Source: Syntrophales bacterium
GTDB lineage: Bacteria; Desulfobacterota; Syntrophia; Syntrophales; PHBD01
Length of the DNA stretch: 64,000 bases
Reading direction: 5' to 3'
Assembly (NCBI GenBank): GCA_963668175.1
Contig: OY764159.1
Coordinates: 2,112,001-2,176,000, forward strand
Part shown: positions 1 through 64,000 of the stretch, piece after piece
Position numbering within the stretch: position 1 is the stretch's first letter
How the letters are laid out: every line of letters starts with the position of its first letter
The notes under the pieces: generated by a model
Seen by the model: only the letters and a program-made list of their open reading frames with translations
Told to the model about the DNA's origin: nothing
The model's database searches: none
Position numbers and translations under genes: made by a program

Positions 1-6
1 AAAGGC

Positions 7-345
7 GCGCCGGGGCAAGAAAGACGTGCCGGGGCAAGAAAGATGCGCCGGACGGCGGCTGCATCGTGCGGGTTGTCCGCGCGCGGGCGGTTGTGGTATA
101 GATAAGCCGTCGTAGGAAAAAAAGAAGATCCGTCGGGCTGGAAAGCGCACCGGGGCAAGAAAGTCGCACCGGCGGGGCCGGAAAAATTCGCCGGAGCCGG
201 AAAAGCGCGCCGGTGGCGGGGCCGGAGAGACGCTTCAGGGCCGGAAAGAAGCACCCGGGCAAGAAAAACACGCCGCTGCCGGAAATACGCTCCGGCAGGG
301 CCATCACAACGGGGCCGTCACAACGGGGCCGTCACAACGGGGCCG
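7..345. repeat. Low-complexity intergenic short repeats (GC(G/A)CCGGGGCAAGAAAG-like copies; 3x tandem TCACAACGGGGCCG at 304-345)
   Basis: Direct inspection: about four copies of a ccggggcaagaaa-like motif and a perfect 14-bp x3 tandem. Confidence 0.7.
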
Positions 346-390
346 GAAAAACACGCCGGGAGAACGATCCCAGGCAGAAAGGCATCGGGC

Positions 391-1545
391 ATGCAGGGAC
401 AGGAAATCGGACAGGAAGCGAAAAGCGCCGCCGTTCCCGTCACGGGCGGGAAGCGGACGCTCGGCCCCAGGGCGAAGGTCGCCGCGGCGGGGGTGAAAGA
501 CGGGACGCCCGCGCACGGCATCGTCGAGGCGGTGCGGGCGGCGGTCCTGAAAGCGACGGACTTCTCCTGGCTCGCCAAGGGCGACACCGTCTTCGTCAAG
601 ACGTCCAACAATTCCCCCAACGCCTATCCGGCCACCACGAGCCCCATCGCCGTGGTCGCCGTCGTCGGGCTCCTCCGGGAGAAGGGGGCGGGCCGGGTGA
701 TCGTGGGCGACATGTCCGGCGTCCAGTACGTGCGGTTCTCGCCGGAAAGGACGACGGGCAGCACCCGGAAACTCATGGCCGCTACAGGCATGGCCGCGTC
801 GGTGGCGGCCGCCGGGGGCGAGCTGCACTGCTTCGAGGAGGCCGGGTGGGACGCCTTTTACGAGGACATGCCGGCCACGGGATCGCACTGGAAGCGGGGC
901 CTCATGATGCCCAATATCCTGAAGGCGGCGCAGCACATCGTCCTCATGCCCCGCTGTTCCCGGCACATGATCGCCGGCAGCACCCTGGGCCTCAAGGCGG
1001 CGGTGGGCTACTGGCGGCACGACACGCGGCTGGAATACCATCACGCCGCCGCTACCCTGCAGGAGAAGACGGCGGAAGGCAACACGGTTCCGACGCTGCT
1101 TGCCAAGCAGCGCCTGGTCGTCACGGCGGCGGACAAGCTCCTCGTCACCGTCGGGCCCGACATGGGGCATATCTACGTGCCCGATCCCGGCCTGATCTTC
1201 GCGTCCGAATCGGTCGTCGCGCACGACATGGTTTCCCTCGCCTGGCTCCTGTACAACCGGCAGGAGATGCCGGACCTGCGCTGGGAGGTCATGGCGGACC
1301 GGAGCGCCGTCGTGCCCCGCGTCGCGAACCGCGTCGTCACACGCTGGCTGGGCGGATGGGGCAAGGCCCTGACGGTGGAGCGCGTAACCAAGGACCGCCT
1401 CGACACGATCTGGGACGACCGCACCCTGAACCGCAGCTACGACCTCTTCGGCGGCGTTCCCGACGTCTCGCTCGCGTCGTCCAAAGGCGACATCGCCGCC
1501 GGACTCATCGCCCGCCTGGCCGGGATGACGGCCGTGCCGGACTGA
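391..1545 (+). CDS. DUF362-family protein
   Basis: 384-aa ORF with GC3-biased codons; GDTVFVK..N, TSP..V, TLGLKAAVG and SVVAHD motifs typical of DUF362. Confidence 0.75.
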   Translation: MQGQEIGQEAKSAAVPVTGGKRTLGPRAKVAAAGVKDGTPAHGIVEAVRAAVLKATDFSWLAKGDTVFVKTSNNSPNAYPATTSPIAVVAVVGLLREKGAGRVIVGDMSGVQYVRFSPERTTGSTRKLMAATGMAASVAAAGGELHCFEEAGWDAFYEDMPATGSHWKRGLMMPNILKAAQHIVLMPRCSRHMIAGSTLGLKAAVGYWRHDTRLEYHHAAATLQEKTAEGNTVPTLLAKQRLVVTAADKLLVTVGPDMGHIYVPDPGLIFASESVVAHDMVSLAWLLYNRQEMPDLRWEVMADRSAVVPRVANRVVTRWLGGWGKALTVERVTKDRLDTIWDDRTLNRSYDLFGGVPDVSLASSKGDIAAGLIARLAGMTAVPD

Positions 1546-1712
1546 GCCGGGGCGCGCCGTTTGCCGCCCGATGTCGTCGCGCCACAACGGTGTTGATTAA
1601 TATTGCGGCAGGTGGTACGTCTGCCGGGCGTCCCGCGCTTCGCAAGGGGAGGGCGGGCCGCAAGCGAAAGTCTTAGCGCACAGGAACAAATGCCATAACA
1701 GGAGAAGAAAAG

Positions 1713-2009
1713 ATGATTTCACTCGTTGCGAAAATGACGGTAAAAGAGGACAAGAGGGAAGAGGCCGTCGCGGCCATCAGGGAATTGGTCGCGGAGACGG
1801 CCAAGGAAGAGGGAACGCTGTTCTATACGGTGAACCGCGATCTCAAGAATCCGGACACGTTCGTTTTTATGGAACGCTACAGGGACAAAGCCGCCCTGGA
1901 TGCCCATGCGGCAAGCCCGCATTTCAAGGCGTTTTCCGCCAAATGCCCGGGGTTCATGGCCGGCAAGGCGGAGCTTACGAGGCTGGAAGAAATCCTTTCG
2001 GCCAAATAG
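1713..2009 (+). CDS. ABM-family (putative quinol) monooxygenase
   Basis: 98 aa; EEGTLFY, FVFMERY..KAALDAHAASPHF motif; RBS AGGAG upstream. Confidence 0.88.
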   Translation: MISLVAKMTVKEDKREEAVAAIRELVAETAKEEGTLFYTVNRDLKNPDTFVFMERYRDKAALDAHAASPHFKAFSAKCPGFMAGKAELTRLEEILSAK

Positions 2010-2178
2010 ACTGCTCTCGCCAAATGCCCGGGGTTCCTGGCCGGCAAGGCGGAGCTTACGAGGCTGGAAGAAATCCTTTCGGCCAAATAGACTGTTCCGC
2101 CAAATGCCCGGCGTTCCTGGCCGGCAAGGCGGAACTTACGAGGATGGAAAAAATCCTTCCGGCCAAATAGACGGTTCC
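1937..2178 (+). repeat. Three tandem ~80-bp copies of the 3' end of the ABM gene
   Basis: CGCCAAATGCCCGG...GGCCAAATAGAC units start at 1937, 2018 and 2098. Confidence 0.95.
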
Positions 2179-2582
2179 AACCGCCGCCGAAGCTGCCATA
2201 GCCTCGGCGGCGTCCCCGATATCCTCCCGCTGCCGTCCTCCAAAAACGACACCGCCGATATATCGTTCGCGCCCCGAAGGCGGCATCGCCGCCGACACCC
2301 CCACCCGCCCGGCCCGGATGACGGCCCCCGCCACCTGTCTACCCGCCGGAGCCTGCCGATACTCACGATCTTGATTGCGAAGAAGGGCTGGCTGTAAGCC
2401 TTTTGCCCAGACCATACAATACAGAAATAAGTATAAGATTTGTCATCATAATTATATTAAAAAGCATTATTGACATGGCGTGTGGAAAAGTGTAGATGTT
2501 ACTAATCCTCTCCTCATAGTATTTATTAAGTCAAGTAGATACATATCAACATAACAAGACCTTTATTTAGGGCCAAAACGAC

Positions 2583-3188
2583 ATGACAGAAGATGATCGG
2601 AAGAAGAAACGTTTCGATGTGGCTGTCCAAATCAGAAATTTTGAAATTAACTTGTTTTGGAAGAGATCCCTTTTCTTTTGGGGCTTCATTGCATCGGCAT
2701 TCGTTGGCTATGCAGCATTGAGTAAATATCAGTCAGACCTCTCTGTCATTGTGGCGTGTTTTGGTATGGTTTGCTCGTTTGCGTGGACACTCGTCAATCG
2801 AGGTTCCAAATACTGGCAGGAAAGCTGGGAAACAAAGGTTGAGAAGTATGAAGCCGTCCTAATCGGTGCACTTTTTGCGGAAGAGGAAGCAGTGCAGAGT
2901 CATAAAGGTTTTTGGCTAGGTGCTAGAAAATATTCCGTAAGCAAACTTGCGACAGCGTTAAGTGATTATGTTTTCGTCCTCTGGTTTATAATTGTAGTTA
3001 AAGATTTCATCAATCGTTACCTGATCATATGTAAGTATGCTTATCTGGAAGAAATCGGAATCACTTCTTTCGTCGTATTTTCATTCAGTTACTTATTGCT
3101 CTTATTATGGTGCGGCCGGAAGACATCACGACCTAAAAAGACGGAATTATCATCCAAATGGAATGTCTCAAACCGAAACCGTCCATAA
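2583..3188 (+). CDS. Multi-pass membrane protein (FEINLFWKRSxFFWGF / GSKYWQESWE family; RipA-like putative oligomeric membrane protein)
   Basis: Low-GC 201-aa ORF with about four hydrophobic segments; family assignment from motif memory only. Confidence 0.6.
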   Translation: MTEDDRKKKRFDVAVQIRNFEINLFWKRSLFFWGFIASAFVGYAALSKYQSDLSVIVACFGMVCSFAWTLVNRGSKYWQESWETKVEKYEAVLIGALFAEEEAVQSHKGFWLGARKYSVSKLATALSDYVFVLWFIIVVKDFINRYLIICKYAYLEEIGITSFVVFSFSYLLLLLWCGRKTSRPKKTELSSKWNVSNRNRP

Positions 3189-4257
3189 ATCGAATAAATA
3201 AGTGGAAAATGATATGGACACGCTGACTTTGATTCAAATCAGTGATCTGCATATGCCAAGATTAATAGGAGAGCCGTCGAATATTGACTGGAAAGATAAG
3301 GGGTTTCCAAAACAATTAGGTCAGATAATAGTTACTCCTCGATGGCAAAGCGTAATGAGAGAATTGATAGATTATATTGAAAATAACCGACATTCAATCG
3401 GGGGAATTATTATCTGTGGTGATTTGACGGACAAAGGTGATTTATCAGGTTATGAGAATTGCTTAACATATTTAAATGAAACTCTGCAAATCGCCGATGA
3501 ACAAAGATGGCAAAAAAATCAAGTGCATATAGTTCCAGGGAATCACGATATTAACCGCAAGACGAATGATTCTAACAGTGGGGACATTTATCTCAAATTT
3601 GAACCATTAATCATGGCATGGCATAATTTAGGATTGCCAATCCTAACTACGAGAGGAGCTAGGCAGACACAAATGTCGGCGAATGGTAATAGTGTTGATG
3701 TTTTTTCAATAAATTCCTGTATTGGATGTGGTGAAAAGCGCTATATGCCCGCAGAAATTAAGGAGCAAATGCATGAAATGCTCAGGACAAACAATGAGTC
3801 TAATCTAATTTGGGAACAACTAGATACGCCAGCATTTTCAGAAGACGATATTAACAAGATTATAGCTAAAATCGATCAATTGTCCGGTTTGTCAGTGGGC
3901 GTGGTTGTAGCTCATCATAATTTATTGCCCCAAGTATCCCCCAGGCTTGAGATATACACGGAGGTTATCAATGGTGGCCTTGTGAGATCACGGTTGTCCC
4001 AGTGTAAACACCCCGTGATATATTGTCACGGGCATGTTCACGAAGATCCGATTGAAGTGGTGTTCAATGCAAGATCGAGGCGTAGCCGTCTGATTTCGAT
4101 AGCGTGTTCCAAGTTCACTGACGGATTCAACATCATTAAACTACATTTCTCCCGTCACGAGGTGAAGTAGCCCCCAATTGAACCGGACACTTTGAATCTG
4201 GAAATAAGTTGTAGGAATAGATATAGAGATATTACTACAACCAGAAAGAAGGTGTTT

Positions 4258-4635
4258 ATGGTTCCTGTAGAAGTGATCGTCGGTGTACAGAGGCGACGTC
4301 GCTGGTCGGCTGCCGAGAAGAAGTCGATGGTGCGGGAGGCGGAGCAGCCGGGAATGAGCATCTCGGCTGTAGCCCGGAAGTATGACATCCATCCGAACCA
4401 GTTGTTCCACTGGCGCAGGCTTGCCGAAGAAGGGGCTCTGTCGGCGGTTGGTGCAGATGAAGGCGTCGTTCCTGCATCGGAAGCCAGAGAACTGAAAAAG
4501 CAGATCCGGGAGTTGGAGCGTCTTCTGGGCAAAAAGACAATGGAGGTGGAGATATTAAGGGAGGCTGTCCGGATTGCCCGTGAAAAAAAACTGATCTCGC
4601 GGTTGCCGTTGTTGCCGGAGGACGATTCCCGATGA
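4258..4635 (+). CDS. IS2-type transposase OrfA (HTH)
   Basis: RRRRWSAAEK...SISAVARKYDIHPNQLFHWR; start codon uncertain. Confidence 0.88.
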   Translation: MVPVEVIVGVQRRRRWSAAEKKSMVREAEQPGMSISAVARKYDIHPNQLFHWRRLAEEGALSAVGADEGVVPASEARELKKQIRELERLLGKKTMEVEILREAVRIAREKKLISRLPLLPEDDSR

Positions 4636-5480
4636 AGACGGTTGTCGATACGCTGGACGTTTCCCGTTCCCGGCAGTACGAAAGGCAAGGGAAGGAAGCC
4701 GATTCGAGAAGCCGCCATTACAGGAGAGGCGACGATGGCAGATATCTTCTTCTGATCAGGCAGGTTATTGATAATCGTCCCAGTTACGGCTATCGGAGAG
4801 TAACGGCAAGAATCAACAAGCTTCTGGAACGTCAGGGGCATCCGGGAGTTAATCCCAAACGGATTTATCGTCTCATGAAGATGCACAATCTGCTTCTTCA
4901 GCGGCATACGGGTAGGCCGGCAAGGCTTCACGAGGGTAAGGTCACGACGAGACGGAGCGATCTTCGTTGGTGTTCTGATGCGTTTGAGATTGCCTGCTGG
5001 AATGGGGACCGTCTCCGGGTAGCGTTCAGCATGGATTGTTGCGACAGGGAAATCATGAGTTATATAGCCACGACAGGGGGCGTATCCGGCGACATGGTCA
5101 GGGACTTGATGGCGGAAGCCATTGAGGCCCGTTTCGGTATGATCAATCGGCTGCCTCACAGAATCCAGTGGCTGAGCGATAATGGTCCTGCGTACACCGC
5201 CAGGGAAACGAAAAGCTTTGGGCAGATGATGGGGCTTGAGGTTTGCACGACCCCGTTCTATAGCCCGGAATCGAACGGAATGGCCGAATCCTTTGTCAAG
5301 ACCTTCAAGAGGGATTATGTTCATCTGAATATCCTGACTGATGCCGAAACGGTCATGAAGCAACTGCCCGGATGGTTCGTAGACTACAATGAAAACCATC
5401 CGCACAAGGGATTGAAAATGATGTCGCCCAGGGAGTATAGGAGACATCAAAATAAGTTAGAACAGTGTCCGGTGAAATAG
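4632..5480 (+). CDS. IS2-type transposase OrfB (DDE/rve)
   Basis: YGYRRV, WCSD, WLSDNG, SPESNGMAESFVKTFKRDY. Confidence 0.95.
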   Translation: MKTVVDTLDVSRSRQYERQGKEADSRSRHYRRGDDGRYLLLIRQVIDNRPSYGYRRVTARINKLLERQGHPGVNPKRIYRLMKMHNLLLQRHTGRPARLHEGKVTTRRSDLRWCSDAFEIACWNGDRLRVAFSMDCCDREIMSYIATTGGVSGDMVRDLMAEAIEARFGMINRLPHRIQWLSDNGPAYTARETKSFGQMMGLEVCTTPFYSPESNGMAESFVKTFKRDYVHLNILTDAETVMKQLPGWFVDYNENHPHKGLKMMSPREYRRHQNKLEQCPVK

Positions 5481-5818
5481 GGGCAACTCCACGAGGTGCC
5501 TTTAGGATGTACAATTATTCCATATCGAGTTAGGAATGATGGATCTGTGAAAACCCAGGAAGAGATAAGTATTCCATTACGGACAAGTTTAGATACCCAA
5601 CTAATCTCAGATCAATTAACAAAGGCCATATTATCGAACATTAGACATGATTGGATTCGATTTGAAGAGATACGAAATGGAGTTGAGAGCCAGGGAACAT
5701 CAAAGCCGCAGAAGAAAACACTTGCGCATGCACTCAAAGAGCTTCAATGGCTCGGTTGCATCGAGATTAGGAATTCTGAAGAGGATGCGAAGCATTGGCA
5801 AGTCAAAAGGACGGAGTC

Positions 5819-7819
5819 ATGATGAAATCGCCTTTTCAAACGGCCAGATTTGAATATGAAGGAGAACATCTCTATTTTTTGCCAACAAATTTCATGAATG
5901 TTCTTGAATTACCTAAACCCGTTTACTTGATAGGATCCAGGGGTACAGGAAAAACTACGCTTCTTAAGGCATTAAATTGGAATGAACGAATTAACAATAC
6001 TTCTTTGCAGCGACAATTGGGATCAGATATTTTTATTAAGAGGTATATTGGTGTCTACTTCAAATTGCCTGATCATCGCTTTGATGCCCTTGATGCGAAG
6101 CTGCAACAAGAAAATAAAGACTTAGGCAATTTGATAAGATCTTTATATATAGATGTACTTGGTTTACAGCTCCTTGTCGATGCCATTTCCGAATTAATCA
6201 TCAATAAAATCATTATGGCCACACCAAAAGACGAGCAGAAATGTGTAACGTCAATTCTTGAGGACTTTGAAGAGTGGTTTCAGCCAATCATTGAGAATAT
6301 ATTTTCAAAAAAGCCTGCAACATTAAAGAATCTTAATAATTTGTTTCGTAGTATTCAGTTGACGATTGAACGATATGCGATCTATGGAGGAGAAGCTTCA
6401 TCTGTCGCGTCTGATTACACTGGTCAAATTGGTGAATTTGGAAGATGCGTTGCAAAGCGACTCGGTGAACTGTGCAATATACAAATCGATGAACCGATGT
6501 ATAAATGGTTTTTCAAAATCTGTATGGACGAGGGTGAGTGTCTAAGCAATAACGACCGTCTGGTATTTAACACAATGACCCGTCTTTCAGAATGGCCACT
6601 ATTTCACGTAGTATGCTTTGTTGAACGTCCAGAGGATATATCGAGCACGTTGATTCCGAATTTAACATTGTCTGATGCTGATCGCACACTGATATTGCTT
6701 GAAGATATGACTGATAGGGAATTCCGAATTCTGGGAGAAGGAGTGGCGACAATTCGGATGCAAGAGTTGCTGGAAGATTTTACCGTTAAATTTGATACCA
6801 AGATGTGTTTAGGAAAATTGAATATAAATAAGATGGCGATGTCTATCTTGGAAGAATCAACAAGTAGAAAAGCAAAAGATCTTCTAGCGAATGCGCGTGA
6901 GAAAATGAAAGATCCCATTATTTGTAATATGCTCTCAGGAAAGGCTGATCAACGCGCGGATGATGAAGATACGCTGATCGAAAAAAGTGAAGAAATAAAT
7001 TTAGATCTACTGCCCATTTATCAGACGTATCTTATTCAGAAACTTAATTTGGTATTACCGACGCCCGATGATCCGCAGTGGGCGAGAAGAGCACAGGAAA
7101 GCGCAGAGTTGAGAAAGAAAATGGTGGCAGCATATTTATCACTATGTGATGAGATGGGGATGAATGTTCGTTATGCGACAGCTGATATGGTTCTGCAAAT
7201 GAGTGATAAATGTATTCGTGATTTCTTGACTTTTATACATGAAATATTCATCGAAAGCAAGTTCAGCCTACATAATTTTATAAAGAATCAAGTTCCAATG
7301 AAAATTCAGGATAAAGCAATTAAACATGCCAGCAATCTAAAGAGAAATTCGTTAAAGCAGTCTGGAATAATATCACCAACTGAAGCTGGGCGTATAATCG
7401 ATGCTCTCGCGAAAATTACTAAATATATTCAAACGAAGAGTCCAGATCTTTCTCATTTAGAGGCCACTGAAAGAGGAAAATTCACTTTATCAATGCAGCC
7501 AACAGAAAGGGAAATATTCACTTCGGTGTTAAAATTGATTAAAGATGCAGCTCAGGCAGGGTTTTTAATCATCTCTCAGGAGGGTGAATCAAAATGGAAA
7601 TTCAGGGTTCATACCTCACTGGCCGCATTTTTTGGTTTTTCATATCGTGGGGCGTACTATGATACACCTCTGGATATTAAGGAATTAGACGCTATCAGAC
7701 AGAGTTCTGACCTAGATGATTTTGAGAAGCATGTTGAGAAAATATCCAAGAGATTAGCAGGCTGGAAGAATGATATAGGAACCCTATTTGAGTGGAATAA
7801 AGATGGAAACAGTATTTAG
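5819..7819 (+). CDS. P-loop NTPase (ORC/CDC6-like / STAND-like AAA ATPase)
   Basis: Walker A GSRGTGKT, Walker B ICMDEGE; ATG overlaps the upstream TGA (ATGA at 5819-5822). Confidence 0.8.
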   Translation: MMKSPFQTARFEYEGEHLYFLPTNFMNVLELPKPVYLIGSRGTGKTTLLKALNWNERINNTSLQRQLGSDIFIKRYIGVYFKLPDHRFDALDAKLQQENKDLGNLIRSLYIDVLGLQLLVDAISELIINKIIMATPKDEQKCVTSILEDFEEWFQPIIENIFSKKPATLKNLNNLFRSIQLTIERYAIYGGEASSVASDYTGQIGEFGRCVAKRLGELCNIQIDEPMYKWFFKICMDEGECLSNNDRLVFNTMTRLSEWPLFHVVCFVERPEDISSTLIPNLTLSDADRTLILLEDMTDREFRILGEGVATIRMQELLEDFTVKFDTKMCLGKLNINKMAMSILEESTSRKAKDLLANAREKMKDPIICNMLSGKADQRADDEDTLIEKSEEINLDLLPIYQTYLIQKLNLVLPTPDDPQWARRAQESAELRKKMVAAYLSLCDEMGMNVRYATADMVLQMSDKCIRDFLTFIHEIFIESKFSLHNFIKNQVPMKIQDKAIKHASNLKRNSLKQSGIISPTEAGRIIDALAKITKYIQTKSPDLSHLEATERGKFTLSMQPTEREIFTSVLKLIKDAAQAGFLIISQEGESKWKFRVHTSLAAFFGFSYRGAYYDTPLDIKELDAIRQSSDLDDFEKHVEKISKRLAGWKNDIGTLFEWNKDGNSI

Positions 7820-8819
7820 ACAATCATATCTCAAAGGGACGTCAAACAGATTAAACGATGTAAAACAACTTGAGGGAAAATATGATTTGTTCATATGTGC
7901 CTCAAGTTGGGATGGGAGGTGTGTTTGTGTAACGGATTCAAAAATCAGTGTGGATTATGCTATTCCCATATTTTTCAGCGTACGAGATAACATGGGGCTT
8001 CGTGATAAATATGATAAACTGATTTTAAAATACTGCAAAAGAATAGCAGCAAGAACGATTCCTATATCAGGAGCGTCGATAAACGTTGAAATGATGTGGA
8101 ATGATTTACATAAAAATATTTTGACAATAATGGAGAGTGTGCATCGTCCTTTGGATATAATAATTGATATTTCAACGCTGCCACGATATTACTACGGTGC
8201 TATTTGTGCCTTAGGAATTAAGACGGGATTTGCTCATAAGATTACCTGTTTCTATGCTGAGGCAAACTATCCACCCCCCAATCAAGCAGAGCAGGAAATC
8301 GCATTCACAGGAGGCAGTTGGAGGGCAATTCCAATTCCCGGGCTATTGGGTGATTATGATCCGAGAAAGAAAAGATTTTACTTAGTTTCAATTGGTTTTG
8401 AAGGATGGAAAACACTTCGTGTCGTTTCAAGGGCTGATCCAGAAAGAGTATCAATATTATTTCCTGATCCCGGATTTGATATGGAATATCCTGATAGAAC
8501 ACTAAATAATAATCAAGAACTGATCTGGCAATACAAAGTACCTGATACACAAGTCGTAAAAGCACATGCTGGTGATGCAATAGGAGCTTGGAAAGCGCTG
8601 AGCATTAATTCAGTAGAGAGGGCTGAAGAGGAGAATACATATTATCTCTGCAGTGGCACAAAACCGCATTCATTAGCCATGATTTTAAGGGCTATGGCGC
8701 TCAAATATCCAGTCGTCCTCTACAATCGGCCTGATGAACATAATGTAGTATTAATTGAGCCGAATGGAAAATATTGGAAATATGAAATTAAAGATTTAAC
8801 GGTATGTCGATATGAGTGA
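7803..8819 (+). CDS. Hypothetical protein, possibly CARF/Rossmann-like partner of the ATPase
   Basis: DISTLPRYY, IGFEG, PDPGF, SGTKPHSLA motifs; overlaps both neighbours. Confidence 0.6.
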   Translation: METVFRQSYLKGTSNRLNDVKQLEGKYDLFICASSWDGRCVCVTDSKISVDYAIPIFFSVRDNMGLRDKYDKLILKYCKRIAARTIPISGASINVEMMWNDLHKNILTIMESVHRPLDIIIDISTLPRYYYGAICALGIKTGFAHKITCFYAEANYPPPNQAEQEIAFTGGSWRAIPIPGLLGDYDPRKKRFYLVSIGFEGWKTLRVVSRADPERVSILFPDPGFDMEYPDRTLNNNQELIWQYKVPDTQVVKAHAGDAIGAWKALSINSVERAEEENTYYLCSGTKPHSLAMILRAMALKYPVVLYNRPDEHNVVLIEPNGKYWKYEIKDLTVCRYE

Positions 8820-9663
8820 TGAGAATCAACCGGTTTTCCCCATCCTAAAATGGCCGGGGGGAAAGTCATGGTTAGCCGAGAGACTTAGTCAGATTATTGG
8901 AGATGAGATTGCTACTAATGGCACATATTATGAGCCATTCTTAGGTGCAGGTTCTATATATTTCTATTTTCGACCAGAAAAGAGTATCTTGTCAGATGTA
9001 AATCCAGCACTGATAAATTTTTATAAATGTCTGAGAAATAATTCAGATAAGATTATTAAACGTGTGTGGTCATTTTCGAATAAAAGCGAATGTTATTATA
9101 AAGTGCGGAATATGCACCCTCGAACAGACATTGGAGAATCTGCGAGATTTCTATACCTAAATAAAACATGCTGGGGTGGTGTGTATAGACTGAATCAAAA
9201 AGGTGAATATAATGTACCATTTGGTAATTCAGGGAGGAAAATATGCAGTCGCAATAGGGTCTTAGCTGCTGCGGACGCTTTGCGCAATGCAACTCTGATA
9301 TGCTCAGATTTTGAACCTATAATGACAGCGGCTAAGAATGGAGATTGTATATACGCCGATCCACCATATAGTACCTTAGGGCAGAACAACGGATTCCTCC
9401 GGTATAATGAGAGATTATTCAAGTGGTCAGATCAACAAAGACTTGCCAGATCATGCCGAGATTCTGCCGATAGGGGTGCATTTGTCGCGATAAGTGCACT
9501 TTGGCATGATGATATATTAAAGTTGTTCCCTGATTGGTGGGCATGGAAAATAGAAAGAAAGTCACTAATAAGCAGAAAAATTGAAGGGCGTCGTTCAATT
9601 TGTGAAGTTGTTATATTCAGTAATAAGCCGGGATCGATATCAGAAAACATTACAAAAATATAA
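8812..9663 (+). CDS. Dam-family (D12 class) N6-adenine DNA methyltransferase
   Basis: KWPGGKSWL, YYEPFLGAGS, FLYLNKTCWGG.YR.N..G.YNVPFG, catalytic YADPPY. Confidence 0.93.
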   Translation: MSDENQPVFPILKWPGGKSWLAERLSQIIGDEIATNGTYYEPFLGAGSIYFYFRPEKSILSDVNPALINFYKCLRNNSDKIIKRVWSFSNKSECYYKVRNMHPRTDIGESARFLYLNKTCWGGVYRLNQKGEYNVPFGNSGRKICSRNRVLAAADALRNATLICSDFEPIMTAAKNGDCIYADPPYSTLGQNNGFLRYNERLFKWSDQQRLARSCRDSADRGAFVAISALWHDDILKLFPDWWAWKIERKSLISRKIEGRRSICEVVIFSNKPGSISENITKI

Positions 9664-10054
9664 AAAATGAGAGGCTGGATTCAATTAGATTAGCAGAAAA
9701 TAACAGAAATCCGATCATATTTTAAAACACGAATGATGAATTTTTTGTACAGTAGCGGTATTCACCTAACAGTCACCCCTGCGCGGGGATAGATATTCAG
9801 GCTGCCTTTTTCTCTTCTCTATAATCTTCGCATTCGATCCATAATCCTTTTGAAAAGCCCCCCCCACCCCCAAAATCCCCCAAAATAGTCCTGCCCTTTT
9901 TGCCGCTCTTCAAGTAGAATGACCGGACGGGCAGTACGGGCGGCTTGGCGTCCGGCCGGGATGTCGTACGGGATATCGGCCGGGCGGCGCGCCCTCGCAA
10001 CGGATAACGCCTGCGCGCAGGCAATACATATCGGGTGGACCGGAGGTTTTCGCA

Positions 10055-10648
10055 ATGAAGAAGGTCGTATGGGGATTGATTGGGGCCCTGCTTATGGCGG
10101 GGTCGGTTTATGCGGCGGAGGATGTGACGGGCAAGGACGTCTTTTCGGTGATTCATTCGCGGAAGAGCGTCCGCCATTTCACGGGGGCGGCCGTCTCCCG
10201 GGCGGATTTGGAAAAGATCGTCCGGGCGGGGATGGCGGCGCCGACGGCGGGCAACATGCAGCCGTGGTCGTTCGTCGTCGTCACGGAGCGCAAGACGCTC
10301 GACGACCTGGCGGCGGGCCTGCTGAATGCCCGGATGCTCGCCAAGGCGGGCGCGGCCATCGTCGTCTGCACGGAGGAGGCGAAGGCCAACGCGAAGAAGC
10401 GGGACCTGGCGATCAGCGATGCGTCGGTCGCGGGGGAGAACATCCTCCTCGCCGTCGAGGGGCTGGGGCTCGGGGGCGTGTGGACGGCCGCGAATCCCTA
10501 TGAGGACCGCGTGAAGGTCGTAAGGACGATCCTCAACATTCCCCCGGAGGTCATCCCGCTGAACGTCATCGCTATCGGCGTCCCCACGGGCGAGGACAAG
10601 CCGAAGGACAAGTTCAAAAAGGAAAAAATCCACTGGGAAAAGTGGTGA
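10055..10648 (+). CDS. Nitroreductase family protein
   Basis: SRKSVRHF, AAPTAGNMQPWSF, LGLGGVW; N-terminal signal-like segment. Confidence 0.92.
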   Translation: MKKVVWGLIGALLMAGSVYAAEDVTGKDVFSVIHSRKSVRHFTGAAVSRADLEKIVRAGMAAPTAGNMQPWSFVVVTERKTLDDLAAGLLNARMLAKAGAAIVVCTEEAKANAKKRDLAISDASVAGENILLAVEGLGLGGVWTAANPYEDRVKVVRTILNIPPEVIPLNVIAIGVPTGEDKPKDKFKKEKIHWEKW

Positions 10649-10709
10649 CGGGACCAGGGCGGGCGTCTGCCGCCGCCGAAAAACGAAACAAAGGGGGGGA
10701 GCTTCATCC

Positions 10710-11282
10710 ATGAACGCGGACGACGAGAAGTGGATTGCGGATATCGAATCGGGCGACGTGACGGCGGCGTTCGAAGCCGTTAAGCAAATCGCCCATCGCG
10801 AACTCTCCGGGGAGGCCATAGACCGGATAGCCCGCATCGCGGGAAACGGGGCGGCGCTGCACAACCGGGCCGCGGCCACGGGCGTCCTCGGCAATGTCGG
10901 CAACCGGGATGCCGCCCTGACAGTATTGATCGGCCTTCTGGCCGCGCCGGACCAGCACGAATCCGTCCGCGGGTTCGCCGCCGAGGGTATCGCCGCGCAG
11001 CGCCCGGCAAACCGGACCAAGCTGAGAAAGAAGGCGGAAGGCGTTCTCATGCAGGCCCTGCGGGACCCCTCGCCGACGGTCAGGTTCTGGGCGTGTTACG
11101 CCGTCGGCCAGCTGGGCATGAAAAAGGCCCTTCCCATCCTGAAGGAAATGAAAGCGGGCGATTGCACGCTGTGCCCCGGCTGGTGGTACGTCTCGGAAGA
11201 GGCGGCGGACGCCGTCGAATGGATCCACGGACGGGCGGGCGAAACGCGGGTGCCGGTGCATGAAAGAACGTCGGAGCATTAA
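10710..11282 (+). CDS. HEAT-repeat protein
   Basis: VRGFAAEG, LRDPSPTVRFWACYAVGQLG. Confidence 0.75.
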   Translation: MNADDEKWIADIESGDVTAAFEAVKQIAHRELSGEAIDRIARIAGNGAALHNRAAATGVLGNVGNRDAALTVLIGLLAAPDQHESVRGFAAEGIAAQRPANRTKLRKKAEGVLMQALRDPSPTVRFWACYAVGQLGMKKALPILKEMKAGDCTLCPGWWYVSEEAADAVEWIHGRAGETRVPVHERTSEH

Positions 11283-11303
11283 CCGGCGCGGGAAGGCCGC
11301 CGC

Positions 11304-11861
11304 ATGAACCCGGCAACGCATTTTCTCGCCGGGTGGCTGATTGCGAACGTCGATCACCTGGGACGAAGGGACCGGGCGTTAGTGACGGCAGCGTCGGTCA
11401 TCCCCGATGCCGACGGCCTGGGGATCCTCGCCCACACCGTCACGAACGCCCACGACGGGTGGGCCTTCTACGCGAAGTACCACCACGTCCTTGCCCACAA
11501 TATCTTCTTCGGCCTGGCCCTGACGGCCGGCGTTTACGCCGTCTCGAAAAAGCGGGGCCTTGCGGCCTTTCTCGCCTTTCTCGGCTTCCACCTGCATCTC
11601 CTGTGCGATCTCATAAGCGGACGCGGCCCCGACGGGACCGTGTGGACCGTCGCCTATCTCTACCCCCTGGTCCCGGACTTCCGGCTTTCGTGGTCCGGCC
11701 AGTGGGAGCTGGACGCCTGGCCGAACTTCATCGTCACGGCCGTCTTTCTCGCGGCGACGTTCTATCTCGCCTGGCGGCGGGGCTTCTCCCCGGTGAGCAT
11801 CTTCTCGGAACGCGCGGACCGCGCCGTCGTCGCATCGCTCCGCAGCCGCTTCCCCCGGTAG
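11304..11861 (+). CDS. Membrane-bound metal-dependent hydrolase (YdjM-like)
   Basis: TH, PDAD, HH..H, HL.CD motifs; hydrophobic. Confidence 0.8.
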   Translation: MNPATHFLAGWLIANVDHLGRRDRALVTAASVIPDADGLGILAHTVTNAHDGWAFYAKYHHVLAHNIFFGLALTAGVYAVSKKRGLAAFLAFLGFHLHLLCDLISGRGPDGTVWTVAYLYPLVPDFRLSWSGQWELDAWPNFIVTAVFLAATFYLAWRRGFSPVSIFSERADRAVVASLRSRFPR

Positions 11862-12752
11862 GGCCGTCCGGGCGTCCTGCCCGGTTATGATGCGCGGTAG
11901 GGGCGTCCTCCCGGAAGACGCATAAAGACTGGGGCGAACTCCCTGCGGAATACTGCAAAGCCGGGGCTTTCCGCACGCGGATATCGGCCCGCGGCGGTTT
12001 CGTTCGGATTATTACGGATATCCTGGATGCGATGACGGCAGGGGGGGAAGGGTGCTGCGCACAAGCGGCAGCGGGGCTTCCCGGCATGGGGAGGTCCAGG
12101 CCCGCTACGCTTCCGCGGAGACGGTCCGCAAAACGGGGCCGCTGCCGCGGAAACGGGAGAATCGGGGCTGTCCTTTGCGGGGAAGAGTCGGCACGTCTGA
12201 AAGCCCCGGGACATCGTATGGAACAACATCCCGGGGCATCCAACGTGGAACGTTGGAACACCCCCACCACTGCACCCCCCATAACACATTTTTGCCCTCT
12301 TTTCACCATGGAAGTGACAATTTTCGTCTGCTGCCTGTGCCGCGAATAGCATAGGCGCGCAGTCGACGCTTCATGTTAACCGGTTTTTCCGCCCCGGCGG
12401 CGCGACCGCCGCGCCGCCTTCGCCCTATACATTCCTTATACAATAATGCTTTACAAAACAGCCCGATTCGTATATCGAAAATAGGAGCATTTGGAGGGGG
12501 GCCATGAGAAGCACACCTATGCTTCCTTTACCGGCACTTTTATCGTCGGCTTCCTTTGTCCTTCGGGCGGCCCGCCCGCGCCGCGCTTTCCCCGTCTCCG
12601 TCCGCCTGCGTTCGATTCCGGTCCGTCCGTCTCTCTCCGCCGCCGGCTTTCGTCCGCCTTTCTTTCCCGAACATCGGCATGCCTGTCTTCTGCGGCGTGC
12701 CTGTTTATAGGGTTCACTGTGGATTTCATTCATAGATACAGGGGGGTATTTT

Positions 12753-15245
12753 ATGAGAATATCTGCGGAATCGAAGCGGCGGGCGTTCGCGCTGTCGCTG
12801 CTTTTCATCCTTTCGGGCTGCGCGAGTTTCAAGGACATCGAACCGACGGACGTCTACTGCAGCATCGCGCCCTGTCCCGGCTACACGGAGTATAAAAAGG
12901 CGGGCGAGCTCTACATTCAAAGCGAAGTCGACGAGGCGCTGACCAGGATAGACGCCGCCCTGAAGGCGGCGCCGGGCCAGAAGAAGTACGGGGCCCTGAG
13001 GGTGGACATCCTCAAGCGGCTCCAGTATTTCCAGTTCCAGGAAGACTGGGAGGCGTACGGCAAGATCCCGAAGGGGGACCTGGCCAAAAGGTCGGCGTCG
13101 CTCAAGGATCTCAAGTATAAGACGGCGGCCTACGAGCCCTGCCGCGATGCGGATGACGCCGCGGCGAAGGTGGATGAGGAAAGCAAGGCCGTTGCGGCGG
13201 AGACGGAGGCGTTGAGCGACCTGCCGAAGAAGACCGGCGAGGCGGCCGCCAAAGGGGATTGCGACGGACTCCTAGCGCTCCTCGCCAAGGCGAAATATTA
13301 CCGGGCCTACCTGGAGGCGAACGGGAAGAAGGCCCCCGCCATCGAGGACTACCGGACGGAGCTGGAAGGCTGGATCGACAAGGAGTACGCCGCCCACAAC
13401 TACCGGCACGTCGTCTGGATCCTGAACAAGATGGACGAACTGGCCGGCGGAAGCGGCCTGGCCGGGAAGCGCCGCGCGAAGTACGCCGCCTTCTACAAGG
13501 CCAGGGGGGACGAGTTCCTCCGCAAGGGCCGGATCGCCACGGCGGTCTTCTATATGGCCCTGGCCGACCGCTTCAAGCCCGGAACGGCGGACAAGGCTGT
13601 CGTCGAGGGGGCGCAGAAGAGGCTCGCGGACTACAAGGAGAAGCTGTACGTCGCGATCCAGGGCGGCCCGGACGACAAAAAGACGAAGGAAAGCCTGGAA
13701 AACGCTGTCCGCGAAAAGATGGCCGCCGCCTTCGCGGGATATTTCGGCCGCGCGCAGACCCTCTCCGAGGCGACGGTTGCCGTGACGGTCGGCATCGACC
13801 GCCTGGAGAACGCCGTCGAGCAGTCCAAGACCCGGACCATGTATTCCAAGTTCGTCTCCGGATACAACAGGGTTCCCAACGACGACTATTACCGGACGGA
13901 GCGCCAGCTTCAGGATGCGCGGGCGAGGCTGCGGCGCCTGGAGCGGCAGAGGACGGACACGTGGGCCGGGGCCATCGTGAGCGGACTCGCCCAGGGCGTG
14001 CAGGCGGCGGAAGTGACCAACCTGGAGAAGAAGATGGCGAGCGACGACGTCTACGACAAGATACCGATCCTCGTCGATTACAGCTACCAGCGGACGGACG
14101 TCAAGATCGCCAACGCCGTAGGGCTTTCGTACCGCATCGTCGACATGAAGCGGAAGAAATCGCTCAAGGAAGACACCTTCGGCGAGACGGGCGGCGAGGC
14201 GCTCTCCGTCCTCGAAAACGTCCATCCCGAGGACAACGGCGGCCTGGTCAATTCGACGCCGTTCGATCCGGCTGCGAAGAAGCAGGAGTTCGACGAGTTC
14301 GCGGCAAAGGTCTTCCAGAAGGCCGCCGACAACATCGCGGGGGACGCGTCTGTCCTCTTCGACGAGCGGGCGAAGGACTACGCGGGGCTGGGCGAACTGG
14401 CCGACGCCGTGGACAGCCATCTGACGGGGTACATCCTCAAGGCGGGCAAGCTGCCGGACACCCTCTTCGACGCACTCCCGAAGGACGCCGCCGCCCGCAT
14501 CGACGACCTTTCGCCCCAGTCCGGCCTTGCGAAGAAGCTCGCGAAGCGGACCGCCGTGCAGATGCAGTTCGCATCGCGGCTGAAGACGACGACGATGACG
14601 GCCAGGGCCTCGGAACCGGCCGCGAAGGCGGCGGTGACGGCGAAGGCAGCGGATGGGGACGGCCCCGCCCTTGTCGAGGGCAGCAGGGGCAAGATCGTCT
14701 TCGTCAAGAACATCGCCAAATCGGGGATATCGCAGGGCAGCGGTTTCCTCGTCTCGCCCCGGGGCCACGTGGTGACGAGCCACCGGGTCGTGAGGAATGC
14801 GACTGCGATCGTCGTCCGGACGTCGGACGGCGCGGAGCACGTGGCGAAGGTGGTGAAGGCGGACAGCGCAAGCGACCTGGCGCTGCTCAAGGTCGATCTC
14901 AGCGACGCCCCGTTCTTTAAGCTCTGCGACTCCAACGCCCTGACGCCGGGCCAGGCGGTGGTCGCCGTCGGCAGCCCGCAGGGGGCGGAGCAGGCGGTTT
15001 CCCGCGGCGTCATCAGCGAGCTTGCCTATATGACGCCGGCCAAGTCGAAGGCGAAGCTCCTCGTCATCCGGACCGATGTGCCCGCCATGCAGGGAAACGG
15101 CGGCGGGCCGCTGCTGAACGAAGCCGGGGAGGTCGTGGGCGTCCATGCGCCGGGCCTCGACACGGGCGGGGCCGATAAGGAAGCGGGCCTTTGCGCCGTG
15201 GCGACGGACGAAATCAGGAAGCGCCTCCAGAGCGTCTTTCCGTAA
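12753..15245 (+). CDS. Lipoprotein with helical N-terminal region and C-terminal trypsin-like (S1C/HtrA) domain, catalytic His and Ser apparently substituted
   Basis: Lipobox LSGC; GSGFLVS, VVTSHRVV, DLALLKV, QGNGGGPLLN. Confidence 0.8.
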   Translation: MRISAESKRRAFALSLLFILSGCASFKDIEPTDVYCSIAPCPGYTEYKKAGELYIQSEVDEALTRIDAALKAAPGQKKYGALRVDILKRLQYFQFQEDWEAYGKIPKGDLAKRSASLKDLKYKTAAYEPCRDADDAAAKVDEESKAVAAETEALSDLPKKTGEAAAKGDCDGLLALLAKAKYYRAYLEANGKKAPAIEDYRTELEGWIDKEYAAHNYRHVVWILNKMDELAGGSGLAGKRRAKYAAFYKARGDEFLRKGRIATAVFYMALADRFKPGTADKAVVEGAQKRLADYKEKLYVAIQGGPDDKKTKESLENAVREKMAAAFAGYFGRAQTLSEATVAVTVGIDRLENAVEQSKTRTMYSKFVSGYNRVPNDDYYRTERQLQDARARLRRLERQRTDTWAGAIVSGLAQGVQAAEVTNLEKKMASDDVYDKIPILVDYSYQRTDVKIANAVGLSYRIVDMKRKKSLKEDTFGETGGEALSVLENVHPEDNGGLVNSTPFDPAAKKQEFDEFAAKVFQKAADNIAGDASVLFDERAKDYAGLGELADAVDSHLTGYILKAGKLPDTLFDALPKDAAARIDDLSPQSGLAKKLAKRTAVQMQFASRLKTTTMTARASEPAAKAAVTAKAADGDGPALVEGSRGKIVFVKNIAKSGISQGSGFLVSPRGHVVTSHRVVRNATAIVVRTSDGAEHVAKVVKADSASDLALLKVDLSDAPFFKLCDSNALTPGQAVVAVGSPQGAEQAVSRGVISELAYMTPAKSKAKLLVIRTDVPAMQGNGGGPLLNEAGEVVGVHAPGLDTGGADKEAGLCAVATDEIRKRLQSVFP

Positions 15246-15567
15246 TGCCCGGTGCGGCAGGCGGGCGGTTTTTCAAATGGCGGCAGGCGGGGACAGACGG
15301 TCTGACGTTTTGTCCCCTCGCGCCTGTCCCGAGGCGGCGGGGAACCGGGACCGCGACGATGCGGCCCGATCCGGGCCGCGCGGTGACTTTCCGGTCTCGA
15401 TACGAAAAGCCGTTGCATCATAAAATCCCGCCTTCGCCAACCGGGGGACGGTTTCCCCGGGGGTTCATTCGCCTTCAAAGTCAATCCGGATCGCATTCCC
15501 GCCGATCGTTTAAGCAAATCCCGGCCGGTGCAGCCCTCGAACCGATTTGCATCCTGTCATACCTGTT

Positions 15568-15670
15568 TGCGAAATATCGCACCGTTATTTGCGAATATTC
15601 GCATAAACCATGACGAAAATTTCCTAACATATTAATATTGCGTAATTTATTGTATGGCATAGTCTATGCT
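15568..15670 (+). promoter_or_regulatory. Sigma54 promoter (TGGCATAGTCTATGCT, 15655-15670) with two upstream palindromic putative enhancer sites (15568-15581, 15590-15603)
   Basis: Correct GG-N10-GC spacing; TGCGAAATATCGCA and TGCGAATATTCGCA lie 22 bp apart. Confidence 0.7.
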
Positions 15671-15706
15671 TTATATAAGTTCAAAAAAGCTGCGAGGTTG
15701 ATAAAA

Positions 15707-15997
15707 ATGAAATGGCTAGAGATCGTGACTTTGCAGGTTGCCGGGAACAACCGGGAGATCGTGCAGCGAAAAATCGCCGGCTTGATGGATGTTATGGACT
15801 CCAACAGCGGCATAGAAAAAGTCAACGTATACCGCCGTGCCATGACGGGAAACGACGTGAGTGTCCATCTTCAGTGGGAATCGGAAAGTGTCAGCCCCCA
15901 GGGAAGCGCGCTGGGCCTCTGCCTGTGCAGCGCCCTTGCACAATACGGCCTCCTTTCGCACGAGGTCTGGACGGATAGCGGCAGGAAAGCCCTGTAA
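15707..15997 (+). CDS. Small hypothetical protein
   Basis: ATG at 15707 after GAGG; MKWLEIVTLQ...; downstream of the sigma54 promoter. Confidence 0.6.
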   Translation: MKWLEIVTLQVAGNNREIVQRKIAGLMDVMDSNSGIEKVNVYRRAMTGNDVSVHLQWESESVSPQGSALGLCLCSALAQYGLLSHEVWTDSGRKAL

Positions 15998-16018
15998 CAA
16001 AAGGGGATGTTCCTTTTT

Positions 16019-17245
16019 TTAGAAGGTCTTCCCGGCGAATCCGTCGTATTCGTCGGCGTTTGCATCCATGGCCTTCCCGTCGACATCCACGCCGCCGAAC
16101 TTGAATACCCAGTGCGACGGATCGATCAGACCGTTGCCCGAAGCGTTCTGGCTGATCGTAAAAGAGACCGTGGCCCGGCAGGTCTTCGGGTCGTAAGTGA
16201 CGCTTTTCGGCAGAGGCGGTATCGCGATTTGCCTGTCGGCATCCTGCCGCATGCCGTTGTTATAAACCCCTGCCGTACCGCCGGCGGCCTTGCCGATGGA
16301 CCAGTTCATCGTGTTTTGCACCGAAGAAGGGTCCATCTGCCGGTCGAACTGAAACGCCATCGTGAATGTCTGCGACGCCCCCGGTGTTGCCAGCCTGTAA
16401 TCCAGAAAATAGAGGGGGGTGTTCGGCCCGAATCTGGACTGGAAGTCCGGTTTGTCGGCGCTCCCGCTTTTGCCTCCTTGCGTCATCCGGGGTTTTATCG
16501 CCGTCGACTGGATTTCGTTCGCCAGGGAACGGCCCAGATCCGTATGAAGATCGTTCAGCGCCTTGACCTGCTCCAGCGCCTTGTCCGTCTTGCCCAGACC
16601 GATATAGGCGTATGCCATATCGGCATAGGCATACTCGAATTTCGGTTTTATCTTGACCGCCTTCTGGAATTGTTTGACCGCCTCGTCGTATTTCTTCTGT
16701 TTGTTGTAAACCTGCCCAAGGCCGTAATACCCGGCTTCGTCGCCGGGGGCCAGGTTGATCATCGCGCTGAATTGAGCCGCCGCGTCCGTCAGGCGGTCGG
16801 TGGCCAGATAGATGCTTCCCAAATACTCGCGGGCGTCGGCGGATGAAGGCGACAGCTTCGATATTTTGAGAAATTGCTTCTCGGCGTTGGCATAGTCTTT
16901 GTTCTCTATGTAGGCTTTGCCGAGATTCTTCAGGGCGTCCGTCGAGGTCGGCTGCGCCTGCACCGCTTTTTGCAGCGTCTTCATGGCATCGTCGGCCTTA
17001 CCCAGCTTGTTGTACGCCGCAGCCAGGTATTTGTAGGCGTCCGTGTACGTCCGGTCGTACGAGATCGCGGCTTTGAATGCCGTTACGGCTTGCTGAACCT
17101 TATTTTTCTGCAAATAACGAATTCCCGCCGAATAAGCTGTTACGGCATAATCGTTATGTTGCGACTGGAGTCCGTCGAGGGAGGAAGTCGACAGGCCGGA
17201 TGAAGAGAAAAGAGAAGCGGAGATCAGATTGTTAAGACTCGACAT
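16019..17245 (-). CDS. TPR-repeat protein
   Basis: About six TPR-like repeats (AYKYLAAAY, ALKNLGKAY, GYYGLGQVY); start set at MSSLNN. Confidence 0.85.
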   Translation of the reverse strand: MSSLNNLISASLFSSSGLSTSSLDGLQSQHNDYAVTAYSAGIRYLQKNKVQQAVTAFKAAISYDRTYTDAYKYLAAAYNKLGKADDAMKTLQKAVQAQPTSTDALKNLGKAYIENKDYANAEKQFLKISKLSPSSADAREYLGSIYLATDRLTDAAAQFSAMINLAPGDEAGYYGLGQVYNKQKKYDEAVKQFQKAVKIKPKFEYAYADMAYAYIGLGKTDKALEQVKALNDLHTDLGRSLANEIQSTAIKPRMTQGGKSGSADKPDFQSRFGPNTPLYFLDYRLATPGASQTFTMAFQFDRQMDPSSVQNTMNWSIGKAAGGTAGVYNNGMRQDADRQIAIPPLPKSVTYDPKTCRATVSFTISQNASGNGLIDPSHWVFKFGGVDVDGKAMDANADEYDGFAGKTF

Positions 17246-17482
17246 ATGGATCCTTTCTATATTACCGAACCGGCAAAAACGGAATATTTCGGAAAACACG
17301 AAGATCGGGCGGCGTCTGTATTATCAGGCCTTGCTGCACGCTGTTATGCAGAGGCGACGGATCGATTCCTTCATCGAAATCGCGCGGGACCGGACATATG
17401 AGAAAAATATGACCTATACCCGGGATGAAATCGGCAATAAATGCCGGAAACGCCCTTTCCGTGTACCGATTGCAGTCATATA

Positions 17483-17498
17483 AGCATTAGCTATGCCA
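17483..17498 (-). promoter_or_regulatory. Putative sigma54 promoter (TGGCATAGCTAATGCT)
   Basis: -24/-12 spacing; nearly identical to the 15655 site; ~240 bp upstream of the TPR gene. Confidence 0.5.
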
Positions 17499-17714
17499 GG
17501 AGGGAACTTCGGGGATTTCCATGGGCCGGGATCGATCTCTTTCGCTTTTCTCCTATGATCTTATCGTGAAAAACGGTGCATCCCGGAGATCAGTGGATTG
17601 CATGATCGGACTGGCAAGCGGAAAGCAGGTTCTTGCCAGTCCGAATATTTCCTGGTGTGTTTTCAAAATATACCGGGTCAGGACCGATCCTTCTCCTCGC
17701 GGGCTCCTTTGACC

Positions 17715-19205
17715 CTACTCAATGTTGATAACGACGGTATAGCAACCCGTAATGTTGCCGCCCACCTCCTGCTCTATGCGCAGGCAGAAGCTGGTTCCTG
17801 TCTGGACTTCTTCCGGCGCTGTGATCTCAAGCTTAAGCGGAATAGGCTTCTTGGCTTCTAAAGGAATTCGCTTGAGCTGCTTCCATGCGACCGTCTTCTC
17901 GGTAATATTGGGAAGGAACGTATGTTTGTCGCGTCCCTGAAGAAGTTCGAAGTCCGTATCTCGTGGGCGTGTTGAGGGGCCCCATACCTTGCCGAAAAGT
18001 TCGCTCTGTTTTTCCGCGGTCAGATCGATGGGACGACGGTCGCCCAACGTGAATTGTACTTTTGGCAAGGCCACTTTCGGCGGGAAGCCAAAGACCGGCA
18101 AACGAGGCAATGATGTGAGACGGATGCGCAGGTCCGCATTGAGTTTCTTGATACCGTCGAACGGCAATCCGAATGCCAATTGCAGTCTCTCCTTGGATAA
18201 TCTCCTCAATCTGATCACGTGCACGTTGCGGGCGGCGATATTGTTATCCCAGTGAATAGTGAAAGGGTAAACGAGCGGGTCCGGATTGGTCGAGTCTTGG
18301 GGATTGTCGTTGACGTATGCGACGGCGAGAAGACACTGGTGCGCAGGGTTTGAAACTCCGGGCACCGGGGCCGGGGTCCAGTTGACGTATGGCGCTTGGA
18401 CACTTGAATAGGCCGGCACCGTGAACGCGTTCGTCGGGTTGGGATGGCCCGCCGTTCCCGGAATCATCTGCCAGCTCGAGGGGGCGAAGCCGGCATTCGG
18501 ATCGGCCCAATAATAGCGCGCTCGTGCATTGGCGATGTCGGCGCTGCCGCGATTATGAACCAACACCCGGACGCGGTTTACCGTTCCGAAGACCGCGTTT
18601 ACATTCGCCGACCCATAGGGGGGCGCGTCTACGAAGATGTCCGGGCTCGTCCATAACGAGTAACTGAACTGCTCGCCGTTGTCATCGCCGGCATCCCGAA
18701 TCCAGAGGTCGCCAATCCCTTGCAGCGGTAATATCTGTCGGAAGTAGGCGAGGTTAGAGCCATAATGAGGCGTGATGAGAGGTTCGAGGGGGATATGCAC
18801 GTACTCGGCCATGCCGCCCCATTTGCTGCGAACCTTGGTGCAGTTGCCCGTTGAATTTACCTCCCAGACCCGCCCGGTGTGCGTGGTTACGTTCCAGGAA
18901 TCTCGATAACGGATCACGTCCCCGCGTCGAAGAGAACCGTCCGCCACGGGGACGCAATTATCGTTGATGATCTGATCCACATCGCTGGAGCTATCAATCC
19001 TGTAGCGCCGGGGCAGGAAGGTGAATCCCCAGCAGTTGTACCTCGCAGTATGGCCAAGTTGTTCCTGACTAAGATCAAAATGCGTGTAATATTGGACCAT
19101 GGGAACAAGGTTCGGATCGGTTTCATCGGTCACCCCGTCGTCGTATTCCTCTACATATTGAAGCTCGACGCCGGCTGCTGTTTTAATACCTGAAATGTAT
19201 GGCAT
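17715..19205 (-). CDS. Hypothetical protein: N-terminal papain-like Cys/His domain plus C-terminal beta-sandwich region
   Basis: YNCWGF...GDVIRY...HTGRV...SKWG; DLWIRD/WTSPDI/NNIAARNV motifs. Confidence 0.6.
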   Translation of the reverse strand: MPYISGIKTAAGVELQYVEEYDDGVTDETDPNLVPMVQYYTHFDLSQEQLGHTARYNCWGFTFLPRRYRIDSSSDVDQIINDNCVPVADGSLRRGDVIRYRDSWNVTTHTGRVWEVNSTGNCTKVRSKWGGMAEYVHIPLEPLITPHYGSNLAYFRQILPLQGIGDLWIRDAGDDNGEQFSYSLWTSPDIFVDAPPYGSANVNAVFGTVNRVRVLVHNRGSADIANARARYYWADPNAGFAPSSWQMIPGTAGHPNPTNAFTVPAYSSVQAPYVNWTPAPVPGVSNPAHQCLLAVAYVNDNPQDSTNPDPLVYPFTIHWDNNIAARNVHVIRLRRLSKERLQLAFGLPFDGIKKLNADLRIRLTSLPRLPVFGFPPKVALPKVQFTLGDRRPIDLTAEKQSELFGKVWGPSTRPRDTDFELLQGRDKHTFLPNITEKTVAWKQLKRIPLEAKKPIPLKLEITAPEEVQTGTSFCLRIEQEVGGNITGCYTVVINIE

Positions 19206-19216
19206 ATTGACCTCCT

Positions 19217-19633
19217 TTATCGCAGCAAGTCCTGTGTTTCGATCAGTTCGGCGCGCGAATAGACAACTTCCAGAGGCTTGATCGGTAGTTGAAATGCGGA
19301 TCGAATAGCGTGTGCCGCAAAGTGAACGAAGAATGGGCCCGGTTTCTCCAGCGACTTGAGAAATAGCGAGCCAAGTACCTCCGGTGCGGTCTTCGCATTC
19401 ACATTCTCAATGATGAAGGCAAAGGCTGAAAGGGTAATCTCATCGAGATGCTTTGACTTACTGGTTTCCTCGGCAATAATCGGAATGACCTCCTTCCCGG
19501 CTGCTATCACCCGTTGTATTATGGGGTCAACCGCAAATATCTTACGCAGAACATAGGGTGAACTGGCGAGTTGCGCCTTCTTGATGCTTGACGAGTCACG
19601 AAGGGTGGTTATGTCTTTCTTCGGATCAGCCAT
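19217..19633 (-). CDS. Hypothetical protein
   Basis: 138-aa ORF with strong RBS (GGAGGTG); 11 bp upstream of the 17715-19205 gene. Confidence 0.7.
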   Translation of the reverse strand: MADPKKDITTLRDSSSIKKAQLASSPYVLRKIFAVDPIIQRVIAAGKEVIPIIAEETSKSKHLDEITLSAFAFIIENVNAKTAPEVLGSLFLKSLEKPGPFFVHFAAHAIRSAFQLPIKPLEVVYSRAELIETQDLLR

Positions 19634-20516
19634 GTTTCACCTCCATAATAAATCGTTCTCATTTTTTAACCTGCCATTCTTCTTTGAGACGAGTTTCGGA
19701 GAGATTTCACGTTTTTTAAGAGACTTTTTCACCTCCCTTCTGCCGGCTTGAAGCCCGGCGGAAAATGGCCCGGCGGGATTCAGGGTGAATCCAGTCCGTC
19801 ATAGCATTCCCCGTCGGCGCTATTGGTCTTTTCGGTCGTTCTCCTGCGCATATTCCTGTCCTCATCGGCATCAGGCAGACTCCCCGTCTTCCGCATTATG
19901 GTCAAAACCGATGTGGATGGTTCTTTGGATGAAACAGCCCGAAACACGCCGATGATTGTAATTGGTCTTCCGCCACACGTGGCCCGAAGCAGAATCGAAT
20001 CAGGTTGAGTATTCGAGAGAGTGCCGTCTGTAGAGGAATAAAAGGGAGAGTAAATGTGATATGTTCAGTGAACTTTATGTAATAACAATCTGTTTGTCAA
20101 TAGATCTTTGATCGATATGCAAACAGTATATCCAGGTACCTTTGATTCTCTCTCATTACCCTAATTCCGGGGGGATACATCTCCCTGGTCGGGGGACGCG
20201 GTACATGAAGATTCAATCTTTTCTTTACCCCTTACGTGTTTCGGTCACGGCTTCCGGCGCGTGACGGTTCTGCCGGGCACAAAGGACATCCGGCCGGCAA
20301 TGGTCGCTGCCTGAATGTTCTGACGCTTCGTAATGGGCATCCTCGTGTCCCCGCTGCCGGACCGTGATTTTTGCCCCGTCCTCAAGCGAAATTCGGTGGA
20401 TTTTCGGCTTGATCCCTGATAAAAGGACTTTTCGCGTTTCCGCGGCCCGGCAGGGGAGGTTCCCGATGGGTTTTGCAACTGCCGGAGATAAAAGGATATC
20501 GTAAAGGGAGGAAGCA

Positions 20517-30920: not shown

Positions 30921-31496
30921 ATGACTTCTAAATTGAGGCGGCTGCTTGCATGGAAAAATCGAATTTTTAAGGGTTTCACGCTCTGGCCGACCATCGTGAT
31001 GCTGTTGTATTTCCTGCAATGGTGGGTATTATTTTATTGCCAAGATGACGTTATCCAATTTTTTTTATTCATTATATTGGTGTTCTTATTTCCGGCAGTC
31101 TGTTTTATTTGTGCACTGGTGTTGCTCGGAAGAAAAAAACCGAAGTCGTCTTTATCCTTACTTACCCCGGCATTGCTTGTGGTCTTTATGTTTCCTCTGG
31201 GGAGTAATCCTATCAAAGATATTTTCTACGATTCACGCCAATATGTAGAATTCCAAATCCAGAAAAGATTCTATTTCCCGGAGATGAACGACCCCGATAA
31301 GCTGCCCCCATACAAAGAATGGCTTATCAAAGGGCATCCTAATATCTCTAAGTATACAATTGTTTACGATTTAAATGAATCCCTGGATGAGAGAGAAAAA
31401 AGGAAAAAAGCCGAATTGCATGACCCAAAATACTGGGGTTACCGCATAACGAGAGTCGGTCGGCATTTCTATATGCTGCATGAATATTACCATTGA
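30921..31496 (+). CDS. Membrane protein, putative immunity protein for the downstream effector
   Basis: Three TM segments plus soluble C-terminal part; shares V.FQ...Y, Y.+.YD and G.HFY motifs with 41668-42243. Confidence 0.65.
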   Translation: MTSKLRRLLAWKNRIFKGFTLWPTIVMLLYFLQWWVLFYCQDDVIQFFLFIILVFLFPAVCFICALVLLGRKKPKSSLSLLTPALLVVFMFPLGSNPIKDIFYDSRQYVEFQIQKRFYFPEMNDPDKLPPYKEWLIKGHPNISKYTIVYDLNESLDEREKRKKAELHDPKYWGYRITRVGRHFYMLHEYYH

Positions 31497-31521
31497 AGTT
31501 ATTTAAAAGGAGGGCTGGAAG

Positions 31522-32892
31522 ATGGGACGATACGGGGCGGATCATTTCTTTGTTAAAGAAAACGGTAATAATGTCGCTGCAAAGTATCTCAAAGACACAA
31601 ATGGAAACTATATTATGGACGGTTCAACCGGGCGGCCGTATGTCGTCCCAGCCGATTTTAATCTGGACGCAGTGATTGCAAAATATAAACCTCCTTATTG
31701 GCAGTCGCTTGAACCTATCGATATTGCAACGCGCCTGGAAACGTATGTAAAATTGTTATCGAATTTTAGAAGCGGTCGGCCGGACGACTTGCAGACAGCC
31801 TATAATGGAAAGGTTGGAGCCAACTGGGTCGAGGACTTTCGGCCGGCAGCAAACTATGTGTTCGGTGCGGCGTGCTCCGCGGCAGGTTTAACCTTGCATG
31901 AATGCATGGCTGGCGGGGGAGTGTATAACCTTAAAAAAGCCCTTTGGGATAAAAACCCCGATATTGATCCCTCCGGGATATTTGGAAATAATCCGGCCAA
32001 TGTTCGACATATCAAACAGGGCTATCTGAGCCAGTTTGATCGAAATGCGCCACAACCGACTCCGTTTGATGTTAAGTTCACCGATTCCGGCAAAACAGCC
32101 ATCGTGACGGAAAACGGCAAGACATCCGTGTATAAGGCAGTTACGGGAAAGTCAAATACGACCTGGAAATATGTTCCGGTGGAGGGGGGCGGCATCGATG
32201 CGGCGGTAGATGCCGGGATCTATACGGTCCAACGCGGCAATGTCCTTGGCGATATCGCAGCCAAATTTCATACCACCGTTCAACAAATCATGGAGGCGAA
32301 TCCCGATATCAAGAATCCGGATTCGATCCGCCCCGGACAGCGAATCGTATTGCCGAAAAACGACCCCTCCGGCCCCGCCGACAACAAGAAGGACCCCGAT
32401 CCCGACCGGCAGGGCGCGACAGACCGGGGAGGCGACAACGACCGGCAATCCCGGAACATCTCCCATGATGACGGATTTACAGTGATCGCCTCAAGCGGCG
32501 GCCCGGATGTTAACGAAAACACAAGTGCTGCCGCTCCTGCCGCTGACGCGCCGGCCGGCTTTTCCGCCGATCCGTTGCGTCATGCGCTGGACGCGCTGGG
32601 GGTGAAGCCCCGCGATGTGCAATTCACCCCGGCGGCGGACTACGGGAATATAAAACCGGACTCCTTCGATATGGTGGATAAGGGCACATCCGAAAAGATA
32701 GGCTCTTGTTTGATGACTCCCGACGGCGGCGAGATGACCGCGGGCGACAGGAAGGTCGTGATGGACCGGATAAGCGGCAACGACATTCACCTGCAAACGT
32801 ACGCCAAAAACGACGACGGAGAATATGAACTCGTTGGGACGACGCGAATCGGCGACAACGACGGGGTAACGGTGACAAGGCCGTTTGCATAA
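31522..32892 (+). CDS. Putative effector 1: Ntox44-like N-terminus, LysM domain, shared C-terminal domain
   Basis: AANYVFGAA..AAG...GGG.YN...FGNNP.....I..GY; LysM YTVQRGNVLGDIAAKFHTTVQQIMEANPDIKNPDSIRPGQRIVLP. Confidence 0.75.
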   Translation: MGRYGADHFFVKENGNNVAAKYLKDTNGNYIMDGSTGRPYVVPADFNLDAVIAKYKPPYWQSLEPIDIATRLETYVKLLSNFRSGRPDDLQTAYNGKVGANWVEDFRPAANYVFGAACSAAGLTLHECMAGGGVYNLKKALWDKNPDIDPSGIFGNNPANVRHIKQGYLSQFDRNAPQPTPFDVKFTDSGKTAIVTENGKTSVYKAVTGKSNTTWKYVPVEGGGIDAAVDAGIYTVQRGNVLGDIAAKFHTTVQQIMEANPDIKNPDSIRPGQRIVLPKNDPSGPADNKKDPDPDRQGATDRGGDNDRQSRNISHDDGFTVIASSGGPDVNENTSAAAPAADAPAGFSADPLRHALDALGVKPRDVQFTPAADYGNIKPDSFDMVDKGTSEKIGSCLMTPDGGEMTAGDRKVVMDRISGNDIHLQTYAKNDDGEYELVGTTRIGDNDGVTVTRPFA

Positions 32893-32952
32893 TATCGGCG
32901 GGCCGACCAGCGCCGCGACGCGGCTGGGGGCGAAGCGGTCGCAACGGAAAGC

Positions 32953-33099
32953 AATGCCTGGGAAAGCGTCCCTGACAAGGGGACGGGTCCCCCGAATGGG
33001 GGAAGGTCCCCCGCATGGGGGAAAGTCCCCCGCATGGGGGAAAGTCCCCCGCATGGGGGACGGTATCCTCAGAATTTCGTCAAAATTCCGACAACGGAG
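32953..33099 (+). repeat. Hairpin block, copy 2 (4x TCCCCCG(C/A)ATGGGGGA, 19-bp period)
   Basis: Units at 32988, 33007, 33026 and 33045. Confidence 0.92.
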
Positions 33100-33239
33100 G
33101 TTAAAAGGTCAATATGGCGTCACATGATAACGATCCGGGAAGAAAGTACGGACGATCGAGGGAAGAAAGGGGCTGTGGATGCCGGGATGGCGGCGGCTCT
33201 CGTTCCGGCGGATGGCCTCGGTCGCAATTCGGGAAGACG

Positions 33240-33815
33240 ATGCTGCGGGGCATGATCCTGGTCATCCTCCTCCTTTTCACACCGCAGGTCCTCATCGCCG
33301 GCGACATTGAGGATGGGTATGACGAAAACACGATCCGCCCGTCGGACATACCGGCCGACGCCCCCCGGTTTGAAGATTATCCGGCAAAGCTTTACACCGG
33401 GCGCAATGCGGCCCCGGACCTCAAAAGCCACCCGCAGTCGAGGCTGTATCGGACGCGGCTTAAAGAATGGTCGCGCGAGAAACCGAATTTCGCGGGGCAC
33501 TTCATCCTGGCCGCTTGGGGCTGTGGAACCGATTGCACACAGATAGCCATCATCGACGCGAAAACGGGGCGTATTTTTCATCCGCCCGGTGCAACTTACA
33601 ATGTCGCCGTTAACGTGCACGATGATCTGCTGCCAACTTGTGAGCATATTAGAGACAGCTGCGGATCCATTTTGCATCGTCCGGACAGCAGGCTTTTGGT
33701 TATGATCGGTCGGCCTGAAGATAGCGAAAGAGGAATCTGGTATTTTTTATGGGAAAAGAATCGCCTGGTTAAACTGCGTTTCATACCGAAACCCTACAAC
33801 TGGCATGATGATTAG
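33240..33815 (+). CDS. Secreted putative immunity protein, paralog 1
   Basis: Signal peptide MLRGMILVILLLFTPQVLIA; PNFAGHF..AAWGCGTDC; largely identical to the next gene. Confidence 0.75.
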   Translation: MLRGMILVILLLFTPQVLIAGDIEDGYDENTIRPSDIPADAPRFEDYPAKLYTGRNAAPDLKSHPQSRLYRTRLKEWSREKPNFAGHFILAAWGCGTDCTQIAIIDAKTGRIFHPPGATYNVAVNVHDDLLPTCEHIRDSCGSILHRPDSRLLVMIGRPEDSERGIWYFLWEKNRLVKLRFIPKPYNWHDD

Positions 33816-33978
33816 GGCAAATTCACCAAGCACACGCTGATCATGGAGGAATGTTATGGTATCGCATTATAAGAATCCGGGAATCAAGTGCGGACGATCA
33901 AGGAAAGAAAGGGGCTGTGAGTGCCCGGGTGGCGGCTCTCGTTCCGGCGGATGGCCTCGGTCGCAATTCGGGAAGACG

Positions 33979-34554
33979 ATGCTGCGGATCACGATCCTGG
34001 TCATGCTCCTCCTTTTCACGCCGCAGGTCCTCATGGCCGACGACATTGCGGATGGGTATGACGAAAACACGATCCGCCCGTCGGACATACCGGCCGACGC
34101 CCCGCGGTTTGAAGATTATCCGGCAAAGCTTTATACCGGGCGCAATGCGGTGCCCGATCTCAAAAGCCACCCGAGGTCGAGGATGTATCGGACGCGGCTC
34201 AAAGAATGGTCGCGCGAGAAACCGAATTTCGCCGGGCGCTTCATCTTGGCCACTTGGGGCTGTGGAACCGATTGCACACAGATAGCCATCATCGACGCGA
34301 AAACGGGGCGCATTTTTCATCCGCCCGGTGCAACTTCCAATAGTGCCGTTAATGTGCACGATGCTCTGTTTCAACCCGGCAAGAGTATCTGGTACGGCTC
34401 CGGCGCTATCTGGTATCGGCTGGACAGCAGGCTTTTGGTTTTGATCGGCGGGCCTGAAGATAGCGAAAGAGGAATCTGGTATTTTTTATGGGAGAAGGAT
34501 CGCCTGGTTAAGTTGCGTTTCATACCGAAACCCTTCCACTGGAAAAATCCTTAA
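33979..34554 (+). CDS. Secreted putative immunity protein, paralog 2
   Basis: Tandem paralog lying directly upstream of effector 2. Confidence 0.75.
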   Translation: MLRITILVMLLLFTPQVLMADDIADGYDENTIRPSDIPADAPRFEDYPAKLYTGRNAVPDLKSHPRSRMYRTRLKEWSREKPNFAGRFILATWGCGTDCTQIAIIDAKTGRIFHPPGATSNSAVNVHDALFQPGKSIWYGSGAIWYRLDSRLLVLIGGPEDSERGIWYFLWEKDRLVKLRFIPKPFHWKNP

Positions 34555-34593
34555 CCCAAATTAACTGGACAATGTTAATCATGGAGGAATGTT

Positions 34594-35700
34594 ATGGCTT
34601 CGCATTACAATGATCCGGGAATCAAATACGGACACTCAAGGGAAAAAGGGGCTGTCGACGCCGATGTCGCGGAGAAAGTCAAACAGAAAATCGTCACCCA
34701 GGCCAGAGCCGCGCAGCGTCAGGGCGTCCCCATCACGCAAGACGATATCGCCAGGTTAGTGGCCTATGCTGATCTGGAATCAGGGTTCAATCCCGACGCG
34801 GCCAATAAGGACGAATCCCCATCCGGTGTGTTTCAAATTGCGGATGAGACCGCTAAAGACTTCTATAGTCGATTAAACGGTAAATCTTTGATCAACGGTT
34901 ACCAAGTTAAGGGCAATTACGAAGACTACAAGCGATTCGATCCCGATTCGAACATCGCCGTAGGTATCGGTGTCTACCTCGACAAGAAAAGGAAGGCGAA
35001 GTCCGACGATGTCAATAAAATATATAAACGTTGGAATCCAGGAGCCACACCGGCGGAGCAAAAGGCGCTACGGAAACTGTATGAAAAATACAAAAGCATG
35101 AAACTTTCCCTCGATGATTCCGGGAGCGACGCCGACAAAGTCGCCGAGGCGGCGGAGCGGGATTCCGGGCGGACAGCCCCGGCCGGGCAACCGGACGATA
35201 CGTATTCAACCGAAGACAGGAAGAGAAAAGACCTCGCTGCGGGAGACGACGCCGAAGCTGAGACGGCGCGAAGAGGCGACGATTCGGGCGAACGAGAGGC
35301 CGACGATTCCACGAACAATCAGGACGGCGCTTTCAAGGCTGCCGCGAACGGTTCCTCCCTCGGCATACCCGAAGCGCCATGGCGGCACGCGCTGGATGTG
35401 CTGGGCGTGAAGTTCGGCGATGTGCAATTAACCCCGGCGGAGGCGGACGAAGAGAACGAGACACCGGACTCTTTCGACATCAGAGATAACGACACAACGG
35501 AAAAAATCGGCTCTTATGCGGGAACACCCACCGGCTGCGAAATGACCGTGGGCGACAGGAAGGTCGTGATGGACCGGATAAGCGGCAACGACATTCATCT
35601 GCAAACATATGCGAAAAACGACGATGGAGATTTTGAACTCGTTGGGACGACAAGAATCGGCGACAACGACGGGGTCACGGTAAGAAGGACGTTTGTATAA
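34594..35700 (+). CDS. Putative effector 2: lytic transglycosylase/lysozyme-like N-terminus plus shared C-terminal domain
   Basis: LESGFNPDAAN...SPSGVFQI...FDPDSNIAVG..YL; no signal peptide. Confidence 0.8.
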   Translation: MASHYNDPGIKYGHSREKGAVDADVAEKVKQKIVTQARAAQRQGVPITQDDIARLVAYADLESGFNPDAANKDESPSGVFQIADETAKDFYSRLNGKSLINGYQVKGNYEDYKRFDPDSNIAVGIGVYLDKKRKAKSDDVNKIYKRWNPGATPAEQKALRKLYEKYKSMKLSLDDSGSDADKVAEAAERDSGRTAPAGQPDDTYSTEDRKRKDLAAGDDAEAETARRGDDSGEREADDSTNNQDGAFKAAANGSSLGIPEAPWRHALDVLGVKFGDVQLTPAEADEENETPDSFDIRDNDTTEKIGSYAGTPTGCEMTVGDRKVVMDRISGNDIHLQTYAKNDDGDFELVGTTRIGDNDGVTVRRTFV

Positions 35701-35797
35701 TATCGGCTGGCCGGTAACCGCCGCGAAGCAGGCAGGCGAAAAAGGGGGACCCGTGAAATCCGAAGGCCCGGACGGGTAGGGCGGGAAGGGAGGGCAG

Positions 35798-36007
35798 TTG
35801 GGCAAAACGCTGATAGGGAAGGATGAGATCAAGGCCTACACCCGCCGCTCGTGGCAGACGATCCAGGCCTGGATCGACACGGAGAACTTCCCGGCGCGGA
35901 AGATCGGGGGCATCTGGGAATCGAACAAGGACCTCGTGGACGAATGGCGCCGCAACAACATCCTCAAACGGCCGCTGGTGGGGAATTATCCAGATATCAT
36001 CAGTTGA
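35798..36007 (+). CDS. Small phage-type HTH (excisionase/AlpA-like) protein
   Basis: IKAYTRRSWQTIQAWI....FPARKIGGIWES. Confidence 0.7.
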   Translation: MGKTLIGKDEIKAYTRRSWQTIQAWIDTENFPARKIGGIWESNKDLVDEWRRNNILKRPLVGNYPDIIS

Positions 36008-36031
36008 TAACGCGTAAGCTGCTTTATTTGT

Positions 36032-38760
36032 CTAGTGTTGCGGGTAATCGGAAGCCTTTGAAAGCTCTTTGACCTTCCATAAGAAGTACAATTCATCTTG
36101 ACTGATCGTCTCTTTCTTGTCGCTCTTCGCCATGGTTTCTTCAATGACTTCCGCACCTATTTTAGTCGCTCCAAATGCAGCAGCGCCTGCCAGCGGCGTT
36201 GTAAAGATTCCAGTTAGAAAACCAACAGATATAGCACCCGTCCATCCTGCAATTTTGCGCACAACTCCCTTAAAAAGGGATTTATCAGCTTTGCTAATTT
36301 TAGCGCTCAGAGATGCTAAGCGTGGTTGAAGAATGTCCGCATAAACTGCTTGAGCATCTCTCTCTGTAAATGAGTCACCCGCTATCTTGTATTCTTCTAT
36401 CGCTTTGGTCAATGCTGCTCTGAACAAAATGAATGCTTCTTGTTCGCTATTTCGAAGTTTTATAAGGCTTTGTGCGTCAACAGATTCAACGAAAGGAAGA
36501 AGGCAGGTAAGATATTTTTGCATAAGCATTGTATGCCGCCTAGCTATCGGATCACCCGTTAAGTTCTTTATGAAATTAATTTCGAGATCACTATCAGTGG
36601 AGTTGCCCCTATTTCACCGGACACTGTTCTAACTTATTTTGATGTCTCCTATACTCCCTGGGCGACATCATTTTCAATCCCTTGTGCGGATGGTTTTCAT
36701 TGTAGTCTACGAACCATCCGGGCAGTTGCTTCATGACCGTTTCGGCATCAGTCAGGATATTCAGATGAACATAATCCCTCTTGAAGGTCTTGACAAAGGA
36801 TTCGGCCATGCCGTTCGATTCCGGGCTGTAGAACGGGGTCGTGCAAACCTCAAGCCCCATCATCTGCCCAAAGCTTTTCGTTTCCCTGGCGGTGTACGCA
36901 GGACCATTATCGCTCAGCCACTGGATTCTGTGAGGCAGCCGATTGATCATACCGAAACGGGCCTCAATGGCTTCCGCCATCAAGTCCCTGACCATGTCGC
37001 CGGATACGCCCCCTGTCGTGGCTACATAACTCATGATTTCCCTGTCGCAACAATCCATGCTGAACGCTACCCGGAGACGGTCCCCATTCCAGCAGGCAAT
37101 CTCAAACGCATCGGAACACCAACGAAGATCGCTCCGTCTCGTCGTGACCTTACCCTCGTGAAGCCTTGCCGGCCTACCCGTATGCCGCTGAAGAAGCAGA
37201 TTGTGCATCTTCATGAGACGATAAATCCGTTTGGGGTTAACTCCCGGATGCCCCTGACGTTCCAGAAACCTGTTGATTCTTGCCGTTACTCTCCGATAGC
37301 CGTAACTGGGACGATTATCAATAACCTGCCTGATCAGAAGAAGATATCTGCCATCGTCGCCTCTCCTGTAATGGCGGCTTCTCGAATCGGCTTCCTTCCC
37401 TTGCCTTTCGTACTGCCGGGAACGGGAAACGTCCAGCGTATCGACAACCGTCTTCATCGGGAATCGTCCTCCGGCAACAACGGCAACCGCGAGATCAGTT
37501 TTTTTTCACGGGCAATCCGGACAGCCTCTCTTAATATCTCCACCTCCATTGTCTTTTTGCCCAGAAGACGCTCCAACTCCCGGATCTGCTTCTTCAGTTC
37601 TCTGGCTTCCGATGCAGGAACGACGCCTTCATCTGCACCAACCGCCGACAGAGCCCCTTCTTCGGCAAGCCTGCGCCAGTGGAACAGTTGGTTCGGATGG
37701 ATGTCATACTTCCGGGCTACAGCCGAGATGCTCATTCCCGGCTGCTCCGCCTCCCGCACCGTCGACTTCTTCTCGGCAGCCGACCAGCGACGTCGCCTCT
37801 GTACACCGACGATCACTTCTACAGGAACCATAAACACCTTCTTTCTGGTTGTAGTAATATCTCTATATCTATTCCTACAACTTATTTCCAGATTCAAAGT
37901 GTCCGGTTCAATTGGGGGCTACTTCAATCAGACAAGAATGATGTCTTCAGCAAATCAGCAACACCTAATTCAAAGGCGATATTGTGAATGAGCGGTGTGA
38001 AGGGTATGTTATGCGCCTTAAGCTTTTTAGCTTGATCTGTGGTTAGCTTAATTATTCCACATTTTTTGACCTGCTCTACAAGCCTTGGAGCTTTACTATA
38101 GATTTCGTCCTGGATAAGATAAGTATGACACCACAAACCATGAGGTAATATTGAATCTGGCCCAGAACTGATTAGTGTCATTTCGTCATTCTTATAAATG
38201 AGTGAGTATGCTACTTCCTTCAAAAACCTTCTACGTAACGCATCTGACAACACGTTATATCTTGGGTTCTTATCCTGCGATAGAGCATCTATACATAGAC
38301 AATGCGGACAAACATTGCCAAAAGAAACCATCTGGACTATGTCAGATTCAATTAAAGGCAGTAATTCACAAAATACAATCAAATCATCCAAGAATTTATA
38401 GCGGAAAAAGGCCTCTAAATTCGCTGGTTTTCTATCAGCATACGCAAGTAAGTCTGTAAAATAATTCTTGATGAAAACCTTATCACTGTATAAAGCGGCA
38501 AACTGTGTCAACTCTCTAATCTTTTCAATTCGGCATGAAGGACTGGAACATGGATATGAACTTCCACCCAAAGATGGCGCTGCGGCGTGAGAGAATATCG
38601 ACGGACTGGCATTTATATTGGTATAATGTGTTATATCGGTGGATTGTTGGCAAACATCAATAATATGGCTTGCCTTCAGTTTGCGAATATACTTTATGAT
38701 TGGTTTGCCATTTCTTATCAACCCGGCATTTTCAAACAAAGCCTTAAGAGGGTGTTCCAT
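36032..38760 (-). pseudogene. Low-GC hypothetical gene (~465 aa) interrupted by an IS
   Basis: Removing the IS and one ATCAG copy joins ...KTSFLSD to SDLEINFIK...MLMQKY in frame. Confidence 0.85.
36598..37926 (-). mobile_element. Second copy of the IS2-group IS3 element, 1329 bp, TSD ATCAG
   Basis: Nearly identical to 4163-5491 in inverted orientation; ATCAG at 36593-36597 and 37927-37931; orfB 36609-37457, orfA 37454-37831. Confidence 0.97.
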
Positions 38761-39046
38761 ATTCTTTTATACCTATAAATTATTATCGTGACAGCCTCGT
38801 ATATGCCCTTTATTTACCAGCTGTTAACGGAACTATGAGGCAGTTTATTGTGTGTGTCAAGAAAAAATGGACGAAATTGCTAGAACTATCATTAGATATT
38901 TCGTCGCTTTAACATATTGAGTCCACGATAATTCCGGTACGCCTACATATTTTCCCCCTTTTCCCTCGGTCAGACACCGGCGGACTTGACGCTGGCGGCT
39001 ATCCGTCAAGCGCAATAAAAGGTCATTCTTCCGCTATACGCCCGAA

Positions 39047-39192
39047 TCGGTAAATAATCATTATATAATACTATATTTATATTGCATTAGGCCGTTTATC
39101 GTTTATAATATCAGTATAATATCCTGACATGGCCGGATGGCGAGGGGGAGTTCGTAACCGTTTGATATTTTTATGCGAGGTGCATCATGAAT
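39047..39192 (+). repeat. Second copy of the ~146-bp promoter/leader block
   Basis: Matches 30554-30699; supplies RBS and ATG of the 39187 gene. Confidence 0.92.
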
Positions 39193-39891
39193 GAAAAGAG
39201 CCGTGAAGTAAAAAGAAGCGCCGCGACGATGAGCCGGAAGGACGATCGACCGGGCATCCGGTGCGCGACGATTCGATCCGCCTGCCTTCTTTTTATGGCC
39301 CTGTTCGTTTTGGCCTGGAGTCCGGGAGCATTCGCAGCGGAACCCGGCAGCCCCGCATTGTCCCAAGATAAGGAAGGTCAAGCCGCCGGGGAGAACGCAG
39401 GCGGGGAATTCAAAAAATATCGTGCCGTATTCAGCGAGCTGGTTTGCGGAGATGTCAAGGCATTGGCGGTAAGAATACGATCAGAGGAAGACAGCTTTCC
39501 TTTGATTGAAGCTGTTGACCAGAGAATATACTTTATCAACAAGACCGGCCGGATCAAGCTTGTCAAGGATTCATGGGATAACAAGTTGAATCGAAACAGG
39601 ATTAATTCTTCGGGATATATTTATCCCGCAGTATCCTGGGATTGTACGAGAGATAAGAGAGGAAAACCTTACATCATTATTTTCTCATGGTCCGGCGGTA
39701 ATTATCGGGGAGCCGAATGGACCGAAATCTATGATCTGGATGGCAGATTGGTGGCGAGCAACTATTCAGAAAAGATAAAGAATTTTCGACGCATCAATGA
39801 TTTGTTTGACAAGAAAATAGAAAAATTAGGAATTCGTTACGATTGGAGATCTGCAAAAAAAATCAGATTTAAAGAACAAGACGGGAGGTAA
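39187..39891 (+). CDS. Secreted putative immunity protein for effector 3 (true start may be further downstream)
   Basis: Hydrophobic signal ...LFMALFVLAWSPGAFA; ends 5 bp before effector 3. Confidence 0.65.
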   Translation: MNEKSREVKRSAATMSRKDDRPGIRCATIRSACLLFMALFVLAWSPGAFAAEPGSPALSQDKEGQAAGENAGGEFKKYRAVFSELVCGDVKALAVRIRSEEDSFPLIEAVDQRIYFINKTGRIKLVKDSWDNKLNRNRINSSGYIYPAVSWDCTRDKRGKPYIIIFSWSGGNYRGAEWTEIYDLDGRLVASNYSEKIKNFRRINDLFDKKIEKLGIRYDWRSAKKIRFKEQDGR

Positions 39892-39896
39892 GCTGG

Positions 39897-41093
39897 ATGC
39901 CGAAAGAAACAAATTACAATATCTTAATCGATAAAACGCCTGGCCGTTCTGCCGGGAACAGTCGAAAAGCAGGGGCTGCTCCATACGAAGTGAAGGTGAA
40001 AGCCGTGGAAGCGATCAGGAAGTATGCAGGTCTTTATGGATTCAATGAACATCAGACCAGCGAAGTCTTGAAAATCGTGGAACACGAATCTGGATTTAAT
40101 CCAGATGCTGCGAATCCAGACACAACTGCGTCCGGACTAGGACAGATGATGAATGACACGTTTGAGCAGTATGGGCCGCGTGGTGCGAATATTTTCGATC
40201 TGGATGCCAACGCAGAGGCAACAGTCAGATACTATCAACATTGCCTGAACAAAGCCGCAGAGAAAGGACTGACCGGAGAGAAGTTGGATACAGGTGCGTA
40301 TGCGTGTTATCATGACGGCCCGTGGAATTTTAAAGCCGGTAAGGATAAAAAAGGTGCGGATATTTATAAAAAGGTCATTAAAAAATTATCCGGTAAGCCC
40401 AAGGTTAGCAGTAACGAACGCTCCTCCAGCAACTCCGACAAGGTAGCCGAGGCGACGGAACGGGATTCCGAGCGGACAGCCGCGGCTGAGCAGCCGGACG
40501 ATGCTTATTCAACCGAAGACAGGAAGAGAAAAGACCTCGCGGGAGACGACGCCGAATCTGAAACGGCGTGGAGAGGCGGAAATTCAGATCGTCGAAGCAT
40601 ACCTAATTCATGGATAGCGGATGCCGGTAACGTGCTTTCAGATGTGTCCGGAAATGCTCTTCAAAGCGCCCTCCGCGAGGCAAGAAAGCCAACGGATGTC
40701 GAATCGGCCGCGAACACGATGACGCTTCGTGAGGCGCCGACCGATTTGCTTGCCGAACCGGGTTCTCCATTGCAGCACGTAATGGATGCGCTGGGGGTGT
40801 CGTCCGGCGATGTGCATTTAACCCCTGCGGAAGCGGACGATGAGAACGAGACACCGGACTCCTTCGATATTGTGGATAAGGGCACATCCGAAAAGATAGG
40901 CTCTTGTTTGACGACACCCGGCGGCTGCGAGATGACCGCAGGCGACCGGAAGGTCGTGATGGACCGGATAAGCGGTAATGACATTCACCTGCAAACGTAT
41001 GCCAAAAACGACGATGGAGATTTTGAGCTCGTTGGCACAACGCGAATCGGCGACAACGACGGGGTAACGGCAAGAAGGCCGTTTGCGGGTTAG
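39897..41093 (+). CDS. Putative effector 3: lytic transglycosylase-like N-terminus plus shared C-terminal domain
   Basis: IDKTPGRSAGNSR, HESGFNPDAANPDTTASGLGQM, YACYHDGP; no signal peptide. Confidence 0.8.
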   Translation: MPKETNYNILIDKTPGRSAGNSRKAGAAPYEVKVKAVEAIRKYAGLYGFNEHQTSEVLKIVEHESGFNPDAANPDTTASGLGQMMNDTFEQYGPRGANIFDLDANAEATVRYYQHCLNKAAEKGLTGEKLDTGAYACYHDGPWNFKAGKDKKGADIYKKVIKKLSGKPKVSSNERSSSNSDKVAEATERDSERTAAAEQPDDAYSTEDRKRKDLAGDDAESETAWRGGNSDRRSIPNSWIADAGNVLSDVSGNALQSALREARKPTDVESAANTMTLREAPTDLLAEPGSPLQHVMDALGVSSGDVHLTPAEADDENETPDSFDIVDKGTSEKIGSCLTTPGGCEMTAGDRKVVMDRISGNDIHLQTYAKNDDGDFELVGTTRIGDNDGVTARRPFAG

Positions 41094-41167
41094 CGAATGA
41101 GGCCGCTTCGTGATGCGATTACGAGAAGCGGTGCAGCGCACACAGACATTGACCGGAAGGATAACGC

Positions 41168-41536
41168 ATGCGAGATGAATTTTCTTTCTCTGAAGTCGAA
41201 CGGATTGTTCCGGCTATTAAAAGAAGCACCGCCCAGATGTGGGTCAAGGCTGGGATTATTGTGCCGAAAGAGAATCATGTGGGCCGAGGGGTGTCGCGGG
41301 TTTACTCTTTCGAAAATCTCATTGAGCTTTTTGCAGCTGCGGAATTATCCGGATGTTGGGGGATGGCCACGAAGGGCATAGAATCGCATCTGAAGCGTCC
41401 AAGGTTTAAGAGTGCCGTCAAAGAGAGAGGCGTCTATTGCCGTGTTCGCTATGGTAACGATGCAGACAGCGGCATTACATCGGCTGTGATAATATTCATT
41501 GGAGAAATTGCGGCGGAGATAGAAAGGCGGCTGTAA
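41168..41536 (+). CDS. MerR-like HTH DNA-binding protein (phage type)
   Basis: FSFSEVERI...RSTAQMWVKAGIIVP.....GRGVSRVYSFENL. Confidence 0.65.
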   Translation: MRDEFSFSEVERIVPAIKRSTAQMWVKAGIIVPKENHVGRGVSRVYSFENLIELFAAAELSGCWGMATKGIESHLKRPRFKSAVKERGVYCRVRYGNDADSGITSAVIIFIGEIAAEIERRL

Positions 41537-41667
41537 TATCGGCTCGATTAATTAGTCTTAGAAAAACCTTGACAGTCCCTATATTCCTCTATTAATAGAT
41601 ATACAATCTGCATAGGACGAATGGTTTATTAAAACACAGGCAGAGCAACACGCATTGTCGGCCTGCT

Positions 41668-42243
41668 ATGACATCCGCTTCCGATCAAACCGTTAATACT
41701 GCGCCGGAGTCGCTCACAAGCGATCATTATACAATCTTTCATTTAATCCTCCAGCTCGCTTTTGCCGCGCTGTTATTCTTTTTGAACGAACTCGATAGAA
41801 GGCTGAATCTCTATCTGCTGCTGGTTCCGCTCCTCCTTGTCCCGGCATTAGTAGTGGTGATTATCTGGCTGACCAGCGTCATAACAAACAGCATTAGAAA
41901 GAGGTGGCGTCGTCTCGCTTCCGCCGTCATTGCACCGGTGATCATTTTTTGCCTCATGGCCTCGCTTGCTCACTGGCGGATCGATGCGGATTGGGTACGC
42001 TTTCAGGCAAACCATCGACACTATGAAAAATCGGTACAGTTCCTCAAGGGGCCGCACCCCAGACATGTTACGTGGGATTGGGGCCATACCGGAGGCGCGG
42101 CGGTCGTCTGCATTGATTACGAACTCCACTACGACGAATCCGATTTAACAAAGCTCCGAGATGGAGAGAGGAAAGGGGGCGGTATCATCAGAGTCCGCGA
42201 TTTCGGAAACCACTTCTACCTCGTTACCGCCGTCTATCAATAG
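41668..42243 (+). CDS. Membrane protein, orphan homolog of the 30921 immunity-like gene
   Basis: Three TM segments; WVRFQ...HY, YELHYDESD, RVRDFGNHFYLV; same length (191 aa). Confidence 0.65.
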   Translation: MTSASDQTVNTAPESLTSDHYTIFHLILQLAFAALLFFLNELDRRLNLYLLLVPLLLVPALVVVIIWLTSVITNSIRKRWRRLASAVIAPVIIFCLMASLAHWRIDADWVRFQANHRHYEKSVQFLKGPHPRHVTWDWGHTGGAAVVCIDYELHYDESDLTKLRDGERKGGGIIRVRDFGNHFYLVTAVYQ

Positions 42244-42325
42244 AATCCCGTCATATTCCGGGGACGGTATGTTTCCGGGGGAACCATCCCCCGGCCAGAG
42301 AATGCGTTACGTATTTTTCGATTTC

Positions 42326-43237
42326 TTATTTATGAAATAATTCAAATCTCCGCAAATGAAGATTGAGACTTCTCGCAAATCCATCGAGACCTGGAAACAA
42401 GGTCGACGGATTGACATTCATTTCATGAAGGTCATATAACGCTTCTTTATGAATATCTCTTGATATGACTATTTTCAATATCGCAACATCTCGGAAATCA
42501 AACTCTTCTAATCGGGCCGTCTCAATTTGCGTCGCATCGGCGCTTGATAATTCATCAAAAGTTATCTCAAATGCAGCGCATAGATTCTTTTCGAAGGACG
42601 ACTGTCTATTGCATGGGAATAAAAAAATACCCTGTTGCATCCAGAGACGAGTATGTTGGAGGAAAGGGTCGATTAACAAGACAGAGTTTTCACTCTCTTC
42701 TTTTGAATTCAGGCATTCGTTTGCCCTGTCTTTGTGCGCTTTGACTATTTCTCTGTATGGATGAGAGTATGGCGACATGCCGCCAATTTCTACCGAATCT
42801 ATAAGCATGTTTATGTTAATGGCCCAAACGGCCGAATCGTCCGTTGAATTTTCCATAGCAAAGAACGCTGCTATAAAGAAGGAATCCGTAAAATCCAAGA
42901 GCCTCGTACTCCCGCCGTAGTGCTGCAAGAAAGATAGCCATTCGATGCTGTTATTTAATTCCGGAAGTTTATGCTCGAAGAGATGAGCTCGACGTTGAAA
43001 TTCGCTAAGCATATACAATTCTGTATTTTGATAGTGGTATTTAGTGCATTGGTATTGCTCGGCGTCTCTCTCGAATCTCGTTGATAAAGGCCACTCTTTA
43101 TCTCCCTGGCCACGAAATGCCCAAATAGGAGCCCCGGCTTTCATGCACGAGAGAAGCTTTCCTCGGTCATTCCAGGAGTCAATTGCTATTTCACAAAATT
43201 TATGTGAATCCGTCTTCAAATGATTTCCCTTAGCCAA
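42326..43237 (-). CDS. FRG-domain protein
   Basis: FRGQ, LQHYGGSTRLLDFT, AAFFA, R..QQGIF, LFPGLDG. Confidence 0.9.
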   Translation of the reverse strand: MAKGNHLKTDSHKFCEIAIDSWNDRGKLLSCMKAGAPIWAFRGQGDKEWPLSTRFERDAEQYQCTKYHYQNTELYMLSEFQRRAHLFEHKLPELNNSIEWLSFLQHYGGSTRLLDFTDSFFIAAFFAMENSTDDSAVWAININMLIDSVEIGGMSPYSHPYREIVKAHKDRANECLNSKEESENSVLLIDPFLQHTRLWMQQGIFLFPCNRQSSFEKNLCAAFEITFDELSSADATQIETARLEEFDFRDVAILKIVISRDIHKEALYDLHEMNVNPSTLFPGLDGFARSLNLHLRRFELFHK

Positions 43238-43333
43238 GGATATTTCTTAACGACGCAATTTATCCGCTTGTTGGATGAATTCCTGTGAAACCATTCGGAA
43301 TGATGTAGAAGGCAACAACCCGCGCAATCCGCT

Positions 43334-43789
43334 TCAGCCCGGGAACCAGAGCATCTTGAGTTTGACGATGCCTTCCATACCGCGCGCAAGCGCGATGCAG
43401 AAGATTCCCCATGCGAAGAAAGCGAGTTGAAATTTGAACCTGCGGCTGAACTTGATTTCCAGCTCCGCGAAGATCGTGTTCAGCCTGTCGATGCCTTCGA
43501 CGGCGGTCAGCAGCGTATCGGGCGGGATGTTCTTCTGTTCCAGGATCGTTCTGGCCCTGTCCGCCTCCCATGCCCGGAAGAAGAGGTGCTGGACGTTCCA
43601 GGCGTTCATGACCGCAATGACCAGCGACAAGAGAAGCAGGAGCCATCCCGCAAGCTCGAGCAGGAGGCCGTACTTGCCGAGGCTTCCGAACTTGGCCGTC
43701 TGCACCACGGCCCCGAGGAGCGCCACGACGATGCCGATAAAGACGTGGTGGAACTTTTGCTGCGATTCGATGTTCTTGATGTCCGCCAT
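43334..43789 (-). CDS. Membrane hypothetical protein
   Basis: 151 aa with three hydrophobic segments. Confidence 0.65.
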   Translation of the reverse strand: MADIKNIESQQKFHHVFIGIVVALLGAVVQTAKFGSLGKYGLLLELAGWLLLLLSLVIAVMNAWNVQHLFFRAWEADRARTILEQKNIPPDTLLTAVEGIDRLNTIFAELEIKFSRRFKFQLAFFAWGIFCIALARGMEGIVKLKMLWFPG

Positions 43790-44618
43790 CTGTGCTCCGG
43801 ACGAATACCGTATTTGCCGTTTTTCCCGTCGGCGGCGGGGCAGGTGTCAGCGCGCCGTTCTTTCGGGAGCAGGAAAGCGCGGACCGGCCCCCGTGAAAAA
43901 TACCGGGCGGCGCGTTCGCGGCATGCCGCGGCCGATGCGGCCCGCCCCGCTTTACCGTTCCTCAAGGCGACGATGATCGAAGGACTCCTCTTTCTTGCCA
44001 CGATCGCCGCCAACATGTCAATACGAATCAGAAAAAAAGACGGTCCCGCGGACAGCCTTCCCGCCGGCTGCCGTGTATCGGTATAATGATACGACCCCGC
44101 GGCCGCCCGCACCCGCAAGTTGTCATTTTCAAAGGACAACACCCATTTTCCGCAGAAGGCGGTCCGCCGGCGGACGCTGCCGCCGGGGATGCCTTCGCGG
44201 CGCCGCCGGTTACATATATGGAACACTGCCGGCGCAGCCGGGCGCGGTTGCGGCAGCCGTTCCCGGAAACGGCGCGAGGGTCTTTTCCTGCCGGGGTTTC
44301 CCGCCCGGAGCGCATTTTTACCGCCCCGGCGTCCGGCCGGGCCGGGGAAAGGTTTTCCGCTCCGGCTTCGCCGGGCGGGTTCGTGGTTCTGCGGCGATTT
44401 GCGCGGCAAGTCCCCGATGCGCCGCATCATTCCCTTTGACTTATGAAAATGGCCTGTCTTATACTCCGGGTGCCGGGTGGTGTCGTCTTCTCATAAAGCA
44501 GCCGCCTGAAACACGAAGCGGGCAGGGCGGCCGGCCGCCGGGCCGGGTCGCGCCGGGATTGCCGCCGCGCGGCGGTCGAACAAATCATTTCGGAACAAGA
44601 CAATACGGGAGGCAGGCT

Positions 44619-44858
44619 ATGGACGTTCGGGACATGAAGGGCGATCCGTCGATGTGGGAAAGGCTCGCGTGGGCGGATCTCAGCCCCAGGGAAAGGGAGC
44701 TGTGGACCGTCCTCGGCTGGCGGGAATCGAAGTGGGACCGGAACGACCCGCCCCCCAGCGCGGGCAAGGATTGGATAAACCTGAGCTTCGACGAGCAGTA
44801 TGCGGCGGCCGAACTCGGCTTCACCAATTCCCTGTGGGACAGCTTTGAAGACCAGTAG
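44619..44858 (+). CDS. Small Trp-rich hypothetical protein
   Basis: RBS GGGAGG; internal repeat W.DLS..E...W..LGW / W..LS..E..AA..LGF. Confidence 0.7.
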   Translation: MDVRDMKGDPSMWERLAWADLSPRERELWTVLGWRESKWDRNDPPPSAGKDWINLSFDEQYAAAELGFTNSLWDSFEDQ

Positions 44859-44876
44859 CGCCGCCGGGGAACCGAC

Positions 44877-45533
44877 ATGAAGCTCTTCGTCATCAGCGAC
44901 ATCCACGGGGCGACGAGGCCCGTCGAAAGCGCCGCCGCGCTCATCCGCGACGCCGACGCCGTCGTCGTCGCCGGGGACATCACGCGCGGCAGAACGCGGG
45001 CCGAGGCGGCGGACGTCATCGCCTGCATCGAGCAGTTCTCGACGCGCATCCTCGCCGTCCACGGCAACTGGGACAGGCGGGAGGTCGGGGACCTCCTGGA
45101 AGAGAAGGGCTACTCCCTGCACGGGACGGGCCGGGTCCTGGACGGGACGGGGTTCTTCGGCGCCGGAGGGTCGTCGCCGACGCCCATGGGCACGGCCACG
45201 GAATACACGGAGGAGGAAATCGCCCGGATTTTGGCGGCGGGATACGAATGCGTGAAGGAGGCCCCCCGCGCCGTCCTGATCTCCCATGGTCCGCCGCGCG
45301 GCGTCCGGGACCGGACCTACCTCGGAATGCGGGGCGGCAGCCGCAGCGTCCGGGCTTTTCTCGAAACCAACCCGATAAGCCTCTGCCTCTGCGGCCACAT
45401 CCACGAGGCGCACGGCCTCGAACGTTTTCACGATACGCTGGTCGCCAATGCGGGGAGCTTCAAGCGGGGACGCTATATTTCCGTCGACATCGGCGCGGAT
45501 ATATCGGCGACGCCCGGCCGCGTCGAAACCTGA
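44877..45533 (+). CDS. Metallophosphoesterase (Icc-like)
   Basis: SDIHG, AGDIT, HGNWD, SHGPP, CGHIHE. Confidence 0.9.
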   Translation: MKLFVISDIHGATRPVESAAALIRDADAVVVAGDITRGRTRAEAADVIACIEQFSTRILAVHGNWDRREVGDLLEEKGYSLHGTGRVLDGTGFFGAGGSSPTPMGTATEYTEEEIARILAAGYECVKEAPRAVLISHGPPRGVRDRTYLGMRGGSRSVRAFLETNPISLCLCGHIHEAHGLERFHDTLVANAGSFKRGRYISVDIGADISATPGRVET

Positions 45534-45660
45534 TTCGCCGCCCGCCGAAGCGCCGCCGGCGACAGGCGCGGAGACGATTGCAAACCGCGGCTTCTTTCTG
45601 TACGCAATAACAATGATTTCTTCATCGATATGCAATCTTTCGATTGTTCATCTGCAATTG

Positions 45661-45697
45661 AAAAAAGAAAGGCAGAGCCCGCAGACCCTGCCTTCTT
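45661..45697 (-). terminator. Probable terminator of the PEP-CTERM gene
   Basis: AAGGCAG/CTGCCTT stem with T tract on the minus strand. Confidence 0.55.
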
Positions 45698-45741
45698 CAA
45701 AGAGAAAAAAAATGGTTACTGTAAAATCTGTTTAATCAAGA

Positions 45742-46692
45742 TTATTTTCCGAACTTCCTTCTTGCGCGCCTCCTGCAGGGGGCAACCGCAACACCTGCCA
45801 AGCCGAAACCAAGAAGCAGCATGGTACCCGGTTCAGGAACGGGTGTCGAACTCTGCATGTTCCCAATGAATCCATGGACATTTTGTTCGGCATCTTGGTA
45901 ATATCCCACGATCTGGCCGTTGTCGTTGATGCCGGTAAGAAAGGTGCCGCCCACACCATCCGGGTTGTCAATGATCGTGCAATCCGAATCACTGCAAAGG
46001 AACCCGTGCGTGATTCCGTCTTGATAGAAATACCCGACGATTTGCATTGAATTGTTGATTCCCGTTGCGTACGTTTCGACCGCTCCCGGATATTGGACTG
46101 CCCGGACCACTGTTTTAGTCGGCCAGGAATAGATTCTGCTTATCTCCAGCAAACCGTTGTAAACCGCAATGTCGCCTTTGTTATTAATTGCATAAGCGAG
46201 TACATTGTCTTGTATGTGCCATATTTTTGCCTCGGTGGTATTGTAAAGGAAAGCATACTGGCTCAATATTCCCGTGTAATATCCGACAATGTCGCCGTTG
46301 TCGTTGATTCCGGAAGGCCTCATCGAAAAATTACCATAGTAGATCCATCTCAACTCCGTTCCGTCAGTGCTGCGAACGAAACCGTCCGTGTGGTCATTTT
46401 TTATTCCTGTACCGACAATCTGACCGCTATTATTGATGCCCGTCAAAAAGGTGTTGCCATCGCCGACCTTAACAGTCGTGTAAGTCCCTCCACTGTCTCG
46501 CACGAAACCAGAGTACCCTTCGCCCGGGACTGCAAAACTGCCGACGACCTCGCCGGAATTATTGATCCCATTTGCGTAGGTAAGAGTAGCGCCCGGAACA
46601 TCGATAGCGGTAAACGTATAGTCGGCATGAGCTACATTAAATCCTATGACTAAAAAAAGCGTTGGGAGTAATGCTGCAAAAGCCTTTTTCAT
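45742..46692 (-). CDS. PEP-CTERM protein with HAF/GIN-type extracellular repeats
   Basis: Signal peptide; repeated GINNSGQIVG; VPEPGTMLLLGFGLAG. Confidence 0.92.
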   Translation of the reverse strand: MKKAFAALLPTLFLVIGFNVAHADYTFTAIDVPGATLTYANGINNSGEVVGSFAVPGEGYSGFVRDSGGTYTTVKVGDGNTFLTGINNSGQIVGTGIKNDHTDGFVRSTDGTELRWIYYGNFSMRPSGINDNGDIVGYYTGILSQYAFLYNTTEAKIWHIQDNVLAYAINNKGDIAVYNGLLEISRIYSWPTKTVVRAVQYPGAVETYATGINNSMQIVGYFYQDGITHGFLCSDSDCTIIDNPDGVGGTFLTGINDNGQIVGYYQDAEQNVHGFIGNMQSSTPVPEPGTMLLLGFGLAGVAVAPCRRRARRKFGK

Positions 46693-46726
46693 TTCAAATC
46701 TCCTAAGGCAAATGGTTATTGTGAAT

Positions 46727-46861
46727 TTACTTCCTGAACTTCCTCCTCGCGCGCCCCCGTGCAGGGGGCAACCGCAACGCCTGCTAAGCCGAGGCCAAGA
46801 ATGAGCGTAGTGGTGGGTTCGGGGACAGAAGAGGGATCGACAAAAGTCCGGATTTTCTCAT
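46727..46861 (-). pseudogene. Internally deleted PEP-CTERM gene remnant
   Basis: RBS plus ATG AGA AAA TCC joined out of frame directly to VPEPTTTLILGLGLAGVAVA...RRKFRK*. Confidence 0.75.
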
Positions 46862-46892
46862 ATCCCCCTCTTATTTTATTTTCCCGAATCGT

Positions 46893-47087
46893 CGCAAATT
46901 GCATACCAAGATGATAAGCAGCTGTATTCATGAATTAATTCCCATGGCCTCAGGTTTCCGATCTTCATTAAATGTAAAGAAATGTTACACAAATATTCGC
47001 TGAGAGTACATGGTATAGGTATAGTATAATATTATCCACAGGTTGAATGGCTGGAATCTTCTGGGTAGATTGTCGGAATTATTTACA
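46893..47087 (-). promoter_or_regulatory. Sigma54 promoter (46893-46908) with TGT-N11-ACA sites (46973-46989, 47071-47087)
   Basis: TGGTATGCAATTTGCG differs by 1 nt from the 21316 promoter. Confidence 0.7.
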
Positions 47088-47862
47088 CCAGGCCGTGGGG
47101 CCACTGGGATATCGAAGCGTATGCGCAGTTATCAGTGACCGTCTTTCAGACGGTTATCGATAATCTTCGAATGAACACGAATGAGAAGATAGTAGGTGTA
47201 AGCGACGGGCAAGGCAGAGCCTGTCCTGACGGGGGCTGCAATGTCGCGTATCGGCCGGGGCGATGAATGCGGTTGTCGTCGTCGCCCGCCTTCCGGCGGC
47301 GTTAAACGGGATTTCGGCGGTGCGGGAGGTCTTGTCGGAAGCGGATTGACGGGAATAACCCGCCCCGGGTTCCGGCTGATGTCTGAAATGCGATCTGTCA
47401 ATATCTGCGCGGTTCCGTGCCGAAGTCCCCATGTCCGGGAAGGGGCGCTTTCCCGATAGTTTCATTATTACGGATAGATGGCCTGATAGTCGTCTGGCCG
47501 GCTGTTTTAAGCCGGCCGTCTGCACAAAATCGATGCGGAAAAGCAGTACGAAAGTCAGCCTGACAATAGTATTCTCTGGATTATTATCGGCATCGATTTA
47601 TCAGCGATGTTCAAAAAAAATGTCCGGAAGTCTTTACATAATAGGTAAATAATGATATATACCATAGTTATATATTGACTGATAAATGTACCTGATCTCC
47701 GCCCGCTACAACCGACCTGAGTAACATACGGGATCGGGACAGATGTGATAAGCGGTATCTGTTTAAAATTGTTCGATTAATGATAAATTGCCCGTTTCAT
47801 GCTCAGCCTGGCATGAATAAAGCGGCCTTTCGCAGTCAATCATTAGCTGATGAGGAGGAATA

Positions 47863-48483
47863 ATGAAAAAGATCTTACTGACACTCTGCATGACATTCAT
47901 TCTTTTTACGGCTCCGGTCCAGGCGGCCAATGTCACCCTGATCGACCAGGGTGCGACATGGAACTATTCGGTTCTTAGCACGGACCTGTGGTCCAATTGG
48001 TCGGCGGCCGGATACGCATCGTTCAACTGGGCCGATGCCGCGTGGTCGACCGGTAACGCCGCGTTCGGCAACGCCTCATTTACGTTGCCCTATCAGACTT
48101 ATTGGGGGGCAAATACCGATCTGGCGCTTCAGAAAGTTTTCACCATCAACGGTACGCTTTCCGGGCCTTTAACGCTTAACGTCGCCGCCGATAACGGGTT
48201 CATCGTCTTCATCAACGGTCACGAGGTAGCCAAACGGAATGCGGAAGGAATTACCAATTACTGGCAATATACGTTGCAGCTTTCTTCACTCGATTTCATC
48301 GCTCCGGGCAGCAATACCATTCAGGTGCTGGCGGAAGATCACGGCATCATGACGTTCTTTGACTTGAAATTGACGGGAAACGTCGACCCTGTCCTTAACC
48401 CTGTTCCAGAGCCCGTTACGATTCTGCTGCTCGGCCTCGGACTGACAGGTGTCGCTGTTGCAAGGAGAAAATGCAACCGATAG
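47863..48483 (+). CDS. PEP-CTERM protein
   Basis: Signal peptide; ADNG..VFINGHEV; VPEPVTILLLGLGL; possible sigma54 site at 47809-47824. Confidence 0.9.
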   Translation: MKKILLTLCMTFILFTAPVQAANVTLIDQGATWNYSVLSTDLWSNWSAAGYASFNWADAAWSTGNAAFGNASFTLPYQTYWGANTDLALQKVFTINGTLSGPLTLNVAADNGFIVFINGHEVAKRNAEGITNYWQYTLQLSSLDFIAPGSNTIQVLAEDHGIMTFFDLKLTGNVDPVLNPVPEPVTILLLGLGLTGVAVARRKCNR

Positions 48484-48508
48484 ATTTTTGTCTGGAGAGC
48501 ATAATCAG

Positions 48509-48539
48509 AAGGCAGCGTCTATAGACGCTGCCTTTTTTT
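48509..48539 (+). terminator. Rho-independent terminator
   Basis: AAGGCAGCGTCT AT AGACGCTGCCTT TTTTT. Confidence 0.8.
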
Positions 48540-48798
48540 ATTTGAACACAAACTTCATTGTCGAAGCCTTCGGTTGCTGCTTTTCGGCTAGTCGTTCCCG
48601 CCGCCGCGGCGCCTTCCGTCTTTACAAAAGTTATTGGTCTTCTCCCCGACAGCCGGTCGTGGATTATCCCATGAAACGTGCTCGCAGCCGGAATGACCGA
48701 ACCGTCCGGCGGACGGCATGTGGTCGCCGCCGGACGGGCTGCTGAAGAACCTTGATCCTGCGCCTTCCCGGAAGCCCGCGAAGGCGACTATGCCGCAA

Positions 48799-51036
<2,238 letters not shown>

Positions 51037-51311
51037 CTATGAGCAGCCGCGTTTCGCCGCCCGTCCGGTTAAGCATCCGTCGCTTTTGCCGGTCGTGTTA
51101 TCGCGTTTATACAAGTCCGCTTTGCTTCATCTCCTGAATCGTCGGCATTTTCGCCTTCGCAGCCTGTCGGGAATGATTCCGTCTGATATAAACATCCGCT
51201 TTTAGATATTATCACCGATACGTAATGGACCCGGCGGATGAAGGCAATGAGCAATAATCGAGAGAGGAATAAGAGGTGCATCCTCCCCCTCCGCCGCCGG
51301 TCACGGCCTTC

Positions 51312-51334
51312 TTATTCGGAATCATTCCAGATAA
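51312..51334. promoter_or_regulatory. Putative PerR/Fur operator upstream of katG
   Basis: TTATTCGGAATCATTCCAGATAA imperfect palindrome; near copy at 51847-51869 and a core copy at ~51170. Confidence 0.65.
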
Positions 51335-51384
51335 CAAACCAAAAAAAATGACATGAAAACAAACCCGTTCCTGAAAGCATCGAA

Positions 51385-51834
51385 CTAATTGCCGCCGCCA
51401 AGCTTCCTTCCTTTGCCTTTCGCGCAATCTCCGCATCGGCCGTAATACTCGAGCCTGTTGCCGGTGATTGTGAAGCCCGTGTTTTTGGCCACCTCCCTCC
51501 GATCGAGGGAAACGGGGGCGTCGTAGTCGACGATCTTTCCGCACGCTTCGCAGATGAGGTTGAAGTGCTCTTCGAGGTTCGCCTCGCAGCGGTTCTCGCT
51601 GCCGTCGAACTCAAGCGATTTGATGATGCCGTGCCGGCACAACTCTTTGATGTTTTCGTAGACCGACGACAGGCTTAATCCGGCGCCCTTCTTTCTCGCT
51701 TCGTCGTAAATGAAGCGCGCGCCGGGATGGAGGTGCCCCTTCTTCACCAGCACGTCGACGATGGCGAGCCTCTGCGGGGTGATTCTCAATCCTTTATCTC
51801 TCAGCCTGCGGACGATGGATTCTTTGGTCATCAT
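51385..51834 (-). CDS. Fur-family transcriptional regulator (PerR-like)
   Basis: GLRITPQRLAI, HP.A, H.NLICEACGKI, YGRC..C; adjacent to katG. Confidence 0.88.
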   Translation of the reverse strand: MMTKESIVRRLRDKGLRITPQRLAIVDVLVKKGHLHPGARFIYDEARKKGAGLSLSSVYENIKELCRHGIIKSLEFDGSENRCEANLEEHFNLICEACGKIVDYDAPVSLDRREVAKNTGFTITGNRLEYYGRCGDCAKGKGRKLGGGN

Positions 51835-51846
51835 AGCGTATTCATC

Positions 51847-51869
51847 TTATTCGGAACCATTCCGAATTA
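51847..51869. promoter_or_regulatory. Putative autoregulatory PerR/Fur operator
   Basis: TTATTCGGAACCATTCCGAATTA directly upstream of the regulator start. Confidence 0.65.
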
Positions 51870-52128
51870 CGTTTTAATGTAAACATTGCTTCATCGGCTG
51901 TCAAGGCGTTTTATTGTTCATATGGAAAGTGATCACGAGAACGCGGCGTCATGCCGCACGGACGGGAATATGAACGGAAACGACACGCTGACAGGGGACA
52001 TATGCGAAACGGAATGCGGCTCATGTCGCGCCGCTGACGGCAAGACGAAGTTCGGATGCAGAGGCGTTTAGCGCTCCACACCGGATTTGAAGGTCCGCCA
52101 TGAAAGGCTGTCCGGTTCTGACGGCATT

Positions 52129-52161
52129 AAAAAAAGGCAGAGGCGCTTCCGCCCCTGCCTT
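52129..52161 (-). terminator. Rho-independent terminator
   Basis: AAGGCAG.GGCG/CGCC.CTGCCTT stem plus T tract on the minus strand. Confidence 0.7.
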
Positions 52162-52188
52162 CTCCATATTCAAAATCCGAATGGATAT

Positions 52189-52872
52189 TTATTTCCGAAA
52201 TCTCTTCCTGGCAACCGCAACGCCGGCCAGACCCAGACCGAGGAGCAGCATTGTCGCGGGCTCAGGTGCCGGTACGATGGAGATGTCATCGATATATTGG
52301 GTCAGCGAACGGCATTCCGCAGCGTCTCGTGTAATTAAGATGTCGATGGTGTGTTGCCCTGCGGACACAAAAGCGTCGAAATCCAACTCGCCGCGCTGTA
52401 CGGTTCCGGCAACGATTGAGCCGACAGAGAAGGTGTCGAGAAGTATGCCGTCCAGCAGAAGGGAAAATGTTCCGCCATCCAAATTGTAGCCGCCGTAGAG
52501 CGTGGAATTATTGACCGCCACGTTGGCATGCAGGGATATCCACCCTCCGGAAAAATTCACGGACTGCCTGATGCCGCCGCCCTCGGTTGGCATGGGGCAA
52601 TAATATCCGGGAACTGAACAGGGGGCTATGTGGTATCCCACGCTCACGGCCAGGGCCGGAGAACTGACGCCGGAGCCGGCAACGTCAAAATTTGATACGG
52701 TTGGGAGGTTTGTTCCCAGAGTGCCATTGGTTGTGGTATAGGTCGTCCACGGATCCAGATTGCCCGTCTCAAAATCCCCGTTGACGAGCGCTGCTTGTGC
52801 GGTGCCTAAAGAAAGAACAATCATCAACAGAACGAGGCCAACTTGTCTTAGAAACACATCGCGTCGATTCAT
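52189..52872 (-). CDS. PEP-CTERM protein
   Basis: Signal peptide, LVNGDFETG, APEPATMLLLGLGLAGVAVARKRFRK. Confidence 0.92.
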   Translation of the reverse strand: MNRRDVFLRQVGLVLLMIVLSLGTAQAALVNGDFETGNLDPWTTYTTTNGTLGTNLPTVSNFDVAGSGVSSPALAVSVGYHIAPCSVPGYYCPMPTEGGGIRQSVNFSGGWISLHANVAVNNSTLYGGYNLDGGTFSLLLDGILLDTFSVGSIVAGTVQRGELDFDAFVSAGQHTIDILITRDAAECRSLTQYIDDISIVPAPEPATMLLLGLGLAGVAVARKRFRK

Positions 52873-53231
52873 AGGACCCCCCGGTTCCCCCATTATTTCG
52901 CAAGTGGTTTACTCCCCTGCTTTTGCCATATATTCCTATAAATAGCAAATATTATTCTAATATTTTTTAAAAACAATATAGATATTAAGCCCTTAATAAC
53001 CATATAACGTCACTCCACTTATCATGCCGAGGTGACGCGGAAAGGTGAGGGTAAGTATGTGTAGCCGACATCACACTCCCTGTCCCTGCTTCCCCTCCAA
53101 CTGAACAGAAGCATACCGCTTGACGCTGACTCTCCCGGCATGATCCGTCAGAGTCACTATCTGAAACGTGGAATGGATTAAATGATGAAGCGAACCGAGA
53201 CTTCAGGAAGATATCTGCATAACGCGCCGTT

Positions 53232-54614
53232 TTACAGCACCAGCTCTTCGATGAAGGCGATGAGCTGGTTGACGTTGCCGCAGACGCGGACTTCGTGGCA
53301 GTGCCGGGCGTAGGTGTAGATTTCGCTGTCGGCCGTGCCCCAGAGGTTCTCCGCCTCGGGGTTCAGCCAGATGACGCGTCGGCAACGGTCCCGCATCTCG
53401 CCCAGGATCGCGTCCTCGGGGTGCGTATAGTTCCCCCGCCCGTCGCCGACGACGATGAGCGTCGTCCTCTTCGTGAGCAGCTCCATGTACGACCGCTTGA
53501 AGTGGCGGAAGGTCTCGCCGTAATCGGTCTGCGCGTTGTAGCGGACGTCCGCGTTCTTCGTGACGATGCCGATCGCCTCTTCGATGCCGTGTTCCGCGAA
53601 GATGTCCGTCACATCCGTCAGCCTGTCGACGAAGACGAAGCTGTTCACCTTGTCGAAGCAGTCCTGGAGGGAGTAGAGGAGGTTGAGCATGAAGCGGGCC
53701 GCCGTCCAGACGGAGCTGGACACGTCGCACAGCGTGACGATGCGGCTTTTGCGCAGGGCCTTCCGGCGGTACCGGATCTCGATGGGGACGCCGGTGTACT
53801 TGGCCGCCGACCGCAGCGTCTTCTTGACGTCCAGGTTGCCCCGGTCGCGCACCGCGAAGCGGCGGCTGACGACGTTCCGGAGTTTCCTCACCAGCTTGTC
53901 GACGGCCTCCCGCATCTCCTCGACTTCCCCGCGCGTGAAGGACGAGAAGTCCTTCTCCCCCAGCTCCTTCAGGCGCTGTTCGTGGGTCTGGACGGTCCGC
54001 GTCCCGGTGTCGCTGCCCGGTTCGTACATCAGGATGGAGCGGGCGGAGGCCAGCCGTTCGTCGACGTGGGCGGCAAGCTCGCGGCGCTGCGTGGGAGCCA
54101 TGCTCAGATCGTCGCTATCCAGGAGGGCCGAGGCGGCGGAGGCGGTCCGGATGATCTGCATGAGGACGTTCATGCGGCTCGCGAGCGGCCCGAAATTGAA
54201 CCGGGCCGATGCCTCCGGGGCATCCGACTCCTGGTGGATGCGGCGCATTTCGGCGAGGAGCGGCAGCGGATTGCCCGCCACGAAGTCCACCACCGCGCCG
54301 TAGACCGGGTTGTCGTCGGGCTTCTCCCTGAGGAGCTTCGCCGCCTTCCGGATGTGCTCGGCCTGATCGGCGGCCTGCCGCATATCGCCCGCGTTCACGC
54401 GCATTTCATGGAAGAAGAGACGGTAGAGGCGGTCGAAGTGAGGAATCTCCCGGACGCTCTTGGCAAAGTTGGCGCGGAGCAGCGCCCTGAACTGCAGTTC
54501 GTCCGTCGGGTCGATCAGTTCCATCTGCCGGAAGCTGTCGAGGACCTCCGCGGTGGAGATGCGCAGGCCGGAGGCCCGGCAGCAGGAAGCGAATTGCTGG
54601 ATAAGCTTGACCAT
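53232..54614 (-). CDS. VWA-domain CoxE-like protein
   Basis: LCDVSSSV MIDAS-like motif, TDYG, IVVGDGRGN, IWLNPE. Confidence 0.9.
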   Translation of the reverse strand: MVKLIQQFASCCRASGLRISTAEVLDSFRQMELIDPTDELQFRALLRANFAKSVREIPHFDRLYRLFFHEMRVNAGDMRQAADQAEHIRKAAKLLREKPDDNPVYGAVVDFVAGNPLPLLAEMRRIHQESDAPEASARFNFGPLASRMNVLMQIIRTASAASALLDSDDLSMAPTQRRELAAHVDERLASARSILMYEPGSDTGTRTVQTHEQRLKELGEKDFSSFTRGEVEEMREAVDKLVRKLRNVVSRRFAVRDRGNLDVKKTLRSAAKYTGVPIEIRYRRKALRKSRIVTLCDVSSSVWTAARFMLNLLYSLQDCFDKVNSFVFVDRLTDVTDIFAEHGIEEAIGIVTKNADVRYNAQTDYGETFRHFKRSYMELLTKRTTLIVVGDGRGNYTHPEDAILGEMRDRCRRVIWLNPEAENLWGTADSEIYTYARHCHEVRVCGNVNQLIAFIEELVL

Positions 54615-54656
54615 GAATCAGAGACTTTCATATGACAGGCCGCGCCCCCCGCATGG

Positions 54657-54844
54657 GGGGTGTTGAAAAACGCCCATCTGTTACTTGCCCCCTTCAGGGG
54701 GGGCTTTTGCGCGTCCCCTAAAGGGGATAAATCACCTAAAGGTGACAAGCCTTGCATCTGGACATTTTTGAACCCCCTGAAGGGGGCGAGCAACCTGCGT
54801 TCCCCCTGCATAGGGGGTTCAAAAGCGAGTTTTTCAACAAGCTG
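54657..54844. mobile_element. MITE-like element with terminal IRs and multiple internal hairpins, between MoxR and VWA
   Basis: TGTTGAAAAAC ... GTTTTTCAACA IRs; internal CCCCC/GGGGG, TCCCCT/AGGGGA and TCACCT/AGGTGA hairpins. Confidence 0.7.
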
Positions 54845-54880
54845 TTAAATCCCGATAGCTCCGGCGGCGCCCCCCGCCTG

Positions 54881-55789
54881 TCAGGGGACGACGCGGTCCA
54901 TGTGCTTGCGCACCTTCTCCATGTCCGCCCGGTACTTGCAGATGACGTTCAGCGTCTCCGAAACGACCTCAGGCGTCAGCTCCGCGATTTGCAGGGCCAG
55001 GAGCGACTGCGCCCAGTCCAGCGTTTCCGAGATGCTGGGGCTCTTCTTGAGATCGAGGCCGCGGATTTTGCGGATGGCGGAAACCAGCGCGGCGCAAAGC
55101 TTTGCCTCGATGCCGGGGATCTTCAGGCGGACGATGGCGATCTCCGTATCCTCGGCGGGGTAGTCGATGTAGAGGTGGACGCAGCGGCGCTTGAGGGCGT
55201 CGCTCATGTCTCGGTAGTTGTTGGACGTAAGGAGCACGAAGGGGATCTTCACGGCCTTGCGGGTGCCCAGCTCCGGGATGGACACCTGGAAGTCGCTTAA
55301 AAGCTCAAGAAGGAAGGCCTCGAACTCCGGGTCGGACTTGTCGACTTCGTCCAGAAGCAGCACCACCGGCTCCTTCGAGCTGATCGCCTGCAGGAGCGGG
55401 CGCGGCTGGATGAAGCGGTCGGAGAAGAAGGCGTCCTCCTGGGCGCCGATCTGGTCCACCGCCTCCGTCAGGGTCGCCGTGGGGGCGATGATGTCGTTGA
55501 TGCGGTCTTTCACCATCTGCGTGTAGAGGAGCTGCTTCGCGTACTCCCATTCGTAGAGGGCCTTGGCCTCGTCCAGCCCCTCGTAGCACTGGAGGCGGAT
55601 CAGCTCGCGGCCGAGGCTCCGGGCGACGGCCTTGGCCAGTTCCGTCTTGCCGACGCCCGCCGGCCCTTCGATCAGGACGGGCTTCTGCGTCGCCTGCGCC
55701 AGGAAGACGACCGTCGCGATCTCCCGCGACGGAATATAGCCCGCCTCCGCGAGCCTCTTCTCCACATCGTCGACACTCCGGTAATCCAT
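54881..55789 (-). CDS. MoxR/CoxD-family AAA+ ATPase
   Basis: EGPAGVGKTE, IRLQCYEGLD, LLDEVDK, DALKRRC; start MDYRSV. Confidence 0.95.
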   Translation of the reverse strand: MDYRSVDDVEKRLAEAGYIPSREIATVVFLAQATQKPVLIEGPAGVGKTELAKAVARSLGRELIRLQCYEGLDEAKALYEWEYAKQLLYTQMVKDRINDIIAPTATLTEAVDQIGAQEDAFFSDRFIQPRPLLQAISSKEPVVLLLDEVDKSDPEFEAFLLELLSDFQVSIPELGTRKAVKIPFVLLTSNNYRDMSDALKRRCVHLYIDYPAEDTEIAIVRLKIPGIEAKLCAALVSAIRKIRGLDLKKSPSISETLDWAQSLLALQIAELTPEVVSETLNVICKYRADMEKVRKHMDRVVP

Positions 55790-56156
55790 GAATAACGTCG
55801 TCCTTTCCTTGCGATACATATCCGGCGGCACGTGCCCGGGTACAGGGCGCAAGACCGCGCCGTCGCCTGCCGCCTGAGGATACCACCGGGGCCGCCGGAT
55901 GCCCAGCAAAATCTATCTCTTGGAAAAACGGGGGGTTAACGGGGCGGACAGATGCCAATCCGGAGAAAGTGCGGGCCTCGGAGGGATATCAAAAAAACGG
56001 ACGGAAAGCGGGCGGAAACGGAAAGACGAGACCGGTTGGCGAATCATGGGCGTCGGGATAATTCCGGGGACACCACACTTAATTATTATAATAAAATAAA
56101 GTGAACCGTCGCCGTTGCCGCCCGGCCGGAAACACCCTTCCCCGGAACCCTTTCCC

Positions 56157-56837
56157 CTAACGCACGGGCTGGTTTTCAGGGCGTATCCATTGGGGGAGGA
56201 TGGATTTCTCGATCCTGACCTTCTGCAATGCGGGGTATTCGGAAAGGTACAGCTTCATATCCTCCTCGAATCTATCTTCGGCAACAACATCGTAAGTCCC
56301 CGTGGAAGCGCCGACCACCGCCTGATCGATCAGCGGTACGACTTTTCCCGCTCTTTCTTCGCTGTCGCTTTTCCTTTCCCGCAGCACGACGTCAAGATGT
56401 CCCAGGTAGATCACGGCGTTCGGTTTGATCTCCAGTTTATAATTCAGCGGAACGGAGCCGCCGCCGGTAATCGGGAAATGATCGTATGCCGCGCCGATGC
56501 TGTGAAAGGTGTACGCGCCTCCCGCAAGCTCAAAACTCAGCAGGTATTCGTTGAAGCTGTTCTCCACGCTTTTTATCCGGTAAGGAATGTCGGCCCTGTA
56601 GAAGCTGCTCCTCGACCCGTGGTCGCATCGCTCCGATTGCGGGCAGATAAGCGCGCCCATGATATCCAGCTGGTAGCCCGGCTTGTGCTGGTTCGCAATC
56701 TTGACCGAAAGCAGGGCCAGCGATTTTTTGGAGACGTCAATGTCCGTCTGGCCCTTGGTGAGCGCCATGTTGCCGCCCGCGCAACCCGCCATGACGAAGA
56801 CGGAACACAAGACGATAAGAAACCTTCGACTGATCAT
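56157..56837 (-). CDS. Lipoprotein of unknown function (cassette 1)
   Basis: RBS GGGAGG, MISRRFLIVLCSVFVMAGC lipobox. Confidence 0.8.
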   Translation of the reverse strand: MISRRFLIVLCSVFVMAGCAGGNMALTKGQTDIDVSKKSLALLSVKIANQHKPGYQLDIMGALICPQSERCDHGSRSSFYRADIPYRIKSVENSFNEYLLSFELAGGAYTFHSIGAAYDHFPITGGGSVPLNYKLEIKPNAVIYLGHLDVVLRERKSDSEERAGKVVPLIDQAVVGASTGTYDVVAEDRFEEDMKLYLSEYPALQKVRIEKSILPQWIRPENQPVR

Positions 56838-57007
56838 AACCCCTCCCGGCCAACGCCTCATCCATGATATCGGGGAATTCGTGAATTCGGGGGGCACCAC
56901 ACTCATTTAACAAAATTCCCCTGCCTGGCGGTTAATAATTAAGTATGACGTCCCCGGAATTACGACTGCCTGGCGGTTTATAATTAAGTATGGTGTCCCT
57001 GAATTGA

Positions 57008-57491
57008 CGATCTGGTCCACCGCCTCCGTCAGGGTCGCGGTGGGGGCGATGATGTCGTTGATGCGGTCCTTCACCATCTGCGTGTAGAGGAGCTGCTTGG
57101 CGTACTCCCATTCGTAGAGGGCCTTGGCCTCGTCCAGCCCCTCGTAGCACTGGAGGCGGATCAGCTCGCGGCCGAGGCTCCGGGCGACGGCCTTGGCCAG
57201 CTCCGTCTTGCCGACGCCCGCCGGCCCCTCGATCAGGACGGGCTTCTGCGTCGCCTGCGCCAGGAAGACGACCGTCGCAATCTCCCGCGAGGGGATGTAG
57301 CCCGCCTCCGTCAGCCTCTTCTCCACATCGTCGACACTCCGGTAATCCATGAATAACGTCGTCCTTTCCCTGCGATACATATCCGGCGGCACAAGCCCGG
57401 TTACAGGGCGCACAACCGCGCCGCCGCCTGCCGCCTGAGGATACCACCGGGGCCGCCGGATGCCCAGCAAAATATATCATTGGGAAAAACG
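57008..57491 (-). pseudogene. Truncated second allele of the MoxR 5' region plus upstream DNA (cassette 2), homologous to 55447-55930
   Basis: Bounded on both sides by the palindromic repeats; stops at ...AVDQI. Confidence 0.93.
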
Positions 57492-57603
57492 TCTGAATTT
57501 GGGGGACACCACGCTCATTTATCAGAATTCCCCTGCATGGCGGTTTATAATTAAGTATGGTGTCCCCCGAATTACGTTTGCGCCTGATTGCTGTGCGGCG
57601 ATA

Positions 57604-58134
57604 TTAGTAACGGCGCCGACGTATATTAACGCAGAGCCAGCAATTATTTTGATGTTGTACCAACTCAATCTTGAAATGGGGACTTCTTCGGATGCCGAAT
57701 CTATAAGGATAGAATTTGAATTCACGTGCCATTTGGGGAAAACGAAGTTTTAGACCGTCGACATACCGAGTGACACTTGGCTTATCAAGCCACGGACCAG
57801 TTTGTGGGTGTGGATCTTTGTATACGATGACTTGCCCTTTGGAGTCTCTGTAAATCGCAGTGGCACTATCTGGAAGAGATGCTGGAAATACGTCGTAAGG
57901 GCCACAAATTCTGTGGTGGGTAGTTGATGCCCTGAAATATGGTGCATCCTCAAAGAATACCTTTGTGCCATCTTCATAAGCAGTGAAACCTTCGCCTGAT
58001 TTTGTAAGCAATGGAAGGTGCTTTTCTGTCAGTCCAAAAAGTTGTTCTTTATCGCATTCCTCCCAAAACCATGTGCGCCAGTAATCATGACCATTCCTAC
58101 TGACAACGGAGGCTTCATATGACCAAGGCATCAT
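57604..58134 (-). CDS. Hypothetical protein (cassette 3)
   Basis: Low GC; RBS AAGGAG; fills the space between two repeats. Confidence 0.6.
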   Translation of the reverse strand: MMPWSYEASVVSRNGHDYWRTWFWEECDKEQLFGLTEKHLPLLTKSGEGFTAYEDGTKVFFEDAPYFRASTTHHRICGPYDVFPASLPDSATAIYRDSKGQVIVYKDPHPQTGPWLDKPSVTRYVDGLKLRFPQMAREFKFYPYRFGIRRSPHFKIELVQHQNNCWLCVNIRRRRY

Positions 58135-58305
58135 CAATCTCCTTTTCTGGAAAGTTCAAGCACTTTCCAATTAATATTACAAACAAATGGTGCAAATGAC
58201 GGAATTCGGGAATTCGGGGAACATCCATATTCATTTGTCTGAATTCCCCTGCCTGGCGGTTAATAATTAAGTATGACGTCCCCGGAATTGTGCTGTGGTT
58301 GGGAT

Positions 58306-58857
58306 TTAATAAAATCTTTTGTTCATAGCTTTCTTATAAACGTTCTCTAGATCAAACGTTACAGGATCTCTCTCCCCATCATCTGTTGAATTATCAATTA
58401 AATTGAACGCTATACCACCATTTTCAATTTCACCCAAAAAGCACAATTCTTTTTTTGAGGCTCTTCTGGCTAAGGCAAACTCTCCATGATCGCCTAAATA
58501 ATTATCCTTAAAGTCATCATCCCATTCGGGAACTGCTAGAACATAGACTTTATATTTGTTTTGCTGTGGGGATCCTATTATTAAAAGATATTTTTTATTA
58601 GTTTGCCGACTAAATACTTCTATTTTTTTATCATCATGCCATTCATATCCGTCAGGTTTTATTTCTATCCAACAACTGTAATCAGGGAGATAAAAATCAG
58701 GTAAGTACCATGTACCATCAATATCAAATCCTTCAACTTCATATTGATATTCTATTTCGAGTTCATCAAAGAACACCGCCCAGCGCGCTTCTAATCTACT
58801 ACGAAATTTGATGCCGTTATAATTTGTTTCAATAGTTTTTATCATTTTCCATCCCAA
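58306..58857 (-). CDS. Phage-type PD-(D/E)XK nuclease-like protein (cassette 4)
   Basis: FRSRLEARWAVFFD...YE.EG...YLPDFYLP...WIEIKP. Confidence 0.75.
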   Translation of the reverse strand: MGWKMIKTIETNYNGIKFRSRLEARWAVFFDELEIEYQYEVEGFDIDGTWYLPDFYLPDYSCWIEIKPDGYEWHDDKKIEVFSRQTNKKYLLIIGSPQQNKYKVYVLAVPEWDDDFKDNYLGDHGEFALARRASKKELCFLGEIENGGIAFNLIDNSTDDGERDPVTFDLENVYKKAMNKRFY

Positions 58858-58932
58858 CGATTAATATACCAACTTGGTTTATGCGATTTCCGGAGGCAAT
58901 ATTACGTCCCTGAATTGTTCGGAATTGGCAAG

Positions 58933-59469
58933 TCATTTTTTAATAATGCATCTTTGTAGATGCTCTTGAACTTCTCTCGGAAATTCATTGGCAGCTATTG
59001 AATCATCAAATAGCCACTTAAAATAAATAACCACTATATATCGTAGATCCCACATTGAAAAAATTGAATTATCAATTTCAATGTAAATTTCTGGTTTATT
59101 ATCGAAATATGATCTCCAGTCGCCCACTATAGGCGGGTAGGTTTTCTTCACCGGTGTTTTCTCATAATTTTTTTTTCGTAGAATCATATGCTTACTACCA
59201 TTGGTTAAATCTTTAAAAGCTTTTAACAACACCTGCATTTCAGATGTAGTACGTCCTTTTTTTTGACGAGCTAATCTGGGGCGATTCTGATCTTCGTCAA
59301 TCCAGTCATCATATAAGTGCCATGCAGTCACGAAAAAATTAAAACAATCATAAGGATTGCATTCCTCGCTCAATTTTTTATCTTCATAGAGCAGCTTCAT
59401 CAACATATCGTAACTACTACTTATTCCATAATCAAAATGTGGCGTATTATTTTCTATCAAGTCATTCAT
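58933..59469 (-). CDS. Hypothetical protein, possibly HEPN-like (cassette 5)
   Basis: NFFVTAWHL.D.W and KDLTNGSKH motifs; very low GC. Confidence 0.6.
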   Translation of the reverse strand: MNDLIENNTPHFDYGISSSYDMLMKLLYEDKKLSEECNPYDCFNFFVTAWHLYDDWIDEDQNRPRLARQKKGRTTSEMQVLLKAFKDLTNGSKHMILRKKNYEKTPVKKTYPPIVGDWRSYFDNKPEIYIEIDNSIFSMWDLRYIVVIYFKWLFDDSIAANEFPREVQEHLQRCIIKK

Positions 59470-59636
59470 ATGATTTATAAATTCTATGCCATACAGAATT
59501 CGGGGGACACATACTCATTTATCTGAATTCTCCTGAATGGCGGTTAATCATTAAGTATGGACGTCCCCTGAATTGGCGCACTTTTCAGAATAAACACATC
59601 AGCAATATCATAAACGCAAGGGCTTAAATTCCGCGT

Positions 59637-59909
59637 TTACTTCACGAAGTCTCTTAGTGCCTTACCGGCTTTGAACGTAGGAACTTTCTTGGCCGCAATT
59701 TTAATTGTTTTTCCAGTCTGTGGATTTCTTCCTTCTCTGGCCTTTCGCTTTGCAACAGAGTATGTGCCGAAACCAACAATCGTCACGGCGCTATCTCTTT
59801 TCATTGCGCCTTGAATGGCCTGATGATAACAATCAATGCAGCGGCTGGCCTGGGCTTTCGTAACTCCGGCACAACCAGCCACAAATGAAACGACATCTGC
59901 TTTATTCAT
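59637..59909 (-). CDS. HU-family DNA-binding protein
   Basis: MNKADVV, VGFGTY, RKAREGRNPQTG, VPTFKAGKALRD. Confidence 0.92.
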   Translation of the reverse strand: MNKADVVSFVAGCAGVTKAQASRCIDCYHQAIQGAMKRDSAVTIVGFGTYSVAKRKAREGRNPQTGKTIKIAAKKVPTFKAGKALRDFVK

Positions 59910-60516
59910 TTTTGCCCCTCCCCTTTTCGCTCTGCAACTGGAATTTGAGAGCCGCGATTTCTCTATCCCGCCGATCAATCTCCGCTTTCGATTGTTCAAT
60001 TTGTGATTTCAGCAAATACACTTCTCTTTTCAAATCGTTATTGGAAGGCTTAATATAATTCACATAGGCCCACGCGGACGAAGCGACGACCGCAACAACG
60101 GATACAGTGAACGTAGCCAGCTTCCACGGTTTGGCTTTCTTCGCCTCCAATATGTCAAGCCTTTCTTTCGTTGACAGCACGCCTGTGAGCTCCCAATGAT
60201 GCCTGCATTTCACCGGCATGTTTTCGGGATCTTTTAAATAGCCTCCCAGGCAAGTCCGCTTCACAGCCTTACGTATCAGAGACGTATCGCACTCTTCGCC
60301 GTTGTCGAATTTGGCAATTTCATCTTCTATAATCTTCTGGTCCTCGCGATCCAGAGTTTCTATAGAGTGGTCTTCGACGTACAAGTAGCAATTGTTCAAG
60401 CAATTTGGCAAGAATGGCCTCCTGGTACCTTCAGGAAACTGGTTCAACGCGAACGCGAGAGATAGGAAATGCAGTGAGATGTGAAAAACTTTGAACCGAT
60501 TTATGAGGCTTGTCAA
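59902..60516 (-). CDS. Hypothetical membrane-anchored coiled-coil protein (start uncertain)
   Basis: One TM segment plus coiled coil; stop overlaps the HU start. Confidence 0.55.
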   Translation of the reverse strand: MTSLINRFKVFHISLHFLSLAFALNQFPEGTRRPFLPNCLNNCYLYVEDHSIETLDREDQKIIEDEIAKFDNGEECDTSLIRKAVKRTCLGGYLKDPENMPVKCRHHWELTGVLSTKERLDILEAKKAKPWKLATFTVSVVAVVASSAWAYVNYIKPSNNDLKREVYLLKSQIEQSKAEIDRRDREIAALKFQLQSEKGRGKNE

Positions 60517-60844
60517 GATGAAATATCAGTAAAATCAATAAAAAGATATGCAATCAGCCTCTAGTAATCTTGCGGGCGGGGATATGAGGGGAGGAAGAAG
60601 AAAAGAGGTTTTAAGAAACGGACATGGTGAAACATAGATCATTTATTCACGACTATTAATTGGCATCAACAAGATACTCGACGGAGGTGATTAATGACTA
60701 CAGGAAAAATCCTTGATTCGCGATGGGGTTTGCGGCTGCCGTCGGGAATGTCTTATTTCCGGCAAGGGACGCATGGTCCCGCCGGTCTTTCCCTCCCGCC
60801 GGCCGCCGGCCTGGCCCGGCGCGGTCGCCGTTCCCGGCTGCCGT

Positions 60845-64000: not shown

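Follow-up and report, generated by a model that had tools for sequence, protein, structure and literature searches.

The window is a 64,000-nucleotide stretch of the genome of a Syntrophales bacterium (GCA_963668175.1, OY764159.1:2112001-2176000), in which a low-GC island carries a cassette of four overlapping plus-strand genes, encoding a phosphoesterase, an ORC/Cdc6-like ATPase, a tandem-CARF protein and a Dam methylase. The features of the locus, in positions of the window, are the following:

1713-2009, left-flank ABM monooxygenase gene
About 2400..9790, no strand, low-GC island of ~7.4 kb, defined by its GC contrast with the flanks
3202..4162, plus strand, 5' part of the phosphoesterase gene with the complete calcineurin-like catalytic domain; likely start ATG 3214
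4163..5491, plus strand, IS3-family insertion sequence of 1329 bp, which splits the phosphoesterase gene
4192-4635, plus strand, orfA of the insertion sequence (HTH_Tnp_1)
4632-5480, plus strand, orfB of the insertion sequence (rve)
5497..5822, plus strand, 3' part of the phosphoesterase gene, encoding a beta-rich linker followed by a C-terminal winged helix of the ORC/Cdc6 type
5819..7819, plus strand, ORC-CDC6-like AAA+ ATPase; the ORF opens at TTG 5795, with ATGs at 5819 and 5822
7803..8819, plus strand, stand-alone tandem-CARF protein (CARF6 type); the ORF opens at TTG 7788; 343 aa
8812..9663, plus strand, Dam-family N6-adenine DNA methyltransferase with a DPPY motif
10055-10648, right-flank nitroreductase gene

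The GC content is 0.36-0.42 within the island (about 2400-4150 and 5500-9750), against 0.59-0.69 in the flanks and 0.558 in the whole genome. This profile and the overlaps between reading frames agree with the initial annotation, which had described four overlapping low-GC genes in a ~7.4-kb island set in a high-GC backbone, and all four of its domain assignments were upheld by Pfam, PADLOC and NCBIfam profiles. A fifth gene in the island, omitted from that annotation, encodes an 8xMP membrane protein (2583-3188) and is not conserved with the cassette. No obvious defence island was seen around the low-GC region, the flanking genes being those for the ABM monooxygenase and the nitroreductase. 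Searching 400 further genomes from the phylum of the host gave no full-length homologue of the ATPase, a result that, together with the low GC content, indicates that the cassette is horizontally acquired.

The insertion sequence that splits the phosphoesterase gene has TG...CA ends and imperfect inverted repeats of ~28 bp, and is bordered by a 5-bp target duplication, CGAGG (4158-4162 and 5492-5496); the host genome contains six full-length copies of it, with 99-100% identity. The element separates the catalytic domain from the winged helix, and the interrupted frame today runs two codons into it before reaching a stop at 4170. When the element and one copy of the duplication were removed in silico, both parts joined in frame into a phosphoesterase of 428 aa with no stop codons, which is 62% identical to the intact homologue P0217 over 424 columns. 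The insertion probably also reduces expression of the downstream genes. Since the effector gene is cut and downstream expression is probably lowered, the cassette is most likely off in this host, with the methylase gene still intact.

The Metallophos profile (PF00149) matches the ORF at 3202-4170 (E 1.6e-8), and the metal motifs DxH, GD, GNHD, HH and GHxH are invariant across 40 homologues. In the structural model of P0217, the fold is closest to GpdQ (Z 20.9) and Rv0805 (Z 20.1), which lie with purple acid phosphatase at Z 20-21, while the Mre11/SbcD core scores lower (Z 14.5-16.9); residues 346-425 match the winged helices of ORC1/Cdc6 (Z 10.1-10.7). Because small-molecule and cyclic-nucleotide phosphodiesterases resemble the modelled fold more closely than the Mre11/SbcD nucleases do, DNA cleavage by the phosphoesterase is not favoured on structural grounds. 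No Rad50/SbcC partner for it is present. Against the NCBIfam anti-phage phosphoesterase model DS9_1, P0217 scored 40.2 bits, far below the cut-off of 420, and PF24408 (wHTH-Calcineurin_assc), a family associated with Calcineurin-CE conflict effectors, had no match anywhere in the host genome and a sub-threshold one in the phosphoesterase of a related cassette, L029 (21.9 bits, cut-off 27). In a Foldseek search with the phosphoesterase-winged-helix model, Bacillus subtilis YydB (PDB 9a6c; E 1.5e-13, 428 columns), a metallophosphoesterase modelled with a partner protein in the YydD-YydB model, ranked first, at 13% identity and TM 0.43-0.48; no informative literature on YydB was found.

The start of the ATPase gene overlaps the phosphoesterase TGA in an ATGA (5819-5822). 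The protein matches PF24389 with 162.6 bits (cut-off 27; E 2e-47) over residues 26-619 and model positions 18-565 of 571, and its Walker A motif GSRGTGKTT and acidic MDEGE stretch show no variation among 21 homologues. The gene that follows immediately begins at ATG 7803, 17 nt before the ATPase stop. Its product is best matched by the PADLOC CARF6 model PDLC01922 (E 1.5e-17, model positions 7-293 of 295), with 10 further CARF6 models also matching, and consists of two CARF domains with no fused effector domain. Among the best 150 representatives of the family most are of similar length, the shorter ones covering part of the profile only, and the CARF6 class comprises 239 sequence clusters at E <= 1e-30, rising to 1560 when the limit is relaxed to E <= 1e-3.

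The AF2 model of the CARF protein (pLDDT 95.9) has its best structural matches among cA4/cA6 receptors (Can1, Csm6, Cam1, Can2, Card1 and Csa3) and SAVED domains. The first of these is Can1 (6sce; Z 11.9, residues 31-319, 235 residues aligned), which likewise has two CARF-like Rossmann domains per chain forming a pseudo-dimeric sensor; the C-terminal domain matches Cam1, Can2, Card1 and Csa3 (Z 9.8-11.0), and the likeness to the SAVED receptors Cap4, Cap5 and CalpL extends across both domains (Z 6.2-8.2). Sequence identity to Can1 and the SAVED receptors is only 7-12%, however, and these carry fused effector domains, as sensors of type III CRISPR and CBASS do, whereas the window protein stands alone. 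The residues S40, R44, D127, G203, G206, G290, K292 and H294 are invariant and sit on loops after strands 29-38, 122-127, 195-201 and 282-288 of the model, which we take to be the ligand-binding loops of both CARF domains. No gene for making a CARF ligand is found in the cassette. In contrast to the Can1 and SAVED systems, which have a Cas10 or CD-NTase partner, none of five carrier genomes (the complete host genome and four MAGs of unknown completeness) had Cas10 (Csm1 TIGR02578, Cmr2 TIGR02577) or SMODS (PF18144) over cut-off.

The methylase gene starts at ATG 8812, 8 nt before the CARF stop, and its product is a bona fide member of the Dam family (PF02086, E 5.7e-42; TIGR00571, 202 bits against a cut-off of 114.85), with M.DpnII 1 (4.3e-35) and E. 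coli Dam (1e-26) as nearest solved relatives. No other D12 methylase occurs in the host genome. As the initial annotation had stated, there is no recognisable restriction nuclease next to it: among the island proteins, the sole match to a nuclease model or family in Pfam and PADLOC is one of 75 residues, between the metal motifs of the phosphoesterase and an 'Effector endonuclease' model. Classical type II restriction-modification was therefore rejected; a Dam-family methylase is common to DpnII-type systems and the cassette, but here it is accompanied by an AAA+ ATPase, a CARF sensor and a metallophosphoesterase.

In each of 21 related loci, the phosphoesterase, ATPase and CARF genes follow one another in this order as far as the contig extends (among the first eight loci, all 7 that include upstream sequence, L013 beginning inside the ATPase gene, and 13 of 13 in the second set). 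A D12 methylase is adjacent in 20 of the 21, the remaining locus being cut by the contig end, so that a lack of conservation of the methylase with the other three genes, raised earlier as a ground for doubting the operon, fails as an objection. The placement of the methylase gene varies, from downstream on the same strand to upstream (L041), on the opposite strand (L012, L042, L048) or with one extra gene between (L047). Given the same gene set in 21 related loci, the arrangement is far beyond chance. By their record titles, the carriers belong to at least eight phyla (Verrucomicrobiota, Planctomycetota, Desulfobacterota, Actinomycetes, Dormiibacterota, Acidobacteriota, Pseudomonadota and Bacteroidota), and one copy lies on a viral (IMG/VR) contig. 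ThyX directly adjoins the cassette in two loci (L015, L041), and a resolvase and an integrase are found next to some loci. No experimental data for any member of the family were found in the literature searched.

Eight more distant PF24389 loci, from another phylum, reveal a different use of the effector position. The CARF6 gene follows the ATPase gene in six of them; the effector position is occupied by PRTase-CE (L028, L030, L033) or a phosphoesterase (L029), and in L031, L032 and L035 a Ser/Thr kinase is fused to the ATPase. The kinase-ATPase of L032 aligns to positions 3-815 of a single PADLOC model, PDLC01925 ('CARF_STK_AAA'), and the CARF protein beside it covers positions 892-1184 of the same model, which is thus a catalogued natural fusion of kinase, ATPase and CARF. 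Since the core recurs with PRTase-CE or a fused kinase, and this fusion is catalogued, comparison of the loci indicates that the phosphoesterase is a swappable effector and that the ATPase and CARF proteins are the sensor core. The effector role proposed for the phosphoesterase in the initial annotation thereby gains support, while its "ATPase sensor" is better read as the ATPase and tandem-CARF pair. The PRTase and kinase forms are no more than remote relatives of the window ATPase (A1 profile, E 1e-5 to 1e-15). A methylase is adjacent in only three of the six complete distant loci, which argues that self-marking is not obligatory for the core, and in L031 and L035 it belongs to another family (N6_N4 type). 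PRTase-CE was also seen with HAD-fusion proteins in related cassettes, and the kinase-type cassette L032 adjoins a Druantia DruA gene.

The earlier statement that the cassette matches no named system holds at the system level, where neither PADLOC nor NCBIfam gave a match, but not for its parts, which are catalogued (the CARF6 models, PF24389 and the Pfam family PF24408). Judging from these profiles, the cassette is a new copy of a catalogued, unnamed family of ORC-CDC6-like ATPase and CARF6. It resembles other PF24389 and CARF6 cassettes in the ATPase family, the CARF6 gene directly after it, an effector upstream or fused, and the frequent presence of a methylase; it differs from the PRTase-CE (PF24390) and Ser/Thr-kinase cassettes in its effector, here a calcineurin-like phosphoesterase that ends in a winged helix of the ORC type, and in that the methylase, often present in those, is here a Dam enzyme of the D12 type linked in nearly all close relatives. 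The window copy is the form of the family with a phosphoesterase-winged-helix effector and a Dam methylase. The PF24389, CARF6 and PRTase-CE families probably go back to Makarova et al. in 2020 and Nicastro et al. in 2023.

A similar logic is found in BREX, which lacks a classical restriction nuclease and combines an adenine methylase with the ORC/Cdc6-clade winged-helix ATPase BrxC and a protein of the phosphatase superfamily (PMC12839542). Membership of BREX was nevertheless rejected, given that none of the six island proteins matched any PADLOC model for BREX at E <= 0.01, leaving PglZ, BrxC and PglX without homologues here. PglZ has an alkaline-phosphatase fold, unlike the calcineurin-like phosphoesterase of the window, BrxC has 1200-1300 aa against about 670 aa for the window ATPase, the BREX methylase is PglX instead of a small Dam, and a CARF protein is absent from BREX. 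MADS was also rejected: of the mad1-mad8 gene set, the only PADLOC match was a weak one to mad8 at the P-loop region (E 4.6e-4, residues 40-80).

Taken together, it seems on balance probable, if by no wide measure, that the locus belongs to an unnamed family of conflict cassettes, most likely anti-phage, built on an ATPase and CARF6 core, and that this copy was acquired horizontally and inactivated by the IS. In such a system, Dam, acting in trans, would mark the host chromosome as self by methylation, probably of GATC sites. The ATPase would be a DNA-binding, ATP-driven switch and the tandem CARF a pseudo-dimeric pocket for a nucleotide-type ligand, the two together forming the sensor. Upon infection, unmethylated DNA, a nucleotide ligand or both would lead to ATP-dependent assembly, which would turn on the phosphoesterase, tethered by its winged helix to DNA or to the ATPase; the active enzyme could then hydrolyse phosphodiester bonds, in DNA ends or nucleotides, so that phage replication or the infected cell is halted. 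CARF sensors are otherwise understood as receivers of cyclic oligoadenylates in type III CRISPR, whereas members of the CARF6 class are linked to an ORC/Cdc6-like ATPase, to interchangeable toxic effectors and, as a rule, to a DNA methylase, and no cyclase was found in the carrier genomes searched. Identifying the ligand of this class would reveal what a CARF domain responds to when CRISPR is not involved, and by what link methylation acts on an abortive-type effector. The window copy contributes a host in which the cassette supplies the sole D12 methylase.

A different, unlikely reading is that phage-induced degradation frees m6A nucleotides, which the tandem CARF binds, and that the ATPase then activates the phosphoesterase, leading to nucleotide depletion and abortive infection; the cassette's own methylase would label the chromosome rather than shield DNA from the effector. 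A precedent exists in the PUA-calcineurin-HAD system of E. coli ECOR28, which, according to a 2026 preprint (10.64898/2026.01.15.699771), depends on host Dam methylation, is triggered by Dam-derived m6-dAMP freed by chromosome degradation and depletes dNTPs. Both systems couple a calcineurin-superfamily effector to a nucleotide-sensing domain, but neither the PUA nor the HAD domain is detected by Pfam in the window cassette, whose sensor is a separate tandem CARF with an AAA+ ATPase and which brings its own Dam. This reading would account for a nucleotide-sensor fold found beside Dam and a calcineurin-like enzyme closest to small-molecule phosphodiesterases, with no cyclase found; the HAD-fusion proteins accompanying PRTase-CE and the ThyX genes beside two loci also favour it, and it accommodates cassettes without a methylase of their own in hosts that methylate anyway. 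The winged helix of the phosphoesterase and the ORC-type ATPase indicate DNA handling instead, and the N6_N4-type methylases suggest that the chemistry of the mark may differ. To our knowledge, moreover, the ligands of CARF domains are cyclic oligoadenylates and RNA ends, not m6A nucleotides. We regard as unlikely the more specific proposal of a self-contained "methylome alarm", in which the cassette's own Dam marks the chromosome, the CARF receives the released m6A nucleotides and the ATPase activates whichever effector is plugged in. If this were true, CARF6 would be the first CARF class for a damage-derived rather than an enzymatically synthesised ligand, and the travelling of a DNA methylase with a nucleotide sensor would be explained. 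It is very unlikely that the cassette is a trans-acting accessory whose CARF hears type III CRISPR or CD-NTase signals, with the phosphoesterase as effector or signal-degrading off-switch: the best matches of the CARF to cA4/cA6 receptors and SAVED domains, and of the phosphoesterase to cyclic-nucleotide and glycerophosphodiesterases, would fit such a role, but neither Cas10 nor SMODS passed the cut-off in any of the five carrier genomes, four of them MAGs of unknown completeness, and no CRISPR or CBASS gene adjoins the 21 close loci among the annotated ORFs of the part of the flanks scanned.

Finally, the genes may serve a mobile element rather than immunity, forming a selfish module of addiction or epigenetic control in which the methylase is an antidote or regulator and the other three proteins are post-segregational killer or DNA-maintenance factors. 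We consider this quite unlikely, even though the cassette is spread patchily and by horizontal transfer, with one copy on a viral contig, and genes for a resolvase and an integrase occur beside some loci. Effector swapping, the presence of CARF6 in a defence-oriented library and the DruA gene next to L032 better fit immune systems, with which an addiction role is in any case not mutually exclusive. A transposase lies inside 4 of 22 cassettes (the window copy, L039, L042 and L043), which supports the view that such cassettes are costly. The methylase is intact in all four, as in decaying restriction-modification systems; it makes up ~13% of the cassette, however, so that chance alone would, more often than not, let four insertions spare it. 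Among these cassettes, the window copy offers a clean example of inactivation by an insertion sequence.

The initial annotation described a low-GC operon of four genes, an observation confirmed here by domain matches, gene overlaps and conservation in 21 related loci. The operon lies in an island with a computed GC of 0.36-0.42 across ~2400-9790 (flanks 0.59-0.69, genome mean 0.558), which is bordered by an ABM monooxygenase gene (1713-2009) and a nitroreductase gene (10055-10648) and contains five plus-strand genes and one insertion sequence:

2583-3188, plus strand: 8xMP-family membrane protein gene (PF24838, E 1.8e-30)
3202-4170, plus strand: calcineurin-like phosphoesterase gene (PF00149)
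4163-5491: IS3-family element (orfA HTH_Tnp_1, orfB rve)
5496-5822, plus strand: 108-codon frame, no Pfam match
5795-7819, plus strand: ORC-CDC6-like ATPase gene (PF24389, E 2e-47)
7788-8819, plus strand: 343-codon gene, no Pfam match; predicted tandem CARF protein
8812-9663, plus strand: D12/Dam methylase gene (E 5.7e-42; TIGR00571, 202 bits)

The ATPase start codon and the phosphoesterase stop codon share the sequence ATGA, the ATG of the CARF gene (7803) lies 17 nt within the ATPase gene, and that of the Dam gene 8 nt within the CARF gene. Consensus scans for promoters (28 promoter-like sites, 20.1 ± 4.2 expected) and terminators (2 terminator-like sites, 5.2 ± 2.7 expected) were uninformative. 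The gene for the 8xMP ("octameric membrane protein"), also inside the island, is separated by 13 nt from the phosphoesterase gene downstream; the 8xMP gene was ruled out as a component of the system and, since a homologue was absent from all 29 related loci screened, it is regarded as a separate passenger or local add-on.

The 3' end of the ABM monooxygenase gene, with its stop codon, is present as three tandem 80-bp copies (90-100% identical) at the left island edge (1937-2177), and these may have been left by repeated site-specific integration events at the end of this gene. No matching copy of the repeat was detected at the right edge, no direct repeat joins the two ends of the island, no tRNA genes were found in positions 1-20000 of the window, and in an empty-site comparison the left flank was conserved in none of the 20 relatives compared. 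A further low-GC stretch of the window encodes an FRG-domain protein (42326-43237, minus strand, E 5.8e-22).

The IS3-family element measures 1329 bp, has TG...CA termini with imperfect terminal inverted repeats and is flanked on either side by the 5-bp duplication CGAGG; the exact unit is present in six genome copies with 99-100% identity. It parts the catalytic domain of the phosphoesterase from the C-terminal domain. When the element and one copy of the duplication were removed by reference, joining 3202-4162 to 5497-5822, the rejoined frame was found to be stop-free over 428 codons, with 62% identity over 424 columns to P0217, an intact homologue, and most intact homologues have 420-440 aa. 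Given this open frame of the usual length, the insertion looks recent and clean. A second full-length copy of the element in the window (~36598-37926, minus strand, 99% identical) is surrounded by low-GC ORFs without Pfam matches (36032-36529 and 37924-38760), and this site may be another disrupted foreign locus.

The phosphoesterase-wHTH designation given in the initial annotation proved correct, as the structure model of P0217 (pLDDT 88.7) matches known structures in both the metallophosphoesterase core and an ORC-type C-terminal winged helix. Residues 346-425 matched the winged helices of human and fly ORC1 and archaeal ORC2/Cdc6 with Z 10.1-10.7, and the core matched GpdQ best (Z 20.9), with Lmo2642, purple acid phosphatase and Rv0805 at Z 20.1-20.3 and the nucleases Mre11/SbcD at Z 14.5-16.9. 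On this model a small-molecule or cyclic-nucleotide phosphodiesterase appears favored over a nuclease, structure not being decisive. All metallophosphoesterase metal motifs are invariant in 40 homologues, as is a Cys-rich NSCIGCGE stretch. Lmo2642 was the sole relative in a profile search of PDB sequences, and the best Foldseek match of the P0217 model was B. subtilis YydB within the YydD-YydB model, a pair on which nothing informative was found in the literature.

Pfam has no match for the 343-aa protein of the window; HFX_2341_N was weakly matched by six of 43 family members and Csa3_N by three. Eleven PADLOC "CARF6" models match the protein itself, the best with E 1.5e-17 and spanning nearly the whole model. 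An AlphaFold2 model built with 43 homologues (mean pLDDT 95.9) has two Rossmann-like domains. Foldseek against the PDB gave weak tandem-Rossmann matches alone (TM <= 0.29) and was uninformative, and a profile search of PDB sequences yielded no relative; the CARF identity was given instead by an alignment-independent wide search with VIA. There the single-chain double-CARF cA4 receptor Can1 (6sce) ranked first, with 235 residues aligned at Z 11.9 over model residues 31-319. Taken by itself, the C-terminal domain matched Cam1, Can2, Card1, Csa3 and Csm6 (Z 8.7-11.0, rmsd 2.5-3.9 Å), and SAVED domains aligned across both CARF domains (Z 6.2-8.2). As judged from its model, then, the protein is a tandem CARF, and it carries no attached effector domain. 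Eight residues are invariant in the family (S40, R44, D127, G203, G206, G290, K292 and H294), and the model places them on the loops following strands 1 and 4 in each domain, which we take, from CARF structures, to form the ligand pocket. When 1.84 billion representatives were searched with a profile, 1560 relatives passed E <= 1e-3 and 239 of these passed E <= 1e-30; among the best 150 listed, most are of similar length and the shorter ones cover part of the profile.

The ATPase gave P-loop-level matches alone in the profile search of PDB sequences. ESM Atlas returned "hypothetical protein" clusters and nothing else. The methylase is a typical member of the Dam family, closest to M.DpnII 1 and E. 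coli Dam. Its specificity is likely GATC, and it is the sole D12 methylase in the host genome, where the GATC observed/expected ratio of 0.92 is uninformative on methylation or restriction pressure.

Metagenomes are rich in homologues of the ATPase, the CARF protein and the phosphoesterase. None was found in 400 other genomes of the host phylum, where weak partial matches alone were seen. Searches for related loci with the single CARF protein sequence, and in genome contigs with an ATPase alignment, whose patterns were P-loop-dominated, found nothing. Twenty-one close loci were compared, from metagenomes (L010-L013), MAGs (L014-L017 and L038-L049) and IMG/VR (L036), after exclusion of L037, whose contig is identical to that of L014, and L050, a match of just 30 residues. 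Rank correlations of identity to the window, computed over 17 loci, were too coarse to be informative. Judged by record titles, the hosts belong to Verrucomicrobiota, Planctomycetota, Desulfobacterota, Actinomycetes, Dormiibacterota, Acidobacteriota, Pseudomonadota and Bacteroidota. The order phosphoesterase, ATPase, tandem CARF is kept at every locus with contig coverage, and a D12 methylase is adjacent at 20 of the 21, the contig of L046 stopping 340 bp past the CARF gene. The methylase gene is mostly downstream on the same strand, but in L041 it is upstream, in L012, L042 and L048 it is encoded on the opposite strand, and in L047 a DndB-like gene (8092-10431, 779 aa, domain E 1.3e-9) separates it from the CARF gene. 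This fixed order and variable methylase position indicate that the first three genes act as one translational unit, with the methylase as a looser companion. In addition to the adjacent D12 methylase, the IMG/VR contig encodes a divergent one 1.6 kb upstream of the cassette; the two genes are at 2255-3145 and 8999-9883.

Inactivation of the cassette by insertion sequences is recurrent. DDE transposase genes split the ATPase gene in L039 (5049-6179) and L042 (6745-7830), and in L043 (4718-5818) another separates the phosphoesterase gene from the ATPase gene, so that, with the window, four of 22 cassettes carry a transposase, which can be read as a sign of cost. The methylase is intact in all four, a count without statistical meaning when set against the fraction of the cassette that this gene occupies.

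In another phylum, that of searched genome G403, PF24389 was matched in eight of 401 genomes, and the eight distant loci annotated (L028-L035, one from genome G401) differ in their effectors. Six have a CARF6 gene after the ATPase, the exceptions being L028, cut by a contig end, and L034, whose architecture (1222 aa) is different. PRTase-CE occupies the effector position in L028, L030 and L033, adjoined in the latter two by a HAD-fusion gene; L029 has a phosphoesterase there, whose match to wHTH-Calcineurin_assc is below threshold, and in L031, L032 and L035 a Ser/Thr kinase is fused to the ATPase. L029, L031 and L035 have an adjacent methylase, and none was seen in L030, L032 and L033. Both L032 proteins align to the single PADLOC model PDLC01925 ("CARF6--CARF_STK_AAA"), the kinase-ATPase covering positions 3-815 and the neighboring CARF protein 892-1184; all three parts therefore form a single polypeptide somewhere in nature, which by a Rosetta-stone argument implies that the effector, the ATPase and the CARF protein function together as a single machine. 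Directly beside this kinase-type cassette there is a Druantia DruA homologue (5499-6719, E 9.9e-63), which suggests a defense-island setting for the variant.

Conservation and effector swapping strengthen the earlier interpretation of a methylase-linked defense operon with the phosphoesterase as effector, which stays plausible. Because its parts are already catalogued (CARF6, PF24389, PF24408 and PF24390), the window copy represents a catalogued type, of which it is a new member inactivated by an IS. The papers found on 8xMP and CARF6 were all irrelevant, and those on Calcineurin-CE and PRTase-CE did not yield a description of the cassette, whose exact four-gene form may be covered by Makarova 2020 and Nicastro 2023; the accessible part of a BREX-related survey (PMC12839542) does not describe it.

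The CARF ligand is probably other than a CRISPR or CBASS messenger, since the cassette has no gene making cyclic nucleotides and the SMODS, Csm1 and Cmr2 models each gave no match over cut-off in five genomes (the host and the four MAGs of L014-L017). A bold reading would be that the methylase of the cassette makes the signal rather than a protective mark, for which a precedent is offered by a 2026 preprint (10.64898/2026.01.15.699771), in which m6-dAMP set free from Dam-methylated host DNA triggers a PUA-calcineurin-HAD system. A ThyX (Thy1) thymidylate synthase gene lies directly after the cassette in L015 (13817-14770) and L041 (9038-9817), whose hosts are unrelated, one from Planctomycetota and one from Dormiibacterota, and these neighbors hint at a link to nucleotide metabolism.

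Follow-up and report, generated by a model that had tools for sequence, protein, structure and literature searches.

Three genes in a 64,000-nucleotide stretch of the genome of a Syntrophales bacterium (the window) encode proteins that share a C-terminal domain (CTD) of ~106 aa, which we tentatively read, at somewhat less than even confidence, as the constant module of a small family of polymorphic antibacterial effectors that would dock onto a Francisella-like T6SS, the link to the T6SS having been reached by exclusion. The three ORFs (31522-32892, 34594-35700, and 39897-41093; 456, 368, and 398 aa) have this block in common from the motif P(L/W)(R/Q)H (nt 32572, 35377, and 40767) to the stop codon, in agreement with the initial annotation, which had proposed a conserved C-terminal domain of ~105 aa on the three genes. 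A whole-genome search extends the family to nine copies, well above chance (E 2.5e-71 to 1.3e-22), and places a second cluster elsewhere in the genome, with six more copies, two of them broken; the CTDs counted as intact in what follows are eight, namely, those of the three window ORFs and of five genes elsewhere in the genome. At the DNA level, the window copies (32569-32868, 35377-35676, and 40767-41066) are 70-84% identical to the reference copy, and at the protein level their final ~60 residues are nearly invariant, with tails that terminate in ...RRPFA(G). The effectors and their surroundings in the window are as follows.

30550..30699, plus strand: AT-rich, promoter-like 150-nt element upstream of the first putative immunity-effector pair
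30815..30870, plus strand: remnant of the effector 1 5' end, upstream of the E1 immunity gene; 77% identical to 31525-31580
30921..31496, plus strand: candidate immunity gene I1 (P0025, 191 aa), with hydrophobic membrane helices
31522..32892, plus strand: effector E1 (P0001, 456 aa); head in residues 1 to ~175, LysM in 234-278, P/D/G-rich linker, CTD from residue 351 (nt 32572-32889)
33114..33815, plus strand: candidate immunity gene I2a (P0026); by eye, a signal-peptide-like stretch after the likely true start, Met43 (nt 33240)
33856..34554, plus strand: candidate immunity gene I2b (P0027), a tandem duplicate of I2a (94% nucleotide identity over 300 nt)
34594..35700, plus strand: effector E2 (P0002, 368 aa); SLT lytic transglycosylase in residues 55-155 (E 2.4e-07), acidic linker block, CTD from residue 262 (nt 35377-35697)
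36609..37897, minus strand: IS3-type transposase in two ORFs (HTH_Tnp_1, 37454-37897; rve integrase core, 36609-37457), between effectors 2 and 3
39187..39891, plus strand: candidate immunity gene I3 (P0028); signal-peptide-like N-terminus ending in ...SPGAFA
39897..41093, plus strand: effector E3 (P0003, 398 aa); SLT in residues 51-155 (E 2.5e-09), disordered linker in 161-283, CTD from residue 291 (nt 40767-41090)
41668..42243, plus strand: membrane protein P0030, weakly similar to I1 (25% over 118 aa, E 0.03; homology uncertain)

Across the family, the heads are either SLT, LysM, or NlpC/P60, that is, peptidoglycan directed, or glycine-zipper-like. Among 22 relatives, LysM occurs in six, SLT in two, and NlpC/P60 in one, and 13 carry no Pfam domain. 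The head of E1 has a weak, Ntox44-like match that falls under the cut-off (E 0.0063), and its LysM domain is clear (Pfam, E 1.9e-14). By eye, the glycine-zipper heads look membrane directed rather than wall directed. The linkers ahead of the CTD proved acidic, as had been described, with 18-27% Asp plus Glu over the preceding 90 aa in the three window genes, and probably disordered, residues 161-283 of E3 being predicted to be so (pLDDT <50). The linker block of ~50 aa reported for effectors 2 and 3 is likewise real, with 85% nucleotide identity both between 35125-35251 and 40428-40554 and over a second stretch (35239-35285 versus 40539-40585). The N-termini of the effectors are kept among paralogues and show no hydrophobic leader by eye, and on this visual judgment the effectors are without a signal peptide.

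Most CTD genes have beside them a gene whose product carries a signal peptide or membrane helices, and in the window such a gene lies upstream of each of the three effectors; from this arrangement, we read these neighbors as cognate immunity genes. I1, which has no Pfam or NCBIfam match, has paralogues in the second cluster, where they precede the paralogous effector; I3 is unrelated to I2a and has no match in either collection; and P0030 may be an orphan immunity gene. The long I2a ORF opens with ~25 codons that copy the start of effector 2. The AT-rich element recurs just once in the genome, at 39043-39192 ahead of the third pair, with 96% identity; its position and its TATAAT-like, AT-rich sequence make it promoter-like. 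It was not found at the T6SS locus, and there is therefore no regulatory link between the two. A toxin that has no signal peptide and is paired with secreted or membrane-bound immunity must leave its producer without passing through the producer's own periplasm and reach the periplasm of a sister cell, and a predicted role in trafficking is the best reading of the CTD. Alternatively, the CTD might act in the target cell, binding an envelope component to hold or orient the head, as in endolysins and bacteriolysins, or regulating the head. We consider this improbable, since some members already have a LysM domain for wall binding, the CTD is also found on glycine-zipper heads that by eye are apparently membrane directed, no carbohydrate-binding family was matched, and leaderless export would be left unexplained.

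The checks that had been suggested against characterised domains returned no convincing family or fold for the CTD. Neither Pfam (E up to 1) nor NCBIfam places a family on it; a PDB sequence search gave three matches at E 1.1-1.3, which is noise; and the AF2 model, one helix followed by an eight-strand antiparallel meander, found nothing in the PDB with Foldseek at E <= 0.001, the best match being TarM (E 0.025, TMq 0.36). The ESM Atlas yielded no usable match, and the viral structures of BFVD none at E <= 0.001, which lends no support to a relationship of the CTD with phage structural proteins. A profile searched exhaustively against 1.84 billion representative proteins recovered just 14 close relatives; its two weakest matches, P0039 and P0040, are PA14 and cadherin repeat proteins that overlap the CTD by ~27 residues and were discarded as motif-level noise. 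None of 72 pattern matches in the genomes of 185,579 species is a CTD relative, the domain was not found in the eight other genomes of the family, and metagenome contigs carry it at only two loci, which at 1.6-1.7 kb are too short to give usable context. When the C-terminal 110-aa segments of the whole genome were clustered, the groups obtained were ordinary paralogue families, and none offered a lead.

The CTD has evolved under purifying selection (28 pairs; median dS 0.50, dN 0.18), including in its last 57 residues (dN 0.098 versus dS 0.42). The CTD tree requires 14 head-type changes for seven head groups, for which the minimum is 6 and the shuffled mean 14.9, and four well-supported CTD clades unite copies from different heads. 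Head types are thus randomly distributed over the CTD tree, and heads and CTDs have therefore been shuffled. This distribution fits CTDs that follow a lineage-specific common partner, and gene conversion predicts the same pattern. Of the earlier suggestion that high nucleotide identity allows recombinational swapping of toxin heads, the shuffling stands, but the identity is moderate, at 75-90% among the eight intact CTDs (median 79%; longest exact runs of 19-85 nt). The selection data also bear on a bacteriocin-like import, in which effectors would be released by lysis or a one-step exporter, the CTD would bind an outer membrane receptor of related cells, and the linker would help the head to enter the target periplasm, a domain order reversed with respect to colicins, pesticin, and lectin-like bacteriocins. 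We regard such import as unlikely: were the CTD a receptor-binding domain facing diversifying targets, its last 60 residues, which are nearly invariant, should vary more than they do; no gene for lysis or release was seen beside the CTD genes; and the fold matches of the CTD are at noise level. Moreover, in the receptor-mediated bacteriocins known to us, the killing domain is C-terminal and the translocation segment is Gly/Ser rich, not acidic.

The genome, complete in one contig, encodes one full Francisella-like T6SS locus (ClpV-like, TssM-like, IglE, TssB, TssC, TssK, TssE, TssF, DotU, and a short VgrG), which also includes an IglI-family protein (E 1e-90), with one PAAR 3 kb away. It is the sole injection machine that we found. 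VirD4 (PF02534), VirB4 (PF03135), and the VirB4-like ATPase AAA_10 (PF12846) have no matches in the complete genome, control genomes being positive, and a search for phage-type sheath, T4SS, and eCIS markers found none. The partners initially proposed for the CTD, VirD4-like coupling proteins and phage structural proteins, are thus not borne out, as neither VirB4, VirD4, or AAA_10 nor a phage sheath is found in this genome.

We propose that a variable N-terminal toxin head that would act in the periplasm is followed by an acidic disordered linker and then by the CTD, which would serve as a handle by which the effector docks onto those components that the sole contact-dependent injector of the genome expels. 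The docking site may be the spike or tube of the T6SS, that is, the short VgrG, a 541-aa protein encoded upstream of VgrG, a putative Hcp, or the PAAR, and the linker, being flexible, would allow the head to follow behind the docked CTD. At the level of sequence, a leaderless toxin, an adjacent immunity gene, and a complete T6SS, as expected for T6SS cargo effectors, are all present, the first two as putative assignments. Linkage to or co-occurrence with the T6SS, which is also expected, was not found: VgrG, Hcp, PAAR, or adaptor genes adjoin 0 of the 9 CTD genes, the window contains none of them, and the CTD profile finds nothing in five searched genomes that have the same T6SS. Of 150 other genomes sampled across the order, seven have this T6SS type (VgrG 53-85% identical), among them the five just mentioned; whole E3 has no match in any of the seven, and whole E1 matches in three through the LysM region alone. 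The T6SS locus is syntenic with that of relatives and holds no genome-specific gene that might be an adaptor, its sole variable gene (635 aa) lacking a CTD, and hhalign gives a probability below 1% for the CTD against both the short VgrG and a 128-aa beta-helix protein. The T6SS secretion domains described so far are mostly N-terminal, and we know of no antibacterial effectors of Francisella-type systems; both points count against docking onto the T6SS. That the CTD is a compact C-terminal cargo-loading tag of a Francisella-type (T6SS-ii-like) system that kills bacteria, in a syntrophic lineage of the Desulfobacterota, is in our view possible but doubtful.

The CTD could also be a C-terminal domain that a type I (ABC/MFP/TolC) transporter or another one-step exporter recognises for export and that folds outside the cell, perhaps with calcium. 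Its C-terminal position and the lack of a signal peptide would fit, as would the acidity of the effectors (pI 4.8-5.6), their few cysteines, and the tight turns of the CTD, which are rich in Gly, Asn, and Asp (SGND, NDDG, and GDNDG). We nevertheless hold this to be very unlikely. Type I signals are short and poorly conserved, unlike the folded, strongly conserved CTD; the CTD matches neither RTX (HemolysinCabind) nor any other Pfam family at E up to 1; the window contains no ABC, HlyD, or TolC gene; and release into the medium leaves unexplained why kin need periplasmic immunity. The absence of RTX and Rhs repeats noted in the initial annotation is upheld, and an RTX domain proper was rejected as its GGxGxD repeats (PF00353) are not matched, a rejection that does not extend to a non-RTX type I signal.

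Other C-terminal sorting devices can be compared with the CTD. The C-terminal sorting domain of the T9SS (Por_Secre_tail, PF18962) resembles it in being small (~80-100 residues), all beta, placed at the extreme C-terminus, and a tag for many unrelated cargos, but T9SS cargo requires an N-terminal Sec signal, whereas the CTD proteins have no leader by eye, and PF18962 does not match the three window proteins at Pfam E up to 1. T9SS occurs in Bacteroidota. PEP-CTERM- or LPXTG-type signals were set aside because such signals are brief, include a membrane helix, and depend on a leader. A barrel like that of autotransporters would likewise require a leader, absent here, to arrive in the cell's own outer membrane, and the size of the CTD and its being folded speak against a loading peptide for encapsulins or microcompartments. 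PF05488 (PAAR) has one match in the genome (C1:156529-156723) and none in the CTD genes, which disposes of the CTD as a PAAR tip.

The closest parallels are with constant domains of interbacterial effectors. MIX, FIX, RIX, and PIX, in the descriptions consulted, likewise serve as constant markers or delivery modules and define classes of polymorphic T6SS effectors, often orphans, whose genes lie beside immunity genes and outside the T6SS cluster. They sit at the N-terminus, with the toxin at the C-terminus, and are widespread in Proteobacteria, whereas the order is reversed here and the CTD is confined to one lineage. The XVIPCD, as presented in PMC8740702, is a C-terminal, constant module of ~100-120 residues on polymorphic leaderless effectors (X-Tfes), most of whose heads hydrolyse peptidoglycan and whose immunity partners are periplasmic, all of which recalls the CTD. 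According to the same source, it has an alpha-alpha-beta-beta-beta fold and a glutamine-rich tail and binds the all-alpha domain of VirD4 in the bacteria-killing T4SS of Xanthomonadales (PMC8740702). The CTD, by contrast, is predicted to have one helix and eight strands, lacks a Gln run, bears no sequence relation to the XVIPCD, and is found in a genome without VirD4 or VirB4, so that the initial judgment that it is no XVIPCD was correct. WHIX is presented as a T6SS secretion domain specific to peptidoglycan-targeting effectors, marked by the motif WHxxxH and by a cavity for which capping of the VgrG tail has been proposed (bioRxiv 10.1101/2024.08.21.608442). As in our family, the toxic domain can lie on the N-terminal side and neighboring genes encode immunity proteins with signal peptides, as that preprint describes them. 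WHIX differs in that it is large, bipartite (aa 148-699 in Awe1; first region 271-476 in a Vibrio protein), and mostly N-terminal or central (same preprint), whereas the CTD is ~106 aa and always C-terminal, shows no WHxxxH in the eight-copy alignment, and has a putative T6SS link.

Constant delivery domains are the main route to finding and sorting interbacterial toxins and can be reused for other cargo. The present one is an orphan in both sequence and predicted fold, occupies the C-terminus, which is unusual, and comes from a lineage of slow-growing anaerobic syntrophs whose antagonistic weapons are essentially unstudied. T6SSs of the Francisella-like type are described as exclusive to Francisella in a 2023 review (PMC10433429). 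If the link to the T6SS is true, the family would offer a tractable, non-pathogen entry to cargo selection by this type of system; if it is false, the family would still indicate an unrecognised delivery or import route for leaderless cell wall toxins. Should the CTD be a cargo-loading tag, these proteins would be the first antibacterial effector set for a Francisella-type T6SS, and the CTD would be the first T6SS delivery domain known to be both small and C-terminal; other cargo could be fused to it.

Three open reading frames of the window end in a shared C-terminal domain (CTD), as the initial annotation had proposed: in the alignment, ~106 residues are related from P(L/W)(R/Q)H onward and the last 60 are mostly invariant. 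A DNA repeat finder recovers the same three copies and bears out the annotated linker block common to the second and third effectors (35125-35285 versus 40428-40585, 85%), which codes for an acidic linker segment.

CTD effector genes E1 to E3 and the transposase gene between them (window positions):
31522-32892, +, E1, 456 aa; CTD starts at nucleotide 32572
34594-35700, +, E2, 368 aa; CTD starts at nucleotide 35377
36609-37897, -, IS3-type transposase (HTH_Tnp_1 and rve), in the low-GC gap between E2 and E3
39897-41093, +, E3, 398 aa; CTD starts at nucleotide 40767

The linkers are acidic: D plus E make up 18-27% in the window's three genes, or 12-27% when all eight intact copies are counted. 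Residues 161-283 of E3 are predicted to be disordered (pLDDT of <50). The CTD itself is predicted with moderate to good confidence (mean pLDDT 76.8 and pTM 0.66 in a model from 8 sequences; 82-91 for most 10-residue blocks in a 29-sequence full-length model), its predicted topology having a single helix at the N-terminus and, after it, eight antiparallel strands with tight G/N/D turns between them.

In the genome of origin—a single 4,567,304-base contig with a completeness rating of 100%, on which the window is C1:2112001-2176000—a six-frame search finds nine CTD copies, three in the window and six in a second cluster at C1:2.798-2.821 Mb. Two of these six genes are broken (C1:2800189-2801355 and C1:2819877-2821205): an in-frame stop splits one gene of the type of protein P0005, and a stop-containing stretch substitutes part of the CTD in another. 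Relatives are few. A word-indexed search of 5.8 billion proteins returned 22, with 61-80% identity over the CTD and the longest, at 559 aa, being the longest relative overall; among 1.84 billion representatives, searched exhaustively with a profile, 16 matched at E <= 0.001 (14 at <= 1e-10), and none of these was a fused form of >461 aa. The two weakest profile matches, PA14 and cadherin repeat proteins, were rejected as spurious. The CTD was not found across 185,579 species, one genome each, or in eight other genomes of the family, and only two metagenome contigs, both short, carry it. Judged by these searches, the CTD family is apparently tiny.

The domains in front of the CTD are diverse. 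Both E2 and E3 have an SLT lytic transglycosylase domain, and the head region of E1 combines LysM with a weak, below-threshold Ntox44-like stretch; among the 22 relatives, Pfam recognizes LysM in 6, SLT in 2, NlpC/P60 in 1, and no domain in 13. Two head types, that of proteins P0010 and P0021 and that of a 285-aa genome paralogue, consist by eye of Gly/Ala-rich zipper-like segments. The E1-type head, with seven matches in the search, is nearly restricted to the CTD family. Its only occurrence outside the family is in P0042, a metagenomic protein of 395 aa (41% identity) with a different, Ala/Pro-rich C-terminal region; since P0042 carries another tail, the E1-type head can be combined with a different C-terminus.

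Between the eight intact genome copies, the CTDs are 75-90% identical in nucleotide sequence (median, 79%), the longest perfectly matching stretches measuring 19-85 nt. Median dS is 0.50 versus a dN of 0.18, and over the last 57 residues dN is 0.098 versus a dS of 0.42; this substantial dS with low dN indicates that CTD conservation is kept by selection and is not merely the result of recent duplication. On a maximum likelihood tree of 28 CTDs, whose bootstrap is not fully settled, accounting for the seven head types takes 14 changes (minimum, 6; shuffled mean, 14.9; 51 of 200 shuffles as low), and well-supported clades join CTDs of different heads. Head types are thus scattered over the tree, which argues that heads and CTDs have recombined many times and that CTDs group by a factor other than head type. 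Most likely, CTDs cluster by the genome they come from, as would be expected either from gene conversion or if they shared a partner specific to the lineage.

Within the window, the first ~82 nt of E2 are present three times with a ~740-nt period (33113-33194, 33855-33936, and 34593-34674), once ahead of either tandem copy of the putative E2 immunity gene and once at E2 itself, and a remnant of the E1 start (30815-30870, versus 31525-31580) lies upstream of the putative E1 immunity gene. These repeats and this remnant are duplication or recombination scars. Ahead of the E1 and E3 units stands a 150-nt AT-rich element (30550-30699 and 39043-39192, 96% identical) that the genome has nowhere else; it may serve both as a promoter. 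This element and the transposase between E2 and E3 also belong to the local traces of rearrangement. Next come GC-rich hairpin-like repeats, GTCCCCCGCAxGGGGGA, at 30711-30813 and 32959-33099. Elsewhere in the window, a low-GC block (38-49%) at 2583-9663 encodes an 8xMP membrane protein, a metallophosphatase, an ORC/CDC6-like ATPase (674 aa), and a D12 N6-adenine methyltransferase. This block resembles a defence or mobile island. Three proteins near the effector cluster have PEP-CTERM sorting signals (45742-46692, -; 47863-48483, +; 52189-52893, -).

The arrangement of neighboring genes bears on where these toxins act. Paralogous effectors have conserved N-termini (MGRYGADHFF..., MASHYNDPG...) that by eye lack a hydrophobic leader. 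Directly upstream, the E1 neighbor P0025 has membrane helices, and P0026 and P0027 (before E2) and P0028 (before E3) by eye have signal-peptide-like starts. In the second cluster, most CTD genes are preceded by a gene with a signal-peptide or membrane-helix start, and two have such genes downstream, whether instead or in addition; by eye, two of the neighbors there are repeat-rich proteins with leaders. None of the exported or membrane neighbors in either cluster has a family match. With the leaders judged by eye, the CTD genes and their neighbors look like effector-immunity pairs, the neighbors being putative immunity genes. The two repeat-rich genes (C1:2812056-2813168 and C1:2818545-2819864), which by eye have signal-peptide-like starts and many GFxD/KWGFID-type repeats, immediately precede two SLT-like CTD effectors and probably encode their immunity proteins. 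A pairing of leaderless envelope-directed toxins with exported neighbors is the hallmark of toxins that reach kin by injection or import. That the CTD is a bacteriocin-like receptor or import domain is a reading that we consider unlikely.

As to injection, the initial annotation had suggested VirD4-like coupling proteins or phage structural proteins as CTD partners. These drop out: VirB4, VirD4, AAA_10, and phage-type sheath have no match in the genome, with control genomes positive in each search. The genome has one complete T6SS locus, at C1:~160-184 kb (with the PAAR vicinity, C1:~156.4-183.6 kb; loci L010, L011, L012, L020, and L028).

Genes recognized in the T6SS locus:
ClpB/ClpV-like ATPase
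TssM-like protein, 1249 aa
IglE-type lipoprotein
TssB
TssC
TssK
TssE
TssF (IglH-like)
DotU
IglI-family protein (E 1e-90)
short VgrG, 173 aa; weak match to Francisella TssI (E 1e-5)

The IglE lipoprotein, IglI-family protein, IglH-like TssF, and short VgrG are Francisella-type hallmarks. A "putative Hcp" (190 aa, after TssC), "TssG" (299 aa), and "PdpA-like" protein (541 aa, before VgrG) have no family match and are labeled by position only; Pfam Hcp and Phage_GPD have no match anywhere in the genome. A single plain PAAR gene (127 aa) sits 3 kb upstream, adjoining a 128-aa protein of beta-helical look by eye. The only nonconserved gene of the locus, after the IglI-family gene, encodes a 635-aa protein (C1:181655-183562; L012:11656-13563) with 24% identity in one genome with a related locus (G064) and none in another (G047); it lacks the CTD, matches no family or PDB entry, and probably serves as the variable effector of the cluster itself. 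We found 36 loci with close relatives of the short VgrG; going by record titles, they belong to Syntrophus, Smithella, other Desulfobacterota, Myxococcota, and one Planctomycetota. These loci outside Francisella stand against the statement of a 2023 review (PMC10433429) that T6SS-ii exists exclusively in Francisella.

With no match for the other injection machines sought, the T6SS is the best candidate carrier of the CTD effectors; an export domain of type I style would be improbable. There is also a precedent, as WHIX is described in its preprint as a T6SS secretion domain bearing N-terminal peptidoglycan-targeting toxins (bioRxiv 10.1101/2024.08.21.608442). No T6SS or adaptor gene lies near the CTD copies in either cluster. 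Of 150 further genomes sampled from the order, 7 have the same T6SS (short VgrG, 53-85% identical), two of them with full gene-by-gene synteny. The CTD profile matched in none of the five of these genomes searched; whole-protein matches to E3 were found in none of the seven and to E1 in three, through LysM only. We thus found no physical or phylogenetic tie between CTD and T6SS, and the assignment of the CTD as a T6SS tag is tentative; that it is a target-envelope binding or regulatory domain seems to us quite unlikely.

The CTD is uncharacterised. Neither it nor a compact C-terminal T6SS tag is described in the papers found, outside subscription journals and supplements, on T6SS marker domains, T6SS-ii outside Francisella, Syntrophus/Smithella T6SS, and XVIPCD. 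T9SS CTD, RTX, and PAAR domains were ruled out as identities, with no family match. Closest in function is XVIPCD, a C-terminal tag found on leaderless effectors that degrade the wall and have periplasmic immunity proteins. Its alpha-alpha-beta-beta-beta fold, Gln-rich tail, and VirD4 partner, as given in PMC8740702, are, however, missing here. WHIX, as described in its preprint (bioRxiv 10.1101/2024.08.21.608442), has cargo type and neighborhood logic in common with the CTD but differs in size, motif, and position. The most fitting description of the CTD is a new variant, restricted to one lineage, on a known idea: a constant module that would traffic polymorphic toxins by a putative carrier.

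Follow-up and report, generated by a model that had tools for sequence, protein, structure and literature searches.

A cassette-like gene island of a Syntrophales bacterium punctuated by miniature TIRtrons, perhaps a patchwork of foreign pieces joined at transposon ends

What are the palindromes that separate a row of single genes beside a moxR-type gene in a Syntrophales bacterium, and did they bring the genes there? The first-pass annotation of the window – the whole stretch of 64,000 nucleotides analysed here – had seen in them a dedicated platform for gene capture, delimited by repeats other than attC and driven by a recombinase encoded elsewhere. The features of the island are collected in Table 1.

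Table 1. Features of the island, in the order of their positions in the window
Feature	Position	Strand	Basis or remark
Resident moxR-type AAA ATPase gene	54881..55789	-	Pfam AAA_5/AAA; left anchor of island
Half arm (single TIR arm)	56060-56084	+	Inner end toward lipoprotein gene; profile score 38 of 43.7
Probable lipoprotein, 226 aa	56157..56837	-	Lipobox-like N-terminus (by eye)
Mini element A, full two-arm	56884-56961	.	Repeat search and arm profile
Tandem partial copy ('stutter'), arm and part of spacer	56963-57006	-	Outer end abuts truncated moxR piece
Diverged moxR allele piece	57008..57491	-	Promoter and first 114 codons
Mini element B, full two-arm	57496-57573	.	Repeat search, folding, arm profile
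ORF3, about 175 aa	57604..58137	-	9 homologues at 50-70% identity, no family; Atlas matches under 0.9
Mini element C, full two-arm	58211-58289	.	Outer end 8 nt past R'' box (putative former attC of ORF4)
R''-like 8-mer	58298..58305	-	Directly past ORF4 stop codon
ORF4, 179 aa, PD-(D/E)XK-like nuclease	58306..58845	-	PHROG 21138, E 1.6e-27; first position after attI
attI-like site without intI	58856..58905	-	Matched in 61/300 other genomes of the order
11-nt arm stub and 7-nt stutter	58906-58926 (stub 58906-58916)	-	Fused to attI
ORF5, 178 aa, possibly HEPN-like	58933..59469	-	12 homologues; model pLDDT 72.7
Mini element E, full two-arm	59497-59574	.	Repeat search, folding
HU-family DNA-binding protein gene, right neighbour	59637..59909	-	PF00216, E 9e-30

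At least seven full, half or collapsed copies had been counted at first, and a repeat search finds seven: four full copies of about 78 bp, one half arm, one tandem partial copy and one stub. What had been taken for a collapsed copy near 58885-58917 is in fact a stub of an arm, 11 nt long, joined directly to an attI site. The four full copies do face one way, as claimed, and are 82-88% identical in pairs; four informative sites among the copies yield two incompatible groupings, which makes the copies mosaic. Their shared spacer has four matches in the 4.57 Mb genome, all in the array, together with one armless match elsewhere that carries five mismatches. It is absent from the other loci fetched, a metagenome search returned no match, and a search for a parent element with this spacer found none. 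Two of the full copies fold better than their shuffles (z -4.0 and -2.9), the other two scoring +0.2 and +0.6, and an Rfam search of the repeats gave nothing near the gathering score. Between the repeats lie five segments, once described as unrelated; each does hold one minus-strand ORF, and their GC differs (0.56, 0.65, 0.44, 0.34 and 0.33), but the moxR segment is a copy of a neighbouring gene. For three genes of the array the distance from stop codon to arm is 6-30 nt; the stub at 58906 begins 6 nt past the stop of ORF5. Contigs from run X2, possibly the source sample, are identical to the window at 55883-56943, 57444-58271 and 58260-60980.

By comparison with relatives, the palindromes are non-autonomous miniature TIRtrons from which a Y1/HUH transposase gene has been deleted. 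Each is a pair of inward-facing 25-bp TIRs with the arm consensus AATTNNGGGGACACCATACTTAATT; the consensus of 226 arms has GGGGACAC, part of which was fixed by the search pattern, at 94-100% per column, and the arms of the window match it. The names TIRYT and TIRtron date from 2013, when Di Nocera et al. (PMC3733652) described, in the part of the paper accessible to us, a Y1/HUH gene bounded by TIRs with the motif GGGGWSAS, the TIRs occurring as singles, dimers and clusters. The same motif is present in our inverted repeats, which in relatives flank a Y1/HUH gene. In other genomes an arm lies within 150 nt of 13 of the 25 Y1 ORFs examined, in inverted orientation. The association with RAYT/Y1 transposases that the first-pass annotation proposed to look for is thus there, and its guess of a REP-associated HUH/Y1 enzyme named the right class, as the Y1 genes of relatives bear the same arms. 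The arm-flanked transposases score above the cut-off for PF01797, in three related ones the single Pfam match at E<=0.001, and related transposases reach 65-77 bits against NF047646, below its cut-off of 80. TIRYT corresponds to TnpA-Y1 subclass 2.1 of Quentin et al. (10.1101/279083), for which the available text describes a C-terminal HTH domain, whereas the related proteins here, of 214-221 aa, have no Pfam HTH match.

These elements behave as a small insertion sequence would. The genome G032 carries six copies of a 742-bp transposase element, 99% identical and without target duplication, and G080 has internal-deletion derivatives of its own element; 228 gene-less elements span 55-123 nt and have the ends of the autonomous one. 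Target-site duplication is usual for DDE-type MITEs. Here a duplication of at least 2 nt is absent in 212 of the 228, which fits an HUH enzyme. Stutters stand at 88 of 456 element outer ends (2 of 420 controls), and short ones adjoin 164 of 648 arms (4 of 494 control sites). Viral contigs contained no arms and PLSDB no TIRtron match. Randomly scattered MITEs with a cassette order fixed across strains had been set up as the case against a capture system; it applies by half, the repeats being paired, MITE-like ends of an IS-like element. Multi-copy spread of the IS kind, stutters, lack of target duplication and stacking of cargo, all observed or proposed here, do not figure in the accessible parts of the TIRtron literature, in which we found no activity assay of TIRYT either.

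The recombinase supposed to be encoded elsewhere was not found in the complete host genome: PF01797 has no match and the best hit of a protein search has an E of 0.43. TIRtrons carry TIRYT and this host does not, so the array copies are orphan non-autonomous derivatives rather than TIRtrons proper. The host has 31 elements, 30 of them within 1.95-2.90 Mb, and 16 of the 30 gaps are below 3 kb (random mean 0.6), in a catalogue that was itself seeded from the same clusters; the high copy number and dispersal of REP sequences are not seen. According to the parts consulted of two papers (PMC3333891, PMC5581495), REP, BIME and REPIN sequences with RAYT resemble the present case by a related enzyme, intergenic two-arm palindromes and tandem local amplification, but run to hundreds of copies, against tens here, and the arms here are not GTAG-tagged hairpins. 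The E. coli TnpA-REP, in the same partial reading of PMC3333891, cleaves and transfers strands in vitro.

Part of the array is an ordinary integron relic. The attI-like site is identified as attI by its context: conservation stops at GTT, and a divergent intI lies alongside in 4 of 28 loci. ORF4, which also matches a Holliday-junction resolvase (E 6e-13) and has no homologue in viral contigs, is read from this layout as the first cassette of the relic, entered through attI, the R''-like 8-mer being the exact complement of 8 nt at the attI crossover (genome frequency 1.1e-5 per position). Could the whole be an integrase-less integron array (CALIN), with the palindromes as attC? We give this next to no credence. 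The array does contain an attI-like site and a single true cassette, and its co-oriented single-gene segments resemble those of integrons and CALINs as the available text of PMC12444791 presents them. But a covariance model built from 11 attC sites of the order, which recovers 8 held-out attC at E<0.003, finds none in the array, nor any in the genome, where 150 of 1715 candidates were scored; neither AAC nor GTT stands at the repeat ends, so that the repeats are non-attC, as first stated, and transposon ends instead; and segments that lie upstream of attI cannot belong to it as cassettes. No intI exceeds the cut-off in the genome (TIGR02249, best 83 bits against 265), and instead of an intact attC there is only the 8-nt R'' relic past ORF4. 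Two crude attC pattern scans of the array, which overlooked known degenerate sites, also gave nothing. Nor do arms seek out attC: they land there in 3 of 492 arm flanks against 1 control, which makes such targeting rare, and of 177 loci selected for arms only 9 contain attC sites. IS1111-attC elements, some of which land in attC, and the MITE-bounded composites named TIME-COMPs (PMC13367494), where non-autonomous ends can bracket cargo as here, belong in the portions seen of these sources to other enzyme families, and target duplication is lacking here.

The resident moxR gene, upstream of a VWA_CoxE gene (Pfam), has no arms beside it in five of five distant relatives. The piece in the array is 95.5% identical to its promoter and 5' part, with 22 differences in 484 nt; of 11 coding changes 10 fall at third positions, with one amino-acid change (P=1.3e-4). 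This bias rules out a local tandem duplication followed by neutral decay, and the piece is taken on its substitutions as an allele that diverged under selection. It is cut 1-2 nt from an arm outer end on both sides. A cryptic arm at its breakpoint was considered and is not significant, the arm-likeness there being weak (rank 11-27 of 1026). A similar arrangement recurs in G145: arm outer ends enclose a 3' piece of an ECF sigma gene at 96% identity. It lies in a 12-kb stack, punctuated by arms, in which toxin-antitoxin and AAA_14 genes stand together with the transposase. Among 227 arm-bearing loci, only 3 show displaced fragments of this kind at arm outer ends. A displaced piece of the anchor gene behind new cargo is also, in the accessible part of PMC5361080, the mark of displacement arrays, ascribed to homology-facilitated illegitimate recombination (V. 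cholerae T6SS, Rhs orphans). What sets the present case apart is that a transposon end lies right at the non-homologous joint and so points to a candidate enzyme.

Among the other cargo, the lipoprotein, without match in Pfam, NCBIfam, PADLOC or PHROG, belongs to a family that, within the order, occurs in 16 of 300 genomes. ORF5, absent among these 300, has HEPN toxins and Csm6 as its top fold matches, but only at Z 4.6-4.9 and rmsd 3.6-3.9, so that a HEPN-like nature, possible from its model, is a lead rather than proof. An unrelated metagenome, whose core-gene contigs are about 90% identical, contains it at 99% identity, at a depth of about 4 that makes the observation weak and with its neighbours not covered.

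If each gene with its palindrome were a mobile cassette moved by a Y1 enzyme between palindromes, one would understand the single gene per segment, the tight spacing, the co-orientation and the mosaic repeats, as well as the G145 array, the TIRYT genes that sometimes lie between two palindromes themselves (L057, L220, L276) and perhaps the distant copy of ORF5. We nevertheless hold such an integron-like platform to be improbable. The relatives of the cargo lack flanking repeats (0 of 23 loci: lipoprotein 0 of 20, ORF4 0 of 3), and the 87 inter-arm segments hold no cargo shared between genomes, transposase pieces, Rhs cores and one distant repeat-protein pair excepted. An all-against-all DNA comparison of 368 loci likewise found no cargo with arm-defined borders common to different genomes. 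Neither a fixed insertion site nor a promoter was found in the array, the promoter scan staying at chance level; neither the truncated moxR nor the attI relic looks like cassette cargo; and the host lacks the enzyme.

The same armless relatives fit a passive part for the repeats, which we consider unlikely, though it weighs more than the preceding alternative: genes would have come through integron activity or homology-facilitated illegitimate recombination, while mini-TIRtrons, carrying no cargo, hopped locally into a permissive AT-rich island and trimmed their neighbours by adjacent deletion. ORF4 arrived, it seems, through attI, and lipoprotein relatives adjoin attC-like sites in three genomes. 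Elsewhere palindromes lie mostly between ordinary genes (housekeeping genes at L240-L242), and only 26 of 119 loci hold at least two clusters. A low-GC flank is found at 61% of host elements against 8.5%, and their clustering in AT-rich DNA is also compatible with passive target preference. Yet both ends of the moxR piece would then lie at arms by chance, as would those of the fragment in G145; the one-way orientation and the mosaic copies also go unexplained, though local hopping could account for them.

On balance we lean, with modest confidence, to the island being a patchwork of foreign pieces joined at TIRtron ends, with help from homologous recombination; the repeats may be the joints at which these pieces, a wrecked integron included, were stitched in. 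Most likely the joints were made at arm outer ends by TIRYT, when an autonomous copy was in the lineage or in a donor. As HUH chemistry and the anatomy of the junctions suggest, the enzyme would nick the outer end of an arm and join it to DNA close by. Tandem stutters would result from a short jump; a long one would give an adjacent deletion, or a circle that takes along arm, cargo and part of the chromosomal gene that flanks them. The circle, or other incoming arm-ended DNA, could enter the chromosome of a relative through homologous recombination within that gene, leaving a displaced gene fragment. This route would explain how the moxR duplication and the lipoprotein unit of 1,561 nt arose; the relic integron piece (attI and first cassette) would have been trimmed by arms on both sides and stacked likewise, in an array at present enzyme-less.

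In favour of an active role of the arms are the array-private repeat subtype and the moxR allele cut at an arm end, a pattern that recurs in G145; we also count for joints made at arms the one-way copies, the incompatible groupings and, in the host, the short gaps between elements and their low-GC flanks. Against them we count the rarity of displaced fragments, the lack of GC contrast across palindromes in other genomes (median 0.03, equal to 521 control pairs) and the circles: the first-pass annotation had proposed to look for excised ones, and the reads contained neither a circle junction nor a rearranged arm joint. A read joint between 56084 and 57551 (X6), one side of which is only 21 nt, likely comes from another organism's repeat. 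No same-genus genome was found and the reads contained no informative second strain; relatives in the genus of G032 are too distant for a comparison with empty sites. Arms also precede Rhs orphan modules: in G032 they do so at 11 of the 12 examined, in the host at 4 of 7. Three of the seven host modules are armless, and all seven share another short junction motif, which weakens the idea that Rhs arrays are wholly arm-made.

TIRtrons are known but barely studied, and we do not claim to have shown a new gene-capture system. What is supplied is testable detail: a 25-bp arm consensus, a stutter signature, an IS-like multi-copy element, sharp ends without target duplication, and two islands, in the host and in G145, with a displaced gene fragment ending exactly at an arm. 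It is conceivable, if doubtful, that TIRtron ends are a general enzyme-made joint which stacks foreign genes beside conserved chromosomal genes, arm-cargo-anchor circles being formed by one-ended HUH strand transfer and integrated by homologous recombination. Were this true, it would be a distinct route of gene capture, providing some displacement arrays, possibly Rhs orphan arrays among them, with the non-homologous joint that is missing there. If the arms do make joints, anaerobic bacteria would have an unrecognised route to accumulate defence-type genes; if they do not, orphan transposon ends of this kind still pass for integron arrays and can mask genuine relics of integrons.

The palindromes separating the five cargo segments stand where the first-pass annotation had placed them, as both the sequence and a repeat search show. 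The four full copies, each made of two inward-facing 25-bp arms (terminal inverted repeats) and a spacer, share one orientation and 82-88% identity. Within the host genome and the other loci compared, the spacer is private to the array, save for one armless match with 5 mismatches. The five inter-repeat segments differ in GC (0.56, 0.65, 0.44, 0.34 and 0.33). Contigs of sequencing run X2 match the assembly, with no cassette skipped. A dedicated system of gene-plus-repeat cassettes would be one reading of this layout, and a quite improbable one; relatives of the cargo lipoprotein gene lie beside arms in 0/20 loci, and adjoin attC-like sites in 3/16 genomes. That the palindromes are themselves attC sites is hardly credible: a covariance model built from 11 attC sites of the host's order recovers 8 held-out sites (E<0.003) and finds no match in the array, in two other host clusters or in the array of genome G145, which bears out the earlier view that these repeats are not attC. 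The host genome holds no integron integrase.

Position of the repeats and associated features (G000, host genome; L, loci from the genomes compared)
Feature	Sequence	Position
Single arm	window	56060-56084
Full ~78-nt copies (third: element C)	window	56884-56961, 57496-57573, 58211-58289, 59497-59574
Tandem partial copy	window	56963-57006
Arm stub, 11 nt	window	58906-58916
moxR piece	window	57008-57491
Its counterpart in resident moxR	window	55447-55930
Unrelated palindromic repeat	window	54633-54850
Inverted 1,330-nt pair	window	4163-5492, 36597-37926
Rhs orphan toxin-immunity arrays	G000 (L003)	2079575-2089220
	G032	L235-L237
Weaker attI-like site, minus strand	G000	2211439
Other host clusters	G000 (L004)	2604150-2619570
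	G000 (L005)	2659320-2662100
attI family		L401-L429
Arm + ~57 nt + attC unit	L239	4325-4463, 2527-2665
	L245	5074-5212
	L247	3263-3401
Split attC site	L189	2550-2646
	L247	3377-3460
	L177	1501
Arm-GTTAG junction	L192	1790-1831
Transposase gene between full palindromes	L057	4995-5850
	L220	1404-2250
	L276	815-1657

What, then, are these repeats? A pattern scan of species genomes yielded 115 stretches, under record titles including Desulfobacterales, Rhodospirillales, Nitrospiraceae, Planctomycetaceae, Bacillota and others. The arm consensus of 113 distinct elements is AATTNNGGGGACACCATACTTAATT, flanking a variable spacer. Its NN letters are identical between both arms in 178 of 228 elements (~19% expected), and target duplication is absent in 212. 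In the same set, the arm start is repeated as a short extra copy at 88 of 456 outer ends and at 2 of 420 controls; a second count gave 164/648 against 4/494. The arm core matches the GGGGWSAS motif of TIRtrons, as given in the available text of two sources (PMC3733652; 10.1101/279083). Repeat families of this type have been described since 2013. The same arms bound Y1/HUH genes in other genomes and, as the first-pass annotation had suggested checking, lie within 150 nt of 13 of the 25 Y1 ORFs found by motif in 30 loci. Genome G032 contains six copies of a 742-bp element, 99% identical and at different sites, so that the TIRtron multiplies in the manner of insertion sequences; some RAYT groups are reported to be highly duplicated (PMC5581495, available text). 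Genome G080 contains internal-deletion derivatives of its own TIRtron. Together, consensus, motif, Y1-flanking arms, G032 copies and G080 derivatives identify the window palindromes, at the level of sequence, as gene-less mini-TIRtrons. Arms occur in 55, and related transposases in 102, of the 151 genomes of the order; arms were found in none of 8 other genomes of the host's family, and profile and protein searches found no related transposase in the complete host genome. The enzyme earlier guessed at is thus of the REP-related Y1/HUH kind, since the same arms flank such genes elsewhere, but it is not encoded at another place in this genome. In three loci the transposase gene sits between two full palindromes, its nearer arms reversed, yet its spacing to them is as usual.

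A second history is visible inside the array. The 50 nt preceding ORF4, the PD-(D/E)XK-like nuclease gene, match 61/300 other genomes and are an attI-like site. The site was recovered by pattern in 28 of 29 loci compared; conservation ends at GTT, followed by varied genes. A divergent integron integrase adjoins it in four loci, twice at full length (~414 bits, cut-off 265). ORF4 starts 10 nt past the crossover. Directly behind its stop stands an 8-mer that complements exactly the 8 nt at the crossover; 4/8 other first cassettes checked show the same. Because element C begins 8 nt beyond this 8-mer, the remainder of the ORF4 attC is lost; because an attC score for the bases beyond the 8-mer is low, taking ORF4 for a first cassette rests on the 8-mer and the attI-like site. 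On the other side of that site an arm stub stands in place of intI. The array encloses an integron relic, an attI-like site followed by an ORF4 deprived of most of its attC. This attI family is conserved across the order, often without intI (present in 4/28 loci) and sometimes in several copies per genome; a weaker host site (3 mismatches) precedes a low-GC 155-aa gene. Elsewhere, a unit of one arm, ~57 nt and an attC site recurs in two genomes, and three attC sites are split by an inserted TIRtron or arm. In a single case GTTAG directly follows the arm inner end, resembling the attI crossover; the integrase may have used it as a secondary site.

The host catalogue comprises 31 elements of two subtypes. 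Seeded as it was from these clusters, it shows 16 of 30 gaps below 3 kb (at random, 0.6 on average and no more than 6 in 10,000), flank GC below 45% for 61% of elements versus 8.5% at random, and 30 elements within 1.95-2.90 Mb, most just before the GC-skew maximum. Two more host clusters bracket AT-rich single genes, mainly with the second subtype, which has an extra internal dyad. Among other genomes, 26 of 119 loci have at least two clusters, 107 palindromes display no GC contrast, and those of G038 lie between housekeeping genes. Passive hopping of MITEs into an island assembled by other means is an explanation to keep in mind, though a less likely one. Rhs orphan toxin-immunity arrays also carry arms, upstream of 4/7 modules in the host; in G032, the same Rhs leader adjoins the inner side of 11 of the 12 arms examined, and their outer side faces variable DNA. 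A separate short junction motif, GTTCTTTGA, marks the core-fragment start in all Rhs modules of both genomes. The unrelated palindromic repeat, between moxR and a VWA gene, has further copies at several genome sites, and the inverted pair (99% identity) is probably an insertion sequence.

The moxR piece duplicates the promoter and 5' part of the resident gene, 1,561 nt away; its 484 nt contain 22 differences, and each of its ends is 1-2 nt from an arm outer end. Ten of 11 coding differences fall at third positions, with one amino-acid change (P=1.3e-4 if all changes are neutral, less significant should half of them have occurred in the intact gene); the piece thus derives from a relative's working allele. 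G145 has a 12-kb stack, with 20 arms between RelE/RelB, MazF, AbiEii, AbrB, three AAA_14-DUF4143 genes as well as the transposase. Its anatomy is that of the moxR piece: a fragment from the 3' end of the adjacent ECF sigma gene, 96% identical to it, runs from the outer end of one arm to a point 13 nt from another, and third positions account for 7 of its 10 changes (P=0.02). A truncated Rhs module of G032 likewise ends at an arm, which brings such cases to 3/227 arm-bearing loci.

Repeat identity, enzyme absence, the attI relic and the junction positions are established by the analysis; the enzymatic steps are what we infer. The related TnpA-REP of E. coli cleaves and transfers strands with little target specificity, according to the available text of PMC3333891. 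By analogy, TIRYT, the TIRtron transposase, would nick at the arm outer end and transfer it to nearby DNA. Short jumps would leave the short tandem partial copies; longer ones would give partial element copies (seen at L188), adjacent deletions or circles. A circle with an arm, the lipoprotein gene and the moxR start could, through one crossover into a relative's moxR, create the exact duplication observed. Linear incoming DNA joined at one arm end would have the same outcome, a route that resembles the proposed origin of displacement arrays by homology-facilitated illegitimate recombination (PMC5361080, available text). A literature search that covered few subscription journals found no account of TIRtron ends stacking cargo. 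On balance, we lean towards TIRYT-made joints at arm outer ends, combined with homologous integration, as what explains the island.

Follow-up and report, generated by a model that had tools for sequence, protein, structure and literature searches.

What is the origin of a DNA segment that repeats the beginning of a moxR gene next to the gene itself, and that ends on both sides at palindromic repeats? The question is raised by a window of 64,000 nucleotides (C1:2112001-2176000) in the genome of a Syntrophales bacterium, which is a single 4.57-Mb contig. The original prediction, made from the letters of the window, saw in the segment a captured foreign allele, held as a cassette between the repeats. 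The reading that we prefer, and to which we give a probability of roughly 55%, is that the fragment is the 5' relic of a second moxR allele, joined to the first by recombination at a variable island beside moxR that is studded with REP elements. The features of the locus are collected in Table 1.

Table 1. Features of the moxR locus and the adjacent island (positions in the window)
Feature	Position	Strand	Basis or remark
VWA (CoxE-like) partner, downstream of moxR	53232-54614	-	PF05762, E 1.3e-38
moxR-type AAA+ ATPase, 302 aa, allele A, first of the moxR-vwa pair	54881-55789	-	AAA_5 (PF07728), E 4e-13
Copy A	55447-55930	-	141 nt upstream region and codons 1-114 of intact moxR
Single REP arm, inverted	56059-56088	-	30 nt, 90% complementary
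Protein with lipoprotein-type signal (…FVMAGC…, by eye), GC ~55%, in the 1077-nt spacer	56157-56906	-	ORF
REPIN-like doublet 1 (two inverted REP arms and spacer)	56882-56969	+	reference copy, E 5e-27
Half repeat (spacer and right REP arm), adjoins truncated end of copy B	56966-57005	+	E 1.6e-7
Copy B	57008-57491	-	upstream region 57351-57491 and 114 codons of a putative second moxR allele, truncated
REPIN-like doublet 2, adjoins upstream end of copy B	57494-57581	+	long DNA hairpin
Array gene c1, 177 aa, no family match	57604-58137	-	ORF
REPIN-like doublet 3	58210-58297	+	repeat search
Array gene c2, 183 aa, low GC, endonuclease/resolvase-like N-terminus	58306-58857	-	phrog_21138, E 1.7e-28
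Short right-REP-arm remnant between two cassette genes	58900-58917	+	by eye, without statistical test
Array gene c3, 178 aa, low GC	58933-59469	-	ORF
REPIN-like doublet 4, most diverged	59494-59581	+	repeat search; fold z -2.52

The duplicated segment

Copy B, the fragment, and copy A, its counterpart in the intact gene, are both 484 nt long and align without a gap, with 22 mismatches (95.5% identity). Beyond the copy ends, the next 30 nt match at chance level (8/30 on the left, 10/30 on the right). The copied stretch holds 141 nt of upstream DNA, 114 codons and one further base of moxR, counted on the minus strand from the ATG at 55789. The copies stand in direct orientation, with a start-to-start distance of 1561 nt and a spacer of 1077 nt, which places the fragment about 1 kb from the intact gene. 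No third close copy is present in the genome, where the next best match is a paralogue of 71-78.5% identity. Eleven differences fall in the upstream 141 nt and eleven in the coding part; ten of the latter are synonymous, and the eleventh, non-synonymous, concerns residue 14, which is Ala in the intact gene but Thr in the fragment. The extent and the counts first obtained by manual comparison are therefore exact, and the fragment is indeed cut at the repeat boundaries. Its truncated end lies 1-2 nt from the conserved end of the half repeat 56966-57005 and its upstream end 2-3 nt from the full repeat 57494-57581. At the crossing point of copy B microhomology does not exceed 1 nt, and a loose similarity of 11/16 nt is located 10-25 nt off. 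The divergence between the copies is graded, with 17 differences in -132 to +72 (8.3%) and 5 in +73 to +343 (1.8%; Fisher p 0.0014), as would be expected where the end of a gene repeatedly serves as the recombination arm of a variable island.

Read on into the repeat, the frame of copy B forms an ORF of about 147 aa with its end at 56907 (114 MoxR residues and a 33-residue tail). The upstream 141 nt, the start codon and the open frame are all kept, and expression of the fragment is possible. It could further be imagined that selection keeps the truncated product as a small protein, perhaps one that modulates the MoxR hexamer; such selection would account for the scarcity of amino-acid changes. 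The upstream DNA contains a stretch of about 48 nt (55864-55912 and 57425-57473) that is identical in both alleles while the remaining upstream DNA is ~12% different; this is in line with such a role, and the stretch may be a candidate regulatory or leader element. A simple scan of 55400-57700 for a sigma-70 promoter or a terminator gave nothing in either upstream copy. According to Pfam, only the Walker A part of the AAA domain is retained, and the remainder of the AAA+ module is lost; no relative among 80 metagenome and 11 genome loci carries such a fragment; and selection on a new protein would not be expected to keep 113 of 114 parent residues exactly. We regard a selected mini-protein as improbable. 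For annotation, 56907-57350 is a relic and not a second moxR.

Support from the assembly

A chimeric co-assembly of two strains had been named at the outset as an outcome that would overturn the prediction. Two co-cultured strains with different alleles and islands might have been joined in one contig, and a CheckM-type contamination of 3.67% would allow for this. Four runs of one sample contain 93-95% of the sampled words of 54800-59700. The short-read evidence consists of Logan contigs, not raw reads, of two runs (X2 and X3) from one sample, the source sample being represented by contigs only. One contig, 55883-56943, bridges the joint 55930/55931 with zero mismatches, at a depth of 50.4 in X2 and 15 in X3. 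A second, 57444-58271, bridges 57491/57492, again with zero mismatches and with four fragment-specific letters (depths 51.4 and 16.1). Flanking contigs have depths of 49.3-55.5 in X2 (stated also as 49-56) and 15-16 in X3. Two of the three joints are thus bridged; the remaining one, 57007/57008, is not among the contig pieces displayed and comes from the deposited assembly. From a raw-read run with the same species label (X6), of which ~4% was sampled, no reads were placed.

The contig depth is even, at ~50x in X2 and ~15x in X3, across the intact gene, the spacer, the joint between the fragment and REPIN 2, and the array. A mixture of two strains would divide the depth between two paths, which is not the case, and the even depth therefore argues against a chimera. 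Furthermore, a joint between a REP end and the middle of moxR cannot come from a mis-join inside a repeat, and the genome is a single contig of the size given above. An assembly artefact thus seems very improbable.

The intact gene and its relatives

The intact gene is of the MoxR/CoxD type, in that the gene of an AAA_5-type ATPase is followed by a VWA CoxE-like gene. A VWA_CoxE gene also comes after moxR in 8/8 metagenome loci with at least 89% amino-acid identity. The closest NCBIfam model is that of a MadB-family ATPase, but since the score of 340.6 bits is under the cut-off of 475, the gene is not filed as MadB. The nearest moxR among 40 related genomes has 81% nucleotide identity, and the best metagenome moxR, among the 80 loci kept from 590 relatives, has 90% amino-acid identity. 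No allele close enough for a parental moxR was found in either set. The collections searched also yielded no genome or metagenome contig of the same species, and neither parental arrangement was seen in them. The upstream neighbours of the moxR relatives share nothing with the window, except for one HU gene (locus L172). The species-representative genome with the nearest moxR belongs to another family of the order (G016, G037 and same-family genomes were compared), and the moxR genes of the same family show only 68-74% identity. The moxR-vwa pair itself may have moved laterally.

The intergenic region between vwa and moxR (54615-54880) holds six short hairpins of the form C5-N4-G5 (for example CCCCCTTCAGGGGG). 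The depth of read contigs there is 3-9x that of the flanks, with many alternative joints, and these hairpins look like a separate, native family of multi-copy palindromes.

The repeats around the fragment

The repeat unit, about 88 nt long, consists of inverted arms GAATTYGGGGGACACCA...TGGTGTCCCCNGAATT around a conserved spacer. It has the inverted arms, the short spacer and the hairpin of a REPIN. Compared with shuffled sequences, doublet 2 folds better on both strands (z -3.96 on the plus strand, -3.51 on the minus strand), as does doublet 4, while no better folding is seen for doublet 1 (z -0.40) or doublet 3 (z +0.61). Judged by these characteristics and by the relatives described below, the repeats are identified as REP/REPIN-type palindromes of a RAYT (Y1 transposase) family. 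The half repeat 56966-57005 and the right half of doublet 2 are mutually closest, with 97% identity over 34 nt. The single arm at 56059-56088 and the right arm of doublet 1 bracket the lipoprotein gene. The whole genome contains four full doublets, all within 2.7 kb, and 10 hits of the REP motif with at most one mismatch, so that the high dispersed copy number expected of REP and REPIN sequences is not seen. There is also no RAYT in the genome, either intact or degraded (0 hits for PF01797; E of at least 0.37 in tblastn with three RAYTs), and a 22-mer spanning the REPIN spacer and arm has no exact match in the metagenome collection. These orphan REPINs probably arrived with foreign DNA.

An integron with its own integrase was considered as well and is excluded. 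The genome has six PF00589 matches, the nearest to the window at C1:1435670 and C1:2977331, and thus no tyrosine recombinase within ~0.68 Mb. Inspection by eye, without a covariance model, showed the attC core (RYYYAAC ... GTTRRRY) to be absent from the repeat ends GAATTYGGGG...CCCCNGAATT, and the internal GTTWATA of the repeats does not fit GTTRRRY. The proposal that the repeats are cassette recombination sites served by a resident recombinase had therefore to be given up.

The REP family in other genomes

The core of the arm, AATTAAGTATGRYGTCCCC, occurs in at least 129 stretches of species-representative genomes. To judge from the record titles of the matches listed, the 19-nt core is identical in Planctomycetota, Desulfobacterota, Nitrospirota, Bacillota, Alphaproteobacteria and Elusimicrobia. 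From the matches listed, 163 distinct contexts could be extracted, many of them inverted doublets. Several of the motifs among these matches lie ~40 nt upstream of a gene start encoding MARIARV..PG, or just past a C-terminus ..KPGPKPK. In a survey of 80 loci with full flanks, 233 ORFs lie within 250 nt of a motif, and their largest family comprises 9 ORFs from 8 loci. All three tested members of the motif-flanked family are Y1_Tnp, IS200-like proteins (PF01797, E 2e-7 to 2e-13). Their closest and only NCBIfam model is the REP-associated tyrosine transposase NF047646, which they match with 73.7 and 73.6 bits against a cut-off of 80. At three loci (L030, L222 and L223) the RAYT-like gene is bracketed by inverted copies of the motif, a few tens of nucleotides from both of its ends. 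The association of motif and RAYT is thus found in other genomes and not in the genome under study.

Within the order, the motif (at most one mismatch) is present in 56 of 300 other genomes and in 0/8 of the same family, with 1-21 copies per genome where it occurs; a reversed control pattern gave 2 hits in total. Some of the copies form arrays. Locus L222 (G145:C17:38000-57900), from a genome of the order, carries 16 REPs within 12 kb in addition to its RAYT at L222:11104-11766, and the ORFs of this array resemble, by eye, toxin-antitoxin pairs of the RelE/ParE and RHH types and P-loop ATPases. A contig of a Desulfotignum MAG (L041-L045) carries, at L041, at least 7 co-oriented REPs in 8 kb, among ORFs that look HicA-, nucleotidyltransferase- and HTH-like, again by eye, and pieces of an ATPase gene. 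Arrays of the 19-nt motif were also observed at L065 and L076. In gene content these arrays resemble integrons, but their elements are those of a Y1-transposase family.

A self-BLAST of 80 REP-bearing loci for partial duplicates adjacent to a REP gave one clear parallel to the moxR case. In a Kuenenia MAG (L089; 3512-4019 and 4697-5176), a 480-nt copy of hicB and ~31 codons of hicA (96% identity) breaks off at a distance of 11 nt from a REP that belongs to this family and has the same orientation to the gene as in the moxR case, and a full hicBA copy lies 1.2 kb away. The changes between these copies (~5 synonymous, ~5 non-synonymous) show no synonymous bias. A second candidate, L048, was rejected, since it consists of internal RHS/YD repeats and a duplicated 3' half of a RAYT.

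The array genes and the composition of the island

The small genes between the repeats are co-oriented and of mixed composition. The GC content is 0.37-0.39 at 58-60 kb versus ~0.63 around moxR, and the island is compositionally foreign. Across the whole window the GC content swings between ~0.38 and 0.68 (2000-10000, 31000-32000, 36000-43000, 46000-48000 and 58000-60000); it is a mosaic in which several foreign islands occur. The N-terminus of c2 also matches phrog_9019, a Holliday junction resolvase (E 6e-13). The lipoprotein gene, c1, c3 and a 204-aa ORF have no match in Pfam, NCBIfam or PHROGs. Rfam at gathering thresholds gave no match over the whole window, and a tRNA scan of the window found no genes, so that there is no tRNA-linked boundary of the island.

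Array gene c3 (58961-59474) is ~99% identical in a biofloc metagenome (X1), with 5 differences in 514 nt. It was not found with a c3 query in 400 other genomes of the phylum. The moxR contig of the same metagenome is only 92% identical (53 differences in 660 nt), which indicates that the content of the array is mobile on a finer scale than the chromosome. At the 3 comparable coding sites, out of the 11 that differ between the copies, this allele agrees with copy B in each case.

Such mobility would also be expected if two REPINs had come to lie around the moxR 5' end in another strain, and a RAYT-type Y1 transposase had then mobilised the composite of REP, moxR fragment and REPIN as a cassette that landed in the array. 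The short distances of both fragment ends from REP ends, the close kinship of the half repeat with REPIN 2, the small arrays of mixed origin that the REP family forms elsewhere (L222, the Desulfotignum MAG) and the near-identity of c3 in another community all fit this proposal. It is less easily reconciled with a genome that lacks any RAYT, and with the topology of the fragment, which lies outside the element: the REP arms point away from it, as in ordinary intergenic insertions of a REPIN. Moreover, transposition would only by chance have placed it 1 kb from its own homologue and with the same orientation, a second REP-fragment-REPIN unit was not found in the genome, and the REPIN-specific 22-mer is absent from the metagenome collection. 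On balance, a transposed cassette is unlikely, though it deserves to be kept in mind. Of the repeat-mediated capture in the original prediction, only the ends at the REP elements are borne out. The position beside the homologue in the same orientation fits homology-anchored recombination better than transposition.

The selection signature and the polarity of the branches

In a Nei-Gojobori analysis of the coding part (S=83.2, N=258.8), dS is 0.131 and dN 0.0039. The ratio dN/dS, which had been suggested as a check on the aligned copies, is 0.03, and this agrees with the claim that the fragment diverged within a functional gene. The alternative of an ordinary local duplication of the moxR 5' end, with an extra copy that decays neutrally, has in its favour that the copies are adjacent and in direct orientation. 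REP sequences are, moreover, recognised join-points of tandem duplications in enterobacteria. Under neutral drift of both copies the probability of at least 10 synonymous changes out of 11 is 6e-6. The fairest null for a local duplicate is one in which the intact gene is fully constrained and only the fragment drifts; the probability is then 6e-4, or 4.5e-3 with a transition bias of 8, the expected synonymous share being 39-49% (39% without transition bias) against the 10/11 observed. A neutral local duplicate is thus rejected because of its lack of such a synonymous bias, as had been argued at first.

The changes were polarised with 20 outgroup alleles from metagenomes and related genomes (71-85% nucleotide identity). 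This is usable at 5 of the 11 coding sites, the other sites being saturated with outgroups of ~80% identity. At coding positions 39, 40, 252 and 282 it is the intact gene that has the derived state, with 17-20 of the 20 outgroups agreeing with the fragment, and the only amino-acid change falls among these four sites. Residue 14 is Thr in 9/20 relatives and Ala in 0/20. The fragment is derived at position 123, where 19/20 outgroups have the state of the intact gene. In overall proximity, the fragment is nearer to 16 of the 20 outgroups and the intact gene to 3, with one tie. The fragment therefore has the shorter branch, and no non-synonymous change can be assigned to it at the 5/11 polarisable sites. 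This is the opposite of a decaying pseudogene, for which a longer branch with many non-synonymous changes would be expected, and it suggests that both copies evolved as working genes. Were the local duplicate to be rescued by gene conversion with the intact gene as donor, the synonymous differences would be lost too. A decaying local duplicate can hardly be considered any longer and is extremely improbable.

Copies A and B thus appear to have diverged in two separate but closely related lineages, each as part of a working gene, and to have been joined later. Their joining would represent a lateral exchange at the moxR locus. The truncation must be recent relative to the split of the alleles, since there is at most one non-synonymous change and this lies on the branch of the intact gene. 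Of the original prediction, the lateral exchange is borne out by the synonymous bias, while the designation of the fragment as the foreign allele is not: with four derived sites in the intact gene and one in the fragment, the polarisation gives a hint of greater change in the intact gene. It may be that the intact gene came in from outside and that the fragment is what is left of the resident allele.

A model for the origin of the structure

The direct orientation of the copies, each of which keeps its own upstream DNA, is the geometry expected of a homology-anchored insertion or displacement, or of a Campbell-type integration. In the sense of the gene, the order is the fragment with its upstream DNA (to REPIN 2 and the array), the REP end, the 1077 nt, and the intact gene with its own upstream DNA. 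In the 1077-nt spacer, additional REP elements and the lipoprotein gene are followed by one isolated REP arm and 128 nt of unique DNA.

From this arrangement we infer an order of events, an anchoring in homology, and the roles of donor and recipient. Two closely related lineages (dS ~0.13), each with a working moxR-vwa operon, would have differed in a small variable island starting 141 nt upstream of the moxR start codon. DNA of one lineage would then have entered the other, through a crossover anchored in the moxR/vwa homology on one side and, on the other, a joint where a REP arm has its outer end. The product would be the intact allele A, the 1077 nt with the lipoprotein gene and REP elements, and the truncated allele B, which would still be linked to its former upstream neighbourhood with REPIN 2 and the low-GC array. 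The only novel joint would be that between the REP end and codon 114, and the right-hand end of the homology would be the place where the upstream neighbourhoods differ. Since the abutting half repeat is a near copy of part of REPIN 2, the simplest origins for this joint would be the insertion of a REPIN into moxR or a break at the end of a REP hairpin. In a displacement version the left crossover would lie in moxR/vwa and the right joint at the REP. Alternatively, a circle of 1561 nt, closed by the joint of the REP end and codon 114, could have been integrated in the Campbell manner.

The Kuenenia locus, the one clear case among the 80 loci screened, shows the same architecture with hicBA. 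Against the model it should be noted that this parallel lacks the synonymous bias (5 and 5), that a microhomology of at most 1 nt at the joint is weak for classical illegitimate recombination, and that no conspecific arrangement was found in the collections searched, the nearest moxR having 81% nucleotide and 90% amino-acid identity. If the preferred reading is correct, the fragment records a past exchange between strains, and the DNA beside moxR is a swap site for small foreign genes, at which a REP end can be the breakpoint of the swap.

Comparison with known systems

REPs, REPINs and RAYTs are defined in PMC3116915 and PMC3337134 (Bertels and Rainey 2011), and RAYT groups are treated in PMC5581495. 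As in the REPINs so defined, there are two inverted REP arms, a short spacer and hairpins. The likeness extends to the inverted copies of the same motif that flank a Y1/HUH transposase gene at L030, L222 and L223. Differences are the very low copy number (10 here; 0-21 in 300 genomes of the order), the lack of a RAYT in the genome, the clustering of the copies in one island instead of their dispersal, and an associated protein whose 73.7 bits stay under the RAYT cut-off of 80. Classical REPs are lineage-specific, and textbook REPINs are abundant and lineage-bound, whereas the 19-mer is identical across several phyla. By its conserved core, its low copy number and its clustering in arrays of mixed origin, this REP/RAYT family departs from textbook REPINs.

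The sequential displacement arrays of the T6SS effector-immunity loci of Vibrio cholerae (PMC5361080) resemble the moxR locus in that incoming alleles recombine via conserved flanks and remnants of displaced genes remain next to the newcomer, so that an array builds up. Those arrays consist of effector and immunity genes without REP, whereas here the anchor is a housekeeping-type ATPase and the joint lies at a REP end. Homology-facilitated illegitimate recombination (PMC3240628) likewise has one end anchored by homology and the other joined illegitimately, so that foreign DNA is placed beside the anchor, but differs from the present case with its microhomology of at most 1 nt and its joint at the end of a palindrome. 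The position of this joint suggests a structure-directed or transposase-directed break. Shyamala, Schneider and Ames are said to have reported, in 1990, that tandem duplications in Salmonella have REP sequences at their join-points. The likeness is a duplication boundary at a REP element; theirs are identical copies formed in situ by REP-REP recombination, whereas here one REP joint connects diverged alleles. For the fragment, these displacement arrays, the homology-facilitated illegitimate recombination and the REP join-points are the nearest analogies.

Finally, integron arrays and CALINs share with the island a row of small genes of mixed composition that point the same way, each with an imperfect palindrome of ~88 nt behind it. 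They differ in that here no integrase is nearby, the motif is a RAYT-type REP without a GTTRRRY core at the ends (by eye), and the arms of the palindrome match the transposon-like inverted ends that flank a Y1 gene elsewhere. It is tempting to speculate that the REP motif AATTAAGTATGGTGTCCCC and a RAYT-like Y1 transposase form a cross-phylum, integron-like platform for gene capture, although we consider this rather doubtful. Just as conjecturally, single-strand cuts at REP ends would excise and re-insert the DNA between two REPs, and so build arrays of toxin-antitoxin and other small genes. With no better prospects, pieces of neighbouring genes, such as the moxR 5' end, would occasionally be captured and then travel between strains. 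If it is true that a Y1 transposase assembles such arrays, they would be a transposase-based analogue of integron arrays. Among the systems compared here, the fragment itself is most fittingly classed as a remnant of allelic displacement at a variable locus bounded by REPs.
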